From an uncultured Planctomycetales bacterium (lineage in GTDB: Bacteria; Omnitrophota; Gorgyraeia; Gygaellales; Profunditerraquicolaceae): a DNA stretch of 64,000 nt. Every line of letters starts with the position of its first letter. Positions within the stretch are counted from its first letter, which is position 1. Where the stretch lies: NCBI GenBank assembly GCA_964579435.1, contig CAZOGI010000001.1, positions 157,907 through 221,906 on the forward strand, in the 5' to 3' direction. Both the position numbers and the translations under genes were made by a program. This document shows positions 1 to 64,000 of this stretch, piece after piece. The notes beneath the pieces are model-generated. The model was not told where the DNA came from. It was given only the letters and a program-made list of their open reading frames with translations, and made no database searches.

Positions 1-480
1 ATAGGGAATAAAGCGTTTGCAGTCAAACGACACCAGCCCCGAGAACTGCCAGTCATCGAGAACCGCTTTGTGCTTGACGACGCCGACATCGATCGAGTGC
101 GGATGGATACTGATGTGCTGAAAGCCGACGGTTGCTTTCAGGCGTTCGCCGGAAAAAGCGGCGTAGCGGAATCCGTAGCCTCCCCCCATATACGTCGGAT
201 AATCCAGTTCGTCCGCCGCCCCGGGGTGCTGCTTGATATATCCCGCCCCGCCCTTGAGGTCGACGCTGAATCGCTGCGTCAATCCGTACGAAAGCAGGAA
301 AAAATCCTGCCACGAGCGCAACTCGCCGGCAGAATGCTCCTGATAGCGGTTCAGGAGCGCATAGCTCTGCAGGCCGATCACGACCTGCCGCTTTTGCGGC
401 TGCGTCGGCCCCATGCAGGGCGCTGCCGTGGCAACCGCGGCCCAGGCCGTCAGAAGAAACCCGATCAGAAAAACCCTCAT
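1..480 (-). CDS. Exported protein, N-terminal 160 aa only (runs off the left edge); possible outer-membrane beta-barrel
   Basis: Hand translation of the reverse strand from ATG 480..478 gives MRVFLIGFLLTAWAAVATAAPCMG... with no stop down to position 1. It has a Sec-type signal peptide. The ATGA overlaps the stop of the upstream gene at 477. It is absent from the ORF track because it is truncated. Confidence 0.45.
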   Translation of the reverse strand, partial: MRVFLIGFLLTAWAAVATAAPCMGPTQPQKRQVVIGLQSYALLNRYQEHSAGELRSWQDFFLLSYGLTQRFSVDLKGGAGYIKQHPGAADELDYPTYMGGGYGFRYAAFSGERLKATVGFQHISIHPHSIDVGVVKHKAVLDDWQFSGLVSFDCKRFIPY

Positions 481-1145
481 TGTCGCTTTCCTGCAGGAAA
501 CCCCCGCAGCGGACACTCCCCGCAGCGCGGATGCTGTTTATGGCAGTATTCTTTCGCGACCCTGACGAACAACGCGTGGTATTCGTTAAATAATTGTACC
601 TCTTTTTTCAGGTTTTTCATGAAAAATTTTTGCGCCTCCTCGTAGGAGACATCCTCCGGCAGCAGACGGTGACGCGCCAGAACGCGTTTCGTGTAGGCAT
701 CGACCACGAAAACCGGGCGGGCGAAGGCATAGAGAAGGATAGAGTCGGCGGTTTCCGGCCCCACGCCGTTGATCCGCAGCAACTCCTCCCGCAACTGCTC
801 CTGCGGCACCTGACGCAGTCGCGTCAGCCGGCCGCCGCAACGCCGCATCAGCCAGCCGAGTGTATTGCGCAGCCGTTGCGCCTTGAGCCGGTAATATCCC
901 GCGGGCCGGATCAACCGCTGCAATCTGCCGGTGCGTATGGATAAAACCCCCCGGAGAGAGAGTGCACGCGCCGCCCTGAGGTTACGGATCGCGCGCTCGA
1001 CGCTACCCCAGTTGGTGTTCTGGGTCAACACCGCTCCGACAATGACTTCGCAGGGGGTGCGCGCCGGCCACCACCCCTGCGGACCAAAATGCCGATAGAG
1101 CAGGCGAAAAAGGGAGCGCACCAGAACCTGTTCCGTGGCCGACAT
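477..1145 (-). CDS. Endonuclease III-like HhH-GPD DNA glycosylase with C-terminal 4Fe-4S cluster loop
   Basis: HhH motif LLRINGVGPETADSILLYAF, GPD-like region VVDAYTKRVLAR, and C-terminal CHKQHPRCGECPL. I place the start at internal ATG 1145 (MSATEQ), 4 nt after the upstream stop, rather than at the ORF-track start 1214. Confidence 0.8.
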   Translation of the reverse strand: MSATEQVLVRSLFRLLYRHFGPQGWWPARTPCEVIVGAVLTQNTNWGSVERAIRNLRAARALSLRGVLSIRTGRLQRLIRPAGYYRLKAQRLRNTLGWLMRRCGGRLTRLRQVPQEQLREELLRINGVGPETADSILLYAFARPVFVVDAYTKRVLARHRLLPEDVSYEEAQKFFMKNLKKEVQLFNEYHALFVRVAKEYCHKQHPRCGECPLRGFPAGKRQ

Positions 1146-1149
1146 ACGG

Positions 1150-3111
1150 TTATTCGGAGAACTGCAAGGGGTTATAGCCGTAATAGGCGAAGAGCGTGTA
1201 GGCGGTGCCGGCAACCGAACCAGTGGCTTTACCTTTGGGAGTCACCCAGCCATGGCCGGTATCAACCGACTGTTCCGAGGCATACGGCAGACAACCCTGC
1301 CCTTGTCCCGACGGAGAGGGACTGGAAATAACCATCTTTGCCAACTCATTGAGATAGGCGCTGGCCTTTTCTGCATAGAGCGCGGCCTTCGCGGCCTCGT
1401 TGCGCGAAGCAAAATAGCGCGAGAGGATCTGATACGAAACGACCATCTGGGCGGTCCATTCCGGGGAAACGATGCCGCCGCGGGCCAGGTGCCGCTGCGC
1501 CGCGAAATCAAACCCGCGCACGCGCACCGCCGCTCCCTCCGGGCGCACATAGGAAACCTCGACGCCGCACTGGGTCTCGGCGAACGCCATGATCTCCTGC
1601 GGATCCATGCCCAGCTCGCTGAGCTTTTCCGGTCCGATGCTGGCAATCGACCAGGCATAGGTATCGGTGGCCACCGTAGCATCGCCTTTGCCGCGCTGCA
1701 CCGGAACCTCGCCGCGGTCATAGGTATGCGCCTGGAGCCAGGAGAGCACCCGTTCCGCCGCCTGCTGGTATCGCTCGTGCCCGGTCATACGGCTCAGCAG
1801 ACGGTAAAAAGCGTAGGCATCCAGATTGTGCTCGGTAGCAAACCAGGAGACGTTGGGTCCGCCGCGGATACCGCCGCCGTCATCCTCCTGCTGCAACTGC
1901 AAGATGGCCGCGGCAATCTCCTGCGCCAGCGGCAGAAAGGTCTCGTCACCGGTCTGGCGGGTATACTGCAGCGCCGCGATTCCCAGCCAGATATTGGGTC
2001 CGGCATGCACGACGTATTCCGCAGGCGTCCCGTCGTTGAAATAATAGGCGTTGACGAAGCGGCCGTCGATGCGTTTTGCCCGCTGCGCGAAAAAGGCCAG
2101 GATATTCCGGGCGCGCGCCGCGTCGTTGAAGAGCAGGTACGCCTGCACCGCCAGCGCCTGGTCGTACACGAACGCCCAGCCGCCGACGGCATCGTCCCCT
2201 TCAAAACTCAAGACCAGGCCGGTGCGCGGATTCTGGTGCACCGCCAGCCACTGATACATTTTCTGGATATTGGCCTTCTCCAAGACCGCCTTACGGTGGA
2301 CCAGACGCGCTATCTGGGTGCTCGTCTGCGCCTCATTGGTCCGGACCCGCTGGAGGCGATGCTGCAGGATCGAGCGCTCCGTCAGGAGCTTGCCGATAAG
2401 CGTGTTGAGCTTGCTCAGGCGCTCTTCCTGGCGCAGGGACGAGGTACGCGCCGCCTCCAGATCGTTCAGATGTACCTCCAGCCGCTGCAACTTCTGTTGC
2501 AGATCCGCGCGCGCCGCGCTCAGGGAGTGGATCTGCTGCTCGGCCGCTGAGGTTTCCTGAGAGACTTTGACCAACTGGGAGATGAGCTGCTGGTTGCCGC
2601 TCACCAGCCGCGCGTTCCAAGCCGCGCTCAAAAGCAGACCGGCCCCCAGGAGAACGAAAATCCCGGCCACGATCGGCGCGGTCAACACGCGCGTCCAGGC
2701 AAAACGCAAAAGCATCCTGCCGTCCGCGGCATCGATCTGCTCATAGCGGACGCCGAAGAGATACCGGCCGACCCCGTCGGTATCCTGGCGCATCCAGGCC
2801 GCGGCGCCGCGGGCACTGACCAGGCGCTTGGTGAACGGAGTCTCGATCTCGAGGGAGAATTGTGCCTTCTGGGAAGCGAGCTTTTCTGCGGCGTCGGCGG
2901 AGAAACGGTTAACCGTCAGACAGATCCCGCCTTTACCTATATTGTTGGTGAAACCCTGGAACCACTCGGAGAGAAAATGTTTCCCGTCGCAGCTGACGAG
3001 CCTAAACTCAACCGGCAACACCGTATCCAGACGCAGGTATTGGCGGCGGTTCGACCGGTTGCCGGTGCCGGGCTGCCCCAAAGACTTATGGTCGCTGGCC
3101 GGGATCGTCAT
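1150..3111 (-). CDS. PilZ-like domain / TM helix / long coiled coil / C-terminal (alpha/alpha)6-barrel glycosidase-like domain protein
   Basis: The N-terminus has RRQYLR (RxxxR) and NNIGKGG ((D/N)xSxxG-like). A hydrophobic helix follows (LTAPIVAGIFVLLGAGLLLSAAW). Then come about 130 aa of heptad-rich Q/L/E/R sequence, and a C-terminal region with GGWAFVYDQALAVQAYLLF-type repeats. Confidence 0.6.
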   Translation of the reverse strand: MTIPASDHKSLGQPGTGNRSNRRQYLRLDTVLPVEFRLVSCDGKHFLSEWFQGFTNNIGKGGICLTVNRFSADAAEKLASQKAQFSLEIETPFTKRLVSARGAAAWMRQDTDGVGRYLFGVRYEQIDAADGRMLLRFAWTRVLTAPIVAGIFVLLGAGLLLSAAWNARLVSGNQQLISQLVKVSQETSAAEQQIHSLSAARADLQQKLQRLEVHLNDLEAARTSSLRQEERLSKLNTLIGKLLTERSILQHRLQRVRTNEAQTSTQIARLVHRKAVLEKANIQKMYQWLAVHQNPRTGLVLSFEGDDAVGGWAFVYDQALAVQAYLLFNDAARARNILAFFAQRAKRIDGRFVNAYYFNDGTPAEYVVHAGPNIWLGIAALQYTRQTGDETFLPLAQEIAAAILQLQQEDDGGGIRGGPNVSWFATEHNLDAYAFYRLLSRMTGHERYQQAAERVLSWLQAHTYDRGEVPVQRGKGDATVATDTYAWSIASIGPEKLSELGMDPQEIMAFAETQCGVEVSYVRPEGAAVRVRGFDFAAQRHLARGGIVSPEWTAQMVVSYQILSRYFASRNEAAKAALYAEKASAYLNELAKMVISSPSPSGQGQGCLPYASEQSVDTGHGWVTPKGKATGSVAGTAYTLFAYYGYNPLQFSE

Positions 3112-3133
3112 CGAAAGAGGCCTCGCACGGCGT

Positions 3134-5563
3134 TCATTCCTTCTGACCCTGCGATAGTTTGTTCTGCCGCAGGACTATATGTTGTTTGCACCGGTATGCC
3201 AGGCGCTGCATAAATTCCCTGAATGCCGCGTACTCCGGAAGCGGAACCGTTGATTTCTTACGCACCAGCTCCTGCCTAAAAAATATTGTATTCTTTTTCT
3301 GGCGGTATGCAACCGTAAAAGACAGCCAGGGACTGTCTTCAAAGAAACTCTCCGGAAGCGAAAGGACGCTCAGGCTTGCAGGCAATTCGATCTGGAACTC
3401 ATTCTCCTTGGCTTCCAGGCATTCAAATTCAAGCGGATAGCTGCGCCTGGCCAGGGCGACCGCTGACACATCCAGGGAGGGAAGCTGCGGGATGATGCGC
3501 AGCGATCCGGCGCGCGCGAAATACTCCGGCCCGCGGAAAGAGTACCGCAGCAACGGCGTCTCTCCCAGCCCGGCGGCGTTCCTGGTCTCGTACCGGGACA
3601 GCTGCGCCCCGATAGAAAAATCCTGTATCCTGCCGGCCAGCTCCTGCTCGATGAGCTCCGGGGGCGTGAAGAGGAACCAGTGGCGCATGGCCTGCGCGTT
3701 CAGCCCGTAGGAAAGAACCGTCCGCTCCGCCAAAACCGATTCAGCATCAGCCTGTACCCACAGCTTCAGATCCTGCTTAAGCAGATTGTGGGCGGCCGCA
3801 AACGCCGGCGTCCGCAGGATCCGGTAGCCGTCGGGGCCGCAGAGCAGCACCGTGCGGTCCTGGTCGCCCAGCGGCAGATCCCCGAACGAGCAGGTCTGTG
3901 CCGTCGGATCGAGAAAAACCGTCTCCCCGTCGATCTCGGTGGCGGCGATACAATGGTTAAAGAGCACCGTCGAGAAATCGGCGCGCATGTCGGGCAGCTC
4001 CTTTGTCGGGATAAGCACCGGCCATCCCGGCAGCCCGGCGGCGCGCAGCATCGTCACCAAGAGAACCGCCTGATCTTTACAGTCGCCGTACTTGTTGCGG
4101 AAGATATCGGCGGCGGCGTGCGGCTCATACCCGGCCTCGCCGTATTCGACCGCGACATAGCGGATCTCCTGCGCACAATACTCGTAGAGCGCCTCTGCGC
4201 GTTCCCGCGGCGAACGCGCAGAACGCAGGAGCTCCCCGATTTTAGCCTGGATCGCCTCGTCCGCCCGGATCTTATCCTTCGCCAGATTCCACCACCACTC
4301 GTACACCTCCTGCCAGTCGTCAAACGTCGACAACAACACCGTCGGATTGATCCGGGCCTCCTCGGGCATGAGCGGCTCGGGAATGATCTGGGGGATATCC
4401 GCCATCACCCACTCATAGGCCGGCCCCCGCGCGGTCTCGGTTACGACCGGCTGCATCTTTACCCCGAAAGAGTTGTATTCCTCGTTGAGCAGGAGCGAAG
4501 AGAGCCTGCGTCCCGGAGGCAGGCTGACCTGAAGCGCCGCGCGCATGATCGGCTCACCCGACTGCACCGGATAGCGCAGCACAAAATCCTTGCCGTTGAT
4601 GAGCTCGTGCGAGACGATACGCGCCCGGTACTCGACGACCGAACCGACCGCCACTTCGGGGAAAGAGATGATGAGAACGCGCGCGTTGCTGTAGAGGGGG
4701 AAATTCAGGTACTTCGAAACGTCCCGCAGGTGCCTCGTCCCGACGTCGACGACCGTCCCGTCGGGCTTGATCGTGCGGGCATACTCCAGCTCTATCTTTT
4801 CGTACGTCGAATCGTACTCGAGGGGCAGCTCCGAGAATGCCTCTTTGCCGCGCTCGTTGAGGATCTTAATGACGTAATGCAGGCTCGTCTCCTGGCCGTT
4901 GCCGGGGCCGACGCTTAAACGTTCGTCACAGAGCAGGATGAGGGCGCCCGCCTGCGGGTACCGCTCTTTCCCCGGGGCTGCGGCGATCAAGGCGCTGATC
5001 TCGGGAGCGGCATCTCTGATATGAACCAGTCCCATTTGGCGTTCGATCGCGCCGATGCGCTCGGCGGCCCGGCCGGCAAATGCGGGTTGGGTGATCAAAC
5101 GGTAGTGCTGCAACGCCTGATCAAAGAGGTTCAGTTTCTCGGCGGTGAGGGCGCGGAAATATCGCATTTCTTCGTCAACGGGATCGTGCGTGCGCAACAC
5201 CTCCAGGGCATCGGTATACTGCCCGAGCCGATACAGCGTTATCCCCAGGTATTTGCGTGCCTCGGGCAGTGCGCTTTGACGCAGATGCTCCAGGGCTTTC
5301 TCGAACTCCGCGTGATCGAAATAGAGCCTCCCCAGCGCCGCATGCGTGCGGTCGGTATCGATGCCGCGGAGCAAACCTTCCTGATAGCCTGCAACCGCTT
5401 GACGGTAATAGGACGCCGAAACCTCCGCCAAACGAGCGGGAGAAGCGAGTCGTTCCTGACGGCAGCCGCCGGCGCAGCAGAAAAATGCCCCCAGCAGGAA
5501 CGCGCTCCCCAGAAGAACGCCCCGCTTTTTTCCCCCGAAGCGATTACGTAACGCGGTATTCAT
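3134..5563 (-). CDS. Lipoprotein with TPR-like repeats, a DUF3857-like domain and a transglutaminase-like cysteine protease core
   Basis: The internal start MNTALRNRF (ATG 5563) is followed by lipobox-like LGAFFCCAGGC. The transglutaminase core is YGDCKDQAVLLVTMLRAAGLP plus NHCIAA. The 339-nt upstream ORF extension overlaps hypD and I treat it as non-coding. Confidence 0.75.
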   Translation of the reverse strand: MNTALRNRFGGKKRGVLLGSAFLLGAFFCCAGGCRQERLASPARLAEVSASYYRQAVAGYQEGLLRGIDTDRTHAALGRLYFDHAEFEKALEHLRQSALPEARKYLGITLYRLGQYTDALEVLRTHDPVDEEMRYFRALTAEKLNLFDQALQHYRLITQPAFAGRAAERIGAIERQMGLVHIRDAAPEISALIAAAPGKERYPQAGALILLCDERLSVGPGNGQETSLHYVIKILNERGKEAFSELPLEYDSTYEKIELEYARTIKPDGTVVDVGTRHLRDVSKYLNFPLYSNARVLIISFPEVAVGSVVEYRARIVSHELINGKDFVLRYPVQSGEPIMRAALQVSLPPGRRLSSLLLNEEYNSFGVKMQPVVTETARGPAYEWVMADIPQIIPEPLMPEEARINPTVLLSTFDDWQEVYEWWWNLAKDKIRADEAIQAKIGELLRSARSPRERAEALYEYCAQEIRYVAVEYGEAGYEPHAAADIFRNKYGDCKDQAVLLVTMLRAAGLPGWPVLIPTKELPDMRADFSTVLFNHCIAATEIDGETVFLDPTAQTCSFGDLPLGDQDRTVLLCGPDGYRILRTPAFAAAHNLLKQDLKLWVQADAESVLAERTVLSYGLNAQAMRHWFLFTPPELIEQELAGRIQDFSIGAQLSRYETRNAAGLGETPLLRYSFRGPEYFARAGSLRIIPQLPSLDVSAVALARRSYPLEFECLEAKENEFQIELPASLSVLSLPESFFEDSPWLSFTVAYRQKKNTIFFRQELVRKKSTVPLPEYAAFREFMQRLAYRCKQHIVLRQNKLSQGQKE

Positions 5564-6638
5564 AGGAAATGGCACAACTCCCTTCCCGGGAGACCATACA
5601 CGGCCCCAGCGGAGACTGCGGCCTACAGCGGCGCGCGAACAACGGGCAGCGCGGCGGATCGAGCTTTCCCCGCAACACCGCAGCACAGCGACAGCCTTCC
5701 CGGGGAGAAACCGGCTGCCTCTGCCTCCGCAGCGCAACGGCATGCCGGGCATCAAAATGAGCGAATTGCGCCCGGAAAGAGAATCCGCTTTCCGCGATAG
5801 AGCCGAACCCGCGCCAGACCGCAGCTTTCGGTTCGAAGACGCGATCCAGGATGCGCTGGGCATGCACATTACCCTGTGGCCGCACGACCCGGCTATATCC
5901 ATTCTCGACCCGCGCGATGCCGCGGCGCAACTGCCGCAACAGCGTCAAGATCCCGCAGAGCATATCCGCAGGCTCAAACCCGGCCACACAACAGCCGATG
6001 CCGTACGTCCGGGCAAACGGCTCATACGCGCGCGTCCCGATAATAACCGACACATGCCCGGGACAGAGGATGCCGCTGATATCGACACCCTTGCCGCGCG
6101 CCAGGAACGAGAGGACCGGCGGGATACGCTTGAGCGCGTTGAGAAAAAAAAGGTTCCCGACCTTCTGGCGGCTGGCCTGCAAAACCGCCAGCGCCACTGC
6201 CGGGGCAGTTGTTTCGAATCCGACACCCAAAAAGACAATCTTTTGTCGCGGATTCTCCCGCGCCAGGGAGAGAGCCTCCAGCGGCGAATAGACCGTGCGA
6301 ATCCGGGCACCGGCTGCACGCGCCGCGGCAAGACTGCCAAAACTGCCCGGGACCAGCAGCATGTCCGCGAAGGTCGCCACCTGAACCCCGGGCGAGCGGG
6401 CATAGGCGATCGCCGTATCGATATAGCGTTGGTCGCTGACGCAGATCGGACAGCCGGGACCGGAGACCAGGCGGACCGTCTTCGGCAGATACCGGTTCAG
6501 GCCGAAGCGGTGGAAGGCGCGGGTATGCGTCCCGCAGACCTCCATCAGGACCGCCGGTTCCCGCGGCGCAAAGCGCTGCAGAAGCCCTCCGAGCCGTTCC
6601 AGATGCCGCGGGGAGCGGAACTCGTCAACAAATCTCAC
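5544..6638 (-). CDS. hypD: [NiFe]-hydrogenase maturation factor HypD
   Basis: Motifs MEVCGTHT, GPGCPICV and GFETTAP, plus C-terminal Cys-rich motifs. It overlaps hypC by 14 nt. Confidence 0.9.
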   Translation of the reverse strand: MRFVDEFRSPRHLERLGGLLQRFAPREPAVLMEVCGTHTRAFHRFGLNRYLPKTVRLVSGPGCPICVSDQRYIDTAIAYARSPGVQVATFADMLLVPGSFGSLAAARAAGARIRTVYSPLEALSLARENPRQKIVFLGVGFETTAPAVALAVLQASRQKVGNLFFLNALKRIPPVLSFLARGKGVDISGILCPGHVSVIIGTRAYEPFARTYGIGCCVAGFEPADMLCGILTLLRQLRRGIARVENGYSRVVRPQGNVHAQRILDRVFEPKAAVWRGFGSIAESGFSFRAQFAHFDARHAVALRRQRQPVSPREGCRCAAVLRGKLDPPRCPLFARRCRPQSPLGPCMVSREGSCAISYEYRVT

Positions 6639-6834
6639 GTAACACCCTCAGGGTCTCGGCGGCCCGCCGGGGATCGATCTTCTCGATGGCGAAACCGGCA
6701 TGGACCAGAACATACTCCCCGACCGCGACGCCCGGGACCATGGCGATGTTTATCCGTCGCTGCAGCCGCCCGGCAGCGACCGTGGCAAACGAGCCCTCTT
6801 TACTGACGATCTTCAACGGAACGGCAAGGCACAT
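6625..6834 (-). CDS. hypC: Hydrogenase maturation chaperone HypC/HupF
   Basis: N-terminal MCLAVP motif, 69 aa, immediately upstream of hypD. Confidence 0.9.
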   Translation of the reverse strand: MCLAVPLKIVSKEGSFATVAAGRLQRRINIAMVPGVAVGEYVLVHAGFAIEKIDPRRAAETLRVLREIC

Positions 6835-6837
6835 ATC

Positions 6838-7983
6838 TTAACCCTGGAAAGAAGAAAACCGGCTCTTCGGTGAACAGGAAGCGATGACCGCCTGCCCGAG
6901 GGAGACCGACGCGTCCCCCGCGGGAAGCCGGCGATGCACCCGCACGCAAAACCCCGCTTTATATAGTAACGCACCCAGGTGCTCCCGCACAAGGGTATTG
7001 TGCATGACCCCGCCCGCAGCCACCACCGTGTTGATTCCCGTTCTGGCGCGCAGGCGCACGCATACCGCCGCAGCAAGGTGCGCCACGGAATAGTGCAGCG
7101 CGGCCGCAATATCCGCGCGGCTTTGTTTGGCCTTCAGGTCAACGACGATCCCGCGCACGATCCCACCGAGGGCAACCTCCAGGCATCCTGCACGTTCCCG
7201 CAGGCGGTACGGATACAGCCGCGGCGGGTTCCGGCTGCGGCGGGCCAGCGCTTCGAGTGCCCGCGGCAGCTGCGCCTCGGCGCACGAATCCCGGCAACAC
7301 AGGATGATGCTCGCCGCGGCATCAAAAAGACGCCCGGCGCTGCTGGAGAGCGGCGACGCAAATCCGCTGGCAGCCAGCGCCAGAACCGCCCGTGCTTTTT
7401 TGCGGGGAAGGCCTTTTAAAAAACTCAAGCCCTGCCGCCACAGACGCTCGCCGTAGAGACGCTGCAGCCATACCAAAGCCACCCGCCACGGCTCCCGGAT
7501 CGCCGCTTCTCCTCCGGGCAGAACAACAGTCTCAAGGTGCCCGGCGCGGATATAGCTGCGGTAATCGCAGATCAAAAACTCTCCTCCCCACAGCGTGCCG
7601 TCGCTGCCGTACCCGGTGCCGTCAAAAGCGATGCCGATCACCCGGCGGTTAGGCAGGCCGCTTTCGGCCATAGCCGCAGCGATATGCGCGTGGTGATGCT
7701 GGACGCGGACCAGGGCCACCCGGCGCCGGGCCGCCACCTCCTGCGCGTACCGGGACACGCTATAGCCTGGATGCAAATCCGCCGCCAGAACGTGCGGCCC
7801 CCTCTGCATCCACCGACGGACCGCTTCCCTGAAGCGCACGCGCTGGCGATACTCGCTGCAGTCGCCGTGGAGACGCGAGAAAGAGGCGGACCGGCCGGAG
7901 GCGAAACAGAGGGTATTTTTCGTTTCGGTGCCGAAGGCCAAAACCGGGGTCGGAACCGGGAAAGGCAGCGCAAGCCTATGCAT
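6838..7983 (-). CDS. hypF: HypF-like carbamoyltransferase, C-terminal Kae1/ASKHA-like domain only
   Basis: LAFGTETKNTLCF, DLHPGY, VQHHHAHIAA and FDGTGYGSDGTLWGGEF match the C-terminal half of HypF. There is no acylphosphatase, Zn-finger or YrdC-like region. I place the start at ATG 7983. Confidence 0.8.
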   Translation of the reverse strand: MHRLALPFPVPTPVLAFGTETKNTLCFASGRSASFSRLHGDCSEYRQRVRFREAVRRWMQRGPHVLAADLHPGYSVSRYAQEVAARRRVALVRVQHHHAHIAAAMAESGLPNRRVIGIAFDGTGYGSDGTLWGGEFLICDYRSYIRAGHLETVVLPGGEAAIREPWRVALVWLQRLYGERLWRQGLSFLKGLPRKKARAVLALAASGFASPLSSSAGRLFDAAASIILCCRDSCAEAQLPRALEALARRSRNPPRLYPYRLRERAGCLEVALGGIVRGIVVDLKAKQSRADIAAALHYSVAHLAAAVCVRLRARTGINTVVAAGGVMHNTLVREHLGALLYKAGFCVRVHRRLPAGDASVSLGQAVIASCSPKSRFSSFQG

Positions 7984-8818
7984 CGTTTCCCTCCGCAGCC
8001 ACCAGCTCCAACGAAACGATCGCATCGACCCGGAACGTCCGCTCGGCACCGCGCAGCAGGCAATGCCCGCGCACGTACGAAACGCCGTTTTCCTTGAGGA
8101 TCTGCTGCGGCACGATCAAACGTTGGCTGAGCGGGCCGCCGCTTTTCGCCAAGTAGCGAATCGCAAGGCGCGCCCCGTCGTCGATCGCCTCCTGGATGCG
8201 CGAGATCTTTTCCTGTTCGCGGGCAGCCAAAGCGCTGTGGGGAAGCGCACAAAGATCCAGGAACGTATCGGTATCCCTGATGCCTTTTGCCTGCAGCAGA
8301 CCAAGCAGGGCCAGAAAAACACGCGCGGTCAACTCCACATCCGCTCCGGCGCGGTGCGCCTGAGGAATGCCCAGGCCCAGCGCCTGCGCCACCGCCTGCA
8401 GCGAATAGCGCTCCTGTCCCGGCAAGAGCCGGCGCGCCAGCCGCAGGATATCCGCCACTATCATCTCTGCCGGTTCCGCCAACCCTGCCGCTGCAAGCTC
8501 GGCGCGCAAAAACGCCAGGTCAAAACGGGCGTTGTAGGCGCAGACGCAGCTGCCCTGGATAAAGCGCAGAAACTCCGGCAGCACCGCGCGGCAGACGGGC
8601 TTGCCCGCCAGCATTGCGTCGCTGATATGGTTGACCGCGAAGGCGGCCGGCGACACCGGGCGTTGCGGATCGATGAGTGTTTCAAAAACCGCCTCGGTCA
8701 CGTCCCCGCGCAGACGCAGTGCCGCCAACTCGACGATACGGTCTCCCGTCTCCGGATTCAGTCCGGTCGTCTCGGTATCGAATATGGTAAAAACGGTACG
8801 GTCAAGCGCCTGTCCCAT
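7976..8818 (-). CDS. DEDDh 3'-5' exonuclease (DnaQ/epsilon-like) fused to a C-terminal WYL-like domain
   Basis: Exo I is FDTETTGL, Exo II is AYNARFDLAFL and Exo III is HRAGADVELT. The C-terminus, IRYLAKSGGPLSQRLIVPQQILKENGVSYVRGHCLLRGAERTFRVDAI, resembles WYL ligand-sensing domains. Confidence 0.75.
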   Translation of the reverse strand: MGQALDRTVFTIFDTETTGLNPETGDRIVELAALRLRGDVTEAVFETLIDPQRPVSPAAFAVNHISDAMLAGKPVCRAVLPEFLRFIQGSCVCAYNARFDLAFLRAELAAAGLAEPAEMIVADILRLARRLLPGQERYSLQAVAQALGLGIPQAHRAGADVELTARVFLALLGLLQAKGIRDTDTFLDLCALPHSALAAREQEKISRIQEAIDDGARLAIRYLAKSGGPLSQRLIVPQQILKENGVSYVRGHCLLRGAERTFRVDAIVSLELVAAEGNDA

Positions 8819-9710
8819 GCCCCGGATACGCTACAAACGCCGGAATTAAACGCAGCGGACGGTACGATCTCTTGACCGCTCGCAGGTTCTCCAGTCCGGA
8901 ATCGTCCATAACGTTGATAAACGGATACGCGCGGAGTTCCGCGCAGAGCTCGCGGAAGATATATTGGGCCGCCCCCTTCAACGCAAGGTCGGTGAATTCA
9001 AAGAGGACGCAGAATGTCCGGGGGCTCAAGGCCACCCCGAAGGTGAAGGCGCAGAGTATGCCGTCGGCCGTCGCCACCCGGCCGATGCCCCCGAGTTTTT
9101 CAAAACCATCCAGGAGCACCCGCAGGCAACTGAAGGTGTCCTCGAGCATGCCCCGGTAAAGCGGATCGCTGCTGCGCTCCCGGCGCTGGCACATCCACCG
9201 CTGAAAGAGGCGTACGCATTCCTGCCGGTCGCTGCCCCGGTACGGCCGGTACTGCGCCCGGCAGTGTTTGACGAAATAATTGTACGCGGCGCGCTTTGAT
9301 TTATAGGCGTTGCCCGTCAGCCGGGCAAGACAGGAGCGATCGCAGACGTACTCCCCGGATTTCTCGCTGCAAGAAAACCCGCCTTCGGCAAACAACGCAC
9401 GTTCCGGAGCTTCGATATTCTCGATCCGGGTAACGCCGCTTTCGCCGTTTATCCGGCGCAGGCGCTCACCCGCAGTACGCGCCGCCACGATCCTCTTGCC
9501 CTTACCCAGCGGTGGCAGAAAGAGGAACGCGCCGACGCGGTCCCGGAAAAACACGCACAGCTGTTCGTCGATGAGCTGCCATTCTATGCGATAGAGCTCT
9601 TGCCAGATAAAAATGGAAGCGAAGGCGTACGCGGACAATTCGTGTTCGCGCTCACCCAGAAACAAAGAAAAAGTCCGACGATGCGCATACTGCAGCTTAT
9701 GCAGGCTCAT
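8802..9710 (-). CDS. DUF2156-family protein (related to the C-terminal domain of aminoacyl-phosphatidylglycerol synthases)
   Basis: About 300 aa. My recollection of the family pattern is FIWQ...Y, LxGxxYKxKRxxxNxF (LTGNAYKSKRAAYNYF) and a C-terminal GLxxxKxxxxP. The assignment rests on motif memory only. Confidence 0.6.
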   Translation of the reverse strand: MSLHKLQYAHRRTFSLFLGEREHELSAYAFASIFIWQELYRIEWQLIDEQLCVFFRDRVGAFLFLPPLGKGKRIVAARTAGERLRRINGESGVTRIENIEAPERALFAEGGFSCSEKSGEYVCDRSCLARLTGNAYKSKRAAYNYFVKHCRAQYRPYRGSDRQECVRLFQRWMCQRRERSSDPLYRGMLEDTFSCLRVLLDGFEKLGGIGRVATADGILCAFTFGVALSPRTFCVLFEFTDLALKGAAQYIFRELCAELRAYPFINVMDDSGLENLRAVKRSYRPLRLIPAFVAYPGHGTGA

Positions 9711-10203
9711 GCGGGATATCCAGCTCGATAAGCTCCAAAACGTCCTCGTACGCCTGGATGATCTGCGGATTTTCGCTCAGGAGCCTGCGGTAGGCGCGGG
9801 AATTGAGCAGTTCGGTCAGCGAGGAGACATGCGCCTTGAACGCCGGCTGCGCCAGCCGGGAGGCGACATACGGGCAATTCAGGTCGACCGTCAATACCAC
9901 GCGCTTCTTGCGTACATTCAGCAGAAACGGATACAACTGGCATTCAAATGGCCGGGTCGCGTAGACCTTGCATTTGTTCGAAGCGCGCTCAAGGAACGGA
10001 CACCAGAAATATCCCGCGCTCTCGTCGGGCACCAGGACCAGCCGCTTATCCGGCGAGATCGAAACGGCGGGGGCGGCGGCGTCGACAAAGGAGAGGATCT
10101 CCTCCTCCAGCAGACAGGGCGCCCATGCCGAATGCGCCTCCCGGAACCGACAGCATCCCTGGCAGGAAAGGCAGACCTGCGACGGAACGAATTGCGGGAT
10201 CAT
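9697..10203 (-). CDS. YkgJ-family (UPF0153) cysteine-cluster protein
   Basis: CLSCQGCCRF (CxxCxxCC) and CKVYATRPFECQLYP motifs. Confidence 0.75.
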   Translation of the reverse strand: MIPQFVPSQVCLSCQGCCRFREAHSAWAPCLLEEEILSFVDAAAPAVSISPDKRLVLVPDESAGYFWCPFLERASNKCKVYATRPFECQLYPFLLNVRKKRVVLTVDLNCPYVASRLAQPAFKAHVSSLTELLNSRAYRRLLSENPQIIQAYEDVLELIELDIPHEPA

Positions 10204-10520
10204 TTAACCACGCTGCCGACGGCGACCTTCTTTTCCGGAGTCACGATAACCGGACCGCTCTCACCCGATGCAGCCAGGAGCATCCCCTGGCTTTCGACAC
10301 CTCGCAGCATCGCGGGCTCCAAATTGTCGACCAGCACGACCTGCCTGCCGATCAGGGAGTCCTTGTCATAGGCGTTGCGGATCCCCGCAACGACCTGTTT
10401 GCTGCGGCCGCCGACGTCCAACGTTATAACGTAAAGCCGGTCTGCGTTCGGATGCTCAGTGACCGCGGTAATCTCGGCAATACGCAGCTCAAGCTTTTTA
10501 AAATCATCGATCGTGATCAT
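10200..10520 (-). CDS. Stand-alone tRNA-binding OB-fold protein (CsaA/Trbp111-like)
   Basis: FKKLELRIAEITAVTEHPNADRLYVITLDVGG...QVVAGI...LRGVESQGMLLAA is the classic tRNA_bind domain pattern, in a 106-aa protein. Confidence 0.85.
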   Translation of the reverse strand: MITIDDFKKLELRIAEITAVTEHPNADRLYVITLDVGGRSKQVVAGIRNAYDKDSLIGRQVVLVDNLEPAMLRGVESQGMLLAASGESGPVIVTPEKKVAVGSVVK

Positions 10521-10544
10521 ACCCCCTCCGGTGCCCCGCTGCCG

Positions 10545-12068
10545 TTAGAACGTCCATTCCAAAGACAACTCTACCTGGTAAGCCGCATCCGCCTTTGCGT
10601 CTCCCCGCACGAAAGGGGTCAAAAGGCTCCCGTCGACGTCATCGCGCCGCTCCCGGTAAAAATTCCCGGGGATAAAGTAACCGGCAAGCAGGCTTACCAG
10701 GGCGCGTTCGTTCATTTGATAATCGAGCGTCACATCCACTTCATAGCCCAGCTCTGCCGAGAGCGCGCGCGGCTCCCCTTCCCACATGCCGACCCCCCGG
10801 GCAAAACAACGAAGATAGTATCCCTGCACCGTCACCAACACCGCATCGGTGAGGGATACCTCACAGCCCAGAGAAGGCATCAGCAGATTATCGTAATCAG
10901 ACGCCCCGAAGGTCCCGGGACGGGGAACCCCGTAATTGAGACCCCACCCGCTGCCCATTGCCACCAGCGGCTTGGCATCGCAGCTCTCCTGGCCGATGGA
11001 GTCGCCCTGGGCCTGATTGAGCGACGAGAAGACGCTGAACGCCCGGTTTTTGCCGCGGGAGAGTGTCGCATCTTGCGCCAACACTTCCTCCTCGGTAACG
11101 GCGTTGCCGGAACAGACGAGGAATTCCCCGAACGGGACGACCCGTTCTTTCCCGTAGGCTACCCTGCCGTATACCAGATATCCCTGATGCTGAATATCCT
11201 TAAAGGAGGGGTCGCCGCTTTGGGCAACCCCGAAATTGCGGGCGCACTCCGCCTTGAACGCAAAAGGCGCAGCCTCATAGGTCAGGGCAAACCCTGCGGT
11301 GCCGAGGATATCGTGCTTTACCGGCGCGCCCCAGAGCGAATCGCGTTTGCCGGCCGCAGTATAATCGCTTAGTACCCCGCAGTACGGCTGCAGCCACAGC
11401 CGCTCCCTGCGCCAGGAGAGATCAGCTGCCCAGAAGTTGATCGCCCCCGGATGGTAATCAATCCCTTGCTCCTCGTCCTGACGGATACGCGCACCGAGAT
11501 GGTTTTTCAGGTGCGCGTCCGGCCGGCAGTAGTAGAGGTGCCAGGAGAACGGCTCCGCCTCGCGGTACAATTTCACGCCGATGTTCTCATAACTGCCGTT
11601 GAGGCTCATCCCCAGTCCGACGACATAGCTCGTCAGGCCGGCCTGGACCCGGAAACGGTCCCGCCAGGGCACATCCACCCACAACTCCTCCAACTGCGGG
11701 AGAAGCTCATCGTCACGGTACGCCTCGATGCGGCCGCCCGACGTCAAAAGAGCATTGCTTACCCACAGCGGCGCCGAATAATCGAACGGCCCGTTGCGTT
11801 CTATCTTCAGATATGCCCGCAGGCCATCGTCTTTGTGCGTATACCCCAACCCCAGGCTGTAATCAAACCCGATCGACGCGCTGCGGTCATCGGTGTTGCG
11901 ATGATCGAGGTCCACCGTATTCTCGAAAGTCACCGCATCCGTGCGTTGATACAGCTGCAGGGTCACCTCGGCCCGGGGCGTATCCATAACCGTCAAAGCC
12001 TGCGCGCCGCCTCCGCCGGCACACAGCACCCCCGCCAGACCAAAAACAAGAAAAACTGCCCGCCGCAT
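10545..12068 (-). CDS. Outer-membrane beta-barrel (porin-like) protein
   Basis: Signal peptide MRRAVFLVFGLAGVLCAGGGGAQA, alternating aromatic/polar strands, and a C-terminal LSLEWTF ending in Phe. Confidence 0.6.
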   Translation of the reverse strand: MRRAVFLVFGLAGVLCAGGGGAQALTVMDTPRAEVTLQLYQRTDAVTFENTVDLDHRNTDDRSASIGFDYSLGLGYTHKDDGLRAYLKIERNGPFDYSAPLWVSNALLTSGGRIEAYRDDELLPQLEELWVDVPWRDRFRVQAGLTSYVVGLGMSLNGSYENIGVKLYREAEPFSWHLYYCRPDAHLKNHLGARIRQDEEQGIDYHPGAINFWAADLSWRRERLWLQPYCGVLSDYTAAGKRDSLWGAPVKHDILGTAGFALTYEAAPFAFKAECARNFGVAQSGDPSFKDIQHQGYLVYGRVAYGKERVVPFGEFLVCSGNAVTEEEVLAQDATLSRGKNRAFSVFSSLNQAQGDSIGQESCDAKPLVAMGSGWGLNYGVPRPGTFGASDYDNLLMPSLGCEVSLTDAVLVTVQGYYLRCFARGVGMWEGEPRALSAELGYEVDVTLDYQMNERALVSLLAGYFIPGNFYRERRDDVDGSLLTPFVRGDAKADAAYQVELSLEWTF

Positions 12069-12096
12069 ATCAGCCTCCCGTGAACGGGCTGCGTTC

Positions 12097-12468
12097 CTAT
12101 TGCAGATATTTGCGGATAAACCGGAAGAGCTCTTGCCACTGGAACGGCTTTATAAAGTAATCCTTGGCGCCGAAGGCCATCCCCTCCTCGATATACTGGG
12201 TCTGGCCTTTGGCCGTCACCATGATAACCGGGATCTCGTGGGTGGCATCATGGGCCTTGAGCTGCCGCAGGAGCGTCAATCCGTCCGGGTGCGGCATGAG
12301 GATATCCAGGAGGATGAGGTCCGGCCGCTCTTGGACCGCCAGGGCGAGCGCTTCGGAGGAGTTGGTGGCGCAGATCGCCCGGTACCCTTCGCGCTCCAGG
12401 CGTTCCCGCATGAGCGAGACCACCTCTGGTTCGTCGTCGATCACCAGCAGCGTGTACGGTTTCTTCAT
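12097..12468 (-). CDS. Single-domain response regulator (CheY-like receiver)
   Basis: MKKPYTLLVIDDEPE..., DLILLDILMP (phospho-acceptor Asp) and VIMVTAKG...KP. Start ATG 12468 overlaps the radical SAM stop as ATGA. The upstream ORF extension is discounted. Confidence 0.9.
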   Translation of the reverse strand: MKKPYTLLVIDDEPEVVSLMRERLEREGYRAICATNSSEALALAVQERPDLILLDILMPHPDGLTLLRQLKAHDATHEIPVIMVTAKGQTQYIEEGMAFGAKDYFIKPFQWQELFRFIRKYLQ

Positions 12469-13877
12469 CTGCCTCGCAACAGCATCTTGGCCAAACCCCA
12501 GGCTGCCTGCATATTGAGCCTGAACCGGTTGAGACTGCGCATGCGCAGGAACTCCCTGACGATCTTGGACGGACGCAGATAAAAAGAACGGTATGCCCGG
12601 TGCTGCCATGCCAGCAACTCCTCCGGAGTCAACCCCGGGAGACGATGGATCGGCGGCGTATGGATCCCGAAACGGCGGTAATCGCGGGTCAGGATCGCGT
12701 CTTTGCTCAGGAGGAAATCGTACACCTCGCTTCCGGGATAGGGCTTCAGGATATGGAATTTGGCGATGTCCGGATCGAGCTCTTGGGCAAAGGATATCGT
12801 CTGACGGATCGAATCGGGGGTCTCCGCAGGCAACCCGATCATAAAAAACCCCCACAGCTCCAGGCGTAATTCCCGCGCCAGCGCGAACACCTCTTTGAGC
12901 CGGGCGATGTGCGTTCCCTTATGCGCCGCGTCCAGAACCTCCTGGCTGCCGGATTCCACCCCGATAGCCAGACTGTAGGTCCCCATCTCCTTGAGCGCCG
13001 TTAATACCTCGCGCGAAAGAAAATCGGCGCGGATCCCGTTGGGAAAGGCGAAACAGACCTTGAGCTTGCGCCGCTGGATCTCGTCGCGGATGGCGAAGAC
13101 CCGTTGGCGGTCGGTCGTGAAATTGTCGTCCCAGACATGGATCTCGCGGATACCGTAGCGGCGCACCAACTGTTCGATTTCATCGGCAACCCGCAGCGCG
13201 CTGTGCGCCCGGAAGACCCGGCCGCAAACCCGGTGTGACATGCAGTAGCTGCACCGGCCGGGACAGCCGCGGCTGGTCATGATCGGCGCGGTCCGGCGGT
13301 AAAGCGCGTCGGGATACGTGTAGTGGGTGACCGAAAAAAGGTGCCGTGCCGGAAAGGGCAACCGGTCCAGATCCGTCAGAAGCGGACGCGCTTCATTTTC
13401 GACAATACCCCCGGTTTCGTCCTTGTATGAGAGCCCGCGCACGCCGGCATAAGAACCCCCGGCCTTCAGACAATCAACCAGCTCCCGCAGCGTCTCCTCC
13501 CCTTCCCCGCGCACGACCATATCGACCGCCGGATTCCGCAACACCTCCCGCGGCAGGATCGTCGGATGCGTTCCCCCGAAAACGACGCGGGTCTGCGGAC
13601 TGTATCGCTTGACCGCGGCAGCCAGGTCAAACGCGGTAAAGAGCAGCGGGGTCGTGACGGTGCAGCCGAAAAGGTCGAAACGTTCGGCGCGGATCAGCGC
13701 GACAAAATCGTCGAGCGTCAGGCGCTGGGCCTCCATATCCACCACGCGCACCTCTTCCTGCAGGAGCATCGCCGCCAGGTAGGCCAGTCCCATATGCAGC
13801 TGCACCGGGGAGCGCATCGGCCCGTAGATATCGCTGGCGGGGGGATTGACCAGCAGGATGCGTACGTTCTTTTTCAT
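12465..13877 (-). CDS. B12-binding-domain radical SAM protein
   Basis: The N-terminus looks like a cobalamin-binding Rossmann fold (ILLVNPP..., VVFGGTHPT). The radical SAM motif is SRGCPGRCSYC (CxxxCxxC). I place the start at MKKNVRILLV (ATG 13877). Confidence 0.85.
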   Translation of the reverse strand: MKKNVRILLVNPPASDIYGPMRSPVQLHMGLAYLAAMLLQEEVRVVDMEAQRLTLDDFVALIRAERFDLFGCTVTTPLLFTAFDLAAAVKRYSPQTRVVFGGTHPTILPREVLRNPAVDMVVRGEGEETLRELVDCLKAGGSYAGVRGLSYKDETGGIVENEARPLLTDLDRLPFPARHLFSVTHYTYPDALYRRTAPIMTSRGCPGRCSYCMSHRVCGRVFRAHSALRVADEIEQLVRRYGIREIHVWDDNFTTDRQRVFAIRDEIQRRKLKVCFAFPNGIRADFLSREVLTALKEMGTYSLAIGVESGSQEVLDAAHKGTHIARLKEVFALARELRLELWGFFMIGLPAETPDSIRQTISFAQELDPDIAKFHILKPYPGSEVYDFLLSKDAILTRDYRRFGIHTPPIHRLPGLTPEELLAWQHRAYRSFYLRPSKIVREFLRMRSLNRFRLNMQAAWGLAKMLLRGR

Positions 13878-13898
13878 CGTGGCAGAGGAGGCGTCGTT

Positions 13899-13934
13899 AA
13901 AAAAAACTCCGCACAAAACGTGCGGAGTTTTTTG
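13899..13934 (-). terminator. Rho-independent terminator (bidirectional-looking hairpin)
   Basis: Stem CTCCGCAC / GTGCGGAG (13907-13914 and 13920-13927) with a 5-nt loop. A8 lies on one side and T6 on the other, so the minus-strand RNA reads hairpin plus U8. It lies downstream of the gltX-lipoprotein genes. Confidence 0.6.
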
Positions 13935-14014
13935 TTCGGCTTGCGTTTACCCCGTAAAACCACAGCGGAATAGGCGTTTCCCGCGCGCGGCGCGGCGCGG
14001 GAAGAAAAACGGAC

Positions 14015-14173
14015 TTACCACAAATGTTCCCGCATCCAGGCGTCGGCCTCCTGCAGATTGACGTTGGTGTTCTCGATGTCCTTCGCGGCACCTTTCATTG
14101 TCTCGCAACCGGCAGACAAAAAGAGGCAGCCGAGCACAAACAAAAGCGCCAACCCTGTTGCCCTTCTTCTCAT
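14015..14173 (-). CDS. Small lipoprotein, entericidin-like (52 aa)
   Basis: Hand translation gives MRRRATGLALLFVLGCLFLSAGCETMKGAAKDIENTNVNLQEADAWMREHLW*. The lipobox is LSAGC. The ATG overlaps the gltX stop (ATGA at 14170-14173). It is below the ORF-track length cutoff. Confidence 0.55.
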   Translation of the reverse strand: MRRRATGLALLFVLGCLFLSAGCETMKGAAKDIENTNVNLQEADAWMREHLW

Positions 14174-15474
14174 ACGCCGCTCCTTTGTATCCATCGTTCG
14201 AGCCGCTCCTCGGTACGCGCCCTTCCCAGACAGGCAATGGTCTCAAACAGGCCCGGGCCAACCGTTTTTCCGGTCAGCACGACCCGCAAAGGATGAACCA
14301 GTTCCCGCGCCTCGATCTTCAGCTCACCCACGAGGCCCCGGAACGTCTCTTCGATCGAAATGGCATCCCAATGCGCCAGTCCGTTGAGGCGCTCGCGCAA
14401 CAGACTCAGCGCTTCGGACCAGTCTCTCTTTAGATACTTCTGCCGCGCCTGCTCCTCGATGGCGTAATCGTCGCGGAAGAAAAAATCGGCACGGCCGGGA
14501 AAATCGGTTAAACGGGTAAGCCGTTCTTTGAATAATTGTACCAAAGAAACCAGATAGTTTCTATCAAATTTATCGGGTGAGAGCAATCCCGCTCCTTCCA
14601 ACAGCGGCAGGAGCATCTCCGCCAGCTGCTGCGGATCAGCGGCGCGGATATACTGGTTGTTCATCCAGTCCAGCTTCTTCATATCGAAAGTCGCGGCGGT
14701 CTTGTTCACGGCACGGATATCGAAGAGGCGAACCGCCTCTTCGGGAACGATGATCTCCCGGTCGTCCTTGGGAGACCAGCTCAAAAGCAAAAGATAGTTG
14801 ACCAGGGCCGCCGCCAGATATCCCATCTGGCGGTATTCCGAGATCGCCGTCGCACCGGTGCGCTTGGAGAGGCGCCCCCCCTCGATACCCATGATCAGCG
14901 GCAGATGCGCAAACGCCGGGAGGTCGAAACCGAGAGCCTCATAGAGGAGCACCTGCTTGGGGGTGTTGGAGATGTGATCGTCTCCCCGGATGACATGGGT
15001 GATCCCCATGAGCGCGTCGTCGACGACACAGGCGAAATTGTAGGTCGGGGTGCCGTCGGACTTGATCAAGACCTGATCCTTGATCACGCCGGAGTCAAAC
15101 GAAATTTCGCCGCGGATCAGGTCTTTGACGACGATCGGGCGCGGGACGACCTTGAAGAAGATCGCCTCGCCTTTGCCTTCGGTCGTCTGAAGATACGCCG
15201 CGCCCTCCCGAAGGAGGCGTTCTGCCTGCTGGCGGTAGAACGCAACGCGCTGGCTCTGGAAAAACAGCTCGTCCCAGGAAAACCCCAGCCACGTCAGGCT
15301 CTGCAGGATCTCGTCGACATACTCCTGTTTGGAGCGCGCCTGGTCCGTATCCTCGATGCGCAGGATAAACGTTCCCTTCTGCGCGCGCGCATAGAGCCAG
15401 TTGAAGAGCGCAGTGCGCGCACCGCCGATATGCAGGAATCCGGTAGGGCTGGGAGCGAACCGAACGCGGGTCAT
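14170..15474 (-). CDS. gltX: Glutamyl-tRNA synthetase (short form, 434 aa)
   Basis: RFAPSPTGFLHIGGARTALFNW (HIGH region), RIEDTD and RLSKRTG (KMSKS). Confidence 0.92.
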   Translation of the reverse strand: MTRVRFAPSPTGFLHIGGARTALFNWLYARAQKGTFILRIEDTDQARSKQEYVDEILQSLTWLGFSWDELFFQSQRVAFYRQQAERLLREGAAYLQTTEGKGEAIFFKVVPRPIVVKDLIRGEISFDSGVIKDQVLIKSDGTPTYNFACVVDDALMGITHVIRGDDHISNTPKQVLLYEALGFDLPAFAHLPLIMGIEGGRLSKRTGATAISEYRQMGYLAAALVNYLLLLSWSPKDDREIIVPEEAVRLFDIRAVNKTAATFDMKKLDWMNNQYIRAADPQQLAEMLLPLLEGAGLLSPDKFDRNYLVSLVQLFKERLTRLTDFPGRADFFFRDDYAIEEQARQKYLKRDWSEALSLLRERLNGLAHWDAISIEETFRGLVGELKIEARELVHPLRVVLTGKTVGPGLFETIACLGRARTEERLERWIQRSGV

Positions 15475-15995
15475 GCCTGCGCCGCCTCCCTGCCGCGCTC
15501 AAAGGCGCGGCGGTTCAATTCCAGGAGCCCCCGCTTATCCGCGGGAGCGATCGATTCCATCGCCCGCACGATCGCCGCGGCAGCGACCACCGGCCGGCGC
15601 GCCAGATAATAACCGAGTGCTATCATATTCGCTACCTTGATATCCCCTATCTCCAGTGCCAGATCGGTAAACCGCTCCCCCGTTGCGCCCGGCGCGGCGG
15701 GGATCAACGAGCGGTTCAGGATCAGAAGACCTCCCCGGCAGACGCGACTTCGAAAACGCTCAAACGATGGCCCGTTCATGATGATCCCCGTATCCGCCTG
15801 CTCGATGTAGGGGAACCCGATCTCCCGATCGGAAATAATCGTCATGCAGTAGGCAGTCCCGCCGCGCACCTCCGCCCCGTAGGCGGGCAGCCAGGTCGTC
15901 GCCTTCCCCGTGATCATGGCGGCAGTGGCCAGGACCTTGCCCAGGACCATGATCCCCTGGCCGCCTGACCCGGCAATGATAATCTTTTCCTCCAT
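15471..15995 (-). CDS. 2-oxoacid:ferredoxin oxidoreductase, gamma subunit
   Basis: IIIAGSGGQGIMVLGKVLA...YGAEVRGG pattern. It is the last gene of the delta-alpha-beta-gamma set. Confidence 0.85.
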   Translation of the reverse strand: MEEKIIIAGSGGQGIMVLGKVLATAAMITGKATTWLPAYGAEVRGGTAYCMTIISDREIGFPYIEQADTGIIMNGPSFERFRSRVCRGGLLILNRSLIPAAPGATGERFTDLALEIGDIKVANMIALGYYLARRPVVAAAAIVRAMESIAPADKRGLLELNRRAFERGREAAQA

Positions 15996-16011
15996 GCATC
16001 TGCTCCTTCGC

Positions 16012-16755
16012 CTACTTCAGTTTGCCCAGCGGGTACGCCTTCAGGAGCGTCGATTCGATCCAATCAAGAGAAGCCGGCGCAGAAAGATGCCAGTAGGTCG
16101 GACAGGGGGAGAGAACCTCGACGAGGGAAAACCCACGCCCATCCAGTTGATTCTGGAATGCGCTGCGCAGCGCCCCATACGCCCGGCGCACCTGCTGCGG
16201 GGCGTGGAGAGAAACACGCTCGACCGAAAAAACGCCGGGGGACAACGCCAGCATCTCCGAAATCCGCAGCGGAAATCCGTGTTGACGCGCGTCCCGGCCG
16301 TGGGGGGAAGTCGCCGTGCGTTGTCCGCCGATCGTCGTCGGCGCCATCTGTCCGCCGGTCATGCCGTAGACGGCGTTGTTCACGAAGACCACCGTCAGGT
16401 TCTCCCCCCGGTTCGCCGCATGAATGGTCTCCGCCGTTCCGATCGCCGCCAGGTCCCCGTCCCCCTGATAGGTGAAGACCACCACCTCGGGACGCACGCG
16501 CTTTATCGCCGTTGCCACTGCCAGGGCCCTGCCGTGCGCGGCCTCAGAACAATCGAAGCGCCAGTAGTTGTAGGCGATTACCGCACACCCTACCGGGGCA
16601 ACCGCAACCACGCGCTCCCGCAGCCCCAACTCATCGATCACCTGGGCAACAAGACGATGTACGACCCCGTGGCCGCACCCGGGACAATAGTGGGTCGGCT
16701 CCTGCCGCAGGGCAGCGGGACGACAGAAGAGCGGCTGTTCTTTTTCTTTCCTCAT
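16012..16755 (-). CDS. 2-oxoacid:ferredoxin oxidoreductase, beta (TPP-binding) subunit
   Basis: HYCPGCGHG, GDGDLAAIG and NNAVYGMTGGQ. I place the start at ATG 16755 (MRKEKEQPLF), not at the ORF-track start 17004. Confidence 0.85.
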   Translation of the reverse strand: MRKEKEQPLFCRPAALRQEPTHYCPGCGHGVVHRLVAQVIDELGLRERVVAVAPVGCAVIAYNYWRFDCSEAAHGRALAVATAIKRVRPEVVVFTYQGDGDLAAIGTAETIHAANRGENLTVVFVNNAVYGMTGGQMAPTTIGGQRTATSPHGRDARQHGFPLRISEMLALSPGVFSVERVSLHAPQQVRRAYGALRSAFQNQLDGRGFSLVEVLSPCPTYWHLSAPASLDWIESTLLKAYPLGKLK

Positions 16756-16799
16756 CGATCGTTTCTTTGTCTCTGCGCCCGCGCAAGGGCTTTTATTCT

Positions 16800-17870
16800 T
16801 CACAAGCCGCGCAGCGCCTTTTCGACCTGCGATTCGGACGGAATTCCTCCTCCGGCGCGCCCCAAAAAAGCAACCGCGGCCTTTCCGTTGACGGCCAGAC
16901 GTACATCCTCGACAAGCTGCCCGTATGACATCTCCACCACCAGAAAGCGGATCCGACGACGCCGGCGCAGCAGCGCAGAAAACGCCTGCTGCGGGAACGG
17001 CCAAAGCGTTTTCGGGCAGAACAGTCCCACGCGCGCGCCCCTTTCCCGGGCCGAGCGCACGACGTTCTGGGCAACGCGGGCCATGCTGCCGTAGGCGACA
17101 AGTACGATGTCGGCGTCCGGGAGCGAAAGGGCAACGCTGCGCTGCTCGCGCGCACAGACCATCCGGTATTTTGCCTGCAGGCGCTGATTAACCGTCTCCA
17201 GGGCGCCCTCTTGCAGATAAAAAGAACGCACGACGCGGGGGGCGCGGTTACGGCAACCGGTCAACGCCCATGCCGGGCTTTTTTCGCGCGCGTCGCATCT
17301 GCGCCGATACCCGTAGCGGACCGGCTCGCGCATCTGACCCAGCAGCCCGTCCGCCAGTACCAGCGCCGGCATGCGGTATCGATCGGCCAAATCAAACGCA
17401 AGGGGCATAAAGGCATACGCCTCCTGCACCGACGCAGGGGCCAGGACGATCGAATGGTAATCGCCGTGCCCGCCGCCGCGGGTCGCCTGGAAGTAATCCG
17501 ACTGGGCTGCGGCAATATTGCCCAGCCCCGGACCGCCGCGCATGACATTGACAACGACTGCCGGCAGCTCGGCGCCCGCGATATAGGAAAGCCCTTCCTG
17601 CATCAGGCTGATCCCGGGGCTTGAAGACGAGGTCATCGCCCGCACGCCTGCGGCTGCGGCGCCGAACACCATGTTGATCGCCGCCAGCTCCGATTCCGCC
17701 TGCAGAAAAACGCCGCCCTGCCCGGGCAGATGCTGCGCCATATGGGCGATCAGCTCGTTTTGGGGGGTAATCGGATAGCCAGCATAAAACCGGCAGCCGG
17801 CATGAAGGGCGCCGGTTGCGATCGCCTCATTGCCGCTTGCCAGTTCCCACGGAATCCGCTTCGCGCTCAA
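16800..17870 (-). CDS. 2-oxoacid:ferredoxin oxidoreductase, alpha subunit
   Basis: GNEAIATGALHAGCRFYAGYPITPQNE and SSSPGISLMQEGLSY. Confidence 0.88.
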   Translation of the reverse strand: MSAKRIPWELASGNEAIATGALHAGCRFYAGYPITPQNELIAHMAQHLPGQGGVFLQAESELAAINMVFGAAAAGVRAMTSSSSPGISLMQEGLSYIAGAELPAVVVNVMRGGPGLGNIAAAQSDYFQATRGGGHGDYHSIVLAPASVQEAYAFMPLAFDLADRYRMPALVLADGLLGQMREPVRYGYRRRCDAREKSPAWALTGCRNRAPRVVRSFYLQEGALETVNQRLQAKYRMVCAREQRSVALSLPDADIVLVAYGSMARVAQNVVRSARERGARVGLFCPKTLWPFPQQAFSALLRRRRRIRFLVVEMSYGQLVEDVRLAVNGKAAVAFLGRAGGGIPSESQVEKALRGL

Positions 17871-18088
17871 CGTCGTCTTCCTTGCGTTCTATGAATCTCG
17901 ATGCAGGTCTCCGGGCAGATCAGAAAGCACTGCCCGCAGCCGCTGCAGGCGTCGCTTTTTTTCGGGACGACGAAACGCGTCCCTCTCTTATTAACCCCTT
18001 CGCCCGCCGCCAGTATTTTCTTCGGGCAAACCCGCAGACAGAGGAAACACCCTTTGCAGAATTCTTTATCGACGCGAACGACAGCCAT
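17867..18088 (-). CDS. 2-oxoacid:ferredoxin oxidoreductase, delta subunit (2x[4Fe-4S] ferredoxin)
   Basis: CKGCFLCLRVCP and CSGCGQCFLICP cluster motifs; 73 aa; 4-nt overlap with the alpha subunit. Confidence 0.8.
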   Translation of the reverse strand: MAVVRVDKEFCKGCFLCLRVCPKKILAAGEGVNKRGTRFVVPKKSDACSGCGQCFLICPETCIEIHRTQGRRR

Positions 18089-18094
18089 CGCTTT

Positions 18095-20008
18095 TCACCG
18101 CCTCGACTCCTTGAGATGCCGTTTGATCTGTTCGGCCAACCCCGGCGCGGACAGTCCGAAAAGGTTCAAGAGCACCTCCCGGTTCCCGCAGGGCAGAAAA
18201 GCGTCCGGGAGCCCGAAGGCCGTCACCGGCCGCTGCAGCGCCTCCTGCAGCGCGCTGCCGAAGCCGCCGGCAACGACGCCGTCTTCGGCCGAAAAAAGAA
18301 TCGGCGCGTCGGCGGCGAGCGTCTTGAGTGCATCCGCATCCAGCGGTTTGACGAACCGGCCGTTGACCACCGTTCCCCGGATCCCCTCCTGGCGCAACGC
18401 CTCGGCAGCCTTAACGGCAGGCTCGACCATGCTGCCTGCCGCAAAAAGGCAATACTCCCTGCCCTGCGTCAACGCCTCGGCCTTGCCCAGTTCCAGGGGT
18501 TCCCCCCCGAAGGAGTCCTCCGGAACCGCTGCCTTGGGATACCGCAGCGCAACCGGTCTTTTCAGGGTGAACGCGAACGCCAACATCTGCTCCATTTCGG
18601 CGCCGCTGGAGGGGACCATGACGACCATGTGGGGGATGCTGCGCAGAAATGCCAGATCGAACGCACCCTGATGGGTCGCCCCGTCCTCGCCGACCACCCC
18701 GGCGCGGTCGATGACGAAAACGACCGGCACGTTCTGCAGGGCGACGCATTCGACGATGTGGTCGTATGCCCGCTGCAGGAACGTCGAGTAGATGGCAACC
18801 ACGGGCCGCATCCCCTGCCGGGCCAGACCGCCGGCGAACGAAACGGCGTGTCCTTCGGCGATGCCGACGTCAAAAAACCGTTTCGGAAAAGCGTCGCGAA
18901 AATCGCTCAAGCCCGTGCCTTCCGGCATCGCGGCTGTAATCGCGACGATGCGCTCATCGGATCGAGCCAGGGAAACCAGCTTCTTGCCGAAAACCGCGGT
19001 GTAGCTGGGCCGCGCATCCTTCTTCGGCGGACGGGGAGCTCCCGAGGCGATCTCAAACGGCGGGGCGCTGTGGAAACGAACGGGATCTTTCTCCGCCGGG
19101 ACGTAGCCCTTGCCCTTCTTGGTGACCGCATGAAAGAGCACCGGCCCTTTGGCGGTCGCCAGGATATTGCGCAGGGTCGCAATCATCGCTGACAGATTGT
19201 GCCCGTCGAACGGCCCGAAGTAGCGGAACCCCAGCTCTTCGAAAAACATCCCCGGCACGAAAAGCCCCTTGAGCCCTTCCTCGAATTTATTCGCCAGCGC
19301 CAGCAGCCGCGACCCGCGCGGGATGCGCGCCTCAATGAAGTGATCGAGCGAATTCTTGAACCGGTTATACAGCGGCTGCGAAATGATCTTGTTGAGGTAG
19401 GTGCTCAGGGCTCCGACGTTCGGCGCGATCGAAAGCTCGTTTGTATTGAGAACCACGAGCATGTCTTTTTTCAGGTGCCCGGCGTTGTTGAGCCCTTCAA
19501 AACACAGTCCGCCGCTCAAGGAACCGTCCCCGATCACCGCCGCGACGCGGAATGCCCCCTCCGGGGGGAGCAGATCACGCGCGCAGACCAGGCCCAGCGC
19601 CAGAGAGATCGCGGTCGAGCTGTGGCCGGTCGTGAACGGATCGAACTCCGATTCATCCTTGCAGGGAAAACCTGTCAACCCCTGGTACTGGCGCAGGTTT
19701 TCAAAAGAAACGTTGCGGCCGGTGAGGATCTTATGGGCGTAGGCCTGGTGACCGACATCCCAAATAATCTTATCCCGTGGGGTATTCAGGCAATAGTGCA
19801 GCGCGATCGCCAGCTCAACCACGCCCAGGCTTGAGGCGAGATGCCCTCCGGTGCGCGCGGTCACCTGGATAATGCGCGCACGGATTTCTTCGGCAAGCAC
19901 CGGCAGCTCTTCCGGAAGGAACCGCCGCAGATCTTCGGGACCTCGTATTTTCTCAAGTATCACGGCGCACACGCTCCTGCGGTCAGGATTCGGTTTCCGG
20001 CTCTTCAA
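18095..20008 (-). CDS. dxs: 1-deoxy-D-xylulose-5-phosphate synthase
   Basis: GGHLASSLGVVELAIALHY, DVGHQAYAHKILTGR and IGDGSLSGG; 637 aa. Confidence 0.93.
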   Translation of the reverse strand: MKSRKPNPDRRSVCAVILEKIRGPEDLRRFLPEELPVLAEEIRARIIQVTARTGGHLASSLGVVELAIALHYCLNTPRDKIIWDVGHQAYAHKILTGRNVSFENLRQYQGLTGFPCKDESEFDPFTTGHSSTAISLALGLVCARDLLPPEGAFRVAAVIGDGSLSGGLCFEGLNNAGHLKKDMLVVLNTNELSIAPNVGALSTYLNKIISQPLYNRFKNSLDHFIEARIPRGSRLLALANKFEEGLKGLFVPGMFFEELGFRYFGPFDGHNLSAMIATLRNILATAKGPVLFHAVTKKGKGYVPAEKDPVRFHSAPPFEIASGAPRPPKKDARPSYTAVFGKKLVSLARSDERIVAITAAMPEGTGLSDFRDAFPKRFFDVGIAEGHAVSFAGGLARQGMRPVVAIYSTFLQRAYDHIVECVALQNVPVVFVIDRAGVVGEDGATHQGAFDLAFLRSIPHMVVMVPSSGAEMEQMLAFAFTLKRPVALRYPKAAVPEDSFGGEPLELGKAEALTQGREYCLFAAGSMVEPAVKAAEALRQEGIRGTVVNGRFVKPLDADALKTLAADAPILFSAEDGVVAGGFGSALQEALQRPVTAFGLPDAFLPCGNREVLLNLFGLSAPGLAEQIKRHLKESRR

Positions 20009-20219
20009 AAGGCGACAACTCGAACTCGCCCTTTTTATTCTTGGTCAAAACGTCGATCTTCTTGCGCGCGGCCTCCAGCTTCTGTCCGAGCTGGCGCGCC
20101 AAATCGACCCCCTCCTGATACCGCTTGAGCGCCTCATCGAGCGTCAGATCTCCCTTTTCCAAATCCTCGACGATACGCTCCAGTTTTTTGAGTGCCTCCT
20201 CGAACTTAAGCTCTGCCAT
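19983..20219 (-). CDS. xseB: Exodeoxyribonuclease VII small subunit
   Basis: FEEALKKLERIVEDLEKGDLTLDEALKRYQEG; 78 aa; sits between xseA and dxs. Confidence 0.9.
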   Translation of the reverse strand: MAELKFEEALKKLERIVEDLEKGDLTLDEALKRYQEGVDLARQLGQKLEAARKKIDVLTKNKKGEFELSPFEEPETES

Positions 20220-20255
20220 GCCCTGCCTCGCTTTGCGCTGAACCGGTGCGCATTT

Positions 20256-21596
20256 TTAATTTCCCCCGGGCTCGATCCCGGTAACCGTGCTGATAACCTC
20301 TCCCCGGGAGAGCCGCGTTCGCAGCCGCTGTCCCGGAGCGAGCGTCGCGGCATCCTTCACCACCGCGCCGGAAGGATCCTCAAAGGTAATACTGTACCCC
20401 CGCGCCAAAACCGTCAGGGGGCTGAGGCTCTGGAGTTTCGCGGTCAGGGTGGAAAATGCGGCGGCGCGCAGCGCCACCAAATGCGCTGCCTCCTGTGTCA
20501 GGCGCGTCAGGCACTGCCGCAACTGCTCCCGCGAGCGCACGACGTGCGCGCGGGGATTGACCAAAAACAGCTTTTTGAACGCCGCCTCCGCGCTCTGCCG
20601 GCGTAAGGCAAGGGCATGTTCCGCCGTCACCCCCAGGCGCCGCTTCAGATCCTGGACATCCTGTGAGCAACGCTCTATCTCTTCCCGCAGCAGGCGCCGC
20701 AGGCCCTGCAGGGCAACCCCGAGGCGCCCCGACAGATCCTCCTTCCGGGGGATCACCAGCTCCGCGGCAACCGACGGCGTCGCCGCGCGGACATCGGCGA
20801 CCAGATCGGCAATCGTCCAATCGCTCTCGTGACCGACCGCCGAGACGACGGGGATCGTCGAATCGTAGATCGCGCGGGCCACCGCTTCTTCGTTAAACGC
20901 CCACAGATCTTCGATGCTGCCCCCGCCCCGCCCGACGATCAAAACCTCGACGCGCTCGGTCGCGGGAACGGCGCGATTGTAGTCATTGAAATCCTGAATC
21001 GCCCTGACAATATCCTCTTTCGCCCCCTCTCCCTGCACACGCACGGGAGCGATAAGGACCGGAACGCTGGCGTGACGGCGCGCGCAGACCTTCAGGATAT
21101 CCCGCAGCGCAGCACCCTGTGCGGAGGTAACTACCCCTACGCGACCGGGGAGTGCCGGCAAGGCCCGTTTATGCTCCAGCGCGAACAACCCTTGAGCCTG
21201 CAGTTTCTTCTTCAGCTGCTCCAAGGCTAGTTGCAGGCTCCCGATCCCTTGCGGCTCCATCTTGGCGATGACCAGCTGGTACCGGCCATGGGGCGGGTAC
21301 ACTTCGACGGATCCGAAACAGACCACCTTTTGCCCGTCCTGCAGCTTAAACGGGATGGCGGAGGCAGCGCGGTTGAAAACCACGGCCTGCAGGAGCGCCT
21401 CGCTGTCTTTCAAAGAAAAATACCAATGTCCGGCAGCCGAGCATTTGCAATTGGAAATCTCCCCCTCCACCCATACGTCGCAAAAGGTCTGCTCCAGGAT
21501 ACTGCGGATATCGCGGGTGATCTCCGCGACCGAGTAGACGCGGCGCTCTTCTGCCGCGGGCGCAGGGGATAAAGCGACATGAGAGCGTGGGCGCAT
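20256..21596 (-). CDS. xseA: Exodeoxyribonuclease VII large subunit
   Basis: N-terminal OB fold (VWVEGEISNCK..SAAGHWYFSLKD), VGVVTS..GAALRDI and RGGGSIEDLWAFN. Confidence 0.9.
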   Translation of the reverse strand: MRPRSHVALSPAPAAEERRVYSVAEITRDIRSILEQTFCDVWVEGEISNCKCSAAGHWYFSLKDSEALLQAVVFNRAASAIPFKLQDGQKVVCFGSVEVYPPHGRYQLVIAKMEPQGIGSLQLALEQLKKKLQAQGLFALEHKRALPALPGRVGVVTSAQGAALRDILKVCARRHASVPVLIAPVRVQGEGAKEDIVRAIQDFNDYNRAVPATERVEVLIVGRGGGSIEDLWAFNEEAVARAIYDSTIPVVSAVGHESDWTIADLVADVRAATPSVAAELVIPRKEDLSGRLGVALQGLRRLLREEIERCSQDVQDLKRRLGVTAEHALALRRQSAEAAFKKLFLVNPRAHVVRSREQLRQCLTRLTQEAAHLVALRAAAFSTLTAKLQSLSPLTVLARGYSITFEDPSGAVVKDAATLAPGQRLRTRLSRGEVISTVTGIEPGGN

Positions 21597-23383
21597 CAGG
21601 GGGTCTCCCCGGGCTCAACCGCCGGCGGCGCGGCGGGGATATCTTTTCGTAAGACCAAAAGCTGGAGCGAATAGGGCAAGAGCGGCAGGAGGAGTTCCGG
21701 CTCTTTCTCCGGCTCCAGCAGCCGCGTCTCCAGCGGCTCAAAGGCCTGTTCCTGATTGGCCCCGTCTATCGCGAAACGCTGGTACTGATACCTGCCGGGG
21801 GCATTGCGCAGGCGCACGCGCAGGTGCCGGGGGTGTTCCTTTGCCTGCTCTGCCGCAGCGCGCAATTCCTGCGCCTCCTGCACGACCGTGCGCAACCGCC
21901 GGGTGAGACGGACGGTGCGCGGATTGATCGAGCCTTTGAGTAAATCTTCAAACTGCCCCGTAGAGACGAGATTCAAGAGTATCCGCCGCTCCCCTTCGCG
22001 CAATCCGGCGATCATGCGCGAGAGCAAACTGCGCACGGGATCCGGATCGATATACTGCGCGATCAGGATCGCGAAACCGTCGGGGGTCCGGGTGGGGATG
22101 ACCGTGACGAAATCGTCGTTCGTGCGCACCCCGGAGACGATCCAATTCTTCCCGAGGCGGGAGAGCATCCGCAGCGCCCCGTAAACCGCTTTTCCCTGTC
22201 CCTTGTAATCGCGACTCTGTGCGTCGTAGGAAAAAGCCCCGACGTTACGCACGACGCCGGCGGGATTCGCCTTAAAATCCTCGAGGCAGAAAAAAAGGGC
22301 GTAATCGATCCCCGCCTCGTACATCCCCTTCAGGCGCGCCGGCAGATAGCTGGCGCTGATATGGGAGGCCCCGCCGCGTTCGGACGCATCGTTGGCGCCG
22401 GCGTCGAAATTCCATTCTGAGACAATGAGAGGGGTCGTATGGTCGAATTTGAAATACCGCAGCCAGTCGCGGATCAGATAGACGGCACTACGCCGCTTGT
22501 ACACGCTCTGTTCCTGCTCTACCTTCGGATCGGTCGCGTAGGCATGCCAACTGATAAAATCGAGCGGCAGCCGGTAATGGAAACAGAACCGGATCAGTTC
22601 GTACATGAGGCTGCGCTCGGGGTTCAGCGCGGTGTTTCCGTCTATCGTCTGGAACCACCAGCTGGTGCTGGGGCCCCCAACCGGGATCTGGAGGCCGTAT
22701 TGCGCTTCCAGCTCCTTGACCGCCTCTGCAACCGCACGGTACAGGTACAGATACTCTAACTTGCTGCCGAGAAAAAAGCCGTCCAAATCCGGCGCGCTCC
22801 AAACCTCATACCAAACGGCGTAGCGTTTTTCGCAGCTTAAAAGACGGATCAACTCTTTGACCAGCGCTTTGTACGCGCGCATATCGACCGGCGGGCTTTT
22901 GGGATCAAGCACCTTGCCCAGCCCGGCCGGCGTCCCGAAAAGGCTCAAGAGGACCGTTCCTCCTCCGTCGCTGATCTCCTTGATGATCGTCTCGTAATTG
23001 CGCAACAAGGCCTGCTGTTGAGCGGGGTCCTTGGCAAGCTCATGCACCTGCCAGAGGTTATAGCGCAGACGCAGCATCCCGGCGCGGCCGATCTCGGAAA
23101 ACCAGACGTCCAAGACATGCGGGTCGGCCACCGATTTCGGCCACGCCGGGTCGGCGTGGAAACCGCGTCCGCTGATGTCGATGTTCGGCTGGAAAATCTG
23201 CGGAAGGGGCACGGGGGGCGAGGCCAAGTCAAGGGTTACCTCAACGGTCTTGGCCGCAGCATCCGGCAGCGCAGCCAGCGGCTGCGAGCGCGCGCAACAG
23301 AAACACGCCGCAAAAAAAAGCGCGGCGCATCCGCTGCCGCGCAGGCGGCGGATCAGGCACAGGGCGAAAGGTTCATGCGGCAT
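21596..23383 (-). CDS. Exported TIM-barrel glycoside-hydrolase-like protein (GH39-like)
   Basis: Start MPHEPF (ATG 23383) is followed by hydrophobic, lipobox-like AALFFAACFCCA. YEVWSAPD sits where GH39/GH5 enzymes have WNEP, and LIVSEWN resembles the nucleophile motif. The family call is tentative. Confidence 0.5.
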   Translation of the reverse strand: MPHEPFALCLIRRLRGSGCAALFFAACFCCARSQPLAALPDAAAKTVEVTLDLASPPVPLPQIFQPNIDISGRGFHADPAWPKSVADPHVLDVWFSEIGRAGMLRLRYNLWQVHELAKDPAQQQALLRNYETIIKEISDGGGTVLLSLFGTPAGLGKVLDPKSPPVDMRAYKALVKELIRLLSCEKRYAVWYEVWSAPDLDGFFLGSKLEYLYLYRAVAEAVKELEAQYGLQIPVGGPSTSWWFQTIDGNTALNPERSLMYELIRFCFHYRLPLDFISWHAYATDPKVEQEQSVYKRRSAVYLIRDWLRYFKFDHTTPLIVSEWNFDAGANDASERGGASHISASYLPARLKGMYEAGIDYALFFCLEDFKANPAGVVRNVGAFSYDAQSRDYKGQGKAVYGALRMLSRLGKNWIVSGVRTNDDFVTVIPTRTPDGFAILIAQYIDPDPVRSLLSRMIAGLREGERRILLNLVSTGQFEDLLKGSINPRTVRLTRRLRTVVQEAQELRAAAEQAKEHPRHLRVRLRNAPGRYQYQRFAIDGANQEQAFEPLETRLLEPEKEPELLLPLLPYSLQLLVLRKDIPAAPPAVEPGETP

Positions 23384-24158
23384 ATTTTTCGTGGATGCGC
23401 CGGATCTGCGTGGCTCTTCCCGTCCGCTCATCGATATCGACGAGCGCCCCGCACAAACGGACATCCCCGCTGGCAACTTCGAACCGCTTGGGCACACTGT
23501 ACAGAAAACGTTCCAGCACATCTTCGGTCCGGCGCCCGATGACCGAATCATAGGGCCCGCTCATTCCCGCATCAGTCAGATAGGCGCAGCCGCCGGGCAG
23601 AATCGTCTCGTCGGCGGTCTGGATATGGGTATGCGTGCCGATCACCGCCGAAACGGTCCCGTCGAGGAAACGGCCGAAGGCGACCTTCTCAGAGGTCGCC
23701 TCGGCGTGGATATCGACGATAATGACCGGGGATTCCTCGCGCATCTTCGTGACCGCCTCGCGGGCGCTGCGGAAGGGACACTCGATCGGCTGCATGAAAA
23801 CGCGGCCCTGCACGTTCAAAACACCGATCTTGCTGCCGCCGGGCAGCGTATACAGGCCATACCCGCGCCCGGGGACTCCGGGAGGCAGGTTGAGCGGCCG
23901 CAGGATACGCACGTCCCGCTCGATACAGTCGAATATCTCGCGCTTCTTCCAGACGTGATCGCCGGCGGTGATGACCGAAACCCCGGCATCGAAGAGCTCC
24001 GCGGCGACGTGCGGGGTGATCCCCGAGCCGCCCGCGGCGTTCTCGGCATTGGCCACGACGAAGTCGATTCCTTCGCCCTCCCGCAGGCGCGGCACCAGGT
24101 GCCTGACCGCTTCCCGGCCGGGATTCCCGACGATATCCCCGATAAAAAGGATGCGCAT
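23373..24158 (-). CDS. ymdB: YmdB-family metallophosphoesterase (2',3'-cyclic-nucleotide phosphodiesterase-like)
   Basis: MRILFIGDIVG..., ANAENAAGG, GDHVW and GTHTHIQTAD. It is directly downstream of rny, as in Bacillus. Confidence 0.85.
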   Translation of the reverse strand: MRILFIGDIVGNPGREAVRHLVPRLREGEGIDFVVANAENAAGGSGITPHVAAELFDAGVSVITAGDHVWKKREIFDCIERDVRILRPLNLPPGVPGRGYGLYTLPGGSKIGVLNVQGRVFMQPIECPFRSAREAVTKMREESPVIIVDIHAEATSEKVAFGRFLDGTVSAVIGTHTHIQTADETILPGGCAYLTDAGMSGPYDSVIGRRTEDVLERFLYSVPKRFEVASGDVRLCGALVDIDERTGRATQIRRIHEKYAA

Positions 24159-24168
24159 GGCCGCCCGT

Positions 24169-25725
24169 TTATTTTGCGTACTCGATCGAGCGCGTTTCGC
24201 GGATGACGCACACTTTTATCTGGCCCGGATACTCCATGCCTTCTTCGATCTTCTTGCGGATTTCCCGCGCCAGGTTCAGCGATTCCGCGTCGTTGAGTTT
24301 TTCCGGCTGCACGATCACCCTGATCTCGCGCCCGGCCTGAATGGCATAGGATTTCTCCACCCCTTTGAAGAGATTGGCGATCGATTCCAGTTTGTCGAGC
24401 CGCTTGATATAGGTCTCCAGCGTCTCGCGCCGCGCGCCCGGCCGGGTGGCGCTGATGGCATCCGCCGCTATCGCCAGCAAGGCAAAGATCCCCCGGCAAT
24501 CGGTCTCCTCATGATGCGCCTCGATCGCCTCGACGACTTGCGCAGGCTCGTTGTATTTGCGCGCCAGGTCCGCGCCCAGCTTCGCGTGCGTGCCTTCCAG
24601 CTGATGATCGACTGCTTTGCCGATGTCATGGAGCAGCCCGATGCGGTGCGCGATCTTGAAATCCAGGCCCAGCTCCGAGGCCATGACCCCCAGGAGGAAG
24701 GCAACTTCTTTTGAATGCTGCAGGGCGTTCTGGCCGAAACTGGTGCGGTACCTGAGCCTGCCCAACAGCTTGATCAGCTCCGGATGCAGGTTCGTCACGC
24801 CGGCTTCGAACGCCGCGCGCTCCCCTTCCTCGCGGATCTTCTCCTCCATCTCTTTCTTGGCCTTCTCGACGACTTCCTCGATGCGTCCGGGATGGATCCG
24901 CCCGTCCCCGATCAGCTTCTCCAGCGCCGTGCGCGCGATCTCGCGCCGCACCGTGTCGAACGCCGAAAGCGTCACCGCCTCAGGGGTATCGTCGATGATC
25001 ACGTCAACCCCCGTCGCCATCTCAAAGGCGCGGATATTGCGGCCTTCCCTCCCGATCACCCGTCCCTTCATTTCGTCATTCGGGAGGTTGACCACGCTGA
25101 CCGTCGACTCCACCGAATGTTCGGCAGCGCAGCGCTGGATGGCGAGGCTGATGGTCTCGCGCGCCTTCTTTTCCGCGATTTGGCGCAGCTCTTCCTCCTG
25201 GCGTTTGATCAGCACCGCTTTTTCGTTGTTCAGTTCCTCGTTGAGACGGTTCAGGAGTATCTGCTTGGCCTCCTCGGCGGAGAGAGAGGATATTTTTTGC
25301 AGGCGCTCCTTCTCTTCCCCGATCAAGGAATGCAGGTGCTGCTCTTTGGCGCGGGCCGATTCCTCCTGCTTCTTTACTTCCTCCTGCTTGACGGCAATCT
25401 CTTTTTCCTTGTTATCCAGCAAGTCCAGGCGCCGATCGATATTCTCCTCTTTCTGAGCCAGGCGACGCTCCAGGGAAGAGATTTCCTGGCGCCGCTCCTG
25501 CGTGGAACGTTCGAAGTCTTGGCGCAGCTTATAGAGGGCGTCTTTTGCCTCCAGCTCCGCCTCGCGGCGCCGGTCCTGTATTTCGCGCTTGGCCTGTTCC
25601 ATGATCTGCTGGGCCTGCGCTTCGGCATCCTTAACCTTTTTGGCTGCCACGGCCTTACGTAGAAGATATCCTCCGGCAAAGGCGGCGGCGGCAACAACGA
25701 GTGTTACCGGGATGAGATAAAGCAT
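24169..25725 (-). CDS. rny: Ribonuclease Y
   Basis: N-terminal TM helix, coiled coil, KH domain ([15 protein letters not shown]) and HD domain (LLHDIGKA). I place the start at ATG 25725 (MLYLIPV). Confidence 0.92.
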
Positions 25726-25824
25726 ATTGAACAAGAACCCCCTTTTTTCAAGATAGGCGTTTTTTGAACGCACAACGGCGTGATGATGCGACGACAGGGT
25801 CCTCGGCGGGGCGGAGGGTACGGT

Positions 25825-26406
25825 TTACGCCCAGATGACGCGGTTCACCCTGACGTCTCTGGCGGTGGTAGGGACAGAAGGAAGGATTTGAAAATCGTAA
25901 GCCAGGCCCACGGTCGGTGTATCCTGCGGCAGTCGGGACAAAAAAGAGTCGTAACATCCCCTGCCGCGCCCCAACCGGTTGCCGCGACGATCAAAGGCAA
26001 TGCCCGGCACGATCACTAAGTCTATATCGCGCATGCGTAAGAAGCGCTTGGCGCGGGGCTCGGGTATTCCGTAGAGCCCTTTATGCAGCCGCGCCGTCTC
26101 ATGAAAGACACACGGCCAGACCAGGTGCGGCGTGCGCGCAACCGGGACCGCAACCCGTTTTCCCCGCAGAAACGCTTCCCGTATCATGCTCCTTGTGTCC
26201 ACTTCGCCACCGAAAGAGAGGTAAAACATCACCGTTTTTGCTTTTCTAAACGCTGTTGTCCTGAACAGCTTACCTTTTATAGTACAACTCTTTTTGGTTC
26301 GCTCTTCCTCCTTCTGAGTTTTTAACAGCGCTATAATTCTACTACGCAGAGCCTGTTTTGTCAATGCTCTCCCCGGACAGGCGGCCGGAAACAATGTCTT
26401 TTTCAT
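25825..26406 (-). CDS. ygfA: 5-formyltetrahydrofolate cyclo-ligase
   Basis: DLVIVPGIAFDRRGNRLGRGRGCYDSFL is the family signature. I place the start at ATG 26406 (MKKTLF). Confidence 0.85.
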   Translation of the reverse strand: MKKTLFPAACPGRALTKQALRSRIIALLKTQKEEERTKKSCTIKGKLFRTTAFRKAKTVMFYLSFGGEVDTRSMIREAFLRGKRVAVPVARTPHLVWPCVFHETARLHKGLYGIPEPRAKRFLRMRDIDLVIVPGIAFDRRGNRLGRGRGCYDSFLSRLPQDTPTVGLAYDFQILPSVPTTARDVRVNRVIWA

Positions 26407-26422
26407 GGAGAAAAGCCGCCTC

Positions 26423-27109
26423 TCAAGCGCTTGGGCGGGGCGCCGCTGATGCTGCGGCGCCGGCAAGATTCTTCCGGTGCGGTCGCCGCGCAACCGCATG
26501 GTCTTTCGGCGCACGAATCGCCCGGAAACGATCGAGCTTCTGTTGCCGCTGGGCCTCTTGATAAATGAGCACCCAGGCACAGTCCTGTTCTTTATCCACC
26601 TCGCACTTGCCTTTATTCATCCCCCCGCAAGGCCCGTTCAGGAGCCCCTTGGGGCAAAGGGTGACGGGACAGATCCCGCCGGTCTGCGCGAGAACGCAGG
26701 CTCCGCACAGGGAGCATTTTTCGAGGAAATTCCCCGCGGCATCGACGGTTGCCCCGAAAACGGTATCGCACCCGGGCAGTGTCGGGGCGCTGGTGCGCGC
26801 ATTGTCTTTGACCGACTGTACCCCGAGCCCGCAGGCCAGCACCAGAAGCGCCTCGGCCTGGCGCACCTGCCCCGCGGCGCGCGCCAACTCCGCTTTCACC
26901 TGGGCTGCCACGCAGGGCGCCTTGGGGATGCGCCAGCCGACCACCGTCTTTCCCGCTTTTTCAAGCTGTTCCTTCAGGAGGCGCACCGCTGCCTCGTCGC
27001 CGGTTTTACACGTGGTGGCGCACTCGCCGCACCCGACGATGAATACCCGGTCGAGACCGCGCAGCGATTCTTCAATTGCGCCAAAGGGTTGAGCGGTGGT
27101 TATTATCAT
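26423..27109 (-). CDS. Methylenetetrahydrofolate reductase C-terminal-domain-like (MetV-like) Cys-rich protein
   Basis: The Cys-rich pattern VGCGECATTC...CSLCGACVL...GGICPVTLCPKGLLNGPCGG matches the MTHFR_C family. No metF catalytic gene is adjacent. Confidence 0.7.
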   Translation of the reverse strand: MIITTAQPFGAIEESLRGLDRVFIVGCGECATTCKTGDEAAVRLLKEQLEKAGKTVVGWRIPKAPCVAAQVKAELARAAGQVRQAEALLVLACGLGVQSVKDNARTSAPTLPGCDTVFGATVDAAGNFLEKCSLCGACVLAQTGGICPVTLCPKGLLNGPCGGMNKGKCEVDKEQDCAWVLIYQEAQRQQKLDRFRAIRAPKDHAVARRPHRKNLAGAAASAAPRPSA

Positions 27110-27174
27110 GGGGGGGTCTTATCCGTAGGGGCATTGTAACACTTTTACCGGGGGGCGACAAGCAAAAACCGGGC

Positions 27175-27353
27175 AAAAAAAATCCCCGCCTGTGCCGTTG
27201 TAGCCTGGTGGGCTGTGAACCTTCCGGTTACACGTGGGTGCCCGCTCCGCAGGCACGCATGCGCCGCGGAAGAGAGGCTCCCTTTTTTTTGGTGTTGGCT
27301 CACCAATCACCAGGCTCTTGAACGAACACTGCAGGGACTCTTTTCTGCTGCAC
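27175..27353 (-). ncRNA. ssrS: Candidate 6S RNA (about 180 nt)
   Basis: It lies between a consensus sigma70 promoter and a U8 tract. Its 5' segment (27336-27308) pairs with its 3' segment (27210-27184) as a long closing stem. Both strands of the roughly 25/25-nt central bubble can form small hairpins. There is an imperfect 15-bp apical stem (27282-27236). It sits upstream of the ygfA homologue. Confidence 0.5.
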
Positions 27354-27358
27354 CTTTG

Positions 27359-27387
27359 AGTATACCACGGGGGCCCGCCTCTGTCAA
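27359..27387 (-). promoter_or_regulatory. Sigma70-type promoter driving the 6S RNA candidate
   Basis: The minus strand reads TTGACA (27387-27382), a 17-nt spacer, then TATACT (27364-27359). Confidence 0.55.
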
Positions 27388-27421
27388 ACCCGCGCTCTCC
27401 CGAACACAAAGGCGCGCCGCA

Positions 27422-28945
27422 TCAGAGAACGATCCGATACCAGTCAATCTGAACGCCCGAGAGCTCCTGACGACGCAACAGCTCAAGATGCCCCTGGAAC
27501 GACTCGGGCAGGACAAACGGCTTGTTCAACGGCCGCACCAGCCAGAGGGAGCGGATGCCGCGCAATTGAAGCGGGTCGTGGATCACCTCGGTCATGGCCA
27601 GACACAACCAGCCCGAATCCAACTCCCGGCCCAGCTGCTCCATGCTGATCACCTGGCGGAAGGGACGATCCAGATAATGGAAGATGTTCAGGGTCTCGGA
27701 GACATCGGTCACCGCCACCATATCCGCCGGCCCCAGGCGCTCCCGCAGATAGTCGGCGATCACACGGGCATCGGCCTCGACGGTCAAAGAAGGCCGCCCG
27801 TAGAGCCCGACAAAACGCACGGCGTTGGCGACCAGAATGACTGCGGCGAACGCGACCAGCCAGCGCCGCGCCGGCGGCGGGTAGACACTGTGCGCCCAGG
27901 CGATCAGAAGATAAAAAAAAGCGAAGGCTGTTAAAAAATATGACGGATAGTGCAGGTAGGTGCGTCGCAAGAACGCACCCGCGACCGCAACCAGCACCGG
28001 AATGATCCCAGCCAGAACCATAAGCTGCCGCGGGCGCTGTGCGAGGGCCTGCAGGAAACGCAGCGCCCCGGAACCGGACCAGGCGATTCCCCGTAGCGCG
28101 GTACGCCTCAAAAAGAGCGCTCCTACAAAAACACCGATAAACCAAAGGCGCGTGGACCAATGGTTCGCATACAGAAGGAGCAGCTCCCAGAGGGCCGCGG
28201 CAGGACGTACCTCCTGCTGAAAGGCGCGGAAGACGTAGGGGTAAAAACGGTATTTCAGCGCCACCGCCGTCGTGATCCCCATGAGCCCGAAAAGCGAGAC
28301 GGCGATGAGCAGGCGCCGGAAGGGCCGGGAAACGGCGCCGGGGACCAAACAAACCCCCAGCTGTAGCAGCAGCAGGAAAACCCCGAAATAGTGCAGCCAA
28401 ACCGATAGCAGCAGGAAAAACGCGCAGAGATACCGGTAAACCCGCCGGGGATGAGAGAGCGAAAGGAAGAAATAATACATCGTCCCCAGGGACACAACGG
28501 TCCAGATGCTGTAGACGCGCGCCTCGCTCGATAAATAGATGAACCGTTCCGAGCAGGCGATCATCAGGCAGGTCAGGACCCCGACCGCAGGACTAAAAAG
28601 CCGGCTGCCGAGCCGGTAACTTACCCACATGATCCCCACGCCGCTCAGGAGAGAGAAGAACCGCGGCAGGAATTGCCAGAAGAGCGCCCCGCCCAGGAGC
28701 TTTAGGAGAATGAAGTACAGCGGGGGCATCATGTCGCAGGAAGAGAAGAACCGCTCGAACATCTCGAACCAGGGGAGGCGGATGAACGAGAAGGTAAGGG
28801 CCTCGTCGAAATTAAAAGGCCGCAGCAGCATAACGACGCAGCGCAGCGCAGTGCCGAAAACGATTATGGCGAGGGCAAGACGGGAGCAACGTGCAGCTAT
28901 CGTATCGGGGGGGCGAGGGGAAAAAGAAGCATCCCGGTTGTTCAT
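27422..28945 (-). CDS. GT-C fold membrane glycosyltransferase (ArnT/PMT-like)
   Basis: About 11 predicted TM helices with a soluble C-terminal domain. The early-loop motif is FNFDEALTF (DE-containing). 507 aa. Confidence 0.7.
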   Translation of the reverse strand: MNNRDASFSPRPPDTIAARCSRLALAIIVFGTALRCVVMLLRPFNFDEALTFSFIRLPWFEMFERFFSSCDMMPPLYFILLKLLGGALFWQFLPRFFSLLSGVGIMWVSYRLGSRLFSPAVGVLTCLMIACSERFIYLSSEARVYSIWTVVSLGTMYYFFLSLSHPRRVYRYLCAFFLLLSVWLHYFGVFLLLLQLGVCLVPGAVSRPFRRLLIAVSLFGLMGITTAVALKYRFYPYVFRAFQQEVRPAAALWELLLLYANHWSTRLWFIGVFVGALFLRRTALRGIAWSGSGALRFLQALAQRPRQLMVLAGIIPVLVAVAGAFLRRTYLHYPSYFLTAFAFFYLLIAWAHSVYPPPARRWLVAFAAVILVANAVRFVGLYGRPSLTVEADARVIADYLRERLGPADMVAVTDVSETLNIFHYLDRPFRQVISMEQLGRELDSGWLCLAMTEVIHDPLQLRGIRSLWLVRPLNKPFVLPESFQGHLELLRRQELSGVQIDWYRIVL

Positions 28946-30984
28946 GTCGGCCGTTCGGTACGCACCTGCGCCCCAAACCGGTGCGTCAGAAACGCCTGAA
29001 CCTGCTGACAGAGCGGGGTGATTTCATCCTCGGTCAGGGTGCGCTCGCTGCTGCGGAATTCCAGCGAGAACGTAAGCGCCCGCATTCCCGCGGGAACCCA
29101 GCCCCCGGCAAAATGATCCGTGAGTCGCGCCTGCCGCAGGAGCGCGACGCGCTCTCCCATGAGCTCCCGGATCATCTCCTGAGCGCTGACCGACTCAGCG
29201 ACGCAGAGGGTAAGATCGCGCTGGATCGCGGGAAAACGCGGCAGGGGCTGGAACCGAACTGCGGCCGCGGCCCCGAGCAGCGGCTGCAGATTCAGTTCGG
29301 CCAAAAACACCTGCTGGGCCTTGATCGCATAGGCGGCCAGGACCTCCGGGGAAACCGCGCGCATGCTGCCGATGGCGCCCCCCTGCACCAGGATGGCGGC
29401 CTGGGGCTGCATCTGGTCGAAGGAAAACGCGTATTCCCGGACCCCCAGATGCCTGAACAATTCCTCGAGGATCCCCTTCAGATGCAGCACGCTCGCCGGC
29501 TCACGCATCGCGCCCCGGGGAGAAAAAAAACATTTCTGGCCACACAGCGCGATCCCCAAATGCAGCTCCTCAACACACCGGCGCTGGCGCACGAAAAAAG
29601 TCCGGGCGATTTCGAACAAACCGACAAAGGATTGCTGCTGATTCAGGTTTGCGCGGATGCTGCGCAAAAGCCCCGGCGCCAGAATCGGGCGCAGCACCTC
29701 CTGCTCCGCGCTCAAAGGGTTCTGCACCTCCAAAAGCGTTTCCCCGTCCGGCCACAGACCCGCCAAGGATTTCTTGTCGACGAGGCTGACGGTTATCGCC
29801 TCGGTCAAGCCAAGCCCGGCCAAGAGCTGCTTCGTGCGGCTGACTGCCGGGCGTATCCCCTGCGGCAAGAGGCGCGGGCGCGTCGCCGGTATCGTCGTCG
29901 GGATGCGTTCGTATCCGTAGATGCGCGCCACCTCTTCGATAATATCTGCCTCCTGGGAGACGTCGAGGCGGAACGCCGGGACGCGCACGCGCATATTCTT
30001 GCCCGCCCCGCGCACGGCAAACCCCAGCCGTTGCAGTATCCGCTGCGTCTGTGCACGCGCAACCGCAACTCCCAGCGCCTGGTCGACGTGTTGCGTCGAC
30101 ACGGGAATGCTTCTCCCCCGGCGGTGCCGAAGCGGCGTCAAGGAGCAGGAGGCCAGGCGCGCACCCGCCCATCGACACAGCAATCCCGCAGCCAGCCCGG
30201 CTGCCCAGCGCGCCGTTTCAACGGCAACGCCGCGCTCGAAACGGTAGGAGGCGTCGCTGTTCATACCGAGCCTCTGGCGGCCGCAGCGCACCAGCGCCGG
30301 ATTAAAAACCGCAGCCTCCAGAACGAGCGCGGTCGTCGCGGCGGTTATTTCGGTTTGCCTGCCGCCCATCACGCCGGCGACCGCTACCGGACGTGCGCGG
30401 TCAGCGATAACCAGGATCTCTGGCCCCAGCGCCCGCTCCTGTCCATCGATGGTCGTGAGACGCTCGCCGGGACGCGCCCGTCGCACGGCGATAGTGTCGG
30501 TCCCCAAGGCCGCGGCATCAAACGCATGCAGCGGGGCGCCCAGGCCAAAAAGGATATAGTTGGTGATGTCGACGATGTTGTTGATGCTGCGGCAGCCGAT
30601 GCGCTCCAGGCGCTCCTGCATCCAGGAAGGCGCCGGGCAGACTTTCGCGTCGAGGAAGACCTGGGCCGAATAAAACGGGCAATCGCGCACGCTCTCGATC
30701 GCCAGCCGCAACGGCTTGCCTGCGCGCGCCGTCTTTGCCAGCGGCCTGCCCGGCGCGCCGAAACGCAGCGGTTCTCCGGTCAGCGCCGAAACTTCGCGCG
30801 CGACGCCGCAGACGCTCAACCAGTCGGGCCGGTTAGACGTTATCTCGATCTCAAAGATCCAGTCCGTTCCGGCGCGCTCCAGCCCTTTGACCTCCAGCCC
30901 CGCCATGGTCAGGCGCTCGGCAAGCTCCTCGGGAGGCAGGGTCAGCCGCACAAATTCGCCAAGCCACTCGTAAGAGATCTTCAT
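28942..30984 (-). CDS. pheT: Phenylalanyl-tRNA synthetase beta subunit (short form lacking the N-terminal OB tRNA-binding domain)
   Basis: MKISYEWLGEFV..., B3/4 and B5 regions, and a C-terminal FDX-ACB-like end. It is 680 aa, against about 795 aa in E. coli. Confidence 0.92.
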   Translation of the reverse strand: MKISYEWLGEFVRLTLPPEELAERLTMAGLEVKGLERAGTDWIFEIEITSNRPDWLSVCGVAREVSALTGEPLRFGAPGRPLAKTARAGKPLRLAIESVRDCPFYSAQVFLDAKVCPAPSWMQERLERIGCRSINNIVDITNYILFGLGAPLHAFDAAALGTDTIAVRRARPGERLTTIDGQERALGPEILVIADRARPVAVAGVMGGRQTEITAATTALVLEAAVFNPALVRCGRQRLGMNSDASYRFERGVAVETARWAAGLAAGLLCRWAGARLASCSLTPLRHRRGRSIPVSTQHVDQALGVAVARAQTQRILQRLGFAVRGAGKNMRVRVPAFRLDVSQEADIIEEVARIYGYERIPTTIPATRPRLLPQGIRPAVSRTKQLLAGLGLTEAITVSLVDKKSLAGLWPDGETLLEVQNPLSAEQEVLRPILAPGLLRSIRANLNQQQSFVGLFEIARTFFVRQRRCVEELHLGIALCGQKCFFSPRGAMREPASVLHLKGILEELFRHLGVREYAFSFDQMQPQAAILVQGGAIGSMRAVSPEVLAAYAIKAQQVFLAELNLQPLLGAAAAVRFQPLPRFPAIQRDLTLCVAESVSAQEMIRELMGERVALLRQARLTDHFAGGWVPAGMRALTFSLEFRSSERTLTEDEITPLCQQVQAFLTHRFGAQVRTERPT

Positions 30985-31005
30985 CTGCCCGTTCGCGTAT
31001 CCCGT

Positions 31006-32046
31006 TTAGAATTGGTCAAGGAAACGAAGGTCATTCTCGAAAAAAAGACGGATATCGTCGATGCCGTATTTCAGCATAGCGATGCGCTCCACCCCCATCC
31101 CAAAGGCAAACCCGCTGAACTTCCCCCGGCCGTAGCCGACGGTCTCAAAGACTGCCGGATGAATCATGCCGGCGCCGAGGATCTCCAGCCACCCCTTGCG
31201 GCCGCAGACCGAACAGCCGCGCCCTTTGCAGATGATGCAGGAAATGTCGACTTCCGCAGACGGTTCGGTGAACGGGAAAAAATGCGGACGCAGCCGCATG
31301 CGTATGTCCTCCCCGAAAACCCCCTTTGCAAAAAGCTCCAGCACCCCCTTGAGATCGGCGAACGTGACGGCGCGGTCGACGAGAAACCCCTCGATCTGAT
31401 GGAACATGAACGAATGGCTCGCGTCCACCGCGTCCGGGCGGTAGACCCGCCCGGGAATGACGACGGCCAGAGGAGGCCGGAACTGTTTCATCATCCGCAC
31501 CTGGCCCGGGGAGGTATGACTGCGCAGGAGGAGTCGTTGCGTCTCTCCGGGGCATTTTTCCTGCTTCAGATAAAACGTGTCGAAGGCGTCGCGCGAAGGA
31601 TGCTCCAACGGGATATTCAGCCCGGTAAAATTATTGAATTCGGTTTCCACCTCCGGCGTGTCGGCGACCGAAAAACCCAAGCGTTCGAAAAGCGCGCAGA
31701 TTTCCTCGATCACGGCCGTAATCGGATGGAGTTTGCCGACGCTCGGGGAGACGCCCGGCAGCCCGGCGTATTCCGCAAAACCCCGCGGGGATCCGGCGGA
31801 ACCGGAAAGCGCCGCCGCCTTATGCTCAATCGCCTCCAGCACAAAACGCTTCAAGGCGTTGGTCCGCTGGCCGAACAATCCACGTTCTTCTTTCGGTAGC
31901 CCAGGAATGGCGCCGGTCAGCTCGGCAAGGACGCCTTTGCGCCCGGCATATCTGGCCTTATACGCCTCCAACTCTGCCGGCGTCTTTATGCGCTCGATCT
32001 CTTCGGTTGCGGTTTTTTGAAGAGCTTCAAAATCAACAGAAGACAT
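31006..32046 (-). CDS. pheS: Phenylalanyl-tRNA synthetase alpha subunit
   Basis: Class II motifs LRSHTSPGQVR, GRVYRPD and FAFGMGVERIAMLKYGI. I place the start at ATG 32046 (MSSVDFEALQ). Confidence 0.92.
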   Translation of the reverse strand: MSSVDFEALQKTATEEIERIKTPAELEAYKARYAGRKGVLAELTGAIPGLPKEERGLFGQRTNALKRFVLEAIEHKAAALSGSAGSPRGFAEYAGLPGVSPSVGKLHPITAVIEEICALFERLGFSVADTPEVETEFNNFTGLNIPLEHPSRDAFDTFYLKQEKCPGETQRLLLRSHTSPGQVRMMKQFRPPLAVVIPGRVYRPDAVDASHSFMFHQIEGFLVDRAVTFADLKGVLELFAKGVFGEDIRMRLRPHFFPFTEPSAEVDISCIICKGRGCSVCGRKGWLEILGAGMIHPAVFETVGYGRGKFSGFAFGMGVERIAMLKYGIDDIRLFFENDLRFLDQF

Positions 32047-32489
32047 ATCCCTCCCGCTAAAACAAAAACCAATCGCTTCTTTTCTTCGCTCGGTTTTTCG
32101 TTGAACGGCCTGCCCGGACGCAGAAGCCGCAGGTGCGTCGCATGGATATCCAAATCCCCCCCGTGCTGCGGACAACTGCGCCTGAACGTCCCGGTCACGG
32201 TCACCCAATCGCCGCGCTGTCGGTAATTGCCCGCGCGGGAGACCGCCGCGGCAAAATCCCGGCTGAGCCAGCAGCCGATCGCGACAGTGCCGTCGTGTAC
32301 GTTGACCCAGGCGTGGTCTCCCCGGACCAGTACTTCGCCGACCACCTCCCCTTCGTAACAGACCGTGGCGCCGTCAAGCGAACGCGCCTCTTTAAGGAGC
32401 GACGCCCCGGTCACAGGCGTCTCAGCCGCAGACACCATGCCGACTCCCCACAGGCAGACCGCCATCAACACCATCCGGCCACGGCGCAT
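31986..32489 (-). CDS. Exported OB-fold-like protein with a C-terminal membrane anchor (hypothetical)
   Basis: Signal peptide MVLMAVCLWGVGMVSAAE, a beta-rich core, and C-terminal LVFVLAGGICLLLILKLF. Its 3' end overlaps pheS by 61 nt. Confidence 0.4.
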   Translation of the reverse strand: MRRGRMVLMAVCLWGVGMVSAAETPVTGASLLKEARSLDGATVCYEGEVVGEVLVRGDHAWVNVHDGTVAIGCWLSRDFAAAVSRAGNYRQRGDWVTVTGTFRRSCPQHGGDLDIHATHLRLLRPGRPFNEKPSEEKKRLVFVLAGGICLLLILKLFKKPQPKRSSA

Positions 32490-32492
32490 ACG

Positions 32493-34061
32493 CTATTTAC
32501 CCCGCAGGAATGCCCACACCACGCCCAGGAGCGTGAAGACCGCCATGAACTCCAGCCTCCCTGCCCACATCTGCAGGATATACGTCAGTTTCAGGGCCGC
32601 CGGCATCCCCGGCTCGGTAATCCCCATGGAAAGACCGACGTTGGCGGCAGCCGAGGTCGACTCAAACAACGACGCAAGGAACGGATAGCCGCAGAGCATC
32701 CCGGCCAGGGCTCCGGCCGCGTACAGACACAGGTACGCGATCGTGATAATACCCGCAGCGCGGACCATTTTATCCTCAAGGAAAACGTCCTTGATATGAT
32801 GGATGCGCTCGGCGAAAATCGCGTGCTCGCTCAGGAGAATGCGTTTTATATCCTGTTTGAAGGCCTTGACCAGAACACCGATGCGCAGCATCTTGATCGC
32901 GCCCGTCGTCGAACAGAGGCCGCCGCCCAGGGCCATCGCCCCCACCAGTCCCACCAGCGCCAGATCCCCCCATTCATGGACGAACTGAGGAGAATAGACC
33001 GTAGAAAAACCGGTGCCGGTATGGCCGGAAAGGAGCTGGTAAAATCCTTTGCGGAACAAAAGCCCCGTCGCCGAATACGTTTGATCCATGCGCAACCCCG
33101 CGGTAACGACTGCGGCCAAAAACAGGACGGAAATGCCGAAGGCCACTGTTTCGATGTTGCGCCAGAGCTCGCGCCGGTCTCCGGTCCATACCTTATAATG
33201 GAGGCGGAAATTAAGCGCGCCCAAAATCATGATCACCGCCGTCGTCAACTCCATCCCCAGGCTGTGATAGTAGAGGACGCTCTGCGACTGCGGCGCAAAC
33301 CCGCCGGTATCGAACGCCGCCATAAAGAGACACGCCCCGTGAAAGAAGGCCAACGCCGGACGTTGCCCGCAGCGCATGCCGGCCACGGCAAGGGCCAGGG
33401 TCCCCAGGAGCAGAAAAACGAAACTGACCAGCCAGATGAACCGCGCGGTATGCAGGACATTCGGCAGCACCCGTTCGTCCCGGCCTTCCCCGACATACAT
33501 CTTGAATCCGCCGGCCATGCCTTTGACAAAAAGGGAGAGACCGATGATCGCGATCCCCTGCCCGCCGATGAACATGGTGAGATGTCGCCAGAGGTTATGG
33601 CTCAAGGAGAGGTGGTCCAAATCCTGGGCGAGCGATAACCCGGTGGTGGCAAACCCGGACATCGCCTCGAAGCAGGCATCCAGGAACGAACCGAAATGTC
33701 CGCTCAGATATAACGGGATCGCGCCAAAGATCATAGCCAGGATCCAGGCGAGCGCCACCACGACCATTCCCTGCATCCAGGACAGATCTCTCGAACGCCC
33801 GCATAAAACGGTCAGCAGGAGGCCGGCAAGAACGGCCGACTCGATGCCGACGCAAAAATCCATCGCCGGATTCGTCTCCCCGGCGGCGAGGGCAACGAAC
33901 AAGGGCACGGCCATCGAGACGCCGAGGGCCAGGAGCATCCTGCCCAGGAAGTAGCCGCACGTGCTCACCTCGGCCAGCTTCGGGCGCAGGATCACGGCAA
34001 CCACCTCAAGAGAATACAGACCGCCCATCCGCCGGCGATGAGCGCCAGGGCGTATGCGCAT
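32493..34061 (-). CDS. trkH: Trk/Ktr-type potassium transporter membrane subunit
   Basis: A multi-pass membrane protein with repeated pore-loop motifs (SGFATTGLS, AAFDTGGF, SGHTGTGFS, SAAANVGLS). An alternative start is ATG 34028. Confidence 0.85.
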   Translation of the reverse strand: MRIRPGAHRRRMGGLYSLEVVAVILRPKLAEVSTCGYFLGRMLLALGVSMAVPLFVALAAGETNPAMDFCVGIESAVLAGLLLTVLCGRSRDLSWMQGMVVVALAWILAMIFGAIPLYLSGHFGSFLDACFEAMSGFATTGLSLAQDLDHLSLSHNLWRHLTMFIGGQGIAIIGLSLFVKGMAGGFKMYVGEGRDERVLPNVLHTARFIWLVSFVFLLLGTLALAVAGMRCGQRPALAFFHGACLFMAAFDTGGFAPQSQSVLYYHSLGMELTTAVIMILGALNFRLHYKVWTGDRRELWRNIETVAFGISVLFLAAVVTAGLRMDQTYSATGLLFRKGFYQLLSGHTGTGFSTVYSPQFVHEWGDLALVGLVGAMALGGGLCSTTGAIKMLRIGVLVKAFKQDIKRILLSEHAIFAERIHHIKDVFLEDKMVRAAGIITIAYLCLYAAGALAGMLCGYPFLASLFESTSAAANVGLSMGITEPGMPAALKLTYILQMWAGRLEFMAVFTLLGVVWAFLRGK

Positions 34062-34104
34062 TCGGCCGCAATGCCCAAAAACGCCTGGGCCAGGGTCTGC
34101 TTTC

Positions 34105-34767
34105 TCATAGTTTCCCGACGAGAAGCTGCAGGAGCTGCGGCTCGTTGCCGATCAGGGTCAGGGCGATCACGTCGTCCCCGGGCTTGAAAACGGTGTTGCC
34201 TTTCGGCACAATAACCTCTTCGCCGCGCAGGATCGAAATCAGAACCGAATTCTCCGGCCAGCGGATCTCCTGGACCTGACGGTTAATGACCGCCGCCTCC
34301 AGAGGCAAATCGACGCGCACGATCGCCAGCTTACCGCGCTTGAAGCTCATCAAATTGACGAAATCGGAGAACGAAACCTCCTCCTCGATCACCTTGGCGA
34401 TGATCATGGTGGAGTCGACCGGAACGTCGATCCCCAGCTGGGAAAAGGTGTGCTCGTTATCGGGATCGTTGACCCTGCCGACGGTGCGCCGGATGCGGAA
34501 GCGCTCCTTGGCGAGCTGGCAGATGATCAGATTATCCTCGTCGTCACCGGTCACTGCCGCAAGAACATCCGCGCGCTCCGCCCCCGCCTGCTCCAGGATA
34601 TGCGGATCGCACCCGTCGCCCCGGATTACCGTCACCTCTAACTGGCGGGCGAGCTCTTCGCAAATCTTGCGGTCTTTGTCGACGAGAACGATGGTATGTT
34701 TGTGGGCGCAGAGGCGTTTGGCGAGGAAAAAACCGATCTTGCCTGCTCCGACGATTATCAGATACAT
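34105..34767 (-). CDS. trkA: TrkA/KtrA-type RCK regulatory subunit
   Basis: MYLIIVGAGKIGFFLAKRL (Rossmann GxGxxG) plus a TrkA-C domain. Confidence 0.85.
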   Translation of the reverse strand: MYLIIVGAGKIGFFLAKRLCAHKHTIVLVDKDRKICEELARQLEVTVIRGDGCDPHILEQAGAERADVLAAVTGDDEDNLIICQLAKERFRIRRTVGRVNDPDNEHTFSQLGIDVPVDSTMIIAKVIEEEVSFSDFVNLMSFKRGKLAIVRVDLPLEAAVINRQVQEIRWPENSVLISILRGEEVIVPKGNTVFKPGDDVIALTLIGNEPQLLQLLVGKL

Positions 34768-34786
34768 ACGCGCCTTCTCCCCGAAG

Positions 34787-35431
34787 CTACAGATCGAACA
34801 GCTGTCTGATGCGCGGCAGGCTTGCCACCTTGACCGCGGCTAAAAGGACGTCTTTCTCCTTAAGGACCGAGGTGGGAGCGGGAAGGAAATCGCCCGACGG
34901 GCGGCGGATGGCCACGACCATCAACTCCTGCGGGAGGTTCAGCTCCTGCACCGCCTTGCCGATCAGGCCCTTTTTGACCTCGATCTCGATGACCCCCAGA
35001 TCCTTCGTTTCGATGAGCGAACTGGAAAAGCGGCTTTCGATGATCTTGTCGCGCAACATCGCGGCGAAAAGAACCGTCCCGCTGATGATGTCGAGCCCGA
35101 GAGCGGCATAGATGTGGGCGCGCTGCGGGTCATACACGCGCGCAATGACCTTGGGCACGCTGAAGATTTTCTTGGCGACCTGCGCCGAGATAAGGTTGGT
35201 GTTGTCGCCGTTGGTGACCGCGCAGAAGGCGTCCGCCTTTTCGATGCCGGCAAGCTTCAGCAGCTCAAGACTGAATCCGTTGCCGACGAACGTCAAGCCG
35301 TTGAATGCGCTGCCGAGCCGGTCGAAAGCGTCGGCGTTCTTGTCGATAACGACGACGTTATGCTCCTCGCTGGAGAGGAGTTTGGCCAGCTCCGACCCCA
35401 CCCGTCCACATCCGACGATGATGACGTACAT
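34787..35431 (-). CDS. Second TrkA/KtrA-type RCK regulatory subunit
   Basis: MYVIIVGCGRVGSELAKLL plus a TrkA-C domain; paralogue of the adjacent gene. Confidence 0.85.
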   Translation of the reverse strand: MYVIIVGCGRVGSELAKLLSSEEHNVVVIDKNADAFDRLGSAFNGLTFVGNGFSLELLKLAGIEKADAFCAVTNGDNTNLISAQVAKKIFSVPKVIARVYDPQRAHIYAALGLDIISGTVLFAAMLRDKIIESRFSSSLIETKDLGVIEIEVKKGLIGKAVQELNLPQELMVVAIRRPSGDFLPAPTSVLKEKDVLLAAVKVASLPRIRQLFDL

Positions 35432-35445
35432 GCCCGCGCCTCTTT

Positions 35446-35805
35446 TTAGCGGCCTGCTCGCTTCCCGGTCAAAGCGATAATCTTGGCGAATACCTGCGGC
35501 TCGCGCACCGCCAGGTCTGCGAGCATCTTACGGTCGAGGGTCACCTGCGCTTTTTTCAAACCGCTCAGGAATGCGCTGTAGGTAATGCCGGCGGCGCGGC
35601 AGGCGGCATTGATACGCACCACCCAGAGAGAGCGCATATCGCGCTTCTTGACCTTGCGGTCGCGGTAGGCGTAGACCTGCGCATGCAGGAGCGCGCGGCG
35701 CGCCTGCTGGAACTGTTTGCTGCGGTCCCCCCAAAATCCCTTCGTCCGGCGCAACAATCGTTTTTTGCGCCGCCGTGTCGCTACACTATGCTTGATTTTT
35801 GCCAT
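35446..35805 (-). CDS. rplT: 50S ribosomal protein L20
   Basis: [16 protein letters not shown]...[23 protein letters not shown]. Confidence 0.95.
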
Positions 35806-35873
35806 GGAGAAACTCCTTATCCGCGCTCTCTGGTACCTGCCGTCGGTGATGGCGCGCGGTCGACACCGATCCT

Positions 35874-36074
35874 TTAGCCGTGCGGAAGCATCCGCCTCAG
35901 GAACTGTGCGGTCTTGGCCGCACGGACCGTTTTTCCGCGGCGCAGCCTCCGCAGCCGCTTCGTGGTCTTGCTCGAGAGCAAATGGCTCTTGCCGCAGGCG
36001 CCGTATTTAACCTTCCGCTTCTTTGTCAAACGGAACCGTTTTGCAACACCTTTTTTTGTCTTTAAGCCTGGCAT
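35874..36074 (-). CDS. rpmI: 50S ribosomal protein L35
   Basis: [24 protein letters not shown]...[15 protein letters not shown]; 66 aa. Confidence 0.93.
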
Positions 36075-36102
36075 ATCGTTCCCCTTGCGTACCGACCGTC
36101 CT

Positions 36103-36609
36103 CTATTTCGGCCCGATCACGAATGACATGATCCGGCCTTCCAGGGAAGGTTCTTTTTCGACCTGCCCGTGATTCTGCGTGTCCATGATGAATTTATCGA
36201 GAATCTTGCGCCCCAGATCCAGGTGTTCCATCTGGCGGCCGCGAAAGAAAAGGTTAACCTTGACCTTGTCTTTCTTCTCAAGAAACGTCAGCACGTGTTT
36301 CAGTTTCACCTGATAATCGTGCTCGTCGATATTGGGCTTTATACGGATCTCTTTCAGGCGAGTCTGGTGCTGGTGTCTCCGCGCCTCCCGTTCCTTCTTC
36401 TCCTGATCGTATTTGAATTTGCTGAAATCGATGATCCGGCACACCGGCGGCGTTGCCTGCGCGGCAACCTCCACCAGATCCAGCTCGTACTGGTTTGCCA
36501 GTTCCTGGGCCTTGTGCACCGGCATAATCCCCAGCTGATTGCCTTCGGGACCGATCAAGCGAACCTGCGAAGCACGAATGCGATCGTTGACGCGGATGAA
36601 CTTTTTTAT
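36103..36609 (-). CDS. infC: Translation initiation factor IF-3, probable non-canonical AUA start
   Basis: IRVNDRIRASQVRLIGPEGNQLGIM... The SD GGGAGG (36623-36618) lies 8 nt upstream of ATA 36609. The ORF-track ATG at 36714 would overlap thrS and add 35 non-homologous residues. Confidence 0.85.
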   Translation of the reverse strand: MKKFIRVNDRIRASQVRLIGPEGNQLGIMPVHKAQELANQYELDLVEVAAQATPPVCRIIDFSKFKYDQEKKEREARRHQHQTRLKEIRIKPNIDEHDYQVKLKHVLTFLEKKDKVKVNLFFRGRQMEHLDLGRKILDKFIMDTQNHGQVEKEPSLEGRIMSFVIGPK

Positions 36610-36670
36610 AGCAACCACCTCCCTCGCGCCGGAGCCTTCCGACGGCGTCGCCGCGGACGGCAAAGGCGCT

Positions 36671-38425
36671 TCACTGTTTCCTTGTCCGAATATCTTCCCG
36701 CAGCGCCGAAACAAAAGCTTCCAGGCTCATCGTTTCGCTCTTGCCGCTGCCCTTCTTGCGCACGGCAACGGCCTGGGCCGCGCGCTCCCTCTCCCCGACC
36801 ACCAGCAGGTAGGGGATCTTGTCCAACTCCGCCTGACGGATGCGCTTATTGAGCGTCTCGTTGCGCGCGTCCAGTTCGGCGCGGATCGCTCCCGCGCGCA
36901 GCACCTCAAGGACCTGGCGGGCGTAACTTTCGGCGCCGGCGTCCACCGGAATGACCTGTGCCTGTACCGGCGCCAGCCATACCGGAAACGTCCCGTTATA
37001 GTGCTCGATCAGCGCCCCGACGAAACGCTCGATGCTGCCGAGCAAGACCCGGTGCAGCATAACCGGCTGCCGCTGCGTACCGTCGGCGTCGACGTAGCTG
37101 AGATTAAATCGCTTCGGCAGGGCAAAATCACACTGGATCGTCGCGCATTGCCAGGTGCGTTTCAGCGCGTCTTTCAGTTTGATATCGATCTTGGGCCCGT
37201 AAAATGCCCCGTCCCCCTCGTTGATTTCATACGCAAGGGCGCGGCGCTTCAGCGCCGCTTCAAGCGCTCCGGTTGCGGCCTGCCAATCCTGATCCGAACC
37301 GATCGATTTTTCCGGCCGGGTGCTCAACTCAACGAGGGGATCCCGGAAACCGAAGACCGCCAGGGTGTCGAAGACAAAATCGATAACGCCGGCAATCTCC
37401 TCGGCCAGTTGATCGGGGAGACAAAAAATATGCGCATCGTCCTGGGTAAAACCGCGGACCCGCAGCAACCCGTGCAACACCCCCGCCTTCTCGTTGCGGT
37501 ACACCGTTCCCAACTCAAAGAGCCGCAGCGGCAGATCGCGGTAGCTGCGCTGGCGCGACTGGTAAATCAGAATGTGCCCCGGGCAATTCATGGGCTTGAG
37601 CACGAATTCCCGGCCCTCGACGGAGAGGGTATACATGTTGTCGCGGTAATAGTCGTAATGCCCCGAGGCCTTCCACAGCTCGGCCTGCATGATATGGGGT
37701 GTCACCACCATCTGGTAGCCGCGCCGCAGGTGCTCTTGTCTTTCGAAATCCTCAATCAACATGCGCAGGAGCGCGCCCTTGGGGTGGTAAAAAACAAGGC
37801 CCGCTCCCGCCTCTTCATGAAAAATAGAGAAAAGCCCCAGCGACGGGCCGAGCTTGCGGTGATCCCGCGCCTTCGCCTGATCAAGGGCGAAAAGATGCTG
37901 CGCCAGCTCTTTCTCCGTCTCAAAACACGTCCCGTAGATGCGCTGCAGCATCGGGTTCGTTTCGATCCCATGCCAGTACGCCCCGGCGACCGATAAGAGC
38001 TTAAAGGCCTTGACCGCGTCGGTCGTCTCGACATGCGGACCGCGGCACAGATCAAGAAACCCCGAACCGGTGCGATAGACGGTAACGGTCTCCACCGGCA
38101 GCCCGTCCAGCAACTCCACCTTGTATGACTCGCCGCGCTCCGCCAGAAGCGCGCGGGCGTCGGCCTTGGCCAGCTCCTGGCGCAGGAACGGCTGCGCCGA
38201 GGCGATGATCGCGCGCATGCGCTCTTCGATGCGCGCCAGATCGGCGTCGGTCAACGGCTGCGCAAGATCGAAGTCATAATAAAAACCGTCCTCGATCGCC
38301 GGACCGATGCCCAGCTTCGCCTCCGGCCAAAGCTCTTTTACCGCCTGCGCCATGATATGCGCGCAGGAGTGACGGACGATTTCCATATCCATACCGGGCA
38401 CTAATAATTGTGGCTCTTGGCTCAT
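36671..38425 (-). CDS. thrS: Threonyl-tRNA synthetase (lacks the N-terminal TGS domain)
   Basis: It starts at the editing domain (IVRHSCAHIMAQAVKELWP). Class II core motifs are present. 584 aa. Confidence 0.93.
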   Translation of the reverse strand: MSQEPQLLVPGMDMEIVRHSCAHIMAQAVKELWPEAKLGIGPAIEDGFYYDFDLAQPLTDADLARIEERMRAIIASAQPFLRQELAKADARALLAERGESYKVELLDGLPVETVTVYRTGSGFLDLCRGPHVETTDAVKAFKLLSVAGAYWHGIETNPMLQRIYGTCFETEKELAQHLFALDQAKARDHRKLGPSLGLFSIFHEEAGAGLVFYHPKGALLRMLIEDFERQEHLRRGYQMVVTPHIMQAELWKASGHYDYYRDNMYTLSVEGREFVLKPMNCPGHILIYQSRQRSYRDLPLRLFELGTVYRNEKAGVLHGLLRVRGFTQDDAHIFCLPDQLAEEIAGVIDFVFDTLAVFGFRDPLVELSTRPEKSIGSDQDWQAATGALEAALKRRALAYEINEGDGAFYGPKIDIKLKDALKRTWQCATIQCDFALPKRFNLSYVDADGTQRQPVMLHRVLLGSIERFVGALIEHYNGTFPVWLAPVQAQVIPVDAGAESYARQVLEVLRAGAIRAELDARNETLNKRIRQAELDKIPYLLVVGERERAAQAVAVRKKGSGKSETMSLEAFVSALREDIRTRKQ

Positions 38426-38481
38426 CGCCCCCCGCCTACGGCGACGCGCGCCGGGGACTACGAACCATGAGCCAAAAGAAA

Positions 38482-38558
38482 TGGTGGGCCCATGAGGACT
38501 CGAACCTCAGACCTTCACGATGTCAACGTGACGCTCTAACCAACTGAGCTATGAGCCC
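38482..38558 (-). tRNA. tRNA-Val (GAC), CCA encoded
   Basis: Hand fold: GGGCTCA/TGGGCCC acceptor, anticodon loop TTGACAT, T-loop TTCGAGT, 3' ACCA. Confidence 0.9.
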
Positions 38559-38583
38559 AACAACCGCTTGATTCCGTCTCAAA

Positions 38584-38666
38584 TGGGCAAGGAGGGATTC
38601 GAACCCTCACAGCCGTGAGGCCAACAGATTTTAAGTCTGTCGTGTATGCCATTCCACCACTTGCCC
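38584..38666 (-). tRNA. tRNA-Leu (TAA), class II with a long variable arm, no encoded CCA
   Basis: GGGCAAG/CTTGCCC acceptor, anticodon stem ACAGA/TCTGT, loop CTTAAAA, 15-nt variable arm, T-arm GAGGG-TTCGAAT-CCCTC. Confidence 0.85.
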
Positions 38667-38729
38667 GCAGCTTTTCTTCGCACCCGTTAGCGCGCGCGCC
38701 CTCCCTGCCGGTGCGCACGGGAGTGGGAA

Positions 38730-38804
38730 TGGAGGCGGCAAGCGGAATCGAACCGCTGGATAACTGTTTTGCAGACAGTTGCCTTGCCACTTGGCTATGC
38801 CGCC
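38730..38804 (-). tRNA. tRNA-Cys (GCA), CCA encoded
   Basis: GGCGGCA/TGCCGCC acceptor, anticodon stem ACTGT/ACAGT, loop CTGCAAA, T-loop TTCGATT. Confidence 0.9.
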
Positions 38805-39373
38805 GTCTTAAGAACGTTGTCAACCGCGGCCAGGATCGTCTCGGTATCGGCAAGACATCCCGGCCCCACCGTCCCGCACGCAAGCTTGCCGACCCGCGGT
38901 TCGACGAAGACATACCCCAACGCGGCCAGTTTCCGGATATTGCCCTGCGTGATCGGATTGGTATACATCGCCGCGTTCATCGCCGGACAGAAAATCACCG
39001 GCGCTTTCGTCGCAGAAATAATACAGGAAAGGAGATCGTCGCAGAGCCCGCCGGCGACCTTGGCGATGCACTGCGCCGTTGCCGGCGCGATCAAAACCGC
39101 ACGGGCCCGTTCGGCCAGGGAGATATGTTCCACCTCCCAGGTTTCGGGCGAATCGAACAACCCCCGATACGCCCGTCGTCCCGTCAAGGCTTCCCAGAGC
39201 AGCGGCCGGATAAACTCTTCCGACTCCCGCGTCATAACGACATCGACCGAGCAGCCTCGATCCCGCAGGCGCCGGATCAGATCGCCCGCCTTATAGATCG
39301 CGACGCTGCCGGTCACGCCCAGGATAACAACCGGGGCGGCTGCGGCGATGCGGCGGGTTTCTTTAGGCGGCAC
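38795..39373 (-). CDS. coaC: Phosphopantothenoylcysteine decarboxylase (CoaC flavoprotein domain only; no CoaB domain)
   Basis: VVILGVTGSVAIYKAGDLIRRL, PAMNAAM and CGTVGPGCLA. I favour the GTG 39373 start (11-nt overlap with rpoZ); the alternative is ATG 39415. The stop TAG lies inside the tRNA-Cys 5' acceptor arm. Confidence 0.8.
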   Translation of the reverse strand: MPPKETRRIAAAAPVVILGVTGSVAIYKAGDLIRRLRDRGCSVDVVMTRESEEFIRPLLWEALTGRRAYRGLFDSPETWEVEHISLAERARAVLIAPATAQCIAKVAGGLCDDLLSCIISATKAPVIFCPAMNAAMYTNPITQGNIRKLAALGYVFVEPRVGKLACGTVGPGCLADTETILAAVDNVLKTAA

Positions 39374-39578
39374 CTTTTGCCTTCTTACAGCTGACTTTGC
39401 CTTCAGCAATTTCATGCAGGGCGATAGTGGAGGGCTTGGTGGTGCTATTGATTTCAACCAGCTTCGGTTGCCCTTCCGCAATCTCCAATGCGCGCTTGGA
39501 GGCGAGTACCACTAATTTATAAATCGAATCGTTGCTTCTGTCCAACAGCCTCTCAAGCGGAACATAATTTATAAGCAT
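39363..39578 (-). CDS. rpoZ: RNA polymerase omega subunit
   Basis: SIYKLVVLASKRALEI; 71 aa; conserved gmk-rpoZ-coaBC neighbourhood. Confidence 0.85.
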   Translation of the reverse strand: MLINYVPLERLLDRSNDSIYKLVVLASKRALEIAEGQPKLVEINSTTKPSTIALHEIAEGKVSCKKAKGAA

Positions 39579-39599
39579 GTCTCTCCCTAAAATGTAACC

Positions 39600-40202
39600 C
39601 TATGTCTTAAAATGCGATACATTGCTGCGAATAATTTTTTTGAGCTCTTGGATAGCCAGCGCCAAGCGGTCATTAATCAGAAGGTAGTCAAATTTCCTGG
39701 CGCGACGCATCTCCTGCCTGGCCAATGCCAGCCGCTGGCCGATCTCGCGCGCCGCCGTTTCCCGTTTACGCGCGCCAATGCGCTTCGCCAAAACCTCCTC
39801 TGAAGGCGCGCCCACCAATATCGAAACGGTCTCCCGGGGAAAAGCTCGCTTAACCTGCCGAACCCCCCGATAATCGAGACAAAGGATCAGGTTGCGGCCG
39901 CGCGCCAGCTGCTGCTGCACAAACGCGCGCGGAGTTCCGTAATAATACCCCAAATACCTGGTCCATTCAAGAATTTTTTTCGCTTTCTGCAGAGCGCGGA
40001 AGCGTTGCGCAGAGACAAAAAAATAATCCCTCCCTTCGCGCTCGCCCGCCCGCCGCGGCCGCGTGGTGCACGAAACCGAACGCCTGAGGCATTTTTTCGC
40101 CTGCGGATCCCGCAGGATACGCCGCGCCAGGGTCGTCTTGCCTGACCCTGAAGGGCCGGAAAGGATGAAAAGTCGTCCGCTCAGGGGTACGGGGGATTTC
40201 AC
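39600..40202 (-). CDS. gmk: Guanylate kinase
   Basis: ILSGPSGSGKTTL P-loop, TTRPRRAGEREGRDYFFV; GTG start at 40202. Confidence 0.9.
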   Translation of the reverse strand: MKSPVPLSGRLFILSGPSGSGKTTLARRILRDPQAKKCLRRSVSCTTRPRRAGEREGRDYFFVSAQRFRALQKAKKILEWTRYLGYYYGTPRAFVQQQLARGRNLILCLDYRGVRQVKRAFPRETVSILVGAPSEEVLAKRIGARKRETAAREIGQRLALARQEMRRARKFDYLLINDRLALAIQELKKIIRSNVSHFKT

Positions 40203-41026
40203 TCGATGTTCTGGACCTGCTCGCGCAACTTCTCTATTTTACTCTTGAGCCCGACCACGATCGCCGAGATCGGCCCGTCGCAGGATTTGGCGCCCATGGT
40301 ATTGGTCTCGCGCTGCATCTCCTGGGCGATAAAATCGAGCTCTTTGCCTACCGGACTGTTCCCCGCGCATTTTTCCAGGAAGGTACGCAGAAAGAAATCC
40401 AGGCGATCGAGCTCCTCGGCAATATCGATATTCTTTAAAAAGCTGGCGCGCTCATCGGGTGTCGAGAGCTGCGCCGCCTTCTCCTTGGCGACGACGCAAA
40501 ACCGGGCGCGGATCCGCCCCACCTCTGTCTGCATGGTGCGGGCATACTGGCGCAGTATCCGCTGCAAAGCGCGCCCCTCTTTTTGGCGCATGCGCAGCAG
40601 TTGCGTCAACGCCCGCGCCAGCAAACGCTCCAGCTGCGGCCACAAGGTCTCCCGCGAAGTCCGCCGCTCGACCAGCGAAACCACGCCGGGCAAATGCAGC
40701 AGCGTTTCCAGCGAAGGCGCCCCCGCGAGGCGATAGCGCCTTTGGACGTGGGCAATCTCTTCCAGGTAGCGGCCCAGGAGCGCGGTGTCGAGACGCACAT
40801 CCGCCGGCATTGCCGCGGCGACCTTGAAGACGCACACCACTCGCCCGCGGCAAAGCTTCTTTTCGACCTCCTTCTTGATCCGGTCCTCAAACGCCAAAAA
40901 ACCTTCGGGCAAATGCAGGACCGTCTCGAGGAATTTATGGTTGGTGCTGCGCAGCTCTATCGAACAGCTGCCCCCCTGCGCAAGCGAACCTTCGGCGATG
41001 CCGAACCCCGTCATGCTGCGAATCAT
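40199..41026 (-). CDS. yicC: YicC-family endoribonuclease / stress-induced protein
   Basis: MIRSMTGFG start, SVNHKFLE-like STNHKFLE, C-terminal EKLREQVQNIE. ATG 41026 overlaps the ndk stop as ATGA. Confidence 0.85.
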   Translation of the reverse strand: MIRSMTGFGIAEGSLAQGGSCSIELRSTNHKFLETVLHLPEGFLAFEDRIKKEVEKKLCRGRVVCVFKVAAAMPADVRLDTALLGRYLEEIAHVQRRYRLAGAPSLETLLHLPGVVSLVERRTSRETLWPQLERLLARALTQLLRMRQKEGRALQRILRQYARTMQTEVGRIRARFCVVAKEKAAQLSTPDERASFLKNIDIAEELDRLDFFLRTFLEKCAGNSPVGKELDFIAQEMQRETNTMGAKSCDGPISAIVVGLKSKIEKLREQVQNIE

Positions 41027-41526
41027 TCCCACGTCTCCACGGTTCGCTCGCGCTCAACCGCCTTTTTCGTCCGGTACAGTGGCACGATAATCTCCTCCGG
41101 CGAAAACCAGAGTTTGATCTCCCGCTCCGCCTCTTTCTCGTCCGAAGAAACATGAATGACGTTTTCGTATACCCCCGAGGTGGTAATCCGGCCATAAGAG
41201 CCGCGGATACTGGTTGACTCCGCCTCCTCCGGATTCGTGGCGCCGGCCAGCTCTCGGCACTTGCGGATCGCCTCTTTCCCCCAATACACCAGCGCCATAA
41301 CCTTACGGCGATCGTGCAGCTCCCCCTGCAAATACCGCAGCAGCTCTTCGAAAAACGGCTTATCCCGCAGATGACAGTAGTGCGCCGAGGCCAACTCCCG
41401 GGAGACGCGGACCATTTTTGCGCCGACGATCTCCAGTTTCGTCTCCGAAAGACGGGTGAGAATATTGCCCGTCAACGATTTTTTGAGCCCGTCGGGCTTG
41501 ATGAGAATAAGGACCGCCTGATTCAT
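41023..41526 (-). CDS. ndk: Nucleoside diphosphate kinase-like protein with a C-terminal extension
   Basis: LILIKPDG, FFEELLRYL and NVIHVSSD (active-site His context). Confidence 0.8.
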   Translation of the reverse strand: MNQAVLILIKPDGLKKSLTGNILTRLSETKLEIVGAKMVRVSRELASAHYCHLRDKPFFEELLRYLQGELHDRRKVMALVYWGKEAIRKCRELAGATNPEEAESTSIRGSYGRITTSGVYENVIHVSSDEKEAEREIKLWFSPEEIIVPLYRTKKAVERERTVETWE

Positions 41527-41530
41527 TGCA

Positions 41531-42391
41531 TTACCCCCCTGCCATTTTGTCGACGAGCCGAGACAGGTCGTCGGGAGAGTAGAATTCTATCGCGATCTCC
41601 CCCCTCTTTTTACGTCTCGTAATGCGGACCTTGGTTCCCAATGCCTGCTGAAGCCGCTCCTCCGCCGCAACCAGCGACGGATCCTTGCCGGCGAGGGAGC
41701 GTATGCGCTGCCGGACCGCGCGCGGCGAGCGCCGGCGCAGGAGCGTCTCGAGCTCCCGCACCGACAACGCCTTGATGACCGCCTCGTGTGCAAGACGCCG
41801 CTGCAGGTGCGGATCATCCAGTTCCAGGAGTGCCCTGCCATGCGCAAAACTCAGGCGGCCGCCGCGGATATCCTCCTGCACCTCTGCGGGCAGATTCAAC
41901 AGCCGCAGGGTATTGGCAACGCTCGCGCGCGCCTTGCCCAGCACCACACTGATACGTTCCTGAGTGATCTGGAACTTATCGATGAGGTATTGGTACGCGC
42001 GCGCCTCTTCGATCGCGTTGAGATCCTGACGCTGGATGTTTTCGATAAGCGCGATCTCCAGCGCTTCCTGGTCGTTTGCCTCTTTCAAAAGAACCGGGAT
42101 TTCGCTCAATTGCAGATGCTGTGCGGCGCGGAACCGTCGTTCACCGGCGATCAACTCGAATATATCGCCCTTCTTGCGCGCGACAACCGGTTGGATAACT
42201 CCCTTTTCTTTGATCGACTGTATCAATTCCTGCATCCGCACCGGATCAAAATCCTCCCGCGGCTGCAGCGGATTCGGCCGCACCTGCTCGATCTTGGCAA
42301 GGATAACCGCTCCGCTTTCTTCTTGCAAAGATGCCCGCTCAGGTAACAACGCACTCAATCCCTTTCCTAAAGCTCGTTTTTCCATCCGCAT
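41531..42391 (-). CDS. parB: Chromosome partitioning protein ParB/Spo0J
   Basis: LGKGLSALL, PNPLQPREDFD, IAGERRFRAA and an HTH region. Confidence 0.9.
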   Translation of the reverse strand: MRMEKRALGKGLSALLPERASLQEESGAVILAKIEQVRPNPLQPREDFDPVRMQELIQSIKEKGVIQPVVARKKGDIFELIAGERRFRAAQHLQLSEIPVLLKEANDQEALEIALIENIQRQDLNAIEEARAYQYLIDKFQITQERISVVLGKARASVANTLRLLNLPAEVQEDIRGGRLSFAHGRALLELDDPHLQRRLAHEAVIKALSVRELETLLRRRSPRAVRQRIRSLAGKDPSLVAAEERLQQALGTKVRITRRKKRGEIAIEFYSPDDLSRLVDKMAGG

Positions 42392-42393
42392 CC

Positions 42394-43200
42394 TCAGCTA
42401 TTTATGGTTCCCGAAGAATTATCCAGACTGAAATCTGGCTTGGGTATTCCTAAAATCTCGCAGGCAAGCTCTTCATACTTTTGAGCGCCTAATGAATCCT
42501 TGTCATACAAAGAGATTGGTTTGCCGTAACTCGGTGCCTCTGTTAATCTTATGTTTCTTGGAATGACTGTTTTATAAACTTTTTCTCTAAAATACCCTCG
42601 CACCTCTTGAATAACTTCTTTGGTAAGATTTGTCCGGAAATCGGCCATAGTTAAAAGGACCCCTTCAATTTCCAGTCCGGGGTTGAGTGTTTCACGAACC
42701 AGCTTGACGGTATTCATCAGCTGCGTCAATCCTTCTAACGCATAATATTCGCACTGAACGGGAATGATAAGCGAGTCTGCCGCACAGAGCGCATTGATCG
42801 TCAGTAACCCCAGCGATGGCGGCGAATCGATGATCACGAAATCGAAATTGTTCTTTTCCTCGACAAGCGAGCGCTTCAGCTTATACTCGCGCCCCAGAGC
42901 TCCGACGAGCTCAACCTCTGCGCCGGTCAGGTCAAGATTTGCCGGCGCCACAAAGAAATTCGGGACCGCGGTTTCAACAACAACCCCCGCCAGCTTCTCC
43001 TCCTCCAAGAGAATATGGTATGTACTCTTCTTTACATCGTGCCGATTAATGCCTGCGCCGCTCGTTGCATTTGCCTGGGGGTCAAGGTCGATCAACAGAA
43101 CCCGCTTTTGCGCGCGCGCCAGATAGGCGGAAAGATTGATTGAAGTTGTCGTTTTCCCTGTTCCACCCTTCTGGTTGCAGATTGAAATTACCTTACCCAT
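42394..43200 (-). CDS. parA: Chromosome partitioning ATPase ParA/Soj
   Basis: Deviant Walker A NQKGGTGKTTTSINL, with IIDSPPSLG. Confidence 0.92.
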   Translation of the reverse strand: MGKVISICNQKGGTGKTTTSINLSAYLARAQKRVLLIDLDPQANATSGAGINRHDVKKSTYHILLEEEKLAGVVVETAVPNFFVAPANLDLTGAEVELVGALGREYKLKRSLVEEKNNFDFVIIDSPPSLGLLTINALCAADSLIIPVQCEYYALEGLTQLMNTVKLVRETLNPGLEIEGVLLTMADFRTNLTKEVIQEVRGYFREKVYKTVIPRNIRLTEAPSYGKPISLYDKDSLGAQKYEELACEILGIPKPDFSLDNSSGTINS

Positions 43201-43222
43201 TTAATTTCAAATAGTTACAAAT

Positions 43223-43238
43223 TGTTCCACGCGGAACA
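43223..43238. promoter_or_regulatory. parS-like 16-bp imperfect palindrome
   Basis: TGTTCCACGCGGAACA matches the consensus tGTTTCACGTGAAACa at 13/16 positions and lies 23 nt upstream of the parA start. Confidence 0.45.
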
Positions 43239-43273
43239 TTTTGATTGCCCTTGATTCTTTATCTATTGTCCTT

Positions 43274-43501
43274 TTATTTTGCCGGCTTGTCAAGTTTTTT
43301 GTCTGCTGCCGGAACTACGCTTACCCTTACCTTGGCTGGCTTTGCCCCCGCCATACCAAATAGCCCTCTTTCTTCCTCGCTAAGCACTTCTATCTTCACT
43401 TGCTTACGCGGGACCTTGAGCGCAACCAGGGCTTTATTAATAGCGTCCTCGAGATTTTTACCCTCAACCTCGATACTTTGAAATTCTTTATGCGGGGACA
43501 T
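43274..43501 (-). CDS. Jag/KhpB N-terminal-domain-only protein (75 aa)
   Basis: IEVEGKNLEDAINKALVALKVPRKQVKIEVLSEEERGLFG matches the Jag_N pattern. It sits in the canonical position after yidC. I place the start at ATG 43501. No KH or R3H domains are present. Confidence 0.6.
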   Translation of the reverse strand: MSPHKEFQSIEVEGKNLEDAINKALVALKVPRKQVKIEVLSEEERGLFGMAGAKPAKVRVSVVPAADKKLDKPAK

Positions 43502-45023
43502 TCTTGTACACTCTCGCTTGATAAATAAGCATGAGAAGGCTATTCGTGATCCAGTACAAAACAAGTCCGGAGGGAACGCGGTAAAACGCCATTCCAAAAA
43601 TTATCGGCATTAAGAAAAGCATCATCTTCTGCTGTTCATTGGCTCCAGCGGTTTTACTCATGGATATCTTCTGTTGAAAGAACATCGCAAGAGCCATGAG
43701 GATTGGTAATAAATTAATTTCGTTGCCTAAAAGCGGGAGGTGATTGGGCAAAAGCGCAATCCGGTCAGGCTCGGAAAGATCCTTAATCCAGAAAAACTCC
43801 GCACCTTTTAACGCAATAGAGCGAGGAAGCAGTTGAAGGAAGGCAACAAAAACGGGCATTTGCAATAACAGCGGCAAGCAGCCGCCCAAGGGATTGACTT
43901 TATGCTCCCGAAATAACTTCATTTGTTCTTGCTGAAATTTCTGGGGATTATCCTTATACAACTTCCTTAACTCTTCGAGTCGAGGTTGAATCATTTGCAT
44001 CTCTTTCATCGACTTTGTTTGCTTTATGGTCAATGGAAATAGCGCTATAAAAATTGTGCATGAAACGCCAATGATGGCCCATCCCCAGTTATTGAATAAC
44101 CTGTGGAAAAACTCAAGCAATTGAAGCAAAATTTGTGATATAAAATCAAAGGTTCCAAAATGAATAATCGACGCATACTCGGGATCAGCTTCTGAAAGCA
44201 GCTTTATAATCTGTGGGCCGGCAAATAATTTCAAATTTAACGCCTTCTTTTCTCCTGGTTTTAGCTCCATCAACGACTGCGGACTAAACGTCACCACAGA
44301 AACATTTTTATCCGGACGCGAGATTGATCCGTTAATTTTTACTGAATCATCAGATTGGACAATTAAAGCATAATATCTTGTTTTGAAAGCAATGAAGTCA
44401 ACATCTTTAAAGTCTGCCTTCTTTGAAGGAGCATAGGTAGTTGTATTATTTTTTTCCCTACTCACCACAACACTACTATATTGTAAATCGCTTGCCCCCT
44501 GCTTCAAATCAAAACTTCCCAGAACAACTGGAAAATTTACCGTACGAACATTACTTCCAATATTCTCAACTTCAAATTTAAGATTTCCTTGAACACTATT
44601 CTTAAAAGATAGAATCCTTTTAATTCTAAATTCTCTATCTTCACTAACCGAAATAATGGAATTATTAATTAAATTAGATTCACTAATAATAAAATTATTA
44701 TTAAACCCAACTATTTCTAAGGCATTAAATAACAACATGTTACCACCACCAAAAACTTTTCCAAACTTCAACTCAAACAATGACCCGGTTAAGCCATTAA
44801 ATACCGCCTTAAAATGTCCAAAGTTAAATTCCTTTTTGGACATTTCTTTAACATTTTGCAGATCGTTCTTTTTTATTTCTGGCGGGAGGATTTCTTTTGA
44901 AGACAGCGGCTCTTGTTCAGATCGCAGAAGGAGCGGGGACGGCTGTTGCTTTGGCAAAACGGACGACCAAATAAACAATACCACCGCTGACAAGAAAATA
45001 GCCAAAATCAGTCTTTTTTCCAT
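43488..45023 (-). CDS. yidC: Membrane protein insertase YidC
   Basis: N-terminal TM helix, a large periplasmic domain, and the conserved C-terminal core (NPLGGCLPLLLQMPVF..., LPILMA, VPSGLVLYW). Confidence 0.92.
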   Translation of the reverse strand: MEKRLILAIFLSAVVLFIWSSVLPKQQPSPLLLRSEQEPLSSKEILPPEIKKNDLQNVKEMSKKEFNFGHFKAVFNGLTGSLFELKFGKVFGGGNMLLFNALEIVGFNNNFIISESNLINNSIISVSEDREFRIKRILSFKNSVQGNLKFEVENIGSNVRTVNFPVVLGSFDLKQGASDLQYSSVVVSREKNNTTTYAPSKKADFKDVDFIAFKTRYYALIVQSDDSVKINGSISRPDKNVSVVTFSPQSLMELKPGEKKALNLKLFAGPQIIKLLSEADPEYASIIHFGTFDFISQILLQLLEFFHRLFNNWGWAIIGVSCTIFIALFPLTIKQTKSMKEMQMIQPRLEELRKLYKDNPQKFQQEQMKLFREHKVNPLGGCLPLLLQMPVFVAFLQLLPRSIALKGAEFFWIKDLSEPDRIALLPNHLPLLGNEINLLPILMALAMFFQQKISMSKTAGANEQQKMMLFLMPIIFGMAFYRVPSGLVLYWITNSLLMLIYQARVYKNVPA

Positions 45024-45039
45024 TGTTTGCCTTTATGCG

Positions 45040-45255
45040 CTAATGAGGCGGATCATAGAGTGGGCCGCGGGTAAAAGGATGGCACCGCAAAATGCGCCGG
45101 CAGGCTTTTAAGCCGCCACACCAAAAACCCCACCGGGAAATCGATTCCTTCGCATACTCCGAACAACTGGGGATATAACGACAGCTGGGCGGCAGGAGCC
45201 CGCGGAAAAACCGCTGATACGTCGCAAGGAACAAAAGCGCTATCCGTCGGCCCAT
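45040..45255 (-). CDS. yidD: Membrane protein insertion efficiency factor YidD
   Basis: CRYIPSCSEYAKESI...RILRCHPF..GPLYDPP. Confidence 0.9.
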   Translation of the reverse strand: MGRRIALLFLATYQRFFRGLLPPSCRYIPSCSEYAKESISRWGFWCGGLKACRRILRCHPFTRGPLYDPPH

Positions 45256-45393
45256 TTAAGCCGCCAGGCGCTTTCTGCCCTTTTTCCGACGACGGGCGAT
45301 CAATTGCCTCCCGGTGCGCGTGCTCATCCTCGCCCGAAAACCATGCTTGCGTTTTGCGACGATCTTGGTCGGCGTCTTCAGATTTTTTTTCAT
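45256..45393 (-). CDS. rpmH: 50S ribosomal protein L34 (45 aa)
   Basis: Hand translation gives [56 protein letters not shown] lies upstream. It is below the ORF-track cutoff. The stop TAA abuts the yidD ATG. Confidence 0.9.
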
Positions 45394-45566
45394 TTTGCTC
45401 TCCCTCGGTAAGTGGCAACTCCGTCGAATTGGGATAAATTATAACACATTGTTATCTCAAGTCAACACTAAATGTTTCGACTCTAGAAAAATCTGCAAAG
45501 CAAAACCCCGATGGGATTTTCTCGGGCGGCGCAAAACACAGAAGGGACTGTCGTTTCAATTTTATG

Positions 45567-45594
45567 TTGACTTCCCGAAAAGGGGCTGTATAAT
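45567..45594 (+). promoter_or_regulatory. Candidate sigma70 promoter for dnaA
   Basis: TTGACT (45567-45572), a 16-nt spacer, then TATAAT (45589-45594), about 95 nt upstream of the dnaA ATG. Confidence 0.45.
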
Positions 45595-45639
45595 AATCAA
45601 ACGATTTTAAAATACCTGTCCTTTTTAGCCTGACAAAAT

Positions 45640-45690
45640 CTTTCCACAGAGTTATTCAGTTTGTTGATAAACTGTGGATTCTGTGCACAT
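45640..45690. promoter_or_regulatory. Cluster of three DnaA-box-like 9-mers
   Basis: CTTTCCACA (45640-45648), TGTGGATTC (45673-45681, reverse complement GAATCCACA) and palindromic TGTGCACA (45682-45689). Each matches TTATNCACA at 7/9. Confidence 0.35.
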
Positions 45691-47038
45691 GAACACACAA
45701 GACCTTTCTCTTATATGGAATACCGTCCGGGATACGCTGCGGGAAAAGCTCGGCGAGACGGTCTTTGAAACCTGGATAGCGCCCCTCCAGTGCAAAAACC
45801 AGTCGAAAGAGACGGTAACCATTGAAGCCCCCGATATATTTTTCTGCGAATGGATAGAGAAACACTACAAACTTGCTCTTTCACAAGCCTTCGGAAGCGT
45901 CACCAAAAGCCAACCTTCGGTCCTCCTGGAGGTAAGCGGGCAGACGCCACGACCGACCATCCCAGCGCCGGAAACCGCGCCGGCACCTCCAGAGAGCGCC
46001 TTCGAGCCGCATGAACGCGCCGGGCTGAACCCCCGCTATACATTCGACAATTTCGTGATCGGACCTTCCAACCGCCATGCACACGCCTATTCCCTCGCCG
46101 TCGCCGAATCCCCGGCAAAGTCGTACAACCCCCTTTTCATCTACGGGGGAGTGGGGTTGGGCAAAACGCACCTGATGCAGGCGATCTGCCACCACATCCG
46201 GCAAAAAAACGGGCCGCAGACAAAGATCTGCTATACCTCATCGGAAAAATTCATGAATGAGTTGATTTTGGCGATCAAGGACCGCTCGACGCACGAGTTC
46301 CGGCAAAAGTATCGCGGCCTTGACGTGCTCGTGATCGACGACGTACATTTCTTTGCCGGCCGGGAGGCAACCCAGGAAGAGTTCTTTCACACCTTCAACG
46401 CGCTCTACGACGAACACAAACAGATCATCATGTCTTCCGACCGTCCACCCCGGGAAATCGCCAACTTACAGGATCGCCTGGTATCTCGTTTCGGTTGGGG
46501 GCTGGCCACGGATATCCAGCCGCCCGACATGGAAACGCGCGTGGCGATACTCAAGAAAAAGATCGAGCGCGAACCCGTCCAGGTCCCCGACGATGTTTTG
46601 TTCTTTATCGCTCAACTTATCCGCACCAATATCCGCGAACTGGAAGGTGCCCTGGTCCGTACGATCGCGTATGCGCTGCTCGAAGAAGAGCCGATCACGC
46701 TGGGGTTGGCAAAACATGTTTTAAAGGATCTCCTCAAAGAACCCAAAAAATTGATCACTGTCGACTTTATTCAACGCTGTGTCGCCGAAGAATTCGGGAT
46801 ATCTCTCTACGACCTCAAAACGAAGCGCCGCACCCGCACCATTGTATTGCCGCGACAGATCGCCATGTATTTGAGCCGGGAGTTGACCGATTTATCTTTT
46901 CCGGAAATTGGCGGTTTTTTTGGGGGGAAAGACCATACGACGGTTTTGCATGCGTGTAACAAAATCAAGGAAGTGGTACGTACGGATGAGGTTTTACAAA
47001 GGCAAATTGAACACATTATCACGGTTATTAAACAATGA
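45689..47038 (+). CDS. dnaA: Chromosomal replication initiator DnaA
   Basis: Walker A GGVGLGKTHL, a box VII/sensor region, and the C-terminal DNA-binding domain (R..IVLPRQIAMYLSRELT..S.PEIG..FGGKDHTTVLHA). I prefer ATG 45689 over GTG 45674. Confidence 0.93.
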   Translation: MNTQDLSLIWNTVRDTLREKLGETVFETWIAPLQCKNQSKETVTIEAPDIFFCEWIEKHYKLALSQAFGSVTKSQPSVLLEVSGQTPRPTIPAPETAPAPPESAFEPHERAGLNPRYTFDNFVIGPSNRHAHAYSLAVAESPAKSYNPLFIYGGVGLGKTHLMQAICHHIRQKNGPQTKICYTSSEKFMNELILAIKDRSTHEFRQKYRGLDVLVIDDVHFFAGREATQEEFFHTFNALYDEHKQIIMSSDRPPREIANLQDRLVSRFGWGLATDIQPPDMETRVAILKKKIEREPVQVPDDVLFFIAQLIRTNIRELEGALVRTIAYALLEEEPITLGLAKHVLKDLLKEPKKLITVDFIQRCVAEEFGISLYDLKTKRRTRTIVLPRQIAMYLSRELTDLSFPEIGGFFGGKDHTTVLHACNKIKEVVRTDEVLQRQIEHIITVIKQ

Positions 47039-47047
47039 TTGCAGGGG

Positions 47048-47170
47048 GTATACACAGTCCTTTTTTGTGGTAACTTTTTTAATAGGTGTGAGATCGGAGG
47101 TTTTAAACAGGAATGTAACCGCATTACTATAATACGATTACTATTTTTTTAAAATTACTTATTAATAGTA
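47048..47170. other. Candidate oriC element: DnaA boxes plus an AT-rich unwinding region in the dnaA-dnaN spacer
   Basis: GTATACACA (47048-47056) matches at 8/9 and TGTGGTAAC (47066-47074) at 6/9. An AT-rich stretch then carries three ATTACTWAT repeats (47123-47130, 47137-47144, 47154-47162). Confidence 0.45.
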
Positions 47171-47185
47171 GAAAAGGAGTGGTTG

Positions 47186-48277
47186 ATGAAAATTAAGGCG
47201 AACAAAGAACAATTACTAACCGGAATTCAAACGGTATTAAATGTCATCAGTCCAAAATCTGCTTTACCAATTCTTTCTAATATACTCTTGGAGACGCAAA
47301 CCGATACACTGCGTTTAACCGCCACAGATCTTGATATTGGTATAAGCTGTGAAATAGCGGTGAATAACCAGGAGTCAGGGTCAATAACCGTTCCGGCCAA
47401 GCGATTTTATGAAATTATCCGGGAGTTGCCTGCGGATGAGGCAGTTATTACCTCGAAAAAGAATAATCAGGTCCATATAGAAACGACGACCTGTCAATTT
47501 AAAATTATGGGCCTGGCGCGGGAAGAATTCCCCCGACTCCCGGAATTTAAAGACCGCAATGTTGTTTCTTTGGATCAGGATTTAATGAAACACATGCTTC
47601 ACCTGACCGCTTTTGCCGTATCAAACGATGAGTCGCGGTATATCCTCAATGGGATCTTGGTGCAACTTTCAAAAAACACCGTGAGTATGGTGGCAACCGA
47701 CGGAAAGCGGCTGGCGGTGATTGAGCAAAAGACAAAGAAGGGGAGCGAAAAACCCATTTCTTTTATCGTTCCCAGCAAAACCATTCAGGAGCTCAACCGT
47801 AATTTGGGTGACACCGGGGAGGTATCGTTTATTTTGGGGAACAACCAGGTGCTGTTCGACCTGGGCAAGGTGATCATTATTTCCCGCCTCATAGAAGGGG
47901 AATTCCCCGATTATAAACAGGTTATGCCGCCGGCATCGGAGCAGAAGATTAAGGTGGATCGCGAGGCGCTTCTCTTGGCGGTACGCCGCGCGGCGCTCTT
48001 GTCGACGGTCGATTACCAGGCGGTGAAGTGGGAGGTGTTCAAGAATAAACTGGTTATTTCCAAGTCGACCCCGGATATCGGGGAGTCGCGGGAAGAGTTG
48101 GCCGTCGACTATGCCGGGAAGGAGATGATCATCGGTTTTAATCCGAATTATCTGACCGATGTTTTGAAGAATCTGCAGCATCAACTCGTCGAATTCGAGG
48201 TGACGGACAGCGAAAAACCGGGCGTGGTGCGGACCGACGGGTATACGTATATCGTTCTACCGATGCGTCTCGGATAG
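47186..48277 (+). CDS. dnaN: DNA polymerase III beta sliding clamp
   Basis: Three-domain clamp pattern (LSNILLE, ATDGKRLAV, GFNPNYL). SD GGAG lies 6 nt upstream of ATG 47186. Confidence 0.93.
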   Translation: MKIKANKEQLLTGIQTVLNVISPKSALPILSNILLETQTDTLRLTATDLDIGISCEIAVNNQESGSITVPAKRFYEIIRELPADEAVITSKKNNQVHIETTTCQFKIMGLAREEFPRLPEFKDRNVVSLDQDLMKHMLHLTAFAVSNDESRYILNGILVQLSKNTVSMVATDGKRLAVIEQKTKKGSEKPISFIVPSKTIQELNRNLGDTGEVSFILGNNQVLFDLGKVIIISRLIEGEFPDYKQVMPPASEQKIKVDREALLLAVRRAALLSTVDYQAVKWEVFKNKLVISKSTPDIGESREELAVDYAGKEMIIGFNPNYLTDVLKNLQHQLVEFEVTDSEKPGVVRTDGYTYIVLPMRLG

Positions 48278-48285
48278 GGCGTCGC

Positions 48286-51025
<2,740 letters not shown>

Positions 51026-51028
51026 CCC

Positions 51029-53461
51029 ATGTATACACGCAACGAGAAGACCGTTCCGGTTTATATCGAAGACGAGGTTAAGGATTCGTATTTGAATTAT
51101 GCCATGAGCGTCATCGTGGGGCGCGCATTGCCCGATGTACGCGACGGCCTCAAGCCGGTCCACCGCCGGATTCTCTTTGCGATGCAGGACCTGGGGCTGG
51201 AGCACTCCAAGCCCTACAAGAAATGCGCCCGCATCGTCGGTGAAGTGCTGGGCAAGTACCACCCGCACGGCGATGTTGCCGTGTACGATACCCTGGTGCG
51301 GCTCGCCCAGGATTTCTCCCTGCGCTATCCGCTCGTGGAAGGGCAGGGGAACTTCGGCTCACTCGACGGAGACGCGGCCGCGGCGATGCGCTATACCGAG
51401 GCGCGCCTGGCGGCGATCGCCGACGAAATGCTGGGGGATATCGATAAAGAGACGGTGAATTTCGGGCCGAACTTCGATGCCTCCCTGAAAGAGCCGCTCC
51501 TGCTTCCGGCCGCCCTGCCCAATCTCCTGGTCAACGGCTCCAGCGGTATTGCCGTCGGGATGGCCACCAACATCCCTCCCCACAACCTCAACGAAGTTGC
51601 GGAGGCGGTCGTCCATCTCCTGGACCATCCTGAAGCCGACGTCAAAGAGCTGATGCGTCTCCTTAAGGGGCCTGATTTTCCGACGGGCGGCATTATCTGC
51701 GGCAAGGAGGGTATCCGCGACGCCTACACCACCGGCAGGGGAAAGCTGACGGTCCGCGCGCGCGCGACGGTTGAGCATCAGAAGAACGGCAAAGACCTGA
51801 TCGTGGTCACCGAAATTCCGTACCAGGTTCAGAAGTCCTCGATCATCGAGGCGATCGCGCAACTGGTGGATGACAAGAAGGTCGAAGGCATATCCGACCT
51901 GCGGGATGAGTCGGATAAGGACGGCATGCGCATCGTCGTGGAGCTCAAGCGCGACGTCGACTCCCAAATCGTGCTCAACCAGCTTTTCAAGCACACCCAG
52001 CTGGAGACGACGTTCGGCATTATCCTCCTGGCGCTGGTCGATAACCGCCCGCGGGTGCTGACCGTGCGCCAGATCCTGGAGCATTATATCGCGCACCGCA
52101 AGGTCATTATCCGCCGGCGCACGCAGTTTGAGCTCGACAAGGCGCTGCGGCGAGCGCATATCTTGGAGGGTCTCAAGATCGCCCTTCAGTTTATCGACCG
52201 CATCATTAAGACGATCAAGACCTCCAAAAATACGGAAGAGGCGCGGGTGCGGCTGATGAAGGAGTTCGGGCTCTCCGAGATTCAAGCCCAGGCGATCCTG
52301 GAGATGCAATTGCAGCGTCTGACCGCGCTTGAGCGCGACAAAATAGACGCGGAGTACGCGGAACTCCTGAAGAAGATCGAGTGGTGCCGCGCGATTTTGG
52401 CTTCGGAGAAGCGGGTTGAGGGCATCATTAAGGAAGAGCTGGAGAATCTGAAGAAAAAGTACGGCGACCAGCGCCGCACCGACATCGTCGCAGCGGTGGC
52501 CGATCTGGAGATCGAGGATTTGATCGCCGAGGAAGACGTCGTCGTGACCATCAGCCACGGCGGCTACATCAAGCGCCTGCCGGTCAGTTCCTACCGCAAA
52601 CAGAAACGGGGCGGGCGGGGGGTGATGGGGGCAGAGGTGCGGGACGAGGATTTTGTCGAGCACCTGTTTGTGGCCTCGACCAAGGATTACCTGTTGATCT
52701 TTACCGACAAAGGCAAGGTGCATTGGCTGAAGGTGTACGAGATCCCCCAGGCGGCTCGCGCCTCCAAGGGCAAGGCGATCGTGAATCTGGTCGCCATGGA
52801 GGCCGGGGCCAAGATCAGCTCGACGATCCCGGTGAAGGAGTTCGCGCAAGACCGGTTTCTGGTCATGGTGACCCGTCAGGGGCTGGTCAAAAAGACGCAG
52901 TTGTCGGCGTACAGCAATCCCCGCAAAGGCGGGATCATCAGCATGACCCTGGAGGCGGATGACGAATTGATCGGCGTGCAGCTGACCGACGGCCAGCAGG
53001 AGCTTTTGATCGGGACCGCCCAGGGCAAGGCCATTCATTTCCCCGAGGCGAAGGTGCGCGATATGGGCCGCGGGGCACGCGGGGTGCGCGCGATTTCGCT
53101 GGAAAAGAAAGACGCGGTTATCGACCTGGTCCTGGCCCAGCCGCAGACGACGATCCTGACGGTGACCGATCTGGGGTTTGCCAAACGAACTCCCGTCGAG
53201 GAGTACCGGTTGACGAGCCGCGGCGGCAAGGGTATCATCAACCTGCGCGTGACCGATAAGAACGGGAACGCCGTAAGCCTCAAGACCGTCTCCGATAAAG
53301 ACGAGTTGATGGTCATCACCCAGAACGGTATTTTCCTGCGCTGTGCCGTCAAGGATATTCGAACCACCGGCCGTTCCTCGTTAGGGGTGCGCCTGATTAA
53401 GCTGCAAGACAAAGACCGCGTTTCCTGTATTGCGCCGGTTATCGCGGAAGACGAAGAATAG
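51029..53461 (+). CDS. gyrA: DNA gyrase subunit A
   Basis: [16 protein letters not shown], the AAMRYTE active-site Tyr context, and C-terminal beta-pinwheel repeats. Confidence 0.95.
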
Positions 53462-53466
53462 ATCGC

Positions 53467-53541
53467 GTCCCCATCGTCTAGCCTGGTCTAGGACAAGAGC
53501 TTTTCAAGCTCTCGACCGGGGTTCAAATCCCCGTGGGGACA
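53467..53541 (+). tRNA. tRNA-Glu (TTC), no encoded CCA
   Basis: GTCCCCA/TGGGGAC acceptor, anticodon stem AGAGC/GCTCT, loop TTTTCAA, T-arm CGGGG-TTCAAAT-CCCCG. Confidence 0.9.
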
Positions 53542-53590
53542 GGAATTGTTTTGCCGCCGGCCCGGCATTCTGGCCAAGAAAGGTGTTGGC

Positions 53591-55429
53591 GTGTGCGGAA
53601 TAATCGGATATAGCGGGAAACGCCCTGCTCAGCCGATACTCCTCAGCGGGCTGAAGCGGCTTGAATACCGCGGGTACGATTCAAGCGGCATGGCGCTGGT
53701 GACGCCGCTGCCGGCGCCGCACATCTGCATGCGCAAGGCCGCAGGTAAAATCGCCGCACTGGAAGAGGCGCTGCACAAAAAACCGCTCCACGGCACCGCC
53801 GGGATAGCCCACACCCGCTGGGCAACCCACGGTGCGCCGACGTACGCCAACGCCCATCCCCACGCCGATTGTTCCGGATCCCTCGCCCTGGTCCATAACG
53901 GCATCATCGAGAATCACGAAGAGCTGAAGGCGCGCCTGATCAAGGCCGGGCACCGTTTCACCAGCCAGACCGATACGGAAGTGATCGCGCATCTCATCGA
54001 ATCGTTCTACGCTCCCCGGGTCTGCCTCGCCGAGGCGGTACGCAAGGCAAGCCTGCTTTTGCACGGGTCGTTTGCCCTGGGGGTTATCTCGGCGCGCGAG
54101 CCCGGGGTTATCGTCGGGATGCGTGCGGGCAGTCCGTTGATCGTCGGCGTCGGCAAGGGGGAGAATTTTATCGCCTCCGACGTGCCGGCGGTGTTAGAGG
54201 CGACGCGGGAGATTATTTTTCTGGAAGAGAACGAATCGGTGGTCTTGACGGCTCAGGAGATCCGCATCTGCGAGCGCACGGGCAAACCGCTGCGTAAGCG
54301 CACGACCCGGATCGACTGGAACAGCGCGCAGGCCCAGAAGGGCGGGTACCGCCATTTCATGCTCAAGGAGATAAACGAGCAGCCCCGGATCCTTTCCGAT
54401 CTCATTCGCCTGCATTGCGCAAAACGCGGCGTTGTCTTTGAGCGGCTCAATATCGCCGAGTCGCGCTTGCGCTCGATCCGCTCAATTGCCATCGTTGCCT
54501 GCGGCACGGCGTATCATGCGGGTGTCGTCGGGAAGTATGCCCTCGAGTCGCTCTGTCGGCTGCCGACGGCGGTCGATGTATCGAGCGAGTTCCGCTATCG
54601 AACGCTCCTGATTGGCCCGCAGACACTCGTCCTGGCGGTCTCCCAGTCGGGAGAAACGGCTGATACGCTGGCGGGGGTCAGGGAGGCCAAGCGGCTCGGG
54701 GCGCCGGTTGTCGCCATCTGTAACGTCCTGGGCTCGACCCTGACGCGCGAAGCCGACGGGGTAATTTATACTCACGCCGGCCCCGAGATCGGCGTCGCAT
54801 CGACGAAGGCCTATACCGCTCAGCTTGTCGCGTTTTATCTGTTCACGCTCTACCTGGCGCACCTGCGCGGCGGCATGCGCGCTTCCCGGATGGCGCTGCT
54901 TTTGCAGAAGCTCCGGCAGATACCGGAGCTGCAGCGGCACATCCTTAAGGATCAGGAGCGCATCGCCCGCCTGGCGCGCAGCCATTCGCACTTCGGGTCA
55001 TTCCTTTTCCTGGGGCGCAACATCAATTTCCCCTCTGCCCTCGAGGGCGCCCTGAAGCTTAAGGAGATATCCTACATCCCCGCGGAAGGGTATGCGGCCG
55101 GGGAGATGAAGCACGGGCCGATCGCGCTGATTGACGAATACCGTGCCGTTGTCTGCATTGCCCCCGCAGCAGAAACGTACGAAAAGATGATCTCCAATAT
55201 CCAGGAAATTCGCAGCCGTAAAGGCAAGATCATTGCCATTGCCACTGCCCGCGACACGGCGATCACCGCCCTTACCGAGGAGATCATTTCCCTCCCCGCA
55301 ACCGAAGAGCTTTTTTCGCCGCTGCTGGTGGCGCTTCCGCTGCAGCTGTTGGCGTACCATATCGCCGTGAAGCGCGGCTGCGATGTCGACCAGCCGCGTA
55401 ATCTTGCCAAGTCAGTTACCGTCGAATAA
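53591..55429 (+). CDS. glmS: Glutamine--fructose-6-phosphate aminotransferase
   Basis: The GTG start at 53591 gives (M)CGIIGY with the N-terminal nucleophile Cys. There are two SIS domains and a C-terminal NLAKSVTVE. Confidence 0.93.
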   Translation: MCGIIGYSGKRPAQPILLSGLKRLEYRGYDSSGMALVTPLPAPHICMRKAAGKIAALEEALHKKPLHGTAGIAHTRWATHGAPTYANAHPHADCSGSLALVHNGIIENHEELKARLIKAGHRFTSQTDTEVIAHLIESFYAPRVCLAEAVRKASLLLHGSFALGVISAREPGVIVGMRAGSPLIVGVGKGENFIASDVPAVLEATREIIFLEENESVVLTAQEIRICERTGKPLRKRTTRIDWNSAQAQKGGYRHFMLKEINEQPRILSDLIRLHCAKRGVVFERLNIAESRLRSIRSIAIVACGTAYHAGVVGKYALESLCRLPTAVDVSSEFRYRTLLIGPQTLVLAVSQSGETADTLAGVREAKRLGAPVVAICNVLGSTLTREADGVIYTHAGPEIGVASTKAYTAQLVAFYLFTLYLAHLRGGMRASRMALLLQKLRQIPELQRHILKDQERIARLARSHSHFGSFLFLGRNINFPSALEGALKLKEISYIPAEGYAAGEMKHGPIALIDEYRAVVCIAPAAETYEKMISNIQEIRSRKGKIIAIATARDTAITALTEEIISLPATEELFSPLLVALPLQLLAYHIAVKRGCDVDQPRNLAKSVTVE

Positions 55430-55440
55430 GGCCCGTCGAG

Positions 55441-56097
55441 ATGCTGTATATCGTCTCCACCCCCATAGGCAACCTGAAGGATCTTTCCCTGCGCGCGCAG
55501 TCGGTTTTGCGAGCGGTGTTCCTGATCGCCTGTGAGGATACCCGCCACAGCCGGATCCTGCTGGAGGAATACGGTATCACGACGCCGACGACGAGTTATT
55601 TTCAGCACAACCGTTTCTCCAAGGGCGCGTATCTGCTGGATCTCTTAAAAGGGGGGAAGGATATCGCCCTGATCGCAGACGCCGGTACCCCGGGGATTCT
55701 CGATCCCGGATACCATCTGATCAATCTGGCGATCGACGCAGGCATTCCGGTAACGGCGATCCCCGGGCCGGTGGCATTGATCTGCGCGCTCGTGCTCTCC
55801 GGAAAACCGGCGCACCGTTTCTTGTTTGAAGGGTTCCTGCCGGTCAAGCAGGCAGCGCGGCGCAACCGGCTGATCGCGCTCAAAGGCATGGATACCACCA
55901 TCGTCTGTTACGAATCCTGCCACCGGATCCTCAAGACCCTCGATGACCTGGCGGCGGTATTTCCCGACCGCACGCTCGTCCTCTGCCGCGAGCTCACCAA
56001 GAAGTTCGAGGAAGTGCTGCGCGCAAAACCGCAGGAACTTTCCCGCCTCCTTCGGGAACGGCCGCGCCCCAAGGGAGAGTTTGTTCTGGTCATTTAA
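55441..56097 (+). CDS. rsmI: 16S rRNA (cytidine1402-2'-O)-methyltransferase
   Basis: LYIVSTPIGNLKDLSLRA, CEDTRHS and ADAGTPGILDPG. Confidence 0.9.
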   Translation: MLYIVSTPIGNLKDLSLRAQSVLRAVFLIACEDTRHSRILLEEYGITTPTTSYFQHNRFSKGAYLLDLLKGGKDIALIADAGTPGILDPGYHLINLAIDAGIPVTAIPGPVALICALVLSGKPAHRFLFEGFLPVKQAARRNRLIALKGMDTTIVCYESCHRILKTLDDLAAVFPDRTLVLCRELTKKFEEVLRAKPQELSRLLRERPRPKGEFVLVI

Positions 56098-56290
56098 GCG
56101 CCAGAAACCGTTTTCGTTTTGCCGCCGTCGAGCCCTTGCATTTGCGCCTTCCCCGAGATACATTTTAAGTGCCATTTATACGGGTTGTTTTAGACAATGA
56201 TTCCTTCCGGCGTGGAGGGCGCCGGAGGGGGAGCCGGTTTGTGCCGGATCTGCCTTATGCAAAGGGTCAGGTCCGGCTTTCTTTTTGCCT

Positions 56291-59200
56291 ATGCACACGA
56301 CCAGCGTGAAAAAGACAGCAACGTTCATCCTCGCAGGTATCCTGCTCTTTGCGCACTCCCTTGGTCCGCGCGCGCTCGAAGCGGCTGCTCTGTCTCCTGT
56401 GAGCGCCGAAACTGCCTGGTTGCCTCCAGGGAATGCCAGCGCCTCTTTGCGGGGACTTTCGTATGAGCAAGGGCAAAACTGCTTCCGTCTCCTGTTCGAG
56501 CGCGCCGCGATCGCGGGCATCGGCCCCGCTGAACTGGATTCCCTGACACGCCGGTTTCTGAATTATTTTTTCATCGCCCTGGCGCTTCCCGAAGAGTCGT
56601 TCTGGGTGAATCTGCGGCCGGATAAACCCGACGGCATTATCGATCCCGCGCTTGCGCAGACAGCGGTCGGCGCCATTCTCCTGGAGACCGACCTGTTGCT
56701 TAAACAGGATACTGCCCGCGCCACCGCGCCGGATACGGCATCGGGGAGGCTGTATTGGGAAAAGCTCTATCGCAAGGCGCAGGAGTTGTATGGTTCGGCG
56801 CAGGTCAGTATCCCCACGCTGTGCCGCCCTTGGATCGTGCCGGAGGAGATCGTCATGCGCATGACGGCGGGCAACGCGTACGTGTACAAGGCGACTTTGA
56901 AGGTGATGCTGGAGGAGGATTATATACAAGACACAAGTCACCTGTCACCAGACACCGGTGTGATGAGGCAGTATGCGTTCGCGGATGAGCGGGCGAAAGA
57001 GTTGAATGAGTACGCCGCACAACTGATGCGCGAACTGGTCGTGCCGGAGCTGACGCGCAAGGTGAACAACGGACGGGAGTACGCCGCCCTGCGGCAGGTC
57101 TATCAGGCGCTGATTCTGGCGCAGTGGTTCAAGCGGACGGTCCGTTCTGGCGGCGCGTTCGCGCCGCTGGTCAACGGCGGGGCCCCTTCGTCGTTGCGGC
57201 TGCGGTCGCCGCCGGATGTGCGCGGGTACTTCCGTGCGTACCAGCGGCTCGTCCGGCAGGGTGCGTATGATATGCGGGCCGGCGGTTATGCCGGGGGGGA
57301 GCGAGTGGCGCGCCGCTATTTTTCCGGGGGCATTGTCCTGCGCGCCGGACCCGCGATCGACGCGGGAGGCTTTTCCGGCACCAGCGCAACTTTTCCTCCC
57401 GCAGGAACCGCCGCCTTGACCGTCGAAGTGGAAGCGAGTATGTCCGCGCGGGAGGTCGGGCAACCGCAACGCATCGTTGCCGCTGTTGTCCAGCCGCAGG
57501 CCGATGCGGGGATAGCCAGCGACCACCATGCCGGCACGACGCGCGCGCAGCACCTGGCATTTCATCGCGGCGGAGATTTTGCCACGGTTTTGCGCTGGAT
57601 CGCACAAGAAGATCTGGGTCTGGTTGCCGGCAGCGACGGGTGGTTCGATCTGCGCCGGCGGTTACAGGAGGAGCCCCAGAGGCGCCTCGTTTTTGACGGT
57701 CTTGATCGGCGCGGGCAGAAACGGCATACCGAGCTGCGCCTGGAATCTGACGGCGCGCTGGTAGTGGTAGACAGCCGCCTGCGCAAGGACCATGCCGGGA
57801 GAGGCCAATTTGCAGTCTATGCGCGCAACGAAGGCAAGGTGGTGCATGAGCTCTCGGAGCTGCGGTCATGGGCGGCATATGCCCGGGATGAGCTGGGGAT
57901 CATCACTGCTGCCGAGATCAGGGACGGGAAGCTGGGGATACGGCTGCGCCGCTGGATGAACGGACTGGGCGAAGACGAAGCACGGGATTTTTCCGTCGGG
58001 TCGTTTGAGATCAGCCGCAGACAAAAGCGGATCCGGGAAAAAGCCGATACGTTCCATCGCGACGCGCTTATCGAAGAGTTCGTCTTTTGGGCAAAACGGC
58101 AGAGATTACTGGGCACGGCCCAGACGGCATGGGAGCAGCTCCAAGAGGTCTGCGCGCAGGCGGGCACGCGGCCGCAGGAGCTGTTCCGCAGGTACCGCGC
58201 GCAGGAAGGGGTTTTCGAAATCTCGCCCCTCATGCAGGCGCTCTTAACACAGACGGACTTGGCGAAGTACAACTTTTTCGGCCTCCTTTTTGTCACCCGC
58301 CAAAATCTGCTGTCGCCGCTTGCGGTGCGCATCGCCGCGAAAATGAGCACCTATCCTTTGGTCTATGATCCCGACGGGCTCATCGATATTGAGGTGCGCC
58401 TCGTGGAGTATCTGCGCGCGGCTTTGGCGGCAAACCAGGAGCTGTTGGGGCCAGAGGGGGTGCGGGAGTGTCTTGCCACCGCCGCTCCCGTGCTGAGCGG
58501 ATTCTATCCGCACATGCATCAGCATCCGCTGGCTTGGGTAAGCCGGTATACCCAGGCCGAAATGCGTATCCGCGTGCTGCTGGCGGTGCGTTCTCTTGAG
58601 GATCTGATTACGGACGGGCGGCTTCCCGAGGAGCTGATCGCTTATCTGCAGGAGATCGGCTCGCTTGATCCGCTCATCGCCTTGGCCGACGAAAAGCTCC
58701 TCGCCGATTTTGGGATGTCCCTCCCGGTCCGCATGCGCGCGTTGCGTCAGGAGTATCCGGATTTCGTGCGGCGGTACCGGCAGCGGCAGGCGCTGCTTCC
58801 GGAGCCGGAAGAGGCAGAGGAGGAATTTGATTTCATCATCGCTTCCTCTGGAGGCGCGCCGGAGGGGGAAGCCGCAGCATCAGCCGCTGCGCTGCGCAGC
58901 ATCCTTGCGCCGCATCTGCTGGTGCCCGTTGACCTGGAGTTGGTCCTGCAGGCTGTCGAGCGCTCTCCTCGCCGAGAGGCTGCGCTTCAGGCGGTCACCG
59001 TTCTGTGCCGGGAGTTCGTGCGCAATAAGGTTACCCCGATAGACAGCGCGTTGCTCTTGCGCAGCTGCGCCAAATCTTCCTCGTTGAGCGAGGCGGCGCG
59101 GCTCTTTGCCCAGCACCAGCGGTACCTGCGCGTACTGCGGCTGGACCCGCAGCAGCAGCCGGCGATCGTGCGCGCGATCGCCCTTTCGGCGCAACCGGCC

Positions 59201-61489
59201 GAAGCGGCCCGGCGCGCACTGGGGTTTATGGCCGGCAACGCCGGATGGCTGCGCGAGCACAGTCGTCAGCTGCCCTTTGAAACGGTCCGCCTCCTGTTTT
59301 CGGGGACGCTGCAGGAACCGCTTCCGGCATTCGTTTGCGCGACCGCGCCGGTCGGCCATTTGGCGGAGCGCGGCGCACTGGCGGTGCAGCTCAATACCCT
59401 GCCCCGCGCCGTTACGGAATACATCATCGCCTATCTGCAAACCGTCCCGCCGGAAAAACAGTTTTCCTCTGTGCGCGGAATTAAAGAGATGGTGCGCAAC
59501 GGCGGCATGCTTCCCGAGGATACCCTGCAGGACTGGGAGCTGCTCTTGAACCGCTATATTGCGGATTTCGCCTTCCTTGCCTGCCGGCCGCTGATCCTCC
59601 TGCAGCGGCGGCTCTTTCGCGCCGAAGCCTTGCCCGAAGATGGGCTGCTCTCGATCGCTGCGACGGGAGAGGAGGGGGTTGCCCTCCTGGCCGCCCGGGT
59701 TGCGGCGATTAAAGAGGAGCTGTTCCTGCGCAGACAGATCCGCGAGCAGGACCTGCGACATCCGGCTTTTAAGGCGCTTGTTGCCTGGATAACCGGGTTT
59801 TCCAGCGCCAGTTGGGGCCACGGTAAGAACGAAGGGATGGAGTTGGATTATTTCCTTGAGCGGTTCAGGGCCACCGCGGCTCCTCCCCTTGATGCCGCGT
59901 TAACACAGGCGCCGCCTTCGTCTTTCAGCGTCCGCCCGGAAAGGATCGAGTTTACCGAGGATGAACGGCAGATGTATTCCCGCTATCAGCGTATTTTCTC
60001 TCGGGCGCTCTTGTTGTACCATCAGGCCGGATCCGCCGAAGCGACTCTTATCGTTCTGAAAGAGGAGGCGCGCAAAGAGCTCCTGCGGGCAACACGGGAG
60101 CTTGAGCGCTCACGCAAAGAGAGAGGGGCCGGCGCCGTTCTGGAGCATCTGGCCCGCCGGCAGCGGGCCTTCGAGCGCGCGCAGGCTGGCGTCGCCGCGG
60201 CCGCGACCCTCGAATCGTTCTGCTGGGAGATCGTCTCCGGCGTGCCCGAGGTTCTGGAGCACAGTCCGCTCCTGCAGGAACAGGTGATCGTCGCGCTCCT
60301 GCAGGAGGCTTTCCGTCAGGATCCCGCAGCCCTGGAGCGCATTGCCGAGATCGAGCAGGAAGAGCTCAGTATGCGTTCGCTTGACAAGATCCTTGCCTTC
60401 AAAAACGACTATTTCAATAAGATCGAACCGCCCAACTCGATCTTAAACGAACGGCCGCCCCAGGAGGCCAAGCAGATACTGCGGGTCTTTCGCGTGTCGA
60501 TTTTCGAACAGGTGTATGCGCGCACCAAAACCGTCTCACCGCCCGAAGAGGAGCCGTTGGTGCTGCGCGGATTTCTCACCCGGGATATCCTGGGTGAGCT
60601 GGCCGGGGACATCGGCGACGCCTGCTATACGGCGTTGCCGCACATCATGAATTACCCGGCGATGGTCGGAGCGCTCATCTTCACGACCGGGCAAGGGCTG
60701 GATGCGCGTTTTGCCGGGTCGGTCCTTGTCCTGAAGAATTCCGTTGCGGGAAAGCCGGTGTGGATCCTGCGCGGCATCAATCCGCAGGAAGATGTCGTCG
60801 CCGATTACAGCGCCGCGGATTTCCTGGACGGGGTTCTGCGCACCTGCGTGGAGCTGGCGCAGGCGTATAATGCCGCCCGCCCGCCGCAGGAGCAGGTACA
60901 CCGGATCCTGACCCCGGCTCTCGACGAAGGAGCTCTCAGCAATCAGCGCAAGATCAATTCCGTCGTCAAACAGCGGATTGGGCGCAGCCGGGCAGTTATT
61001 CTCGACCACAAAGAGACGTTTAATTTTCACGACATCACCGCTGCCTGTAAAGAATTGGCGACGATCGTCCCTGCTGCCCCGGAGGCGCGTGCGCAGGTCC
61101 CGGGGCCGCTCGTTGCGCAGTCGATTGCCTCATCCCCCGCGCCGGCGCCTCAAGGGCCTGAGACGCAGGTGGGGGGGATAGATCTTCGTTCATTGCCGAT
61201 GTTATCTGAGACGGGCTGGACGGCTGCGCCTGTTCCGGGGCGGGGAGGCGTAGATCTGGAACAGGAGTGGCGGCGTCTGCACCACCTGCTTTCTGCGGGG
61301 ATCGCGCCCTCCGCGCGCAGGATAGCGGATTGTGCCGCCGCCTGCAGCCGCAGCCCGGCGTTTCGCCAGGAATTCAGAGAGCGTCTTCTCGGCTGTATCA
61401 GTCAGACCTTGCTCATCCAGGAGCGGCGCGGGTGCGCTACCGAACCGCTCCTGCAGCGGGCGCTGATCCTTCTGGACAACGCCGAGTGA
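56291..61489 (+). CDS. Giant exported protein of unknown function (1,732 aa)
   Basis: It is an uninterrupted 5.2-kb ORF. ATG 56291 gives MHTTSVKKTATFILAGILLFAHSLGPRALEA (signal peptide or anchor). The sequence is rich in Leu, Ala, Arg and Glu residues. I recognise no catalytic or repeat family. Its N-terminal ~330 aa are paralogous to the next gene. Confidence 0.7.
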   Translation: MHTTSVKKTATFILAGILLFAHSLGPRALEAAALSPVSAETAWLPPGNASASLRGLSYEQGQNCFRLLFERAAIAGIGPAELDSLTRRFLNYFFIALALPEESFWVNLRPDKPDGIIDPALAQTAVGAILLETDLLLKQDTARATAPDTASGRLYWEKLYRKAQELYGSAQVSIPTLCRPWIVPEEIVMRMTAGNAYVYKATLKVMLEEDYIQDTSHLSPDTGVMRQYAFADERAKELNEYAAQLMRELVVPELTRKVNNGREYAALRQVYQALILAQWFKRTVRSGGAFAPLVNGGAPSSLRLRSPPDVRGYFRAYQRLVRQGAYDMRAGGYAGGERVARRYFSGGIVLRAGPAIDAGGFSGTSATFPPAGTAALTVEVEASMSAREVGQPQRIVAAVVQPQADAGIASDHHAGTTRAQHLAFHRGGDFATVLRWIAQEDLGLVAGSDGWFDLRRRLQEEPQRRLVFDGLDRRGQKRHTELRLESDGALVVVDSRLRKDHAGRGQFAVYARNEGKVVHELSELRSWAAYARDELGIITAAEIRDGKLGIRLRRWMNGLGEDEARDFSVGSFEISRRQKRIREKADTFHRDALIEEFVFWAKRQRLLGTAQTAWEQLQEVCAQAGTRPQELFRRYRAQEGVFEISPLMQALLTQTDLAKYNFFGLLFVTRQNLLSPLAVRIAAKMSTYPLVYDPDGLIDIEVRLVEYLRAALAANQELLGPEGVRECLATAAPVLSGFYPHMHQHPLAWVSRYTQAEMRIRVLLAVRSLEDLITDGRLPEELIAYLQEIGSLDPLIALADEKLLADFGMSLPVRMRALRQEYPDFVRRYRQRQALLPEPEEAEEEFDFIIASSGGAPEGEAAASAAALRSILAPHLLVPVDLELVLQAVERSPRREAALQAVTVLCREFVRNKVTPIDSALLLRSCAKSSSLSEAARLFAQHQRYLRVLRLDPQQQPAIVRAIALSAQPAEAARRALGFMAGNAGWLREHSRQLPFETVRLLFSGTLQEPLPAFVCATAPVGHLAERGALAVQLNTLPRAVTEYIIAYLQTVPPEKQFSSVRGIKEMVRNGGMLPEDTLQDWELLLNRYIADFAFLACRPLILLQRRLFRAEALPEDGLLSIAATGEEGVALLAARVAAIKEELFLRRQIREQDLRHPAFKALVAWITGFSSASWGHGKNEGMELDYFLERFRATAAPPLDAALTQAPPSSFSVRPERIEFTEDERQMYSRYQRIFSRALLLYHQAGSAEATLIVLKEEARKELLRATRELERSRKERGAGAVLEHLARRQRAFERAQAGVAAAATLESFCWEIVSGVPEVLEHSPLLQEQVIVALLQEAFRQDPAALERIAEIEQEELSMRSLDKILAFKNDYFNKIEPPNSILNERPPQEAKQILRVFRVSIFEQVYARTKTVSPPEEEPLVLRGFLTRDILGELAGDIGDACYTALPHIMNYPAMVGALIFTTGQGLDARFAGSVLVLKNSVAGKPVWILRGINPQEDVVADYSAADFLDGVLRTCVELAQAYNAARPPQEQVHRILTPALDEGALSNQRKINSVVKQRIGRSRAVILDHKETFNFHDITAACKELATIVPAAPEARAQVPGPLVAQSIASSPAPAPQGPETQVGGIDLRSLPMLSETGWTAAPVPGRGGVDLEQEWRRLHHLLSAGIAPSARRIADCAAACSRSPAFRQEFRERLLGCISQTLLIQERRGCATEPLLQRALILLDNAE
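56898..56992 (+). repeat. 95-nt near-identical tract, copy 1 (partner at 62241-62335)
   Basis: 92/95 nt are identical between the two paralogous genes. The mismatches are A/G, A/G and G/A. By eye, the flanking coding sequence is only roughly two-thirds identical. Confidence 0.85.
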
Positions 61490-61645
61490 GCCTGCTTTGG
61501 AGCAAGCGCTTTCCGTAAAACCCGCCCCGCGTCTTGTATCACTTCTCCCAACGGCTATATTTATTATTGGCTGATAACCACCTTTTTCCGGAACGCTGCG
61601 CCTGCGCTGATTTGGTACGGCTGTTTCGGGATACGTCCTTTCCTT

Positions 61646-64000
61646 ATGGCTCGAAAAGCAATCTGTCTAGGGCTCTGCTGTATCCTGCTCCTGCAGCAAT
61701 CCGGGTTTACGCAAGCTGTGGCGCCGGCAAAGGCACCGGTGTTGCCGTTGCCGTCGAGCGCCTCGGGGGAACGGTTCAGGCCTGCGCACCTGCGGTCTCT
61801 GGGCTATGATGAGCGCCAAACGCACCTGGAGCTTATCGTTGACCGGGGAGATCAGAAACAGCCGGGCTCATCCGAAGCAACAGAAACGACCCGCCGCCTT
61901 CTTTCATTTTTCCTCATCGGCATCAGCCTGCCCGAGAGATCCTTCTGGGTGAACCTGCGTCCCGATACCCCGCAAGAGATCATTGATCCGCTTCTGGCCC
62001 AGACCGACGTCGGCAAGATCATGCTGGAGGCGGACCTGCAGCTCAAAAAAGATACGGCAGCCGCGACCTCTCCACAGACCCCGGGGGGGAAGGCGTATTG
62101 GGATAAACTGTACCGCAGGGCAGAAGAGCTTTTCGGCGGCAGCCGGATGTCCTTTCCCACTCTCTCTCGGCCCTGGATTGTCCCGGGGGAGATCATTGTG
62201 CGCGAGACTTCCCGGAACGCATACGTCTATAAAGCGACGCTGAAGGTGATGCTGGAGGAGGATTATATACGAGACACAAGTCACCTGTCACCGGACACCA
62301 GTGTGATGAGGCAGTATGCGTTCGCGGATGAGCGGCTCAGGCAGCTCAATGCCTACGCCGCGCAGCTGATGCGCGAGCTGATTATTCCGGAGCTGACGCG
62401 CAAAGTCAATACCGAGCGTTCGTATGCCCCGCTTCGCCAGGTGTATTATGCGCTGATCCTGGCGCAATGGTTTAAGCGGCGCTTCCGCGGCGCCGGCGGC
62501 CTTTACGCGGAAAGGATCGACAGCGCCGATCTGCTCGGTTTGCGCTCAGCGCAGACTGCCGACGTTCAGGAGTACTATAGGCGGTATCAACAATCGTTCC
62601 GGGACGGGGAATATCGTTTGCAGGCCCCTGCCTATTCGCTGTCCGGAAAAAGCGTGCGCCACTATTTTTCCGGGGGCATTCAGCCGCTCCCGTCCCAACT
62701 GCCGGCGCCCGGAAAATCCGAAACGCTTCCGGGCGGGGGGCTTTATTCCTCGGTTGATGCCAGCGCCCACAGGCGCTTGCCGCAGGACCCTGATCGCGGC
62801 CTGCGTTTTAGCGTCGGGGTGAGTCAAGCGCTGGCTCCTGTTCCGGGCCTGGAGCCGTCGGTTCCCGCAGCGGTCCCCGGGGCGCTGCTTGTCACCGCCG
62901 GGAGCACATACGCCCCAACGGCTTCTCCTCAAGAGAATGCGGAGGCGCTTGTGCGGCTGTTCCTGGGGATCGGTGCCGGCGAGGACCTCGCCGCAGCCCT
63001 CGAAGCGCAGTTTAAGGCCGATCCCACCGAGCTCCTCAACGCCGCGCGTGAAATGCAAGCGGCGCGCGCACTGCCATCTCTTTTTCAGGGCCGCAGGCAT
63101 TTCATCTCTTCGTTCTTTGCGGAAAACGACGCCGCAGGTGCCGCGGGCAAAGAGGTGCTGCAGGCGGCCGCCGAACGCCTTTTTGTTTTTCTTGTCGAAC
63201 ACATAGCCCAAGAAGATCATCAGCCGCCGGCTCCCGAAGCATCCCCAGAGGCGCTGATCCGCGCCGGCAACAAGGTGGTTCTTGAAGACGGAAGCAGCGT
63301 CCTCATAACCCACGCGATCAGCGTCGGCGAATCTCGCCCCGGGGAGCAGTCGCAAGACGGTCGCACTACGCGGCCTCAGGCGCACGCCTTCGGCGCCGAA
63401 GGCGTTTTTTACGGTCTCTACGTGCGCGACCGCGGCACCCGAACGATTTATCTGGATCGCGCCGGCCTTGCCGAACGCTTGCAGGATCCGCACCAGCGAC
63501 GGGCTTTTGCCCGCGTCCTGGGAAGGGAGTCATTCAGCATCGAAGATGCGGCGCGTTTCCTTGACGGACACGAGACGTTCCATGCCCTGGTTGATGAACT
63601 GCGTCTGCGGGAAGAGTTGCCCGAGATGAGCCAGGAGCAGGAGGAGGCATTGGCGGACCTGTTCGGCAGGGATTTTGCTTTCGGCGAGGTGACGCTGGAT
63701 ATTCGCCTGCAATCCTTGCTGACGAAGATGAGCAGGCTGCTGCGGGTGGATGTCGCGCGGGTGCTGCGCAAGAGAGGAACGATCGAAGAGGCGCTCGGCT
63801 ATCTGGGCATCTTTGTTTCCCTGGAGTGGTCGGTCTCCGGCAGCGAGCTTGCCCGCCTTGCCCGGGCGCCTGCGCCGGCGGGAGAGCGGCTGGTACGGCC
63901 TTTCCTGGTGACCGAGCGTACGGCCCTGACCCCTACGCCTAACCGCCGCGATAACGCTTTTGAAGACATGATCGCCCGCTCCAGCTCGCGTTCGCGCGCG
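61646..64000 (+). CDS. Second giant exported protein, paralogue of the preceding gene (first 785 aa; runs off the right edge)
   Basis: Hand translation from ATG 61646 gives MARKAICLGLCCILLLQQSGFTQAVAPA..., with no stop to position 64000. It is absent from the ORF track because it is open-ended. It shares FWVNLRPD, RPWIVP, NAYVYKATLKVMLEEDYI, RQVY.ALILAQWFKR and HYFSGGI blocks with the upstream gene. Confidence 0.65.
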   Translation, partial: MARKAICLGLCCILLLQQSGFTQAVAPAKAPVLPLPSSASGERFRPAHLRSLGYDERQTHLELIVDRGDQKQPGSSEATETTRRLLSFFLIGISLPERSFWVNLRPDTPQEIIDPLLAQTDVGKIMLEADLQLKKDTAAATSPQTPGGKAYWDKLYRRAEELFGGSRMSFPTLSRPWIVPGEIIVRETSRNAYVYKATLKVMLEEDYIRDTSHLSPDTSVMRQYAFADERLRQLNAYAAQLMRELIIPELTRKVNTERSYAPLRQVYYALILAQWFKRRFRGAGGLYAERIDSADLLGLRSAQTADVQEYYRRYQQSFRDGEYRLQAPAYSLSGKSVRHYFSGGIQPLPSQLPAPGKSETLPGGGLYSSVDASAHRRLPQDPDRGLRFSVGVSQALAPVPGLEPSVPAAVPGALLVTAGSTYAPTASPQENAEALVRLFLGIGAGEDLAAALEAQFKADPTELLNAAREMQAARALPSLFQGRRHFISSFFAENDAAGAAGKEVLQAAAERLFVFLVEHIAQEDHQPPAPEASPEALIRAGNKVVLEDGSSVLITHAISVGESRPGEQSQDGRTTRPQAHAFGAEGVFYGLYVRDRGTRTIYLDRAGLAERLQDPHQRRAFARVLGRESFSIEDAARFLDGHETFHALVDELRLREELPEMSQEQEEALADLFGRDFAFGEVTLDIRLQSLLTKMSRLLRVDVARVLRKRGTIEEALGYLGIFVSLEWSVSGSELARLARAPAPAGERLVRPFLVTERTALTPTPNRRDNAFEDMIARSSSRSRA
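62241..62335 (+). repeat. 95-nt near-identical tract, copy 2 (partner at 56898-56992)
   Basis: Same as copy 1. It encodes KVMLEEDYIRDTSHLSPDTSVMRQYAFADER. Confidence 0.85.

Follow-up and report, generated by a model that had tools for sequence, protein, structure and literature searches.

The window analysed here, a 64-kb stretch of DNA with a G+C content of 59.5%, contains a gap of 312 nt between two genes on the minus strand. The gap separates the end, at 27422, of a 507-aa ORF (27422..28945) from the start, at 27109, of an ORF similar to the MetF C-terminal domain (DUF5981/"MetV-like", 26423..27109; Pfam PF12225, E=1e-32). The 507-aa ORF, the upstream neighbour of the RNA gene described below, encodes a membrane protein with multiple passes, for which neither Pfam nor NCBIfam gave a match; the label GT-C glycosyltransferase in the earlier note is therefore tentative. 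The second gene downstream of the gap, located at 25825..26406 on the minus strand, encodes a 5-formyltetrahydrofolate (5-formyl-THF) cyclo-ligase, the homologue of ygfA/fau (Pfam PF01812, E=3e-44; 158 bits against TIGR02727, cutoff 84.9), and its start is probably the ATG at 26406. On the minus strand, the order of the genes is pheT, the gene of the 507-aa membrane protein, the RNA, the metV-like gene, the cyclo-ligase gene and the genes encoding RNase Y and YmdB. All of these neighbours are encoded on the same strand as the RNA. The relatives of the MetV-like protein share at most 66% identity with it, and the nearest relatives of the RNase Y about 82%; the named matches of both proteins belong almost exclusively to Candidatus Omnitrophota/Omnitrophica. 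On these grounds, the window is assigned to a G+C-rich member of this phylum.

Identification of the 6S RNA gene

The small 6S RNA, which imitates an open promoter, acts as a regulator of RNA polymerase in bacteria. The earlier note had assigned an RNA of this kind to the 312-nt gap and had proposed a comparison with the Rfam covariance models. The whole window was scanned with all Rfam families, and a second, more permissive scan was extended to E<=0.1. The 6S RNA family RF00013 matched the minus strand at 27179..27340 over the full model (positions 1–187) with 61.4 bits and E=1e-9, the gathering score being 46.4. No rival Rfam family was found at the locus at E<=0.1, and the other matches in the window were four tRNAs only. 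The conserved boxes of RF00013 are present in order: CUGC.GUGUUCGU, UGAGCC, GGGAGCC, GGCACCCAC, GGUUCA, AACGGCAC and GCGGGGA. The same boxes are matched in the annotated ssrS gene of E. coli K-12, which reaches 139.8 bits under the same model. Judging from its sequence, the region 27353..27175 on the minus strand, the ends of which are approximate, very probably encodes the 6S/SsrS RNA (ssrS) of a bacterium belonging to Candidatus Omnitrophota. As a 6S RNA gene it is typical, and any annotation of the window that uses Rfam would detect it.

Homologous loci were collected around the homologues of the MetV-like gene, which yielded 80 loci from Omnitrophota genomes. The genome to which the window belongs was not among them, nor was any near-identical sister sequence. 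The Rfam scan at the gathering threshold reported a 6S RNA in five of the first 40 loci. A covariance model specific to Omnitrophota was built from these five copies and the copy of the window. With this model, 22 copies including that of the window were detected with scores of 112–164 bits, each in the orientation of the genes around it. The copy of the window scores 147 bits, and the match extends over 27173..27345. No second 6S paralogue was detected by Rfam or by the Omnitrophota model within the 64-kb window, which is a part of the genome. The 40 loci scanned with Rfam hold 11 copies, of which the gathering scan had reported five. When the filters were relaxed, three of the six missed copies were recovered at 54–63 bits, which indicates that they had been lost through filtering and not through divergence; the other three were not found by Rfam even at E<=0.01. 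Since the gathering scan reported only 5 of 11 copies and at least three of the missed ones lie above the threshold with relaxed filters, 6S RNA genes are probably under-annotated in Omnitrophota, and a clade-specific model recovers them. In the literature searched, no paper was found that mentions both 6S RNA and Omnitrophota or Omnitrophica. The novelty thus concerns the phylum only and leaves the knowledge about 6S RNA itself unchanged; a correct gene call is added for a poorly annotated, uncultivated lineage.

The gene is preceded by the promoter TTGACA-17-TATACT, located at 27387..27359 on the minus strand, which the earlier note had called near-perfect for sigma70. This description is accurate: 11 of the 12 consensus positions are matched, and the TG of an extended -10 element is present in addition. 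The -35 hexamer lies at 27382..27387 and the extended -10 element TGG-TATACT at 27359..27367, with the TG at 27367–27366 and the hexamer at 27364..27359. Two promoter-like sites were found in the 800-nt region, compared with 0.2 expected from shuffled sequences. The arrangement of TTG(A/T)nn, a spacer of 16–17 nt and a TGn-TATACT-like element is present in front of all 22 copies; among 70-nt segments drawn at random from these loci, its frequency is 0.04%. With the spacing unchanged, the -35 element reads TTGAnn in 21 of the copies, and it is TTGTTT in one. The distance between the end of the -10 hexamer and the UCCCUGC motif is 21 nt in the window and 17–33 nt in the other copies. From this distance and the promoter geometry, the transcript of the window is predicted to begin near 27351–27354, about 7 nt past the -10 hexamer; the primary transcript would then measure about 179 nt. 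A short A-rich leader at its 5′ end is predicted to pair with the U-tract at the 3′ end.

About 180 nt downstream of the promoter, GGCGGGGA (27190..27183) is followed by a tract of eight U residues (27175..27182, minus strand), as the earlier note had described. The U8 tract lies directly past the closing stem of the RNA and is the presumed 3′ end and site of intrinsic termination. At least seven U residues occur within the 9 nt after GCGGGGA in 20 of the 22 copies. A generic terminator scan found no compact G+C-rich hairpin before U8 (one weak site versus 1.1 expected). For this reason the label of a consensus terminator belonging to the RNA has been dropped while the U-tract is kept, and the terminator is assumed to consist of the long-range closing stem, a helix with a range of 150 nt, together with the U8 tract.

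Predicted structure and its conservation

The minimum free energy (MFE) of the 171-nt minus-strand RNA is -88.4 kcal/mol, versus -56.2 +/- 3.9 kcal/mol for dinucleotide-shuffled sequences (z=-8.36); none of the 200 shuffled sequences folded as well. The plus strand of the locus gives a z of -3.62. Likewise, the reverse strands of the homologues score only 18–38 bits under the Omnitrophota model, compared with 112–164 bits for the forward strands. Both comparisons bear out the direction of transcription given in the earlier note. The MFE fold contains a closing stem, an apical hairpin and two small hairpins, one on each side and one of them with a GGAA loop, all of which had been drawn before from the sequence. 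The apical hairpin comprises 18 base pairs in this fold instead of the 15 first proposed.

The closing stem is formed by a 5′ strand at 27321..27337 (UCCCUGC, GUGU, CGUU) and a 3′ strand at 27183..27199 (AACG, GCAC, GCGGGGA), and it appears both in the fold of the single sequence and in the consensus. It is followed by the internal helix P2, in which GCCUGGUG (27308..27315) pairs with CACCAGGC (27203..27210). This is the perfect 8-bp core described in the earlier note; it is supported by the fold, by the duplex energy and by covariation, and its 5′ strand lies within the predicted template of the product RNA (pRNA). The next helix, P3, corresponds to the "downstream duplex" of 6S RNA. Its 5′ strand at 27297..27303 carries the conserved box (G)UGAGCC, which pairs in the RNAalifold consensus and aligns to CUGAGCC of E. 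coli. The 5′ strand of the central bubble, AACACCAAAAAAAA, is placed at 27283..27296 by the Rfam alignment, and the apical stem-loop (GGG.GCCU ... GGGC.CCC) occupies 27236..27282 in the fold. The latter is shorter than the apical stem-loop of E. coli; in the Rfam alignment, a stretch of 8 nt stands opposite 34 nt of the model. The 3′ strand of the bubble together with GGUUCAC extends over 27215..27235, within which the local hairpin GUGUAACC-GGAA-GGUUCAC (27233..27215) is possible. The large bubble proposed at first, with 25 unpaired nucleotides on each side, is thus present but smaller: six nucleotides on each side (UGAGCC/GGUUCA) pair in the consensus of the family, which leaves 14 nt on each strand. 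All of these elements lie on the minus strand.

The conservation of the structure was assessed with a MAFFT alignment of 21 forward-strand copies, namely the window and 20 homologues, which was made with no structural information. The RNAalifold consensus of this alignment has the canonical 6S layout: a closing stem, an internal loop and a UGAACC/GGUUCA helix are followed by a bubble with strands of about 14 and 15 nt and by an apical stem. Base pairs were then counted on the same alignment for the RNAalifold structure and the internal helix, with the 3′ partners slid by 1–3 columns and 500 shuffles as controls. The paired cells amount to 92.9%, versus 37–48% when the partners are slid. Compensatory changes occur in 21 pairs (8–15 when slid), and the covariation score is 0.255, compared with at most 0.092 when slid. 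The observed values were reached in none of the 500 shuffles. The homologous spacers, which the earlier note had suggested for a covariation check, therefore support the architecture of closing stem, central bubble and apical stem.

The individual helices contribute to this result in different ways. The apical stem is the most variable part of the RNA, and compensatory double changes are found in all ten of its upper pairs. In the core of the internal helix (alignment columns 35–39/141–145), four of the five pairs show compensatory changes; the pair G37-C143 of the window, for example, is A-U in most copies. The same helix was also assessed independently of the alignment by comparing its duplex energy with that of mononucleotide shuffles. 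The z value was -3.7 for the window and -1.2 on average for the 22 copies, and it was negative in 21 of them. This comparison gives moderate support per sequence, and the column-wise count is more informative. The pairs of the closing stem are mostly invariant or show one-sided changes from C-G to U-G, with helices 1–2 paired in 96–99% of the cells. Such near-invariance says little for or against pairing. The P3 helix UGAGCC/GGUUCA is paired in 97.6% of the cells of the 21 copies, among which only one-sided changes and no double compensatory changes occur; the case for its pairing therefore comes from conservation and from the Rfam model. The bubble is flanked by G-C pairs on both sides: C49-G131 in 20 of 21 copies, C50-G130 in 19, and G65-C114 and G66-C113 in all 21. 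Conserved G-C pairs on both sides of the bubble are a feature of 6S RNA (PMC4064990).

Gene context and alternative explanations

The position of the RNA upstream of a ygfA homologue had been taken in the earlier note as an argument for its identity. In Proteobacteria, ssrS and ygfA form a co-transcribed unit (PMC7641849, PMC3299989). In E. coli, 6S RNA is cut from the ssrS-ygfA transcript, and Rho-dependent termination takes place inside ygfA (PMC3299989). The synteny itself is present in Omnitrophota, where the cyclo-ligase gene is located downstream of the RNA, in the same orientation, in 21 of the 22 RNA-bearing loci. It is separated from the 6S RNA gene by one gene in the window and by one to three genes in the relatives. 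The argument drawn from it is weaker than it appeared, because the metV-like and cyclo-ligase genes possess a promoter of their own and the same block also occurs without the RNA. The promoter scan located this separate promoter, TTGTCG-17-TGTTACAAT, at 27133..27161 on the minus strand of the window, and the related locus L040 has the same layout. An extended -10 promoter within 90 nt of the start of the MetV-like gene was found in 65 of the 80 loci, versus a background of 1.4%. In 46 loci with a full upstream flank of 3 kb, the block of MetV-like, NifU, cyclo-ligase and rny genes has no pheT, RNA or rarA in front of it. Given the intervening gene, the U-tract, the separate conserved promoter and the 46 blocks that lack the RNA, the linkage between the 6S RNA and the cyclo-ligase is a loose, lineage-restricted synteny and not the proteobacterial ssrS-ygfA operon. 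Co-transcription of the two genes as in E. coli is unlikely, since the metV-like/ygfA block has its own conserved promoter.

The constant neighbours of the RNA are different ones. Where pheT is visible, the RNA follows it directly (21 of 21 loci), and in 20 of the 22 loci a gene of a rarA-type AAA ATPase, recognized by the NCBIfam PRK13341/RarA models, lies directly past the RNA. It is followed by the MetV-like gene, often a NifU gene, the cyclo-ligase gene and rny. Six loci contain rarA and no RNA; all of them are cut inside or just before rarA, and one keeps the last 28 nt of the RNA. A location upstream of ygfA is thus an unreliable guide in this lineage, in which pheT upstream and rarA downstream mark the locus. 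In the window and in L040, rarA is missing at this place, and the gene of the 507-aa membrane protein after pheT is an insertion found in the window alone.

The presence of folate-related genes next to an RNA that ends in a U-tract raises the question of whether the RNA could be a cis-acting leader, that is, a riboswitch or attenuator which controls the metV-like and cyclo-ligase genes through the U8 terminator. In favour of this reading, both genes lie directly downstream on the same strand, and the RNA has two alternative folds. However, neither a THF nor any other riboswitch was matched in the window at E<=0.1, whereas the 6S model matched at E=1e-9. The own conserved promoter of the folate operon is located downstream of U8, the folate block occurs without the RNA in the 46 related loci mentioned above, and in 20 of 22 loci the RNA is succeeded by rarA and not by a folate gene. 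The variable downstream gene largely refutes a folate riboswitch or attenuator, and we consider this explanation extremely improbable. Even less credit, practically none, can be given to the interpretation of the region as a protein-coding gene with an incidental RNA structure. A 96-aa ORF (27119..27409, minus strand) does cover the entire element, and the frame that starts from UCCCUGC is free of stop codons in the copy of the window. The same frame contains one to seven stop codons in each of the other 21 copies, and none of the reading frames of the two strands is open in all copies. The substitutions are compensatory in the helices and are not concentrated at third codon positions, and the start of the ORF lies upstream of the -35 hexamer of the conserved promoter. 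The lack of a conserved frame refutes the coding interpretation.

The RNA might also be another rod-shaped small RNA that merely resembles 6S RNA, for instance a base-pairing sRNA or a core-polymerase binder such as Ms1, in which case the Rfam match would reflect the shape and a few motifs. The score of 61.4 bits is just 15 above the gathering threshold, the gathering scan found 5 of 11 copies, with three escaping even the search at E<=0.01, and the apical stem is far shorter than that of the model. These observations are outweighed by a match that is full-length and contains the 6S boxes in order, the same boxes as in E. coli ssrS, and by the recovery of three missed copies at 54–63 bits once the filters are relaxed. 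The size of the bubble, the flanking G-C pairs and the predicted release hairpin are likewise those of an E. coli-type 6S RNA. Ms1 is a core-enzyme binder of Actinobacteria, which largely lack 6S RNA; it is a structured RNA of similar general shape and associates with RNA polymerase (PMC9130861). Unlike Ms1, the Omnitrophota RNA matches the 6S model itself together with its conserved boxes. A look-alike is therefore very unlikely, and the RNA is regarded as a 6S RNA in the following.

Proposed mode of action and relation to known 6S RNAs

In E. coli-type 6S RNA, the synthesis of the pRNA unwinds the downstream duplex, upon which a hairpin forms in the 3′ bubble strand and the RNA is released (PMC8876501). 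The conserved GGUUCA(C/G) segment of the Omnitrophota RNAs has two mutually exclusive partners. It can pair with the 5′ box UGA(A/G)CC, which gives the open-bubble form, or with the local segment (G/C)UG.AACC, which gives the 3′-bubble hairpin. The latter shows some covariation and is paired in 86% of the cells, versus 29–43% with slid partners, and its closing base pair 117/136 is CG in eight copies, GC in three, UG in two and UA in one. The open-bubble form and the form with two hairpins lie within 0–5 kcal/mol of each other in all copies. The lowest-energy fold of the window copy has two hairpins (-80.5, versus -77.1 for the open-bubble form), and the bubble may thus not be open in the free RNA when polymerase is absent. 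When 14 nt of the template were blocked, which mimics a bound product RNA, the predicted fold was the 3′-bubble hairpin. In the predicted folds and in the 21-copy alignment, GGUUCAC can therefore re-pair with the 3′ bubble strand as in the release hairpin of the E. coli type.

The position of pRNA initiation was predicted by alignment with the known systems. The pRNA starts at U44 in E. coli and at C40 in the 6S-1 RNA of B. subtilis (PMC8876501, PMC3299989). U44 of E. coli corresponds to position 45 of the Rfam model and to C27294 in the window, which lies inside the invariant box GA(A/G)CCAAC. By analogy, the pRNA of the window probably starts at C27294 with the product 5′-GUUGGCUCACCAAUC..., and the predicted pRNA, read as the plus-strand sequence from 27294 upward, is 5′-GUUGGCUCACCAAUCACCAGG.

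We propose the following course of events, in which the transcript ends, polymerase binding, the start of the pRNA and the mechanism of release are deduced from homology with the characterized 6S RNAs. A strong sigma70-type promoter with an extended -10 element would drive the synthesis of the transcript of about 179 nt, the 3′ end of which would be set at U8 after the closing stem. The RNA would fold into the 6S rod composed of the closing stem, the 8-bp internal helix, the UGAGCC/GGUUCA duplex, the 14 + 14-nt bubble and the apical stem-loop. Like in E. coli and B. subtilis, the bubble would imitate an open promoter, and the RNA would occupy the active site of the housekeeping holoenzyme of RNA polymerase, damping sigma70-type transcription when nucleotides are scarce. 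Once NTPs are available again, the polymerase would copy the 5′ bubble strand as a template, probably beginning at C27294. The growing pRNA would open the downstream duplex and the internal helix. The freed GGUUCAC could then pair with GUGUAACC to form the 3′-bubble hairpin, and the hybrid of the RNA and pRNA would be let go as in E. coli-type 6S RNAs.

The 3′ end of the RNA might have an additional role. A tentative and rather doubtful reading is that the closing stem and the U-tract act together as a long-range, leaky intrinsic terminator that would set the unprocessed 3′ end and gate the expression of the next gene within a pheT-6S-rarA unit. In many relatives, the start codon of rarA lies 1–10 nt past the U-tract, which leaves no room for a promoter; rarA, encoding a replication-restart ATPase, could thus be made only via read-through from the 6S RNA gene. 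The window copy would be derived in this scheme, having lost rarA and lying beside the independently promoted folate operon. If the leaky terminator exists, the synthesis of 6S RNA would be coupled to that of a DNA-replication factor.

The E. coli 6S RNA (ssrS, RF00013) and the Omnitrophota RNA share the order of the conserved boxes, the overall rod, the bubble flanked by G-C pairs and a 5-formyl-THF cyclo-ligase gene downstream on the same strand. In E. coli, the strands of the downstream duplex are CUGAGCC and GGUUCAAG, and in the window they are GUGAGCC and GGUUCAC. The release hairpin comprises 9 bp in E. coli (PMC8876501) and, as predicted, 7 bp with one bulge in the window. The E. coli-type design with its downstream duplex, release hairpin and G-C-flanked bubble thereby extends to a candidate phylum of the PVC group. 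The RNA of the window has a predicted length of about 165–179 nt and is shorter than that of E. coli (184 nt) because its apical stem is about 26 nt shorter. The biogenesis probably differs as well: the E. coli RNA is processed from the ssrS-ygfA transcript, whereas the presumed 3′ end of the Omnitrophota RNA is a conserved U-tract and the cyclo-ligase operon is promoted separately. The upstream neighbour is zapA in E. coli, pheT in the relatives and the membrane-protein gene in the window.

A comparison of folds rather than of sequences was made with the 6S-1 RNA (bsrA) of B. subtilis. For both RNAs in the free state, the 3′ bubble strand is predicted to form a small hairpin, and pairing in the 5′ bubble strand is weak (PMC8876501). 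The 6S-1 RNA is reported to depend on a "central bubble collapse helix" and not on an extended 3′-bubble hairpin that draws on the downstream duplex (PMC8876501). In contrast, GGUUCA can switch its partner in the Omnitrophota RNA, which is the arrangement of the E. coli type. At the aligned start of the pRNA, the template base is C in the window and U in E. coli. A start on C would be shared with B. subtilis, where the pRNA of 6S-1 begins at C40, the predicted equivalent here being C27294. Another similarity to B. subtilis is the presence of RNase Y in the RNA-processing set.

Genes flanking the 6S RNA gene

The gene inserted between pheT and the 6S RNA gene (27422-28945, minus strand) encodes a protein of 507 aa with about six to seven hydrophobic segments. 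The earlier label of this protein as a GT-C glycosyltransferase found no support in Pfam or NCBIfam, neither of which gave a match. No counterpart of the gene is present at this position in any of the 80 related Omnitrophota loci (L-numbers below), which were collected around homologues of the MetV-like gene. The longest open reading frame of the 5-formyl-THF cyclo-ligase gene (25825-26580, minus strand) shares 158 nt with the MetV-like gene, and the domain begins only at residue 75 of its product. The true start codon is probably the ATG at 26406, which lies 17 nt past the MetV-like stop codon and leads to a protein of 193 aa; the homologues in relatives are 180-212 aa long.

Expression of the MetV-like operon and of rarA

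In 65 of the 80 related loci, the MetV-like gene is preceded by a conserved promoter of the extended -10 type, TTGnnn-17-TGnTAAAAT; the window has it at 27133-27161 on the minus strand. The distance from the end of the -10 element to the MetV-like ATG is 24 nt in the window and only 6-7 nt in many relatives. This short distance suggests that the mRNAs of the MetV-like operon are leaderless in many of these relatives.

In a group of relatives, though not in the window, only 1-10 nt separate the U-tract of the 6S RNA gene from the first codon of the rarA-type ATPase gene (L004:1594-1606; also L022, L021, L068, L048, L010, L062 and L012). Neither a promoter nor a Shine-Dalgarno spacer can fit into so short a gap, and rarA is therefore presumably expressed through read-through of the 6S gene in these relatives.

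In other relatives, the spacer between 6S and rarA contains a conserved hairpin whose stems covary, GGCCAyAACUUAyGG...CrUAAGUUrU..GGCC (L038:1505-1620, L013:1516-1634, L074, L076 with two copies, L005, L070 and L053). A second long hairpin is located 3′ of it, with ends (AAUCCCGC...GCGGGAU) that are similar to the closing stem of the 6S RNA. The spacer hairpins of L038, L013 and L005 were scanned against Rfam and matched none of its families.

6S RNA and other structured RNAs in Omnitrophota

The first 40 loci contain 11 Omnitrophota 6S copies, of which six (L010, L036, L021, L004, L012 and L005) went unreported in the Rfam scan at the gathering threshold. With relaxed filters, three of these scored 54-63 bits, above the threshold, and the other three were absent from the relaxed scan even at E<=0.01. 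The 6S family is probably under-annotated in Omnitrophota. A natural "mini" 6S homologue of 144 nt was observed at L053:1254-1397; its apical stem is shrunk to a short hairpin (GGGGGCUUGAAAGAGCACCC), with the bubble and closing stem intact.

Apart from 6S, the only Rfam matches in the window are four tRNA genes, namely a cluster of Val-GAC, Leu-TAA and Cys-GCA (38482-38804, minus strand) and a separate tRNA-Glu-TTC (53467-53541, plus strand). One of the related Omnitrophota loci has a c-di-GMP-I riboswitch upstream of its MetV-like block (L025:1027-1161; RF01051, 66.3 bits).

Follow-up and report, generated by a model that had tools for sequence, protein, structure and literature searches.

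How can essential genes beside the replication origin of a GC-rich bacterium be far poorer in G+C than the DNA around them? When a GC-rich bacterial genome contains an AT-rich anomaly, the usual assumption is foreign DNA or misassembly. A first-pass annotation of the 64-kb stretch of DNA analyzed here (the window) had described a sharp AT-rich block at positions 42394-45023, covering parA, jag, and yidC, and its low G+C content was confirmed by sliding windows: the GC content of this region is 0.418 (41.8%), ~13 standard deviations (SD) under windows of the same size, the background being 2630-nt windows outside 42-51.5 kb (mean 0.613, SD 0.015, minimum 0.582). The hand counts on which that description drew, 47/60 G+C at 41701-41760 in parB and 15/60 at 44581-44640 in yidC, were exact, and the abrupt change that it placed at the parB/parA junction is seen as a fall in 200-nt GC from 0.56 (42100-42299) to 0.385 (42400-42599); the 200-nt minimum, 0.245, lies at 44551. 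The block is low on average over its assigned coordinates, but it is neither homogeneous nor confined to them, as mid-parA is back at a GC of 0.55-0.565 (GC3 0.64-0.72) and low-GC3 patches also occur from the rpmH-dnaA spacer to gyrB. The anomaly takes the form of a discontinuous trough between 42.3 and 50.7 kb, in which oriC (the dnaA-dnaN spacer) and a parS site conserved in relatives are located.

Near-background composition is kept by parB (41531-42391; Pfam), rpmH-yidD, the dnaA body, and gyrA. The parA gene (42394-43200, minus strand; Pfam) is AT-rich in its 3' third (42394-42750, minus strand; codons ~151-268), with a GC3 of 0.24-0.52 versus the higher values of mid-parA. Next on the minus strand are jag (43274-43501; 75 amino acids, Jag_N domain only, Pfam E = 3e-20; GC3 0.47) and yidC (43488-45023), the deepest part of the trough (GC 0.38, GC3 0.40). 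Its minimum covers the periplasmic-domain codons 31-330 (44034-44933), and GC3 is 0.08-0.30 over codons 101-225, the value of 0.08 belonging to one 25-codon bin. Inside the trough, yidD (45040-45255; Pfam YidD) and rpmH (45256-45393; Pfam Ribosomal_L34), both on the minus strand, stay near background, with a GC of 0.58-0.59 in 150-nt bins over 45040-45393 in the window and in a sister species alike. An AT-rich spacer (45394-45673; GC 0.39-0.44) separates rpmH from dnaA (45674-47038, plus strand), the body of which is only mildly depressed (GC3 0.67) and the last ~34-35 codons of which (46934-47038, plus strand) form a further patch (GC3 0.41). The dnaA-dnaN spacer (47039-47182; GC 0.29-0.31) is followed by the AT-rich 5' half of dnaN (codons 1-150; 47183-47632, plus strand), where GC3 is 0.43 versus 0.69 in codons 151-364. 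A last patch, in gyrB (codons ~501-660; 50066-50545, plus strand), starts abruptly, GC3 falling from 0.88 (codons 476-500) to 0.24-0.56 (codons 501-650). Averaged over whole genes, synonymous sites are also low in parA (GC3 0.52) and dnaN (0.58).

Five patches were distinguished, all in a 9-kb interval that includes oriC and parS; the other 55 kb of the window has none, and similar patches might occur in the rest of the genome. In those 55 kb, nearly all long ORFs, whatever their function, have a GC3 of ~0.70-0.83 (about 0.77), among them that for ribosomal protein L20; this uniformity fits a genome-wide force acting at the DNA level. A membrane-protein effect was rejected, since two other membrane proteins in the window have a GC3 of 0.76-0.77. 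Likewise, AT-richness is not a property of fast-evolving protein segments, as variable segments of yicC, the dnaA linker, dciA, and parB are high in GC3 and conserved segments of parA and dnaN are low. AA/TT (A-tract) periodicity was not above background, and no Rfam family was matched in the trough.

The trough coincides with the replication origin. Gene order is parB, parA, jag, yidC, yidD, rpmH, with dnaA-dnaN-dciA-gyrB-gyrA on the opposite strand; the cumulative GC skew has its minimum at ~46.7-47.0 kb, gene orientation is divergent, and the site adjoins dnaA/dnaN at the GC-skew switch, as a bacterial oriC region requires. The dnaA-dnaN spacer, a putative oriC unwinding region, carries an A/T run with ATTACT repeats (47128-47175) with an almost identical counterpart in the sister species; DnaA-box-like words (TTTCCACA, TTATCAACA, and TGTGGAT) are found at 45641-45680, just upstream of dnaA. 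Enrichment of DnaA boxes over local shuffles is marginal for consensus boxes (5 vs 1.85, P about 0.05), with a similar result when ≤2 mismatches are allowed (32 vs 24.3, P = 0.06); the consensus boxes form no significant cluster. In the jag-parA spacer, the palindrome TGTTCCACGCGGAACA (43223-43238) matches TGTTNCACGTGAAACA at ≤3 mismatches, and no other site in the window does. A match at ≤2 mismatches lies between or adjoining jag and parA in a sister-species contig (L083) and in 13 relatives, two of whose matches are labelled jag/yidC. A palindrome that adjoins parAB and is kept in relatives is what a ParABS centromere would look like, and on these sequence features TGTTCCACGCGGAACA is a putative parS.

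Could the trough be an artefact? A chimeric assembly, or a binning error, that joined high-GC and low-GC populations was one explanation offered at first; the window is a metagenome-assembled contig, and its genes here are conserved, a setting in which assemblers can cross populations. Logan contigs of run SRR12133403 are 100% identical to the window over 41122-43345 and 43396-47118. These contigs, built independently from a single run, cross the parB/parA junction and yidC-dnaA; they are interrupted at 43346-43395 and at 47118, a feature that would fit a chimera. Contigs of the sister species, from another project (sample ERR14964780; 88.5% and 92.1% nucleotide identity), run without a break over 42214-46399 and 46466-48578, are colinear with the window, and have the same GC profile (r = 0.958 and 0.978). 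A search for GyrB homologues found no full-length sister GyrB, so that the gyrB patch is confirmed at the family level only; no proteins identical to GyrB or ParB are on record. The same mosaic is common to dozens of independently assembled relatives. These contigs refute a chimera, which we regard as hardly credible.

Import from a low-GC relative, in a single replacement or by repeated introgression, is very improbable. The composition is as atypical as that of an acquired island (0.418 vs 0.613 ± 0.015; GC3 down to 0.08), conserved genes contain abrupt borders, the patches match the family mean in composition, and the dinucleotide signature is slightly out of the background range (delta* 0.094 vs 0.050 ± 0.015, z = 3), most biases being shared. 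Against this, identity comparisons gave no sign of a closer donor or of discordant ancestry: whether patches or flanks are compared, the window is equally close in amino-acid sequence to low-GC and mid-GC relatives. In a search of 5.8 billion proteins, the best matches of YidC beyond the window and the 85%-identical sister reached ≤49% identity, and a metagenome-contig scan with YidC returned distant relatives only (≤38% identity) and no further close lineage. Nor is the same locus compositionally normal in relatives; the patches are low in the sister species and in ~30 or more further species. Moreover, synonymous sites are saturated at the family level, so that an import of great age would by now have taken on the composition of its host. 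The recombinational replacement proposed in the first-pass annotation is therefore not supported, whereas its statement that the region is not a cargo island was borne out by Pfam and synteny: only core genes in conserved order are present at this origin, without mobility genes. A repeat search of 42.3-51.1 kb gave short, low-identity matches, none outstanding, and no flanking repeats; the closest tRNAs lie at 38.5-38.8 and 53.5 kb. The trough thus resembles low-GC genomic islands in its sharp compositional anomaly and its shifted codon and amino-acid usage; it differs from them in its ordered core genes, in lacking mobility genes, integration borders, and a donor, and in being common to relatives.

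The comparison with relatives is what identifies the patches as an inherited feature. The block gmk-yicC-ndk-parB-parA-jag-yidC/dnaA-dnaN-dciA-gyrB-gyrA is syntenic in ~40 Omnitrophota species, and its high-GC genes are as Omnitrophota-like as its low-GC ones (GyrA ~82%, Ndk ~79% identity). Origin regions in the relatives have 30-51% GC, and high-GC3 lineages are scattered across the family tree. Patch by patch, GC3 is under that of the flanks in 28-38 of 32-38 relatives (parA 3', 32/33; jag, 30/35; yidC, 35/35; dnaA 3', 38/38; dnaN 5', 38/38, reproduced in sister contig L160; gyrB codons 571-660, 28/32); in these counts the patch limits are those set on the window sequence, and the relatives are phylogenetically non-independent, so that Wilcoxon p-values are overstated. 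The slope of patch GC3 on flank GC3 is 0.31-0.56 (0.50 for yidC and 0.56 for the dnaN 5' patch), whereas the dnaA body follows its flanks across the family (1.07), as does the dnaN 3' half (0.93). Relative to the family mean, the flanks in the window are raised by +0.13 to +0.30 in GC3 (+0.19 to +0.30 without gmk) and by +0.02 to +0.11 in GC12, and the patches are shifted by only -0.06 to +0.07 in GC3 and ~0 in GC12. The difference can be followed within single genes: parA codons 1-150 stand at +0.24 and the 3' patch at +0.02, and gyrB codons 31-500 at +0.30 and the patch at -0.05; yidC stands at -0.06 in GC3 and -0.02 in GC12. Thus, AT-rich patches within ~5 kb of oriC and around parS are conserved across a Candidatus Omnitrophota family, and because the same pattern occurs in related species from independent samples, it is inherited and is neither foreign DNA nor an assembly error. 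A literature search found no description of such a pattern.

The patches are not frozen. Their synonymous turnover is faster than that of the neighboring GC-rich sequence, four-fold divergence from the sister species being 0.338 in patches and 0.216 outside (Fisher p = 7e-4), and in the trough AT-to-GC and GC-to-AT differences from the sister are balanced (145 vs 134). Fast turnover, balanced differences, and the same composition in the sister together indicate that the patches hold a lower, stable GC level. The explanation that we consider probable is that they are native, vertically inherited stretches near oriC and parS that lie close to an AT-biased mutational equilibrium and escape the force that raises GC in the rest of the genome. 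They would be near this equilibrium because a GC-favoring fixation bias is weak or absent there, and faster, neutral-like evolution is what exemption from such a bias predicts. Of the three explanations in the first-pass annotation, a different pressure next to the origin is the one that survives, refined to a mosaic of sub-gene patches shared by a family in place of a single block or smooth gradient. As a proximate cause we prefer, tentatively, GC-biased gene conversion (gBGC) as the GC-raising force, with the patches being recombination-cold; core sequence exempt from gBGC would be expected to combine a lower GC3 with faster synonymous turnover than its neighbors, and this combination was found. 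A close second would be direct selection that holds DNA flanking the origin and centromere AT-rich. In a published survey (PMC11879095), recombination is usually highest near the origin, the opposite of what a cold spot at that position would require.

Direct selection on the DNA is a possible cause, though we give it the smaller share of our confidence. AT-rich DNA might ease melting or absorb supercoils near oriC, or serve as a scaffold on which nucleoid, ParB, or DnaA-type proteins assemble, with the coding sequence possibly accommodating it wherever protein constraints allow. The clustering of all five patches around oriC and parS, with the conserved parS inside the trough, favors such a role, as does the conservation of patch positions in family members with apparently separate GC shifts. 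GC3 is low even where the protein is conserved (0.30-0.37 at parA codons 181-240, with ~0.8 amino-acid identity), and the parA 3' patch, unlike the others, has low four-fold divergence from the sister (7/48), which might reflect a constraint of another kind, specific to its sequence. Yet synonymous conservation above the flank level was found in no patch except a stretch of gyrB, and at four-fold sites the majority of patches have diverged more quickly than the flanking sequence, the opposite of what purifying selection on sequence would produce. The marginal DnaA-box signal and the lack of A-tract periodicity or a repeat family in the trough also speak against it, and rpmH-yidD and the dnaA body are nearer to oriC than yidC and are still not AT-rich. 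As for that gyrB stretch (50408-50500, plus strand), it is conserved at the nucleotide level, with a four-fold third-position identity of 0.49 versus 0.256 expected and near-invariant synonymous positions among 32 relatives plus the window (GGA 33/33, ACC 32/32, AGG 28/29, GTG 29/30). RNAalifold found no RNA structure in it (-0.35 kcal/mol), and it has no Rfam match. Homing co-conversion was rejected as its cause, since the GyrB intein of some relatives is inserted after residue 448, ~170 codons upstream. The conserved stretch partly explains the low GC of the gyrB patch in relatives.

A local mutational regime, in which origin DNA that is more single-stranded or otherwise replicated or repaired undergoes more GC-to-AT mutation, seems unlikely. 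It agrees with the position of the patches, with an effect at all three codon positions, and with the greater loss of C3 than of G3 on the coding strand of the yidC periplasmic-domain region and the gyrB patch, and local AT-biased hypermutation would likewise raise synonymous divergence. What it does not account for is a mosaic with sharp sub-gene borders (gyrB codon ~500, parA codon ~150) in place of a gradient, leaving out the dnaA body and rpmH-yidD; strand skews, moreover, are not consistently stronger in patches than in flanks, and nothing similar is seen in other phyla. With rpmH-yidD and the dnaA body breaking up the trough, plain distance from oriC or parS is no explanation. Less probable again is selection on codons or translation, whether through a weaker preference for GC-ending codons in genes of low expression or through slow A/T-ending codons that time protein folding or insertion into the membrane. 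The patches do coincide with particular protein segments, and the deepest is the translocated periplasmic domain of YidC. Against this stand the like exemption of GC1 and GC2 from the GC rise, the non-coding spacers that belong to the trough, the uniform GC3 elsewhere regardless of function, and the high GC3 of other variable or K/E-rich segments; furthermore, the patches are still lower in low-GC relatives, where A/T-ending codons are the common ones.

Known DNA unwinding elements measure tens of bases and lie outside coding sequence. The trough resembles an oriC unwinding element/DnaA-box region of the dnaA-dnaN type in lying at the GC-skew switch and adjoining dnaA and dnaN, and in its AT-rich spacers, DnaA-box-like words, and A/T run; it differs in being kilobase-scale and in consisting of discrete patches that reach into five essential genes as far as 4.7 kb off. 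By contrast, just one 500-nt dip, upstream of dnaA, is present in high-GC origin loci of other phyla. Where Lassalle et al. (2015, PMC4450053) treat GC3 heterogeneity in bacteria, it is attributed to gBGC. Our case is similar in that neighboring core segments of one genome differ in synonymous GC and the AT-rich state acts as the less constrained one; it is unlike in amounting to 30-45 GC3 points, and in its sub-gene scale, family-wide conservation, and place at the origin. Gene-level GC3 effects reported for bacteria are not known to come anywhere near 30-45 points. In Xylella fastidiosa, a published account (PMC8495750) describes slight AT enrichment of replication and translation genes; the window has in common with it the AT-richness of replication-related core genes relative to the genome, but here the shift amounts to tens of points and is limited to parts of genes.

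The default reading of an AT-rich anomaly fails at this locus because the genes that make up the anomaly are essential, syntenic, and vertically inherited. Such patches can mislead GC-based island finders, and in metagenome-assembled genomes they could break contigs and raise binning or contamination flags. They also bear on the question of whether bacterial GC content is set by mutation bias, selection, or biased gene conversion. Within one operon, neighboring stretches stand at GC3 ~0.8 and ~0.2 and share history, strand, and expression context, and as the contrast recurs in dozens of relatives of differing genomic GC, it constitutes a natural experiment on GC content, in which the faster synonymous turnover of the patches points to a GC-favoring fixation bias acting elsewhere in the genome. 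We tentatively suggest that family-conserved patches in essential genes near oriC and parS may have a composition uncoupled from that of the genome, through either exemption from gBGC or an architectural role. If exemption from gBGC is the cause, GC content in these bacteria would be set by a fixation bias working against AT-biased mutation; if the role is architectural, kilobase-scale AT-rich DNA around oriC and parS would have a function. In either case, the patches would represent a previously undescribed feature of chromosome organization, clearest in this rare high-GC lineage.

The first-pass annotation described 42394-45023, covering parA, jag and yidC, as an AT-rich block, and sliding windows bear this out: the stretch has 41.8% GC, as opposed to a mean of 61.3% (SD 1.5, minimum 58.2) in 2630-nt windows outside 42-51.5 kb, with a 200-nt minimum of 24.5% at 44551. 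Its hand counts of 47/60 and 15/60 were both exact. Codon-position profiles show, however, that the low GC is not uniform and continues beyond 45023. According to Pfam, parB, parA, jag, yidC, yidD and rpmH lie on the minus strand, and dnaA, dnaN, dciA, gyrB and gyrA on the plus strand. Since the cumulative GC skew turns at ~46.7-47.0 kb, the dnaA-dnaN spacer is likely the origin.

[quoted passage not shown] Further low patches are the two spacers beside dnaA (rpmH-dnaA and dnaA-dnaN), the final ~35 codons of dnaA itself, and codons 1-150 of dnaN. One more patch, gyrB codons ~501-660, starts suddenly, GC3 falling from 0.88 (codons 476-500) to 0.36 (501-525). The depression is much weaker in mid-parA, rpmH-yidD and the dnaA body, and gyrA, gyrB codons 1-500 and parB except its first ~25 codons are at background. 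Nearly all long ORFs in the rest of the window have a GC3 of ~0.70-0.83 regardless of function, including ribosomal protein L20 and two membrane proteins, so neither membrane proteins nor an expression class account for the pattern. Outside the origin region, 200-nt GC is lowest in a short dip (GC 0.40) upstream of gmk at 39400-39700, probably an intergenic promoter region. Codons 75-89 of gmk (39936-39980) form a run of A/T-ending codons (CTT GAA TGG ... TAT TAT TAC), a choice kept family-wide and retained in this GC-rich genome as a local GC3 dip that lies outside the trough.

Several neighbouring features were also recorded. The product of jag (43274-43501) is a 75-aa Jag_N domain alone, a short form shared by the sister species; typical Jag/KhpB proteins also have KH and R3H domains. 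In the rpmH-yidD stretch (45040-45393), yidD comes straight after rpmH and yidC is next, with no rnpA at its usual rpmH-yidD/yidC position. The GyrB of the window is intein-free; some relatives (P0220, P0221 and P0236; 1251-1258 aa) carry an intein after the EGDSAGG motif (window residue 448). A 6S RNA gene (27179-27340, 61 bits) and a cluster of three tRNA genes (38485-38804) lie on the minus strand, and a single tRNA gene on the plus strand immediately downstream of gyrA (53467-53541).

A chimeric assembly, one of the origins suggested earlier, is rejected. Two Logan contigs, independently assembled from the single run SRR12133403, match 41122-43345 and 43396-47118 at 100% identity and cross the parB/parA junction. 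Contigs of the sister species from a different sample (ERR14964780), reached through a YidC 85% identical and a DnaN 99% identical, align colinearly with 42214-46399 at 88.5% nucleotide identity and with 46466-48578 at 92.1%, and their 150-nt GC profiles match that of the window (r = 0.958 and 0.978).

The same mosaic recurs across related Candidatus Omnitrophota. The flanks of eleven mid-GC relatives have a GC3 of mostly ~0.55-0.70 (parB lower, ~0.5-0.6), as against 0.40-0.52 in parA, mostly 0.37-0.55 in yidC, 0.35-0.41 in dnaN codons 1-60 and 0.37-0.41 in gyrB codons 601-660. Depending on the patch, GC3 is lower than in the flanks in 28-38 of 32-38 genomes. Across species, the slope of patch GC3 on flank GC3 is 0.31-0.56, compared with 1.07 for the dnaA body and 0.93 for the dnaN 3' half; in a rough tree, GC-richer lineages are dispersed among GC-poor ones. 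By contrast, high-GC origin loci of Acidobacteriota and Firmicutes have just one 500-nt dip, upstream of dnaA.

Recombinational replacement from a low-GC relative, also proposed earlier, is rejected as well. The nearest relatives of DnaA (full-length matches, 63-69% identity) are Candidatus Omnitrophota whose origin regions have 30-51% GC. The 12-gene block is syntenic in ~40 species, and the GC-rich genes of the window (GyrA ~82%, Ndk ~79%, ParB ~58%) are Omnitrophota-like to the same degree as the AT-rich ones. A search of 5.8 billion proteins found no donor-like YidC, the best matches beyond the window and its sister being <=49% identical, and identity to low-GC versus mid-GC relatives is equal inside and outside the patches. 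Together with the mosaic in the relatives, these results speak against import.

The patches took no part in the GC rise of this lineage. In GC3 the flanks of the window lie above the family mean, for the most part by +0.19 to +0.30 (gmk +0.13), and in GC1+2 by +0.02 to +0.11; for the patches the offsets are -0.06 to +0.07 in GC3 and about 0 in GC1+2. Nor are they frozen relics. Divergence from the sister species peaks in the deepest patch (27% over 44614-44763), differences are about equally frequent in the GC-to-AT and AT-to-GC directions (145 vs 134), and four-fold sites differ more often within patches (78/231 = 0.338) than outside (106/490 = 0.216; Fisher p = 7e-4). The parA 3' patch (42394-42750) is exceptional, with 7/48 four-fold sites divergent versus 24/78 in the remaining parA; this low synonymous divergence hints at an embedded constraint, such as signals for the expression of parB or a site in the DNA.

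A parS-like palindrome, TGTTCCACGCGGAACA, lies within the trough at 43223-43238 and is likely the chromosomal centromere. Such matches occur between or adjoining jag and parA in the sister and 13 relatives (listed loci: L083 of the sister, L005, L008, L011, L013, L021, L023, L024 with two copies, L025, L027, L029, L034 and L036). An A/T run in which ATTACT words recur (47128-47175) lies in the dnaA-dnaN spacer (47039-47182); near-identical in the sister, it is a candidate unwinding element. No repeat family, A-tract periodicity or Rfam family was found in the trough, and DnaA-box enrichment was marginal only. Family-wide, synonymous conservation above flank level was absent from every patch but gyrB codons ~615-645 (50408-50500). 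There, two motifs, AAAAAGGGAGT and AAGACCAAAAAA.TGCC.ATTTATAGGGTAAAAGTGGAGGG, both purine-rich, hardly vary among 32 relatives, four-fold sites included (GGA 33/33, ACC 32/32, AGG 28/29, GTG 29/30); four-fold identity is 0.49, where 0.256 would be expected. In both alternative frames, conserved stop codons come immediately behind an A7 run, and an AGGG-N5-GTG could serve as internal start; neither RNA structure nor an Rfam family was found in the stretch. Partial divergence is seen in the copy of the window itself, and the conserved stretch partly explains the gyrB patch of the relatives.

That bacterial mutation is AT-biased is established, as reported by Hershberg and Petrov in 2010, and we infer an AT-biased mutational equilibrium for this lineage. 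The patches would sit near it, and a fixation bias would push the remaining genome towards GC; from such a position one would expect composition to stay AT-rich while synonymous sites turn over faster. As proximate cause we lean towards the patches being recombination-cold and escaping GC-biased gene conversion, although this is contrary to a published tendency for recombination to be highest near origins (PMC11879095). The other candidates are selection acting directly for AT-rich DNA and a local bias in mutation. Literature searches turned up no account of a pattern of this kind. The earlier suggestion of a different pressure next to the origin survives in refined form, as a mosaic and not one uniform block: AT-rich patches around oriC and parS, conserved in the family, keep a lower GC level than the remaining genome, and are conspicuous here because this lineage turned unusually GC-rich.

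What the first reader, a model, noticed from the sequence alone, without database searches (positions are those of the whole stretch)
56291..64000. Tandem pair of very large, paralogous exported proteins with no recognisable family
Directly after the origin-proximal core genes (gyrA, glmS, rsmI) sit two co-oriented giant ORFs.

- The first (56291-61489) encodes 1,732 aa. The second starts at 61646 and is still open after 785 codons at the window edge; the ORF track misses it.
- Both begin with hydrophobic Sec-type leaders.
- They share a conserved ~330-aa N-terminal module, by eye roughly two-thirds identical. Shared blocks are FWVNLRPD, LYW.KLYR, RPWIVP.EI, NAYVYKATLKVMLEEDYI, RQYAFADER, AAQLMREL..PELTRKVN, LRQVY.ALILAQWFKR and HYFSGGI.
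- After that module they diverge into long Leu/Ala/Arg/Glu-rich sequence.
- I could not match either protein to any adhesin, toxin, S-layer, RHS, polymorphic-toxin or enzyme family from memory. There are no beta-repeat signatures.

Together the two genes take up at least 7.5 kb of otherwise very compact, housekeeping-dominated sequence. That makes them the best candidate in the window for an undescribed system, such as a surface or secreted machinery or an effector pair.
Basis: partly seen in the sequence, partly recalled or inferred. Interest (0 to 1): 0.7.

Follow-up and report, generated by a model that had tools for sequence, protein, structure and literature searches.

The report
Omnitrophota capped-cargo exported protein family
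The two big genes are real members of a very large, apparently undescribed protein family of the little-known bacterial phylum Omnitrophota, in which a signal peptide, a conserved head domain and a conserved tail domain bracket a middle section that is swapped out even between closely related species.

Summary

They are not an isolated pair. The N-module defines a family of 7,770 50%-identity clusters, nearly all in Omnitrophota MAGs, and it always sits at the protein start.

It is a ~120-aa C-terminal cap with a GGIDxRxLP motif followed by a four-helix domain. ORF1 has it, as do 191 of 225 relatives.

The family plan is a Sec-type signal peptide (GFA|Q site), an N-cap, a variable middle of 115 to over 6,000 aa, and a C-cap. 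In relatives the middle carries phosphoesterase, GGDEF, methyltransferase, radical-SAM, M23 and other domains.

ORF1 sits at a conserved locus (gyrB-gyrA-glmS-rsmI-[gene]-pyrRBC). There, species with 93-98% identical gyrA, glmS and pyrB share only the caps.

My best reading is exported cap-and-cargo proteins. The caps would be common sorting or anchoring handles, and the middle a fast-evolving payload for host interaction. The architecture is shown; the mechanism is inferred.

The parts
56291..61489 (+). ORF1: complete family member, 1,732 aa (signal peptide, N-cap, cargo, C-cap)
   Evidence: N-module HMM 479 bits at aa 7-360 and C-cap HMM 95 bits at aa 1615-1732 (1,734-aa numbering). Codon usage is native.
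56291..56389 (+). ORF1 leader, aa 1-~33 (MHTTSVKKTATFILAGILLFAHSLGPRALEAAA). It has a KK n-region and a 13-aa hydrophobic run. It is divergent from the family consensus, and the cleavage site is uncertain.
   Evidence: The AF2 model places a helix at aa 4-23.
56432..57334 (+). ORF1 N-cap core, aa 48-348 (…LRGLSYE … FWVNLRPD … RPWIVP … AYVYKATLKVMLEEDY … LRQVY … YFSGGI)
57491..58120 (+). ORF1 cargo module A, aa 401-610. Invariant residues include H..xH, HAGR and HE..EL. The module recurs at other positions in P0003 (twice), P0004 and P0005.
   Evidence: No PDB or Pfam match.
58121..59080 (+). ORF1 cargo, aa 611-930. In iterative search against the 225 fetched family proteins and 80 loci it matches nothing but itself; one BLASTP HSP to P0003 (ORF1 aa 402-858) overlaps its start.
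59081..60550 (+). ORF1 cargo modules B1-B2, aa 931-1420, shared only with P0001 and P0002 (~30-32% identity)
60551..61090 (+). ORF1 cargo module B3, aa 1421-1600. It recurs in P0001, P0002, P0006, P0011, P0139 (at aa 5075) and L025. There is a weak lead to the macro-domain fold.
   Evidence: The profile against PDB hits alphavirus nsP3 macro domains at E 0.005. This is a lead only.
61127..61486 (+). ORF1 C-cap, aa 1613-1732: an S/P-rich linker, GGIDLRSLP at aa 1628, then a four-helix domain ending at the stop codon
61490..61645 (.). 156-bp spacer between the two genes. No terminator-like or promoter-like consensus was found on the + strand.
61646..64000 (+). ORF2: second family member, truncated by the window edge (785 codons seen). 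Its C-cap cannot be checked.
   Evidence: N-module HMM 549 bits, aa 2-378
61646..61717 (+). ORF2 signal peptide, aa 1-22/24 (MARKAICLGLCCILLLQQSGFTQA), with the family's conserved c-region
61763..62680 (+). ORF2 N-cap core, aa 40-345
62780..64000 (+). ORF2 cargo (aa 379-785 and beyond), unrelated to ORF1's cargo. Part of it (aa 581-782) is shared with P0010 and P0200, including a conserved LDGHET(F/L)HA motif (HExxH, aa 642-646, nt 63569-63583).

Best explanation
ORF1 and ORF2 are two members of a phylum-wide Omnitrophota family of modular 'cap-and-cargo' proteins.

**Shown.** Every complete member has four parts:
1. A short Sec/SPase-I-type signal peptide with a conserved ...QQSGFA|Q end.
2. 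A ~300-aa N-cap with strongly conserved sequence and no recognisable fold.
3. A middle region of 115 to more than 6,000 aa that differs completely between members, and even between species that share the same locus.
4. A ~120-aa C-cap (GGIDxRxLP motif plus a four-helix domain) that ends at the stop codon.

**Inferred.**
- The protein is exported through Sec and the leader is cut off.
- The two caps are common handles that present every paralogue to the same envelope partner. That partner could be a sorting, anchoring or outer-membrane secretion component encoded elsewhere.
- The middle is the payload. It acts outside the producer's cytoplasm, either on its surface or on or in the host or prey cell.
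- The payload diversifies rapidly by module shuffling and whole-gene replacement.

The specific payloads of ORF1 and ORF2 are uncharacterised modules. Leads are a His-rich module A and a possibly macro-like module B3 in ORF1, and an HExxH module in ORF2.
For: **Family and architecture**
- The N-module profile finds 7,770 cluster representatives (6,492 at E<=1e-30). Each of the 150 listed has a single match starting at aa 1-61, and their lengths are 410-7,391 aa.
- There are 431 confirmed loci in GTDB species representatives. The top 80 are almost all Omnitrophota.
- Of 225 fetched proteins, 191 have both caps. The C-cap ends a median of 3 aa before the stop.
- The minimal member, P0160 (609 aa), is N-cap, linker and C-cap only.

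**Signal peptide**
- 207 of 225 proteins carry the c-region motif, with predicted cleavage near aa 25.
- Position -3 is Gly in 186, -1 is Ala in 193 and +1 is Gln in 199.
- The n-region has a median net charge of +3, and the hydrophobic run is about 12 aa, too short for a membrane anchor.
- 189 of 225 have no other TM-like segment.

**Export-like composition**
- Family proteins contain 0.36-0.39% Cys against 1.22% in neighbouring genes (Mann-Whitney p 4e-28).
- The N-cap has 0.1% Cys and the C-cap 1.9%, concentrated at conserved positions.

**Variable payload**
- Precomputed Pfam domains in the middles of relatives include Metallophos+FHA, GGDEF, HATPase_c, several methyltransferases, radical SAM+B12, PPDK_N, M23, NUDIX, HAD, DnaJ, ABC1, GNAT and TPR/HEAT.
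- ORF1's modules recur at different positions in other members.

**Turnover at a fixed locus**
- The order gyrB-gyrA-glmS-rsmI-[gene] occurs in 17 of 80 loci, and pyrR-pyrB(-pyrC) follows in all 6 where the gene is complete within the locus.
- L013, L033 and L051 have gyrA, glmS and pyrB 93-98% identical. Their family genes (1,454, 1,591 and 2,545 aa) align only over the N-cap (66-78%) and the C-cap (71-77%).

**Lifestyle context**
- Omnitrophota are ultra-small and host-dependent or predatory (PMC10066038).
- Their giant proteins carry the same kinds of enzyme domains and are mostly predicted to be membrane-targeted or extracellular (10.1101/2023.11.21.568195; 10.64898/2026.06.07.730766).
Against: - No experiment or dedicated predictor (SignalP, DeepTMHMM) was available. 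Export rests on sequence statistics.
- Many payload domains in relatives need ATP, SAM, NTPs or Fe-S clusters (radical SAM, HATPase, GGDEF, NDK, DnaJ). These would not work in a periplasm or on a surface, and Sec export would prevent Fe-S loading. This favours either delivery into another cell or a cytoplasmic location.
- No secretion, sorting or partner gene recurs next to family genes, so the proposed partner of the caps is hypothetical.
- The caps have many invariant charged residues. They could be catalytic rather than handling modules.
- ORF1's own leader lacks the family consensus, and ORF1 is less Cys-poor (0.92%) than the family.
- The N-cap model is only moderately confident (mean pLDDT 69), so 'no known fold' is provisional.
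Confidence: 0.5

Rival explanations
1. Self-assembling coat. On this view the phylum's giant proteins are a covalent version of the same idea.
For: - Both caps are present together in nearly every complete member, and they are equally conserved across the paralogues of one genome (~61% for the N-cap).
- A cargo-less member made only of the two caps and a linker exists (P0160).
Against: - No test of an N-cap/C-cap interaction was possible.
- Nothing in the models suggests a polymerising fold: the C-cap is a generic small helical bundle.
- Enzyme cargo that depends on cytoplasmic cofactors is hard to explain in a coat.
Confidence: 0.2
2. Cytoplasmic, membrane-tethered multi-enzyme proteins. The N-terminal hydrophobic helix is not cleaved. 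It tethers the protein at the inner face of the membrane, the caps organise or regulate, and the enzyme domains work in the producer's own cytoplasm.
For: - The cargo repertoire in relatives is dominated by enzymes that need ATP, SAM, NTPs or Fe-S clusters.
- West-Roberts et al. noted that some predicted extracellular localisations of such domains in the giant proteins 'seem highly unlikely' (10.1101/2023.11.21.568195).
Against: - The positive n-region followed by a ~12-aa hydrophobic run and a G-x-A|Q site is the pattern of a cleaved Sec signal. It is not an N-out/C-in anchor.
- Strong Cys depletion relative to neighbouring cytoplasmic proteins.
- M23 peptidoglycan peptidases are among the cargoes.
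- Turnover between close relatives is atypical of housekeeping metabolism.
Confidence: 0.15
3. Divergent members of a known secretion-substrate or surface-protein class: two-partner-secretion TpsA, autotransporter, T9SS cargo, RTX/MARTX, Rhs/polymorphic toxin, or SLH/CWB2-anchored wall proteins.
For: The general logic is the same: a signal peptide, conserved trafficking or anchoring ends, a variable payload and many paralogues.
Against: - No Pfam or NCBIfam hit to any family of these classes at E<=1, even for canonical members.
- The N-cap model is helices plus two beta-hairpins, not a beta-helix.
- The C-cap is four helices, not a beta-barrel or beta-sandwich.
- No transporter gene lies adjacent.
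Confidence: 0.04
4. Assembly artefact, pseudogene or chance ORFs.
For: High-GC DNA produces long spurious ORFs, and many overlap these genes on the other strand. In MAGs, family genes often lie at contig ends or are split.
Against: - Frame-specific native codon usage.
- Thousands of homologues with the same end-to-end architecture.
- Conserved synteny.
- ORF1 has both caps intact, with no frameshift.
Confidence: 0.01

Closest known systems
Archaeovorin-type giant proteins of Omnitrophota (West-Roberts et al. 2023, bioRxiv 10.1101/2023.11.21.568195; Nielsen & Lui 2026, bioRxiv 10.64898/2026.06.07.730766)
   Same: Same phylum. Signal peptides, 'N-terminal regions lacking identifiable domains', and a mosaic of methyltransferase, HATPase, radical-SAM, NUDIX, HAD, GGDEF, PPDK_N and HEAT/TPR domains, as seen in the middles of this family's members. 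Sequences are poorly conserved.
   Different: [quoted passage not shown] This family is 0.6-7.4 kaa, and 189 of 225 members have no TM-like segment after the leader. The conserved N-cap/C-cap bracket is not described in either paper as far as I read and searched. Whether giant proteins start with the N-cap was not tested. ORF1 and ORF2 themselves carry no recognised enzyme domain.
Cell-wall-anchored paralogue families: SLH-domain exoproteins, and the Clostridioides difficile CWP family with CWB2 repeats (from my own knowledge)
   Same: Many paralogues per genome. Each has a signal peptide, a conserved anchoring module and a different functional domain.
   Different: No SLH or CWB2 profile hit. 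Here there are two conserved modules, one at each end. The organism is predicted to be diderm. Many payloads in relatives are cytoplasm-type enzymes.
Two-partner secretion TpsA proteins with an N-terminal TPS domain (from my own knowledge)
   Same: A signal peptide followed by a conserved ~250-300-aa N-proximal domain on very large proteins whose distal parts vary. In TpsA that domain is the recognition handle for the outer-membrane transporter.
   Different: No TPS-domain profile hit. The predicted fold is not a beta-helix. No adjacent TpsB. An extra C-terminal cap is present.
MARTX toxins and polymorphic toxin systems (from my own knowledge)
   Same: Conserved delivery regions bracket (MARTX) or precede (polymorphic toxins) swappable effector domains, with rapid cassette exchange between strains.
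   Different: No RTX or Rhs repeats, no cysteine-protease processing domain and no T1SS, T6SS or immunity genes nearby. The proteins have a Sec leader. Toxicity is not indicated.

Membership tests
Omnitrophota cap-and-cargo family (defined here by profiles A1 and A2) | N-cap profile match at the very N-terminus, after a leader | tested here: met
   ORF1 479 bits (aa 7-360) and ORF2 549 bits (aa 2-378). FWVNLRPD, RPWIVP, YKATLKVMLE, LRQVY and YFSGG are present in both.
Omnitrophota cap-and-cargo family (defined here by profiles A1 and A2) | C-cap (GGIDxRxLP plus helical domain) ending at the stop codon | tested here: met
   Met for ORF1: 95 bits at aa 1615-1732 (1,734-aa numbering), GGIDLRSLP at aa 1628 (1,732-aa numbering). 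For ORF2 this cannot be tested, because its 3' end lies beyond the window.
Omnitrophota cap-and-cargo family (defined here by profiles A1 and A2) | Conserved signal-peptide c-region ..QQSGFA|Q | tested here: inconclusive
   ORF2 has QQSGFTQ (met). ORF1 has a divergent leader (…LLFAHSLGPRALEAAA) with plausible but different small-residue sites.
Sec/SPase I signal peptide | Positive n-region, 7-15-aa hydrophobic core, small residues at -3 and -1 | tested here: met
   ORF2 has RK, then CLGLCCILLL, then G-F-T|Q or T-Q-A|V. ORF1 has KK and a 13-aa core. No dedicated predictor or experiment was available.
Two-partner secretion TpsA | TPS domain (beta-helix; Pfam Haemagg_act, named from memory) and an adjacent TpsB | tested here: not met
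   No Pfam hit to this family at E<=1. The model is alpha plus two hairpins. No recurrent transporter neighbour.
Autotransporter (type V) | C-terminal beta-barrel translocator | tested here: not met
   The C-terminus is a four-helix domain. No Pfam hit to this family.
T9SS cargo | C-terminal beta-sandwich CTD (Por_Secre_tail / TIGR04183, named from memory) | tested here: not met
   No Pfam or NCBIfam hit to this family. The C-cap is helical.
RTX/MARTX and Rhs/polymorphic toxins | Gly-Asp nonapeptide or RHS/YD repeats, processing protease, cognate secretion and immunity genes | tested here: not met
   No profile hits to these families. No repeats were noted. Neighbours are housekeeping genes.
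SLH/CWB2-anchored wall proteins | SLH or CWB2 repeat modules | tested here: not met
   No Pfam hit to these families at E<=1.
Archaeovorin-type giant proteins | More than 10-30 kaa, many TM helices, multi-enzyme mosaic | tested here: not met
   ORF1 is 1,732 aa, with at most one borderline hydrophobic window (aa 871) and no recognised enzyme domain. Relatives reach 7.4 kaa. A shared N-terminus with true giants was not tested.
Anti-phage defence or phage protein | Match to PADLOC or PHROGs models, or viral folds | tested here: not met

The most novel reading that the evidence does not exclude
The caps are the signature of a phylum-specific protein-delivery route. Every protein bracketed by the N-cap and C-cap would be a substrate that these ultra-small episymbionts or predators pass into the cytoplasm of their host or prey. 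There, the ATP-, SAM- and Fe-S-dependent payload domains would become active. On this reading the cap profiles enumerate the whole, rapidly evolving effector repertoire of Omnitrophota, and the caps (two folds with no known relatives) are a new kind of translocation handle.
Probability: 0.2. Interest if true: 0.9.

Novelty: new variant of a known kind. Interest (0 to 1): 0.62.

Why it matters
Omnitrophota are widespread, mostly uncultured, ultra-small bacteria thought to live on or prey on other microbes. How they act on their hosts is unknown, and attention has focused on their unwieldy giant proteins.

- **A tractable family.** This family is large (7,770 clusters) and sharply defined. Its members are of experimentally manageable size, and they carry the same kinds of enzyme domains between two conserved caps.
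- **Practical tools.** The cap profiles give a simple way to list these proteins in any genome. They define two new domains for structural work and give clear constructs for export and localisation tests.
- **An evolutionary signal.** Wholesale payload replacement at a fixed chromosomal slot between near-identical genomes is the kind of signal seen in host-interaction and conflict genes.

If the caps prove to be sorting or delivery handles, they would open the host-interaction biology of a whole phylum.

Tried and rejected
**Curated libraries.**
- Pfam, NCBIfam, PADLOC and PHROGs on ORF1, ORF2 and canonical members found nothing for either cap.

**Sequence against PDB.**
- A single-sequence search found nothing.
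- The N-cap profile gave only adenovirus penton at E 0.03, treated as chance.
- The C-cap profile hit a designed PPR repeat protein at E 2e-7, but no single stretch was significant. I read this as a repeat-summed helical-hairpin resemblance.

**Fold searches.**
- Foldseek against BFVD found nothing.
- The afdb50 library was not available.

**Extending the contig.**
- ORF1 is not on record by exact look-up.
- rsmI is found only on a 4.5-kb Logan contig that ends before ORF1.
- ORF2's 3' end was therefore not recovered.

**Homologues of ORF1's middle.**
- The word-indexed search returned one protein.
- Local iterative searches showed only sporadic sharing.

**Reverse search with the C-cap profile.**
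- It returned only short proteins. The two I looked up were a contig-edge fragment and a split gene.
- It could not test whether the C-cap ever occurs without the N-cap.

**Ideas considered and dropped.**
- Recent duplication or gene conversion: the N-cap DNA of ORF1 and ORF2 is only 73% identical.
- A lipoprotein signal: there is no lipobox.
- Orthology of syntenic copies: N-cap identity is ~61-63% whether or not the copies are syntenic.
- A neighbouring secretion system: the window and related loci hold housekeeping genes.
Full report
**1. The observation**

ORF1 (56291-61489, 1,732 aa from the ATG; a TTG lies two codons upstream) and ORF2 (61646 to the window edge, 785 codons still open) are present as described. 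BLASTP between them gives 53% identity over 368 residues (E 5e-111) and nothing significant afterwards. No third copy is in the window.

Both genes use the codon preferences of the adjacent gyrB, gyrA, glmS and rsmI genes in the annotated frame only (r 0.80-0.83, against no more than 0.23 out of frame; GC3 0.70-0.74). They are therefore native coding genes and not high-GC chance ORFs.

Pfam, NCBIfam, PADLOC, PHROGs and the PDB sequence search give no meaningful hit. The best are a sub-threshold PqqD match for ORF2 (E 0.059) and 3jvd for ORF1 (E 0.24).

**2. The organism and the locus**

The window holds a replication-origin neighbourhood:
- parB and parA.
- yidC, with Pfam 60KD_IMP.
- dnaA, dnaN, gyrB, gyrA, glmS and rsmI.
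- A cumulative GC-skew minimum and a GC dip at ~44-48 kb.

dnaA, dnaN, parA and parB were named from sequence inspection only. The housekeeping proteins are up to 84% (GyrA), 80% (GyrB), 70% (GlmS) and 68% (RsmI) identical to those on Omnitrophota MAG contigs that carry homologues of ORF1. The window is therefore from an Omnitrophota genome with unusually high GC (~61%). The genome itself is not in the collections searched: the best N-module identity is 51-52% and the exact-protein look-ups failed.

**3. A very large family**

A search with ORF1 returned 371 proteins. Those with a source name are almost all labelled Candidatus Omnitrophota or Omnitrophica. They are 1,000-3,000 aa long, and most match only ~17-22% of the query.

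A profile of the N-terminal module (alignment A1, 68 invariant columns), scored against 1.84 billion representatives, finds 7,770 clusters at E<=1e-3 and 6,492 at E<=1e-30. In all 150 listed, the module is a single match that starts at residue 1-61. These proteins are 410-7,391 aa long.

In GTDB species representatives, 431 loci were confirmed. The best 80 are almost all Omnitrophota. A few carry other labels ('Planctomycetales', Thermodesulfovibrionia, Margulisiibacteriota) that I could not verify and suspect reflect binning or labelling. At least 14 assemblies contribute two loci to the top 80.

**4. The missed second module and the family plan**

Nearly every homologue also matches ORF1 aa ~1605-1732, at its own extreme C-terminus.
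- Of 225 fetched proteins, 191 have both profile matches.
- The C-cap ends a median of 3 residues before the stop.
- The 34 proteins without it are probably contig-end fragments (examples).
- The C-cap consensus is GGIDFRxLPIVTQ, then ~25 variable residues, then NLxxEWxxIxxMxxAGIxPSxERIKEYLxASC…CIADILRxEEE…LKDILVLLES.
- The shortest complete member, P0160 (609 aa), is leader, N-cap, a ~115-aa Ser/Pro-rich linker and C-cap.

The plan is therefore leader, N-cap, variable middle, C-cap. ORF1 has all four parts. ORF2 has the first three up to the window edge.

**5. The leader**

In 207 of 225 proteins the leader ends in a conserved motif.
- Gly is at -3 (186), Ala at -1 (193) and Gln at +1 (199), near residue 25.
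- It is preceded by an n-region of median net charge +3 and an uncharged run of ~12 residues.

This is the pattern of a cleaved Sec/SPase I signal, and it is too short for a membrane anchor. After the leader, 189 of 225 proteins have no TM-like segment.

Family proteins are strongly cysteine-poor (0.36-0.39% against 1.22% in neighbouring genes, p 4e-28). The N-cap has 0.1% Cys. The C-cap has 1.9%, concentrated at a few conserved positions. This fits exported proteins but is indirect. ORF2 has the canonical QQSGFTQ. ORF1's leader is divergent.

**6. Structure**

AlphaFold2 on A1 gives a moderately confident N-cap.
- Mean pLDDT is 69 and pTM 0.69. The core at aa 50-320 has pLDDT 80-90.
- The model has two beta-hairpins and six to seven helices.

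**7. The middle is payload, and it turns over fast**

Among the 120 best homologues, about 50 carry precomputed Pfam domains in the middle. These include:
- Metallophos with or without FHA, GGDEF, and HATPase_c variants.
- Several methyltransferase families, and radical SAM with a B12-binding domain.
- PPDK_N, peptidase M23 and M48, NUDIX and HAD.
- DnaJ, ABC1, NDK, CheR and GNAT.
- Glycosyltransferase 9, PGM/NTP-transferase, and TPR/HEAT.

ORF1's middle has no recognised domain. Its pieces recur sporadically, and at different positions, in a handful of members:
- Module A (aa 401-610) occurs in P0003 (twice), P0004 and P0005.
- B1-B2 (aa 931-1420) occur in P0001 and P0002.
- B3 (aa 1421-1600) occurs in six others, including at residue 5075 of a 6,439-aa protein.
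- aa 611-930 matches nothing but itself in the iterative search. An earlier BLASTP HSP to P0003, covering ORF1 aa 402-858, overlaps its start.

Three leads remain untested:
- The B3 profile weakly matches alphavirus macro domains (E 0.005).
- Module A has invariant His/Glu motifs and no match.
- ORF2's cargo shares an HExxH-containing module with P0010 and P0200.

**8. Conserved slots, replaced contents**

In 17 of 80 related loci the family gene lies directly after rsmI, preceded by glmS, gyrA and gyrB as in the window. In all six loci where the gene is complete, pyrR and pyrB follow, and pyrC too in the five where the locus reaches that far.

None of these syntenic genes shares any similarity with ORF1's middle. 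In three close relatives (GyrA 94-98%, GlmS 93-94% and PyrB 95-97% identical) the genes are 1,454, 1,591 and 2,545 aa. They align only over the N-cap (66-78%) and the C-cap (71-77%).

A second slot, upstream of a UvrD-like helicase, behaves the same way, with partial sharing of modules in a different order.

N-cap identity is ~61% whether copies are compared within a genome, between genomes, or between syntenic and non-syntenic copies. Orthology is therefore not traceable, and whole-gene replacement or old paralogy is likely. The window's tandem arrangement is unusual: two or three of 81 loci including the window, and one of the other two (L063) looks like a single split gene. The two N-caps are only 73% identical in DNA, so the duplication is old.

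**9. Interpretation**

What is shown is the architecture, the distribution, the leader statistics, the absence of known relatives and the turnover pattern. The rest is inferred:
- The proteins are exported.
- The two caps, which are the only constant parts, are common handles for sorting, anchoring or further secretion by machinery encoded elsewhere.
- The middle is a fast-evolving payload used outside the producer's cytoplasm.

The main difficulty is that many payloads in relatives depend on cytoplasmic cofactors. That either favours delivery into another cell (the most novel reading; I give it ~0.2) or argues for a cytoplasmic, tethered location (rival, ~0.15). A head-to-tail self-assembling coat is a further rival (~0.2).

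Known classes with similar logic were each tested by profile, predicted fold and neighbourhood, and none fits. The classes were TpsA, autotransporters, T9SS cargo, MARTX/Rhs and SLH/CWB2 wall proteins.

**10. Literature**

- Seymour et al. 2023 (PMC10066038) describe host-dependent traits and poorly conserved giant ORFs.
- West-Roberts et al. 2023 (10.1101/2023.11.21.568195) define 'Archaeovorin' giant proteins with the same domain repertoire, and note N-terminal regions without identifiable domains.
- Nielsen & Lui 2026 (10.64898/2026.06.07.730766) catalogue proteins of 10 kaa or more and their SP/TM topologies.

In the sections I read and the term searches I ran, none describes this N-cap/C-cap family of 0.6-7 kaa proteins or the rsmI-pyrR slot. 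I cannot exclude a description elsewhere.

**11. Verdict**

This is a real and well-defined family that appears undescribed. Its architecture resembles known cap-plus-payload exoprotein designs, but it is built from two unrecognised domains. ORF1 and ORF2 are ordinary, somewhat divergent members of it. Interest is moderately high at the level of the family, and lower for the specific pair.

Noticed in passing
L013, L033, L051 (genes flanking the family gene): Between three close relatives, the genes immediately next to the variable gene are much more divergent (RsmI 69-86%, PyrR 83-91%) than genes one or two positions further out (GyrA 94-98%, GlmS 93-94%, PyrB 95-97%). It looks as if replacement tracts extend into the flanks, which would mark a recombination hot spot.
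   Followed up: partly
window 42000-48300: Origin region. GC falls from ~0.61 to 0.43-0.48, and cumulative GC skew reaches its minimum near 44-48 kb. The genes are parB (41531-42391, -), parA (42394-43200, -), yidC (43488-45023, -; Pfam-confirmed), a 650-bp gap, then dnaA (45674-47038) and dnaN (47183-48277). dnaA, dnaN, parA and parB were named from sequence inspection only.
   Followed up: partly
window 63569-63583 (ORF2 aa 642-646): An HExxH motif (LDGHETFHALV) is conserved in the only two relatives of this cargo module (P0010 and P0200). It could be a zincin-type metallopeptidase payload. No profile support.
   Followed up: partly
window 60551-61090 (ORF1 aa 1421-1600, module B3): A profile of seven copies weakly matches alphavirus nsP3 macro domains in PDB (E 0.005, 62 residues). 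The domain could be ADP-ribose-binding or hydrolysing. There is no structural test.
   Followed up: partly
window 57491-58120 (ORF1 aa 401-610, module A): A mobile ~190-aa module has invariant residues H..xH, D, HAGR, Y, K and HE..EL. It looks like a metal-dependent active site. Nothing matches in Pfam or PDB.
   Followed up: partly
family-wide; ORF1 aa 343-347 and 1628-1632: The N-cap ends in an almost invariant YFSGG(I), and the C-cap begins with an invariant GGID(F/L)R.LP. The payload is thus bracketed by two Gly-Gly motifs next to Ser/Pro-rich linkers. This could mark processing sites (double-glycine peptidases of the C39 type occur in the phylum's giant proteins according to West-Roberts et al.), but that is pure speculation.
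   Followed up: no
P0227-P0283; L082, L083; L063 9842-13726: The C-cap profile search returned only short proteins, most on contigs of a few kb or less. Of the two looked up, one lies at the very start of its contig (L082) and the other is split into consecutive ORFs (L083). L063 also carries a split family gene. The conserved caps probably break metagenome assemblies, so the family is under-counted and often mis-called.
   Followed up: partly
window 3137-5902 (-): A 922-aa protein with TPR repeats, DUF3857 and a transglutaminase-like core. It is unrelated to the finding.
   Followed up: no
window 12468-13916 (-) and 21599-23551 (-): A stand-alone B12-binding radical-SAM enzyme and a GH39-like glycoside hydrolase. 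These domain types also occur as payloads in the giant and capped proteins of the phylum.
   Followed up: no
L016 6411-14656: This is the only clear second tandem pair of family genes among the 80 related loci. Its N-caps are 55% identical, as in the window.
   Followed up: no

Follow-up and report, generated by a model that had tools for sequence, protein, structure and literature searches.

A 95-nt tract of near-identity in two tandem Omnitrophota genes as a probable footprint of short-tract gene conversion

Gene conversion and concerted evolution are known among bacterial sequences from cases such as tufA/tufB in Salmonella and the rRNA operons. Conversion also underlies surface variation in Neisseria (pilE/pilS) and Borrelia (vlsE). 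The Omnitrophota and their relatives carry diversity-generating retroelements, and in GC-rich genomes pervasive antisense transcription arises from AT-richer tracts. Conversion between bacterial paralogues has reportedly been reviewed by Santoyo and Romero (FEMS Microbiol Rev 2005). The locus described here lies in a window of 64,000 nucleotides (the whole stretch of DNA that was analysed) from an uncultured member of the Omnitrophota, and consists of an island of 95 nt that is almost identical in two tandem genes. It resembles converted paralogues in its sharp block of near-identity, which includes the synonymous sites, in the closeness of the copies on one replicon, and in its diverged surroundings. 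However, compared with the examples above, the background divergence is much greater (~35–38% at the nucleotide level), the tract measures only 95 nt, and what is shared is a domain-sized module attached to otherwise unrelated gene bodies. We put the probability that the island is the footprint of recent short-tract gene conversion between the N-terminal modules of the two genes at roughly 0.7.

The first of these genes (gene 1, 56285–61489, plus strand) encodes 1734 aa if translation begins at TTG 56285, or 1732 aa if it begins at ATG 56291. A signal-peptide-like N-terminus is followed by an Omnitrophota-specific N-terminal domain and then by a body without recognised domains. Gene 2 (61646–64000, plus strand) starts with the ATG at 61646 and encodes >784 aa, its 3' part lying beyond the end of the window. 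Its N-terminus agrees with the family consensus M..K...LL.QQ.GF.Q. The original prediction described the pair as giant paralogues. Homology is indeed present over the N-terminal ~370 aa (53% identity) but is confined to that region, and proteins of 1734 and >784 aa are large rather than giant. Within the N-terminal domain, the segment 56585–57145 of gene 1 pairs in register and without gaps with 61928–62488 of gene 2 (both plus strand). The portion of this block outside the island (~62–65% nucleotide identity) provided the flank background for the tests described below. Searches of Pfam, NCBIfam, PDB sequences and PDB folds for a function of the domain returned no matches. Genes located between 41.5 and 56.1 kb of the window are parB, parA, yidC, rpmH, dnaA, dnaN, gyrB, gyrA, glmS and a methylase-family gene.

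The island occupies 56898–56992 in gene 1, where it encodes KVMLEEDYIQDTSHLSPDTGVMRQYAFADER, and 62241–62335 in gene 2, where it encodes KVMLEEDYIRDTSHLSPDTSVMRQYAFADER (both plus strand). Direct comparison bears out the predicted count of three differences, the copies being identical at 92 of 95 positions. They are in register, with an offset of 5343 nt (3 x 1781). The differences (copy 1/copy 2) are A/G at 56928, A/G at 56950 and G/A at 56957; two of the three are non-synonymous, and the exact-identity runs within the island are 30, 21 and 35 nt long. Both edges are abrupt, with 5 differences in the 14 nt that precede 56898, and 8 base differences in the 12 nt (4 codons) that follow 56992. 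The conserved peptide immediately to the left, AYVYKATL, carries six synonymous differences in its eight codons. As this peptide is equally conserved yet synonymously diverged, strong protein conservation alone does not suppress synonymous change here. The island is also the least GC-rich part of its surroundings (48–53% versus 62–63%). Beyond the two copies no other was found in the 64-kb window, and the sequence was not found in plasmid or phage collections, so that a mobile or repeated element was rejected. Another short patch of identity, at 57310–57334 (plus strand, 24/25 versus 62656–62680), encodes R(R/H)YFSGGI. The uncorrected p value for its seven identical conserved codons is ~0.004; significance is lost once the number of possible windows is taken into account, and the patch was rejected as a second mini-island on that ground.

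The contrast between the island and its flanks is most evident at synonymous sites. As had been proposed from the sequence, the flanks are heavily diverged at these sites too, with Nei-Gojobori estimates of dS from 1.2 to 3.6 (saturated) and of dN from 0.19 to 0.26, versus a dS of 0.053 and a dN of 0.028 in the island, so that a codon-aware comparison does reveal a local drop in dS. Third-position identity is 0.97 in the island versus 0.40–0.51 in the flanks. Among degenerate codons at conserved residues, 26 of 27 are identical in the island versus 50 of 110 in the flanks (60 being synonymously different; Fisher p = 5e-7). A permutation scan returned p = 4e-5 for the best 27-codon window, and a maximal-segment permutation test returned p = 0.0015. 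Together, the edges, the codon test and the dS estimates sustain the original claim that the nucleotide identity exceeds what the protein needs. The codons shared by both copies include the minority codons ATA, ACA, AGT, TCA and AGG, each making up 6–13% of its family in a first codon-usage table. Rare-codon density in the island is unexceptional, although that table took in low-GC genes of the origin region, and the GC3 result alone is free of this problem. Island GC3 is 0.65 versus a mean of 0.73 for gene 1, with 199 of 1703 gene 1 windows equal or lower, and a rare-codon cluster or translational pause was rejected on the basis of this unexceptional value.

Comparison with the wider family provides a second view of the island. 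An exact look-up of gene 1, a family search, a genome scan and two metagenome scans yielded no orthologue or close relative, the best match having 54% amino acid identity. Family members are almost all derived from metagenome-assembled genomes, and many end at contig ends. Copies are often in tandem, with three each in L097 and L108 and two each in L139, L045 and L070. Two peptides, KVMLEEDY and Y.F.D.R, rank with the best conserved in the family. The centre of the island (QDTSHLSPDTGVMRQ), in contrast, falls in a loop whose length and sequence differ from member to member and, in most other genomes, even from one copy to the next; AlphaFold models this loop with low confidence. At the conserved columns of the island, no synonymous constraint was detected in 157 other family members; synonymous codon identity at these positions (~0.5 at two-fold, 0.3 at four-fold and 0.2–0.25 at six-fold degenerate codons) equals the expectation from degeneracy. 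Between genomes, only 3 of 12,512 family pairs reach 24/25 identical synonymous codons.

Islands of this kind are also present between copies within other Omnitrophota genomes. L050 (8343–8509) and L076 (8346–8512) are identical at 154 of 167 positions versus 64% outside, and this island falls at the same position in the domain as that of the window, with an unrelated loop sequence. The islands in L139 (8511–8632 versus 3166–3287, 120/122 identical) and in L045 (8565–8785) versus L056 (8571–8791, 203/221 identical) sit at other positions of the domain. Clustered synonymous identity (p<0.01) occurs in 4 of 32 within-genome pairs versus 2 of 250 between-genome pairs (Fisher 0.0018).

Recent gene conversion, one of the explanations originally offered, is supported by the sharp edges, by the lack of divergence in all classes of site, by the hypervariable loop, by the absence of constraint in the family and by the islands elsewhere. 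Since the loop is hypervariable and modelled with low confidence, and two of the three differences change an amino acid, the near-identity appears to reflect recency rather than constraint. The proposed event is a non-reciprocal homologous recombination of ~95 bp, at most ~100 bp, between same-strand genes 5.3 kb apart. An old duplication would have given rise to both N-terminal modules, its age being indicated by the saturated synonymous sites of the flanks. Much later, a heteroduplex would have formed, either between the two or with an unseen third copy, and its repair or resolution would have overwritten one copy from the end of a beta-strand, through the variable surface loop, into the beginning of the following helix. 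Since then, three CpG/CpA transitions would have accrued. We infer both the direction of conversion and its mechanism, RecA-type exchange or template switching. Judging by dS (0.05 versus at least 1.2), no more than ~4% of the time since duplication would have passed after the conversion. As by-products, both genes would now contain a near-consensus antisense promoter-like site, and the identical runs of 30–35 nt could seed more exchange, including an in-frame deletion or duplication of 5,343 bp that swaps gene bodies. A recombination or phase-variation substrate, another of the original suggestions, may thus be a consequence of the patch; its prerequisites, namely direct repeats, runs of 30–35 nt and an in-frame offset, are present. 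One point against conversion is that a background nucleotide identity of ~62–65% is low for RecA-dependent exchange. Another is the nature of the three differences, all of which fall on CpG/CpA (p ~4e-4 under uniform mutation); they are not random scatter, and this is counted against a plain conversion account. Methylation-driven CpG decay is unsupported genome-wide, the observed/expected ratio of CpG being 1.22.

The same differences had been described as a reciprocal A/G swap. Two A/G changes in opposite directions are present, but they are better regarded as two independent CpG/CpA (CCGG/CCAG) transitions than as a swap. In a possible hairpin, CACCNG-ACA-CCNGTG, each variable base pairs with an invariant C and never with the other variable base, leaving one mismatch per copy at different rungs. 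A compensatory pair was rejected on the basis of this pairing. The 10-bp palindrome at 56952–56961 is perfect in copy 1 (ACACCGGTGT) and broken in copy 2 (ACACCAGTGT), exactly as first noted; as the window contains 136 perfect palindromes of 10 bp, its role as a binding site was rejected. Two copies of ~100 nt in which every difference has an adenine in one copy also recall the repeats of diversity-generating retroelements. Here, however, the mismatches are bidirectional (A,A,G versus G,G,A), ~25 further adenines show no change, both copies lie in coding sequence near the N-terminus, and the pattern is CpG/CpA, not A-to-N. A retroelement of this type was rejected because the mismatches are not confined to template adenines in one direction. 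An overlapping gene was likewise rejected, as the antisense and alternative-frame ORFs lack conservation outside the island.

An embedded cis element had also been suggested, and is for the most part unsupported: no stable RNA fold or Rfam match was found, the palindrome is ordinary, and the one promoter-like site is not conserved in the family. Eight folds, covering both strands of both copies, gave z-scores of -1.03 to +2.14 versus shuffles, none of them stable, and no structure beyond the shuffled controls was seen on either strand. Rfam returned no match at E<=1 in 56000–64000. A structured RNA in the island was rejected on the strength of this search and of z-scores that are all at least -1.03. 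The promoter-like site lies on the minus strand at 56919–56948, covering 30 of the 95 nt, and consists of GTGACA (56948–56943), an 18-nt spacer and TATAAT (56924–56919), an 11/12 match to the sigma-70-type consensus. Copy 2 has the same GTGACA-18-TATAAT arrangement at 62262–62291 (minus strand). Transcription from the copy 1 site would begin near 56912 and run toward the 5' end of gene 1. A pair of near-consensus hexamers (-35 and -10) separated by 18 nt, antisense within a coding region and in a locally AT-richer tract, resembles intragenic antisense promoters; unlike these, the putative site is duplicated in two genes by way of the island and is not conserved in homologues.

Several alternatives to conversion can be weighed against these observations. 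It is unlikely, though worth setting out, that nucleotide-level purifying selection acts on a cis element, the candidate being this antisense sigma-70-type site plus its flanks, from which a putative antisense RNA over the 5' part of each gene would modulate expression. Six sites matching at least 11/12 occur on the two strands of the 64-kb window versus 0.075 expected, and at least three of the other four are directly upstream of dnaA (45567–45594), rpmH (45465–45438) and the 6S RNA gene (site 27387–27359, gene 27179–27340), so that near-consensus sites look like real promoters here. Under a window-wide null, the chance of such a site in a given stretch of 95 nt is of the order of 1e-4 to 1e-3. 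The two hexamers are made by the minority codons ATA and TCA, and the 95 nt, spanning ~-80 to +15 of the hexamers, would approximate the extended contact region of RNA polymerase. However, a promoter constrains ~12 bases and the length of a spacer, not 27 synonymous sites, and here the spacer and flanks are equally invariant. At this column 9 of 159 family members reach at least 9/12, the two copies of the window included, and beyond these two a single member reaches 10/12; synonymous identity in the family is at the neutral expectation. Conserved peptides yield antisense matches elsewhere in the domain as well, as at the IIPKLT..VN column, where promoter-like matches occur in 56 of 159 members as a by-product of the peptide. 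The islands of other genomes lack the promoter-like site, neither a conserved antisense ORF nor a terminator was found downstream of it, and the ordinary folding and GC3 of the island also speak against a cis element. Judging from the sequence, the site is probably a passenger of the patch, although the coincidence may leave room for selection having fixed or preserved the patch.

Rather improbable is a recombination substrate maintained for programmed or selected exchange, which would diversify a secreted or surface protein much as antigenic-variation cassettes do, either by segmental conversion of the hypervariable loop or by unequal crossover that swaps gene bodies. As in pilE/pilS and vlsE, the family is multi-copy, a hypervariable loop lies between conserved sequence able to guide exchange, and the mosaic patches are short. 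In two independent genomes, that of the window and that of L050/L076, the island covers the same loop. A crossover would give an in-frame chimera, the offset being a multiple of three, and the identity runs (30, 21 and 35 nt) are about as long as the shortest that support RecA-type exchange in E. coli. Against this, the L139 and L045/L056 islands are located elsewhere in the domain, so that patches in other genomes, unlike those of the described systems, are not confined to the variable loop, and in 28 of 32 same-genome pairs the loops are unrelated and an island is lacking. The borders carry no recombinase, invertase or repeat motif, no initiating element is associated, no architecture of expression site and silent cassettes was seen, and undirected conversion in any multigene family yields such a pattern. 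An artefact of assembly or polishing, in which the reads of one copy set the consensus of the other over the most similar part of the domain, is a very improbable explanation. The metagenomic origin of most family members, many of them cut at contig ends, and the failure of a look-up to find the exact gene 1 protein on record are compatible with it. However, the flanks are too diverged, at 5 of 14 nt on the left and 8 of 12 nt on the right, for reads of at least 100 nt to mismap. The three differences that persist inside the island indicate that the copies were resolved separately, comparable islands occur in independent assemblies from different pipelines, and GC skew and gene order are coherent across the window. 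Finally, protein constraint combined with shared codon preference has practically no chance of being sufficient. The high conservation of KVMLEEDY and Y.F.D.R is in its favour, but neighbouring peptides are equally conserved and differ at most of their synonymous sites, and with a flank codon identity of 45% at conserved residues the 26/27 of the island has p ~2e-8. Minority codons are shared, and the family shows no conservation of the central loop. The edge, codon and family synonymous tests effectively refute this explanation, and constraint on the protein, as far as sequence comparison goes, cannot account for an island centred on a hypervariable loop.

Gene conversion between the two N-terminal modules would make this locus a clean case of short-tract conversion in a poorly known, uncultured phylum, and not a new kind of element. 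Where copies share patches of identity of at least 30–35 nt, short-read assemblies can be broken or wrongly joined. It is doubtful that the patch is a selected module instead of a neutral conversion scar, but two forms of that possibility can be distinguished. If conversion installed a functional antisense promoter in both genes, antisense transcription over their 5' regions would regulate the two jointly, and the duplicated promoter-like site is a testable idea on the regulation of these large genes. If, alternatively, segmental conversion acts at the hypervariable loop, it would shuffle surface-exposed sequence among large secreted proteins of the Omnitrophota, a process that to our knowledge is undescribed in this phylum. 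For the family as a whole, the observations suggest that the N-terminal module of many large Omnitrophota proteins evolves as a within-genome mosaic, which would affect both trees and orthology calls.

The tract lies in two large genes arranged in tandem on the plus strand. Gene 1 (56285-61489) encodes 1734 aa, and gene 2 begins at an ATG at 61646 and runs past the end of the window. Homology between them is confined to the first ~370 aa (53% identity by BLASTP), which comprise a signal-peptide-like N-terminus and a ~270-aa domain (56540-57360 in gene 1, 61883-62703 in gene 2); the bodies of the genes are unrelated. The domain matches nothing in Pfam, in NCBIfam or, by sequence or fold (Foldseek), in the PDB, and its AlphaFold (AF2) model has a mean pLDDT of 78.5 and a pTM of 0.78. 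Its family is large (259 protein matches, with 419 loci from the genome collection and 377 or more from metagenomes) and nearly restricted to Omnitrophota metagenome-assembled genomes (MAGs). In protein searches of the genome collection and metagenomes, all members are at most 54% identical to the window's sequence. The domain is often multi-copy within a genome, and tandem arrays of two or three occur. Upstream of the gene pair are parB, parA, yidC and rpmH on the minus strand, and dnaA, dnaN, gyrB, gyrA, tRNA-Glu, glmS and a methylase-family gene on the plus strand. This gene set and a cumulative GC-skew minimum near 46 kb place genes 1 and 2 ~10 kb from the replication origin. The origin region also coincides with a GC trough at 42000-48000 (0.43-0.48 versus ~0.61 elsewhere) covering parA, yidC, rpmH, dnaA and dnaN, and it is odd to find core genes 15 points under the genome GC.

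The two copies of the tract, 56898-56992 and 62241-62335, are in register, offset by 5343, with 3 mismatches in 95 bases, whereas the gap-free homologous block in which they lie (56585-57145 in gene 1) is 62-65% identical beyond the tract. The near-identity within diverged coding flanks that the original prediction described is real and statistically solid. In a codon-by-codon comparison, 26 degenerate conserved codons of the tract are identical and 1 is synonymous-different, versus 50 and 60 in the flanks (Fisher p = 5e-7; binomial tail 2e-8), and the best 27-codon window has p = 4e-5 in a permutation scan. The predicted local drop in dS is also present, with a fall of more than 20-fold at the tract (Nei-Gojobori dS 0.053, versus 1.2-3.6 in the flanks); dN is 0.028 and 0.19-0.26, respectively, and divergence is lost equally in all site classes. 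Both edges of the block are abrupt. On the left, the adjoining and equally conserved peptide AYVYKATL has 6 synonymous differences in 8 codons, and on the right there are 8 base differences in the next 4 codons. The tract is carried by these two sequences only; it was not found as a dispersed repeat, and plasmid and phage collections contained no match. A separate stretch encoding R(R/H)YFSGGI (57310-57334 and 62656-62680) is identical at 24 of 25 positions; its offset is 5346, not the 5343 of the tract, and it is non-significant on its own.

Selection on the protein could in principle hold such a segment constant, and in the family alignment the tract does include two conserved parts, KVMLEEDY and Y.F.D.R. 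Between them, however, is a loop of ~3 to ~40 residues without sequence conservation across the family. In the AlphaFold model the tract corresponds to residues 121-151, where a strand ends and is followed by a short helix, a low-confidence loop and the first part of a long helix. Elsewhere, most copies that share a genome have unrelated loops, and two of the three differences between the tract copies are amino-acid changes within the loop. Protein constraint was therefore rejected as the cause, and the near-identity is a sign of recency. An embedded cis element was also proposed originally. We aligned 159 distinct domain copies by codon (from 160 sources, 159 fetched loci and the window) and scored how often same-residue sequence pairs share a codon. 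At the tract's conserved columns this sharing equals the degeneracy expectation (~0.5 for K, E, D, Y and F, ~0.3 for V and 0.20-0.25 for L and R), and no nucleotide-level element shared by the family was found there. The tract, the tract with flanks and control flanks were folded on both strands for both copies; the folds do not exceed dinucleotide shuffles in stability (z between -1.03 and +2.14) and Rfam gave no match at E<=1, so the suggested RNA structure was not borne out. Conservation of antisense or alternative-frame ORFs does not extend past the tract. The window contains 136 palindromes of 10 bp, and the one singled out in copy 1 was set aside.

Sharp islands do recur between same-genome copies in other Omnitrophota genomes, at 92-98% identity against a background of 64-71%. 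In one MAG with copies on two contigs (L050, 8343-8509; L076, 8346-8512), 154 of 167 positions are identical versus 64% outside, at the same domain position as the window's tract; the loop sequence there is longer and entirely unlike that of the window. Tandem copies at another locus (L139, 8511-8632 and 3166-3287) match at 120 of 122 positions directly downstream of the loop (71% outside), and a third island lies in the domain's C-terminal part (L045, 8565-8785; L056, 8571-8791; 203/221, 71% outside). By maximal-segment permutation on synonymous codon identity, 4 of 32 same-genome pairs reach p<0.01 versus 2 of the 250 pairs sampled between genomes (Fisher 0.0018), which argues that mosaic identity is a within-genome phenomenon in this family. 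Such mosaicism is predicted by conversion and not by a conserved cis element. One further island of 86 nt (83/86, 68% outside; L045 at ~8019 to 8104 and L047 at the same offset, approximate coordinates from alignment offsets) is shared by domain copies of two different MAGs (JAUSCZ, MHGF); recombination between lineages, or paralogues missing from the sample, could account for it.

Both tract copies also contain an antisense promoter-like site, GTGACA-18 nt-TATAAT (minus strand, 56948 to 56919 and 62291 to 62262), matching the sigma-70 consensus at 11/12 in a promoter scan. The whole window has six sites of at least 11/12 on both strands, against 0.075 expected under a first-order Markov model. 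Others lie ~80 nt upstream of dnaA (45567-45594, plus), 45 nt upstream of rpmH (45465-45438, minus), upstream of a Shine-Dalgarno-like sequence (26364-26336, minus) and, as TTGACA-17-TATACT, directly upstream of a 6S RNA gene (27387-27359, minus). The 6S RNA gene itself is at 27179-27340 on the minus strand (Rfam RF00013, 61.4 bits). Since near-consensus sites precede dnaA, rpmH and 6S RNA, such sites look like genuine promoters here, and the antisense site may well fire. It is nevertheless ranked as a probable passenger, because it takes up 30 of the 95 nt and constrains about a dozen bases, leaving 27 frozen synonymous sites unaccounted for. Moreover, only 9 of 159 family members, the window's two copies included, reach 9/12 at its column, the islands in other genomes have no such site, and island GC3 is unexceptional within gene 1. 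Conserved peptides elsewhere in the domain also yield antisense promoter-like by-products: at the IIPKLT..VN column 56 of 159 members have a match of at least 9/12, indicating that conserved peptides can mimic promoters, and in gene 2 the peptide IIPELT..VN makes TTGACT-17-AATAAT (62381-62409, minus, 10/12). On the plus strand 5' of the two genes (56098-56284 and 61490-61645) a search for sigma-70-type promoter matches of at least 9/12 gave none; an AT-rich stretch lies at ~61555-61580, in the gap that precedes gene 2.

The three differences (56928, 56950 and 56957 in copy 1; 62271, 62293 and 62300 in copy 2) are all G/A at CpG/CpA (TACGAGA/TACAAGA, ACCGGAC/ACCAGAC and ACCGGTG/ACCAGTG), two of them being CCGG/CCAG. 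The tract has seven CpG, and placement of all three differences on a CpG G has p ~4e-4 under uniform mutation. Plausibly, the ancestor carried G in all three places (CACCGGACACCGGTG), and independent transitions then occurred, two of them in copy 1 and the third in copy 2. Methylation and deamination as their source stays speculative, because the genome as a whole shows no CpG depletion (observed/expected 1.22). The reciprocal A/G swap noted originally is not compensatory, as each of the variable bases lies opposite an invariant C in the possible 6-bp hairpin.

Taken together, the sharp block, the lack of family-wide constraint and the recurrence of blocks within other genomes favor gene conversion, the first of the originally proposed interpretations. 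The tract would be a recent short-patch conversion between the N-terminal modules of genes 1 and 2, or from a third, unseen copy as donor, a reading to which we give a probability of roughly 0.7. The recombination pathway, direction of transfer and timing are what we infer, and the coincidence with a promoter-like site and the CpG pattern of the differences are not fully explained by neutral conversion. Further exchange could start from the stretches of 30, 21 and 35 nt in which the two copies are identical. With an offset divisible by three (5343), unequal crossover would yield an in-frame chimera of the gene 1 N-terminus and the gene 2 body. The tract adds one more case of a well-known process and does not represent a new kind of element; of modest secondary interest are the duplicated antisense promoter-like site and the fact that a multi-copy N-terminal domain of Omnitrophota evolves as a mosaic.
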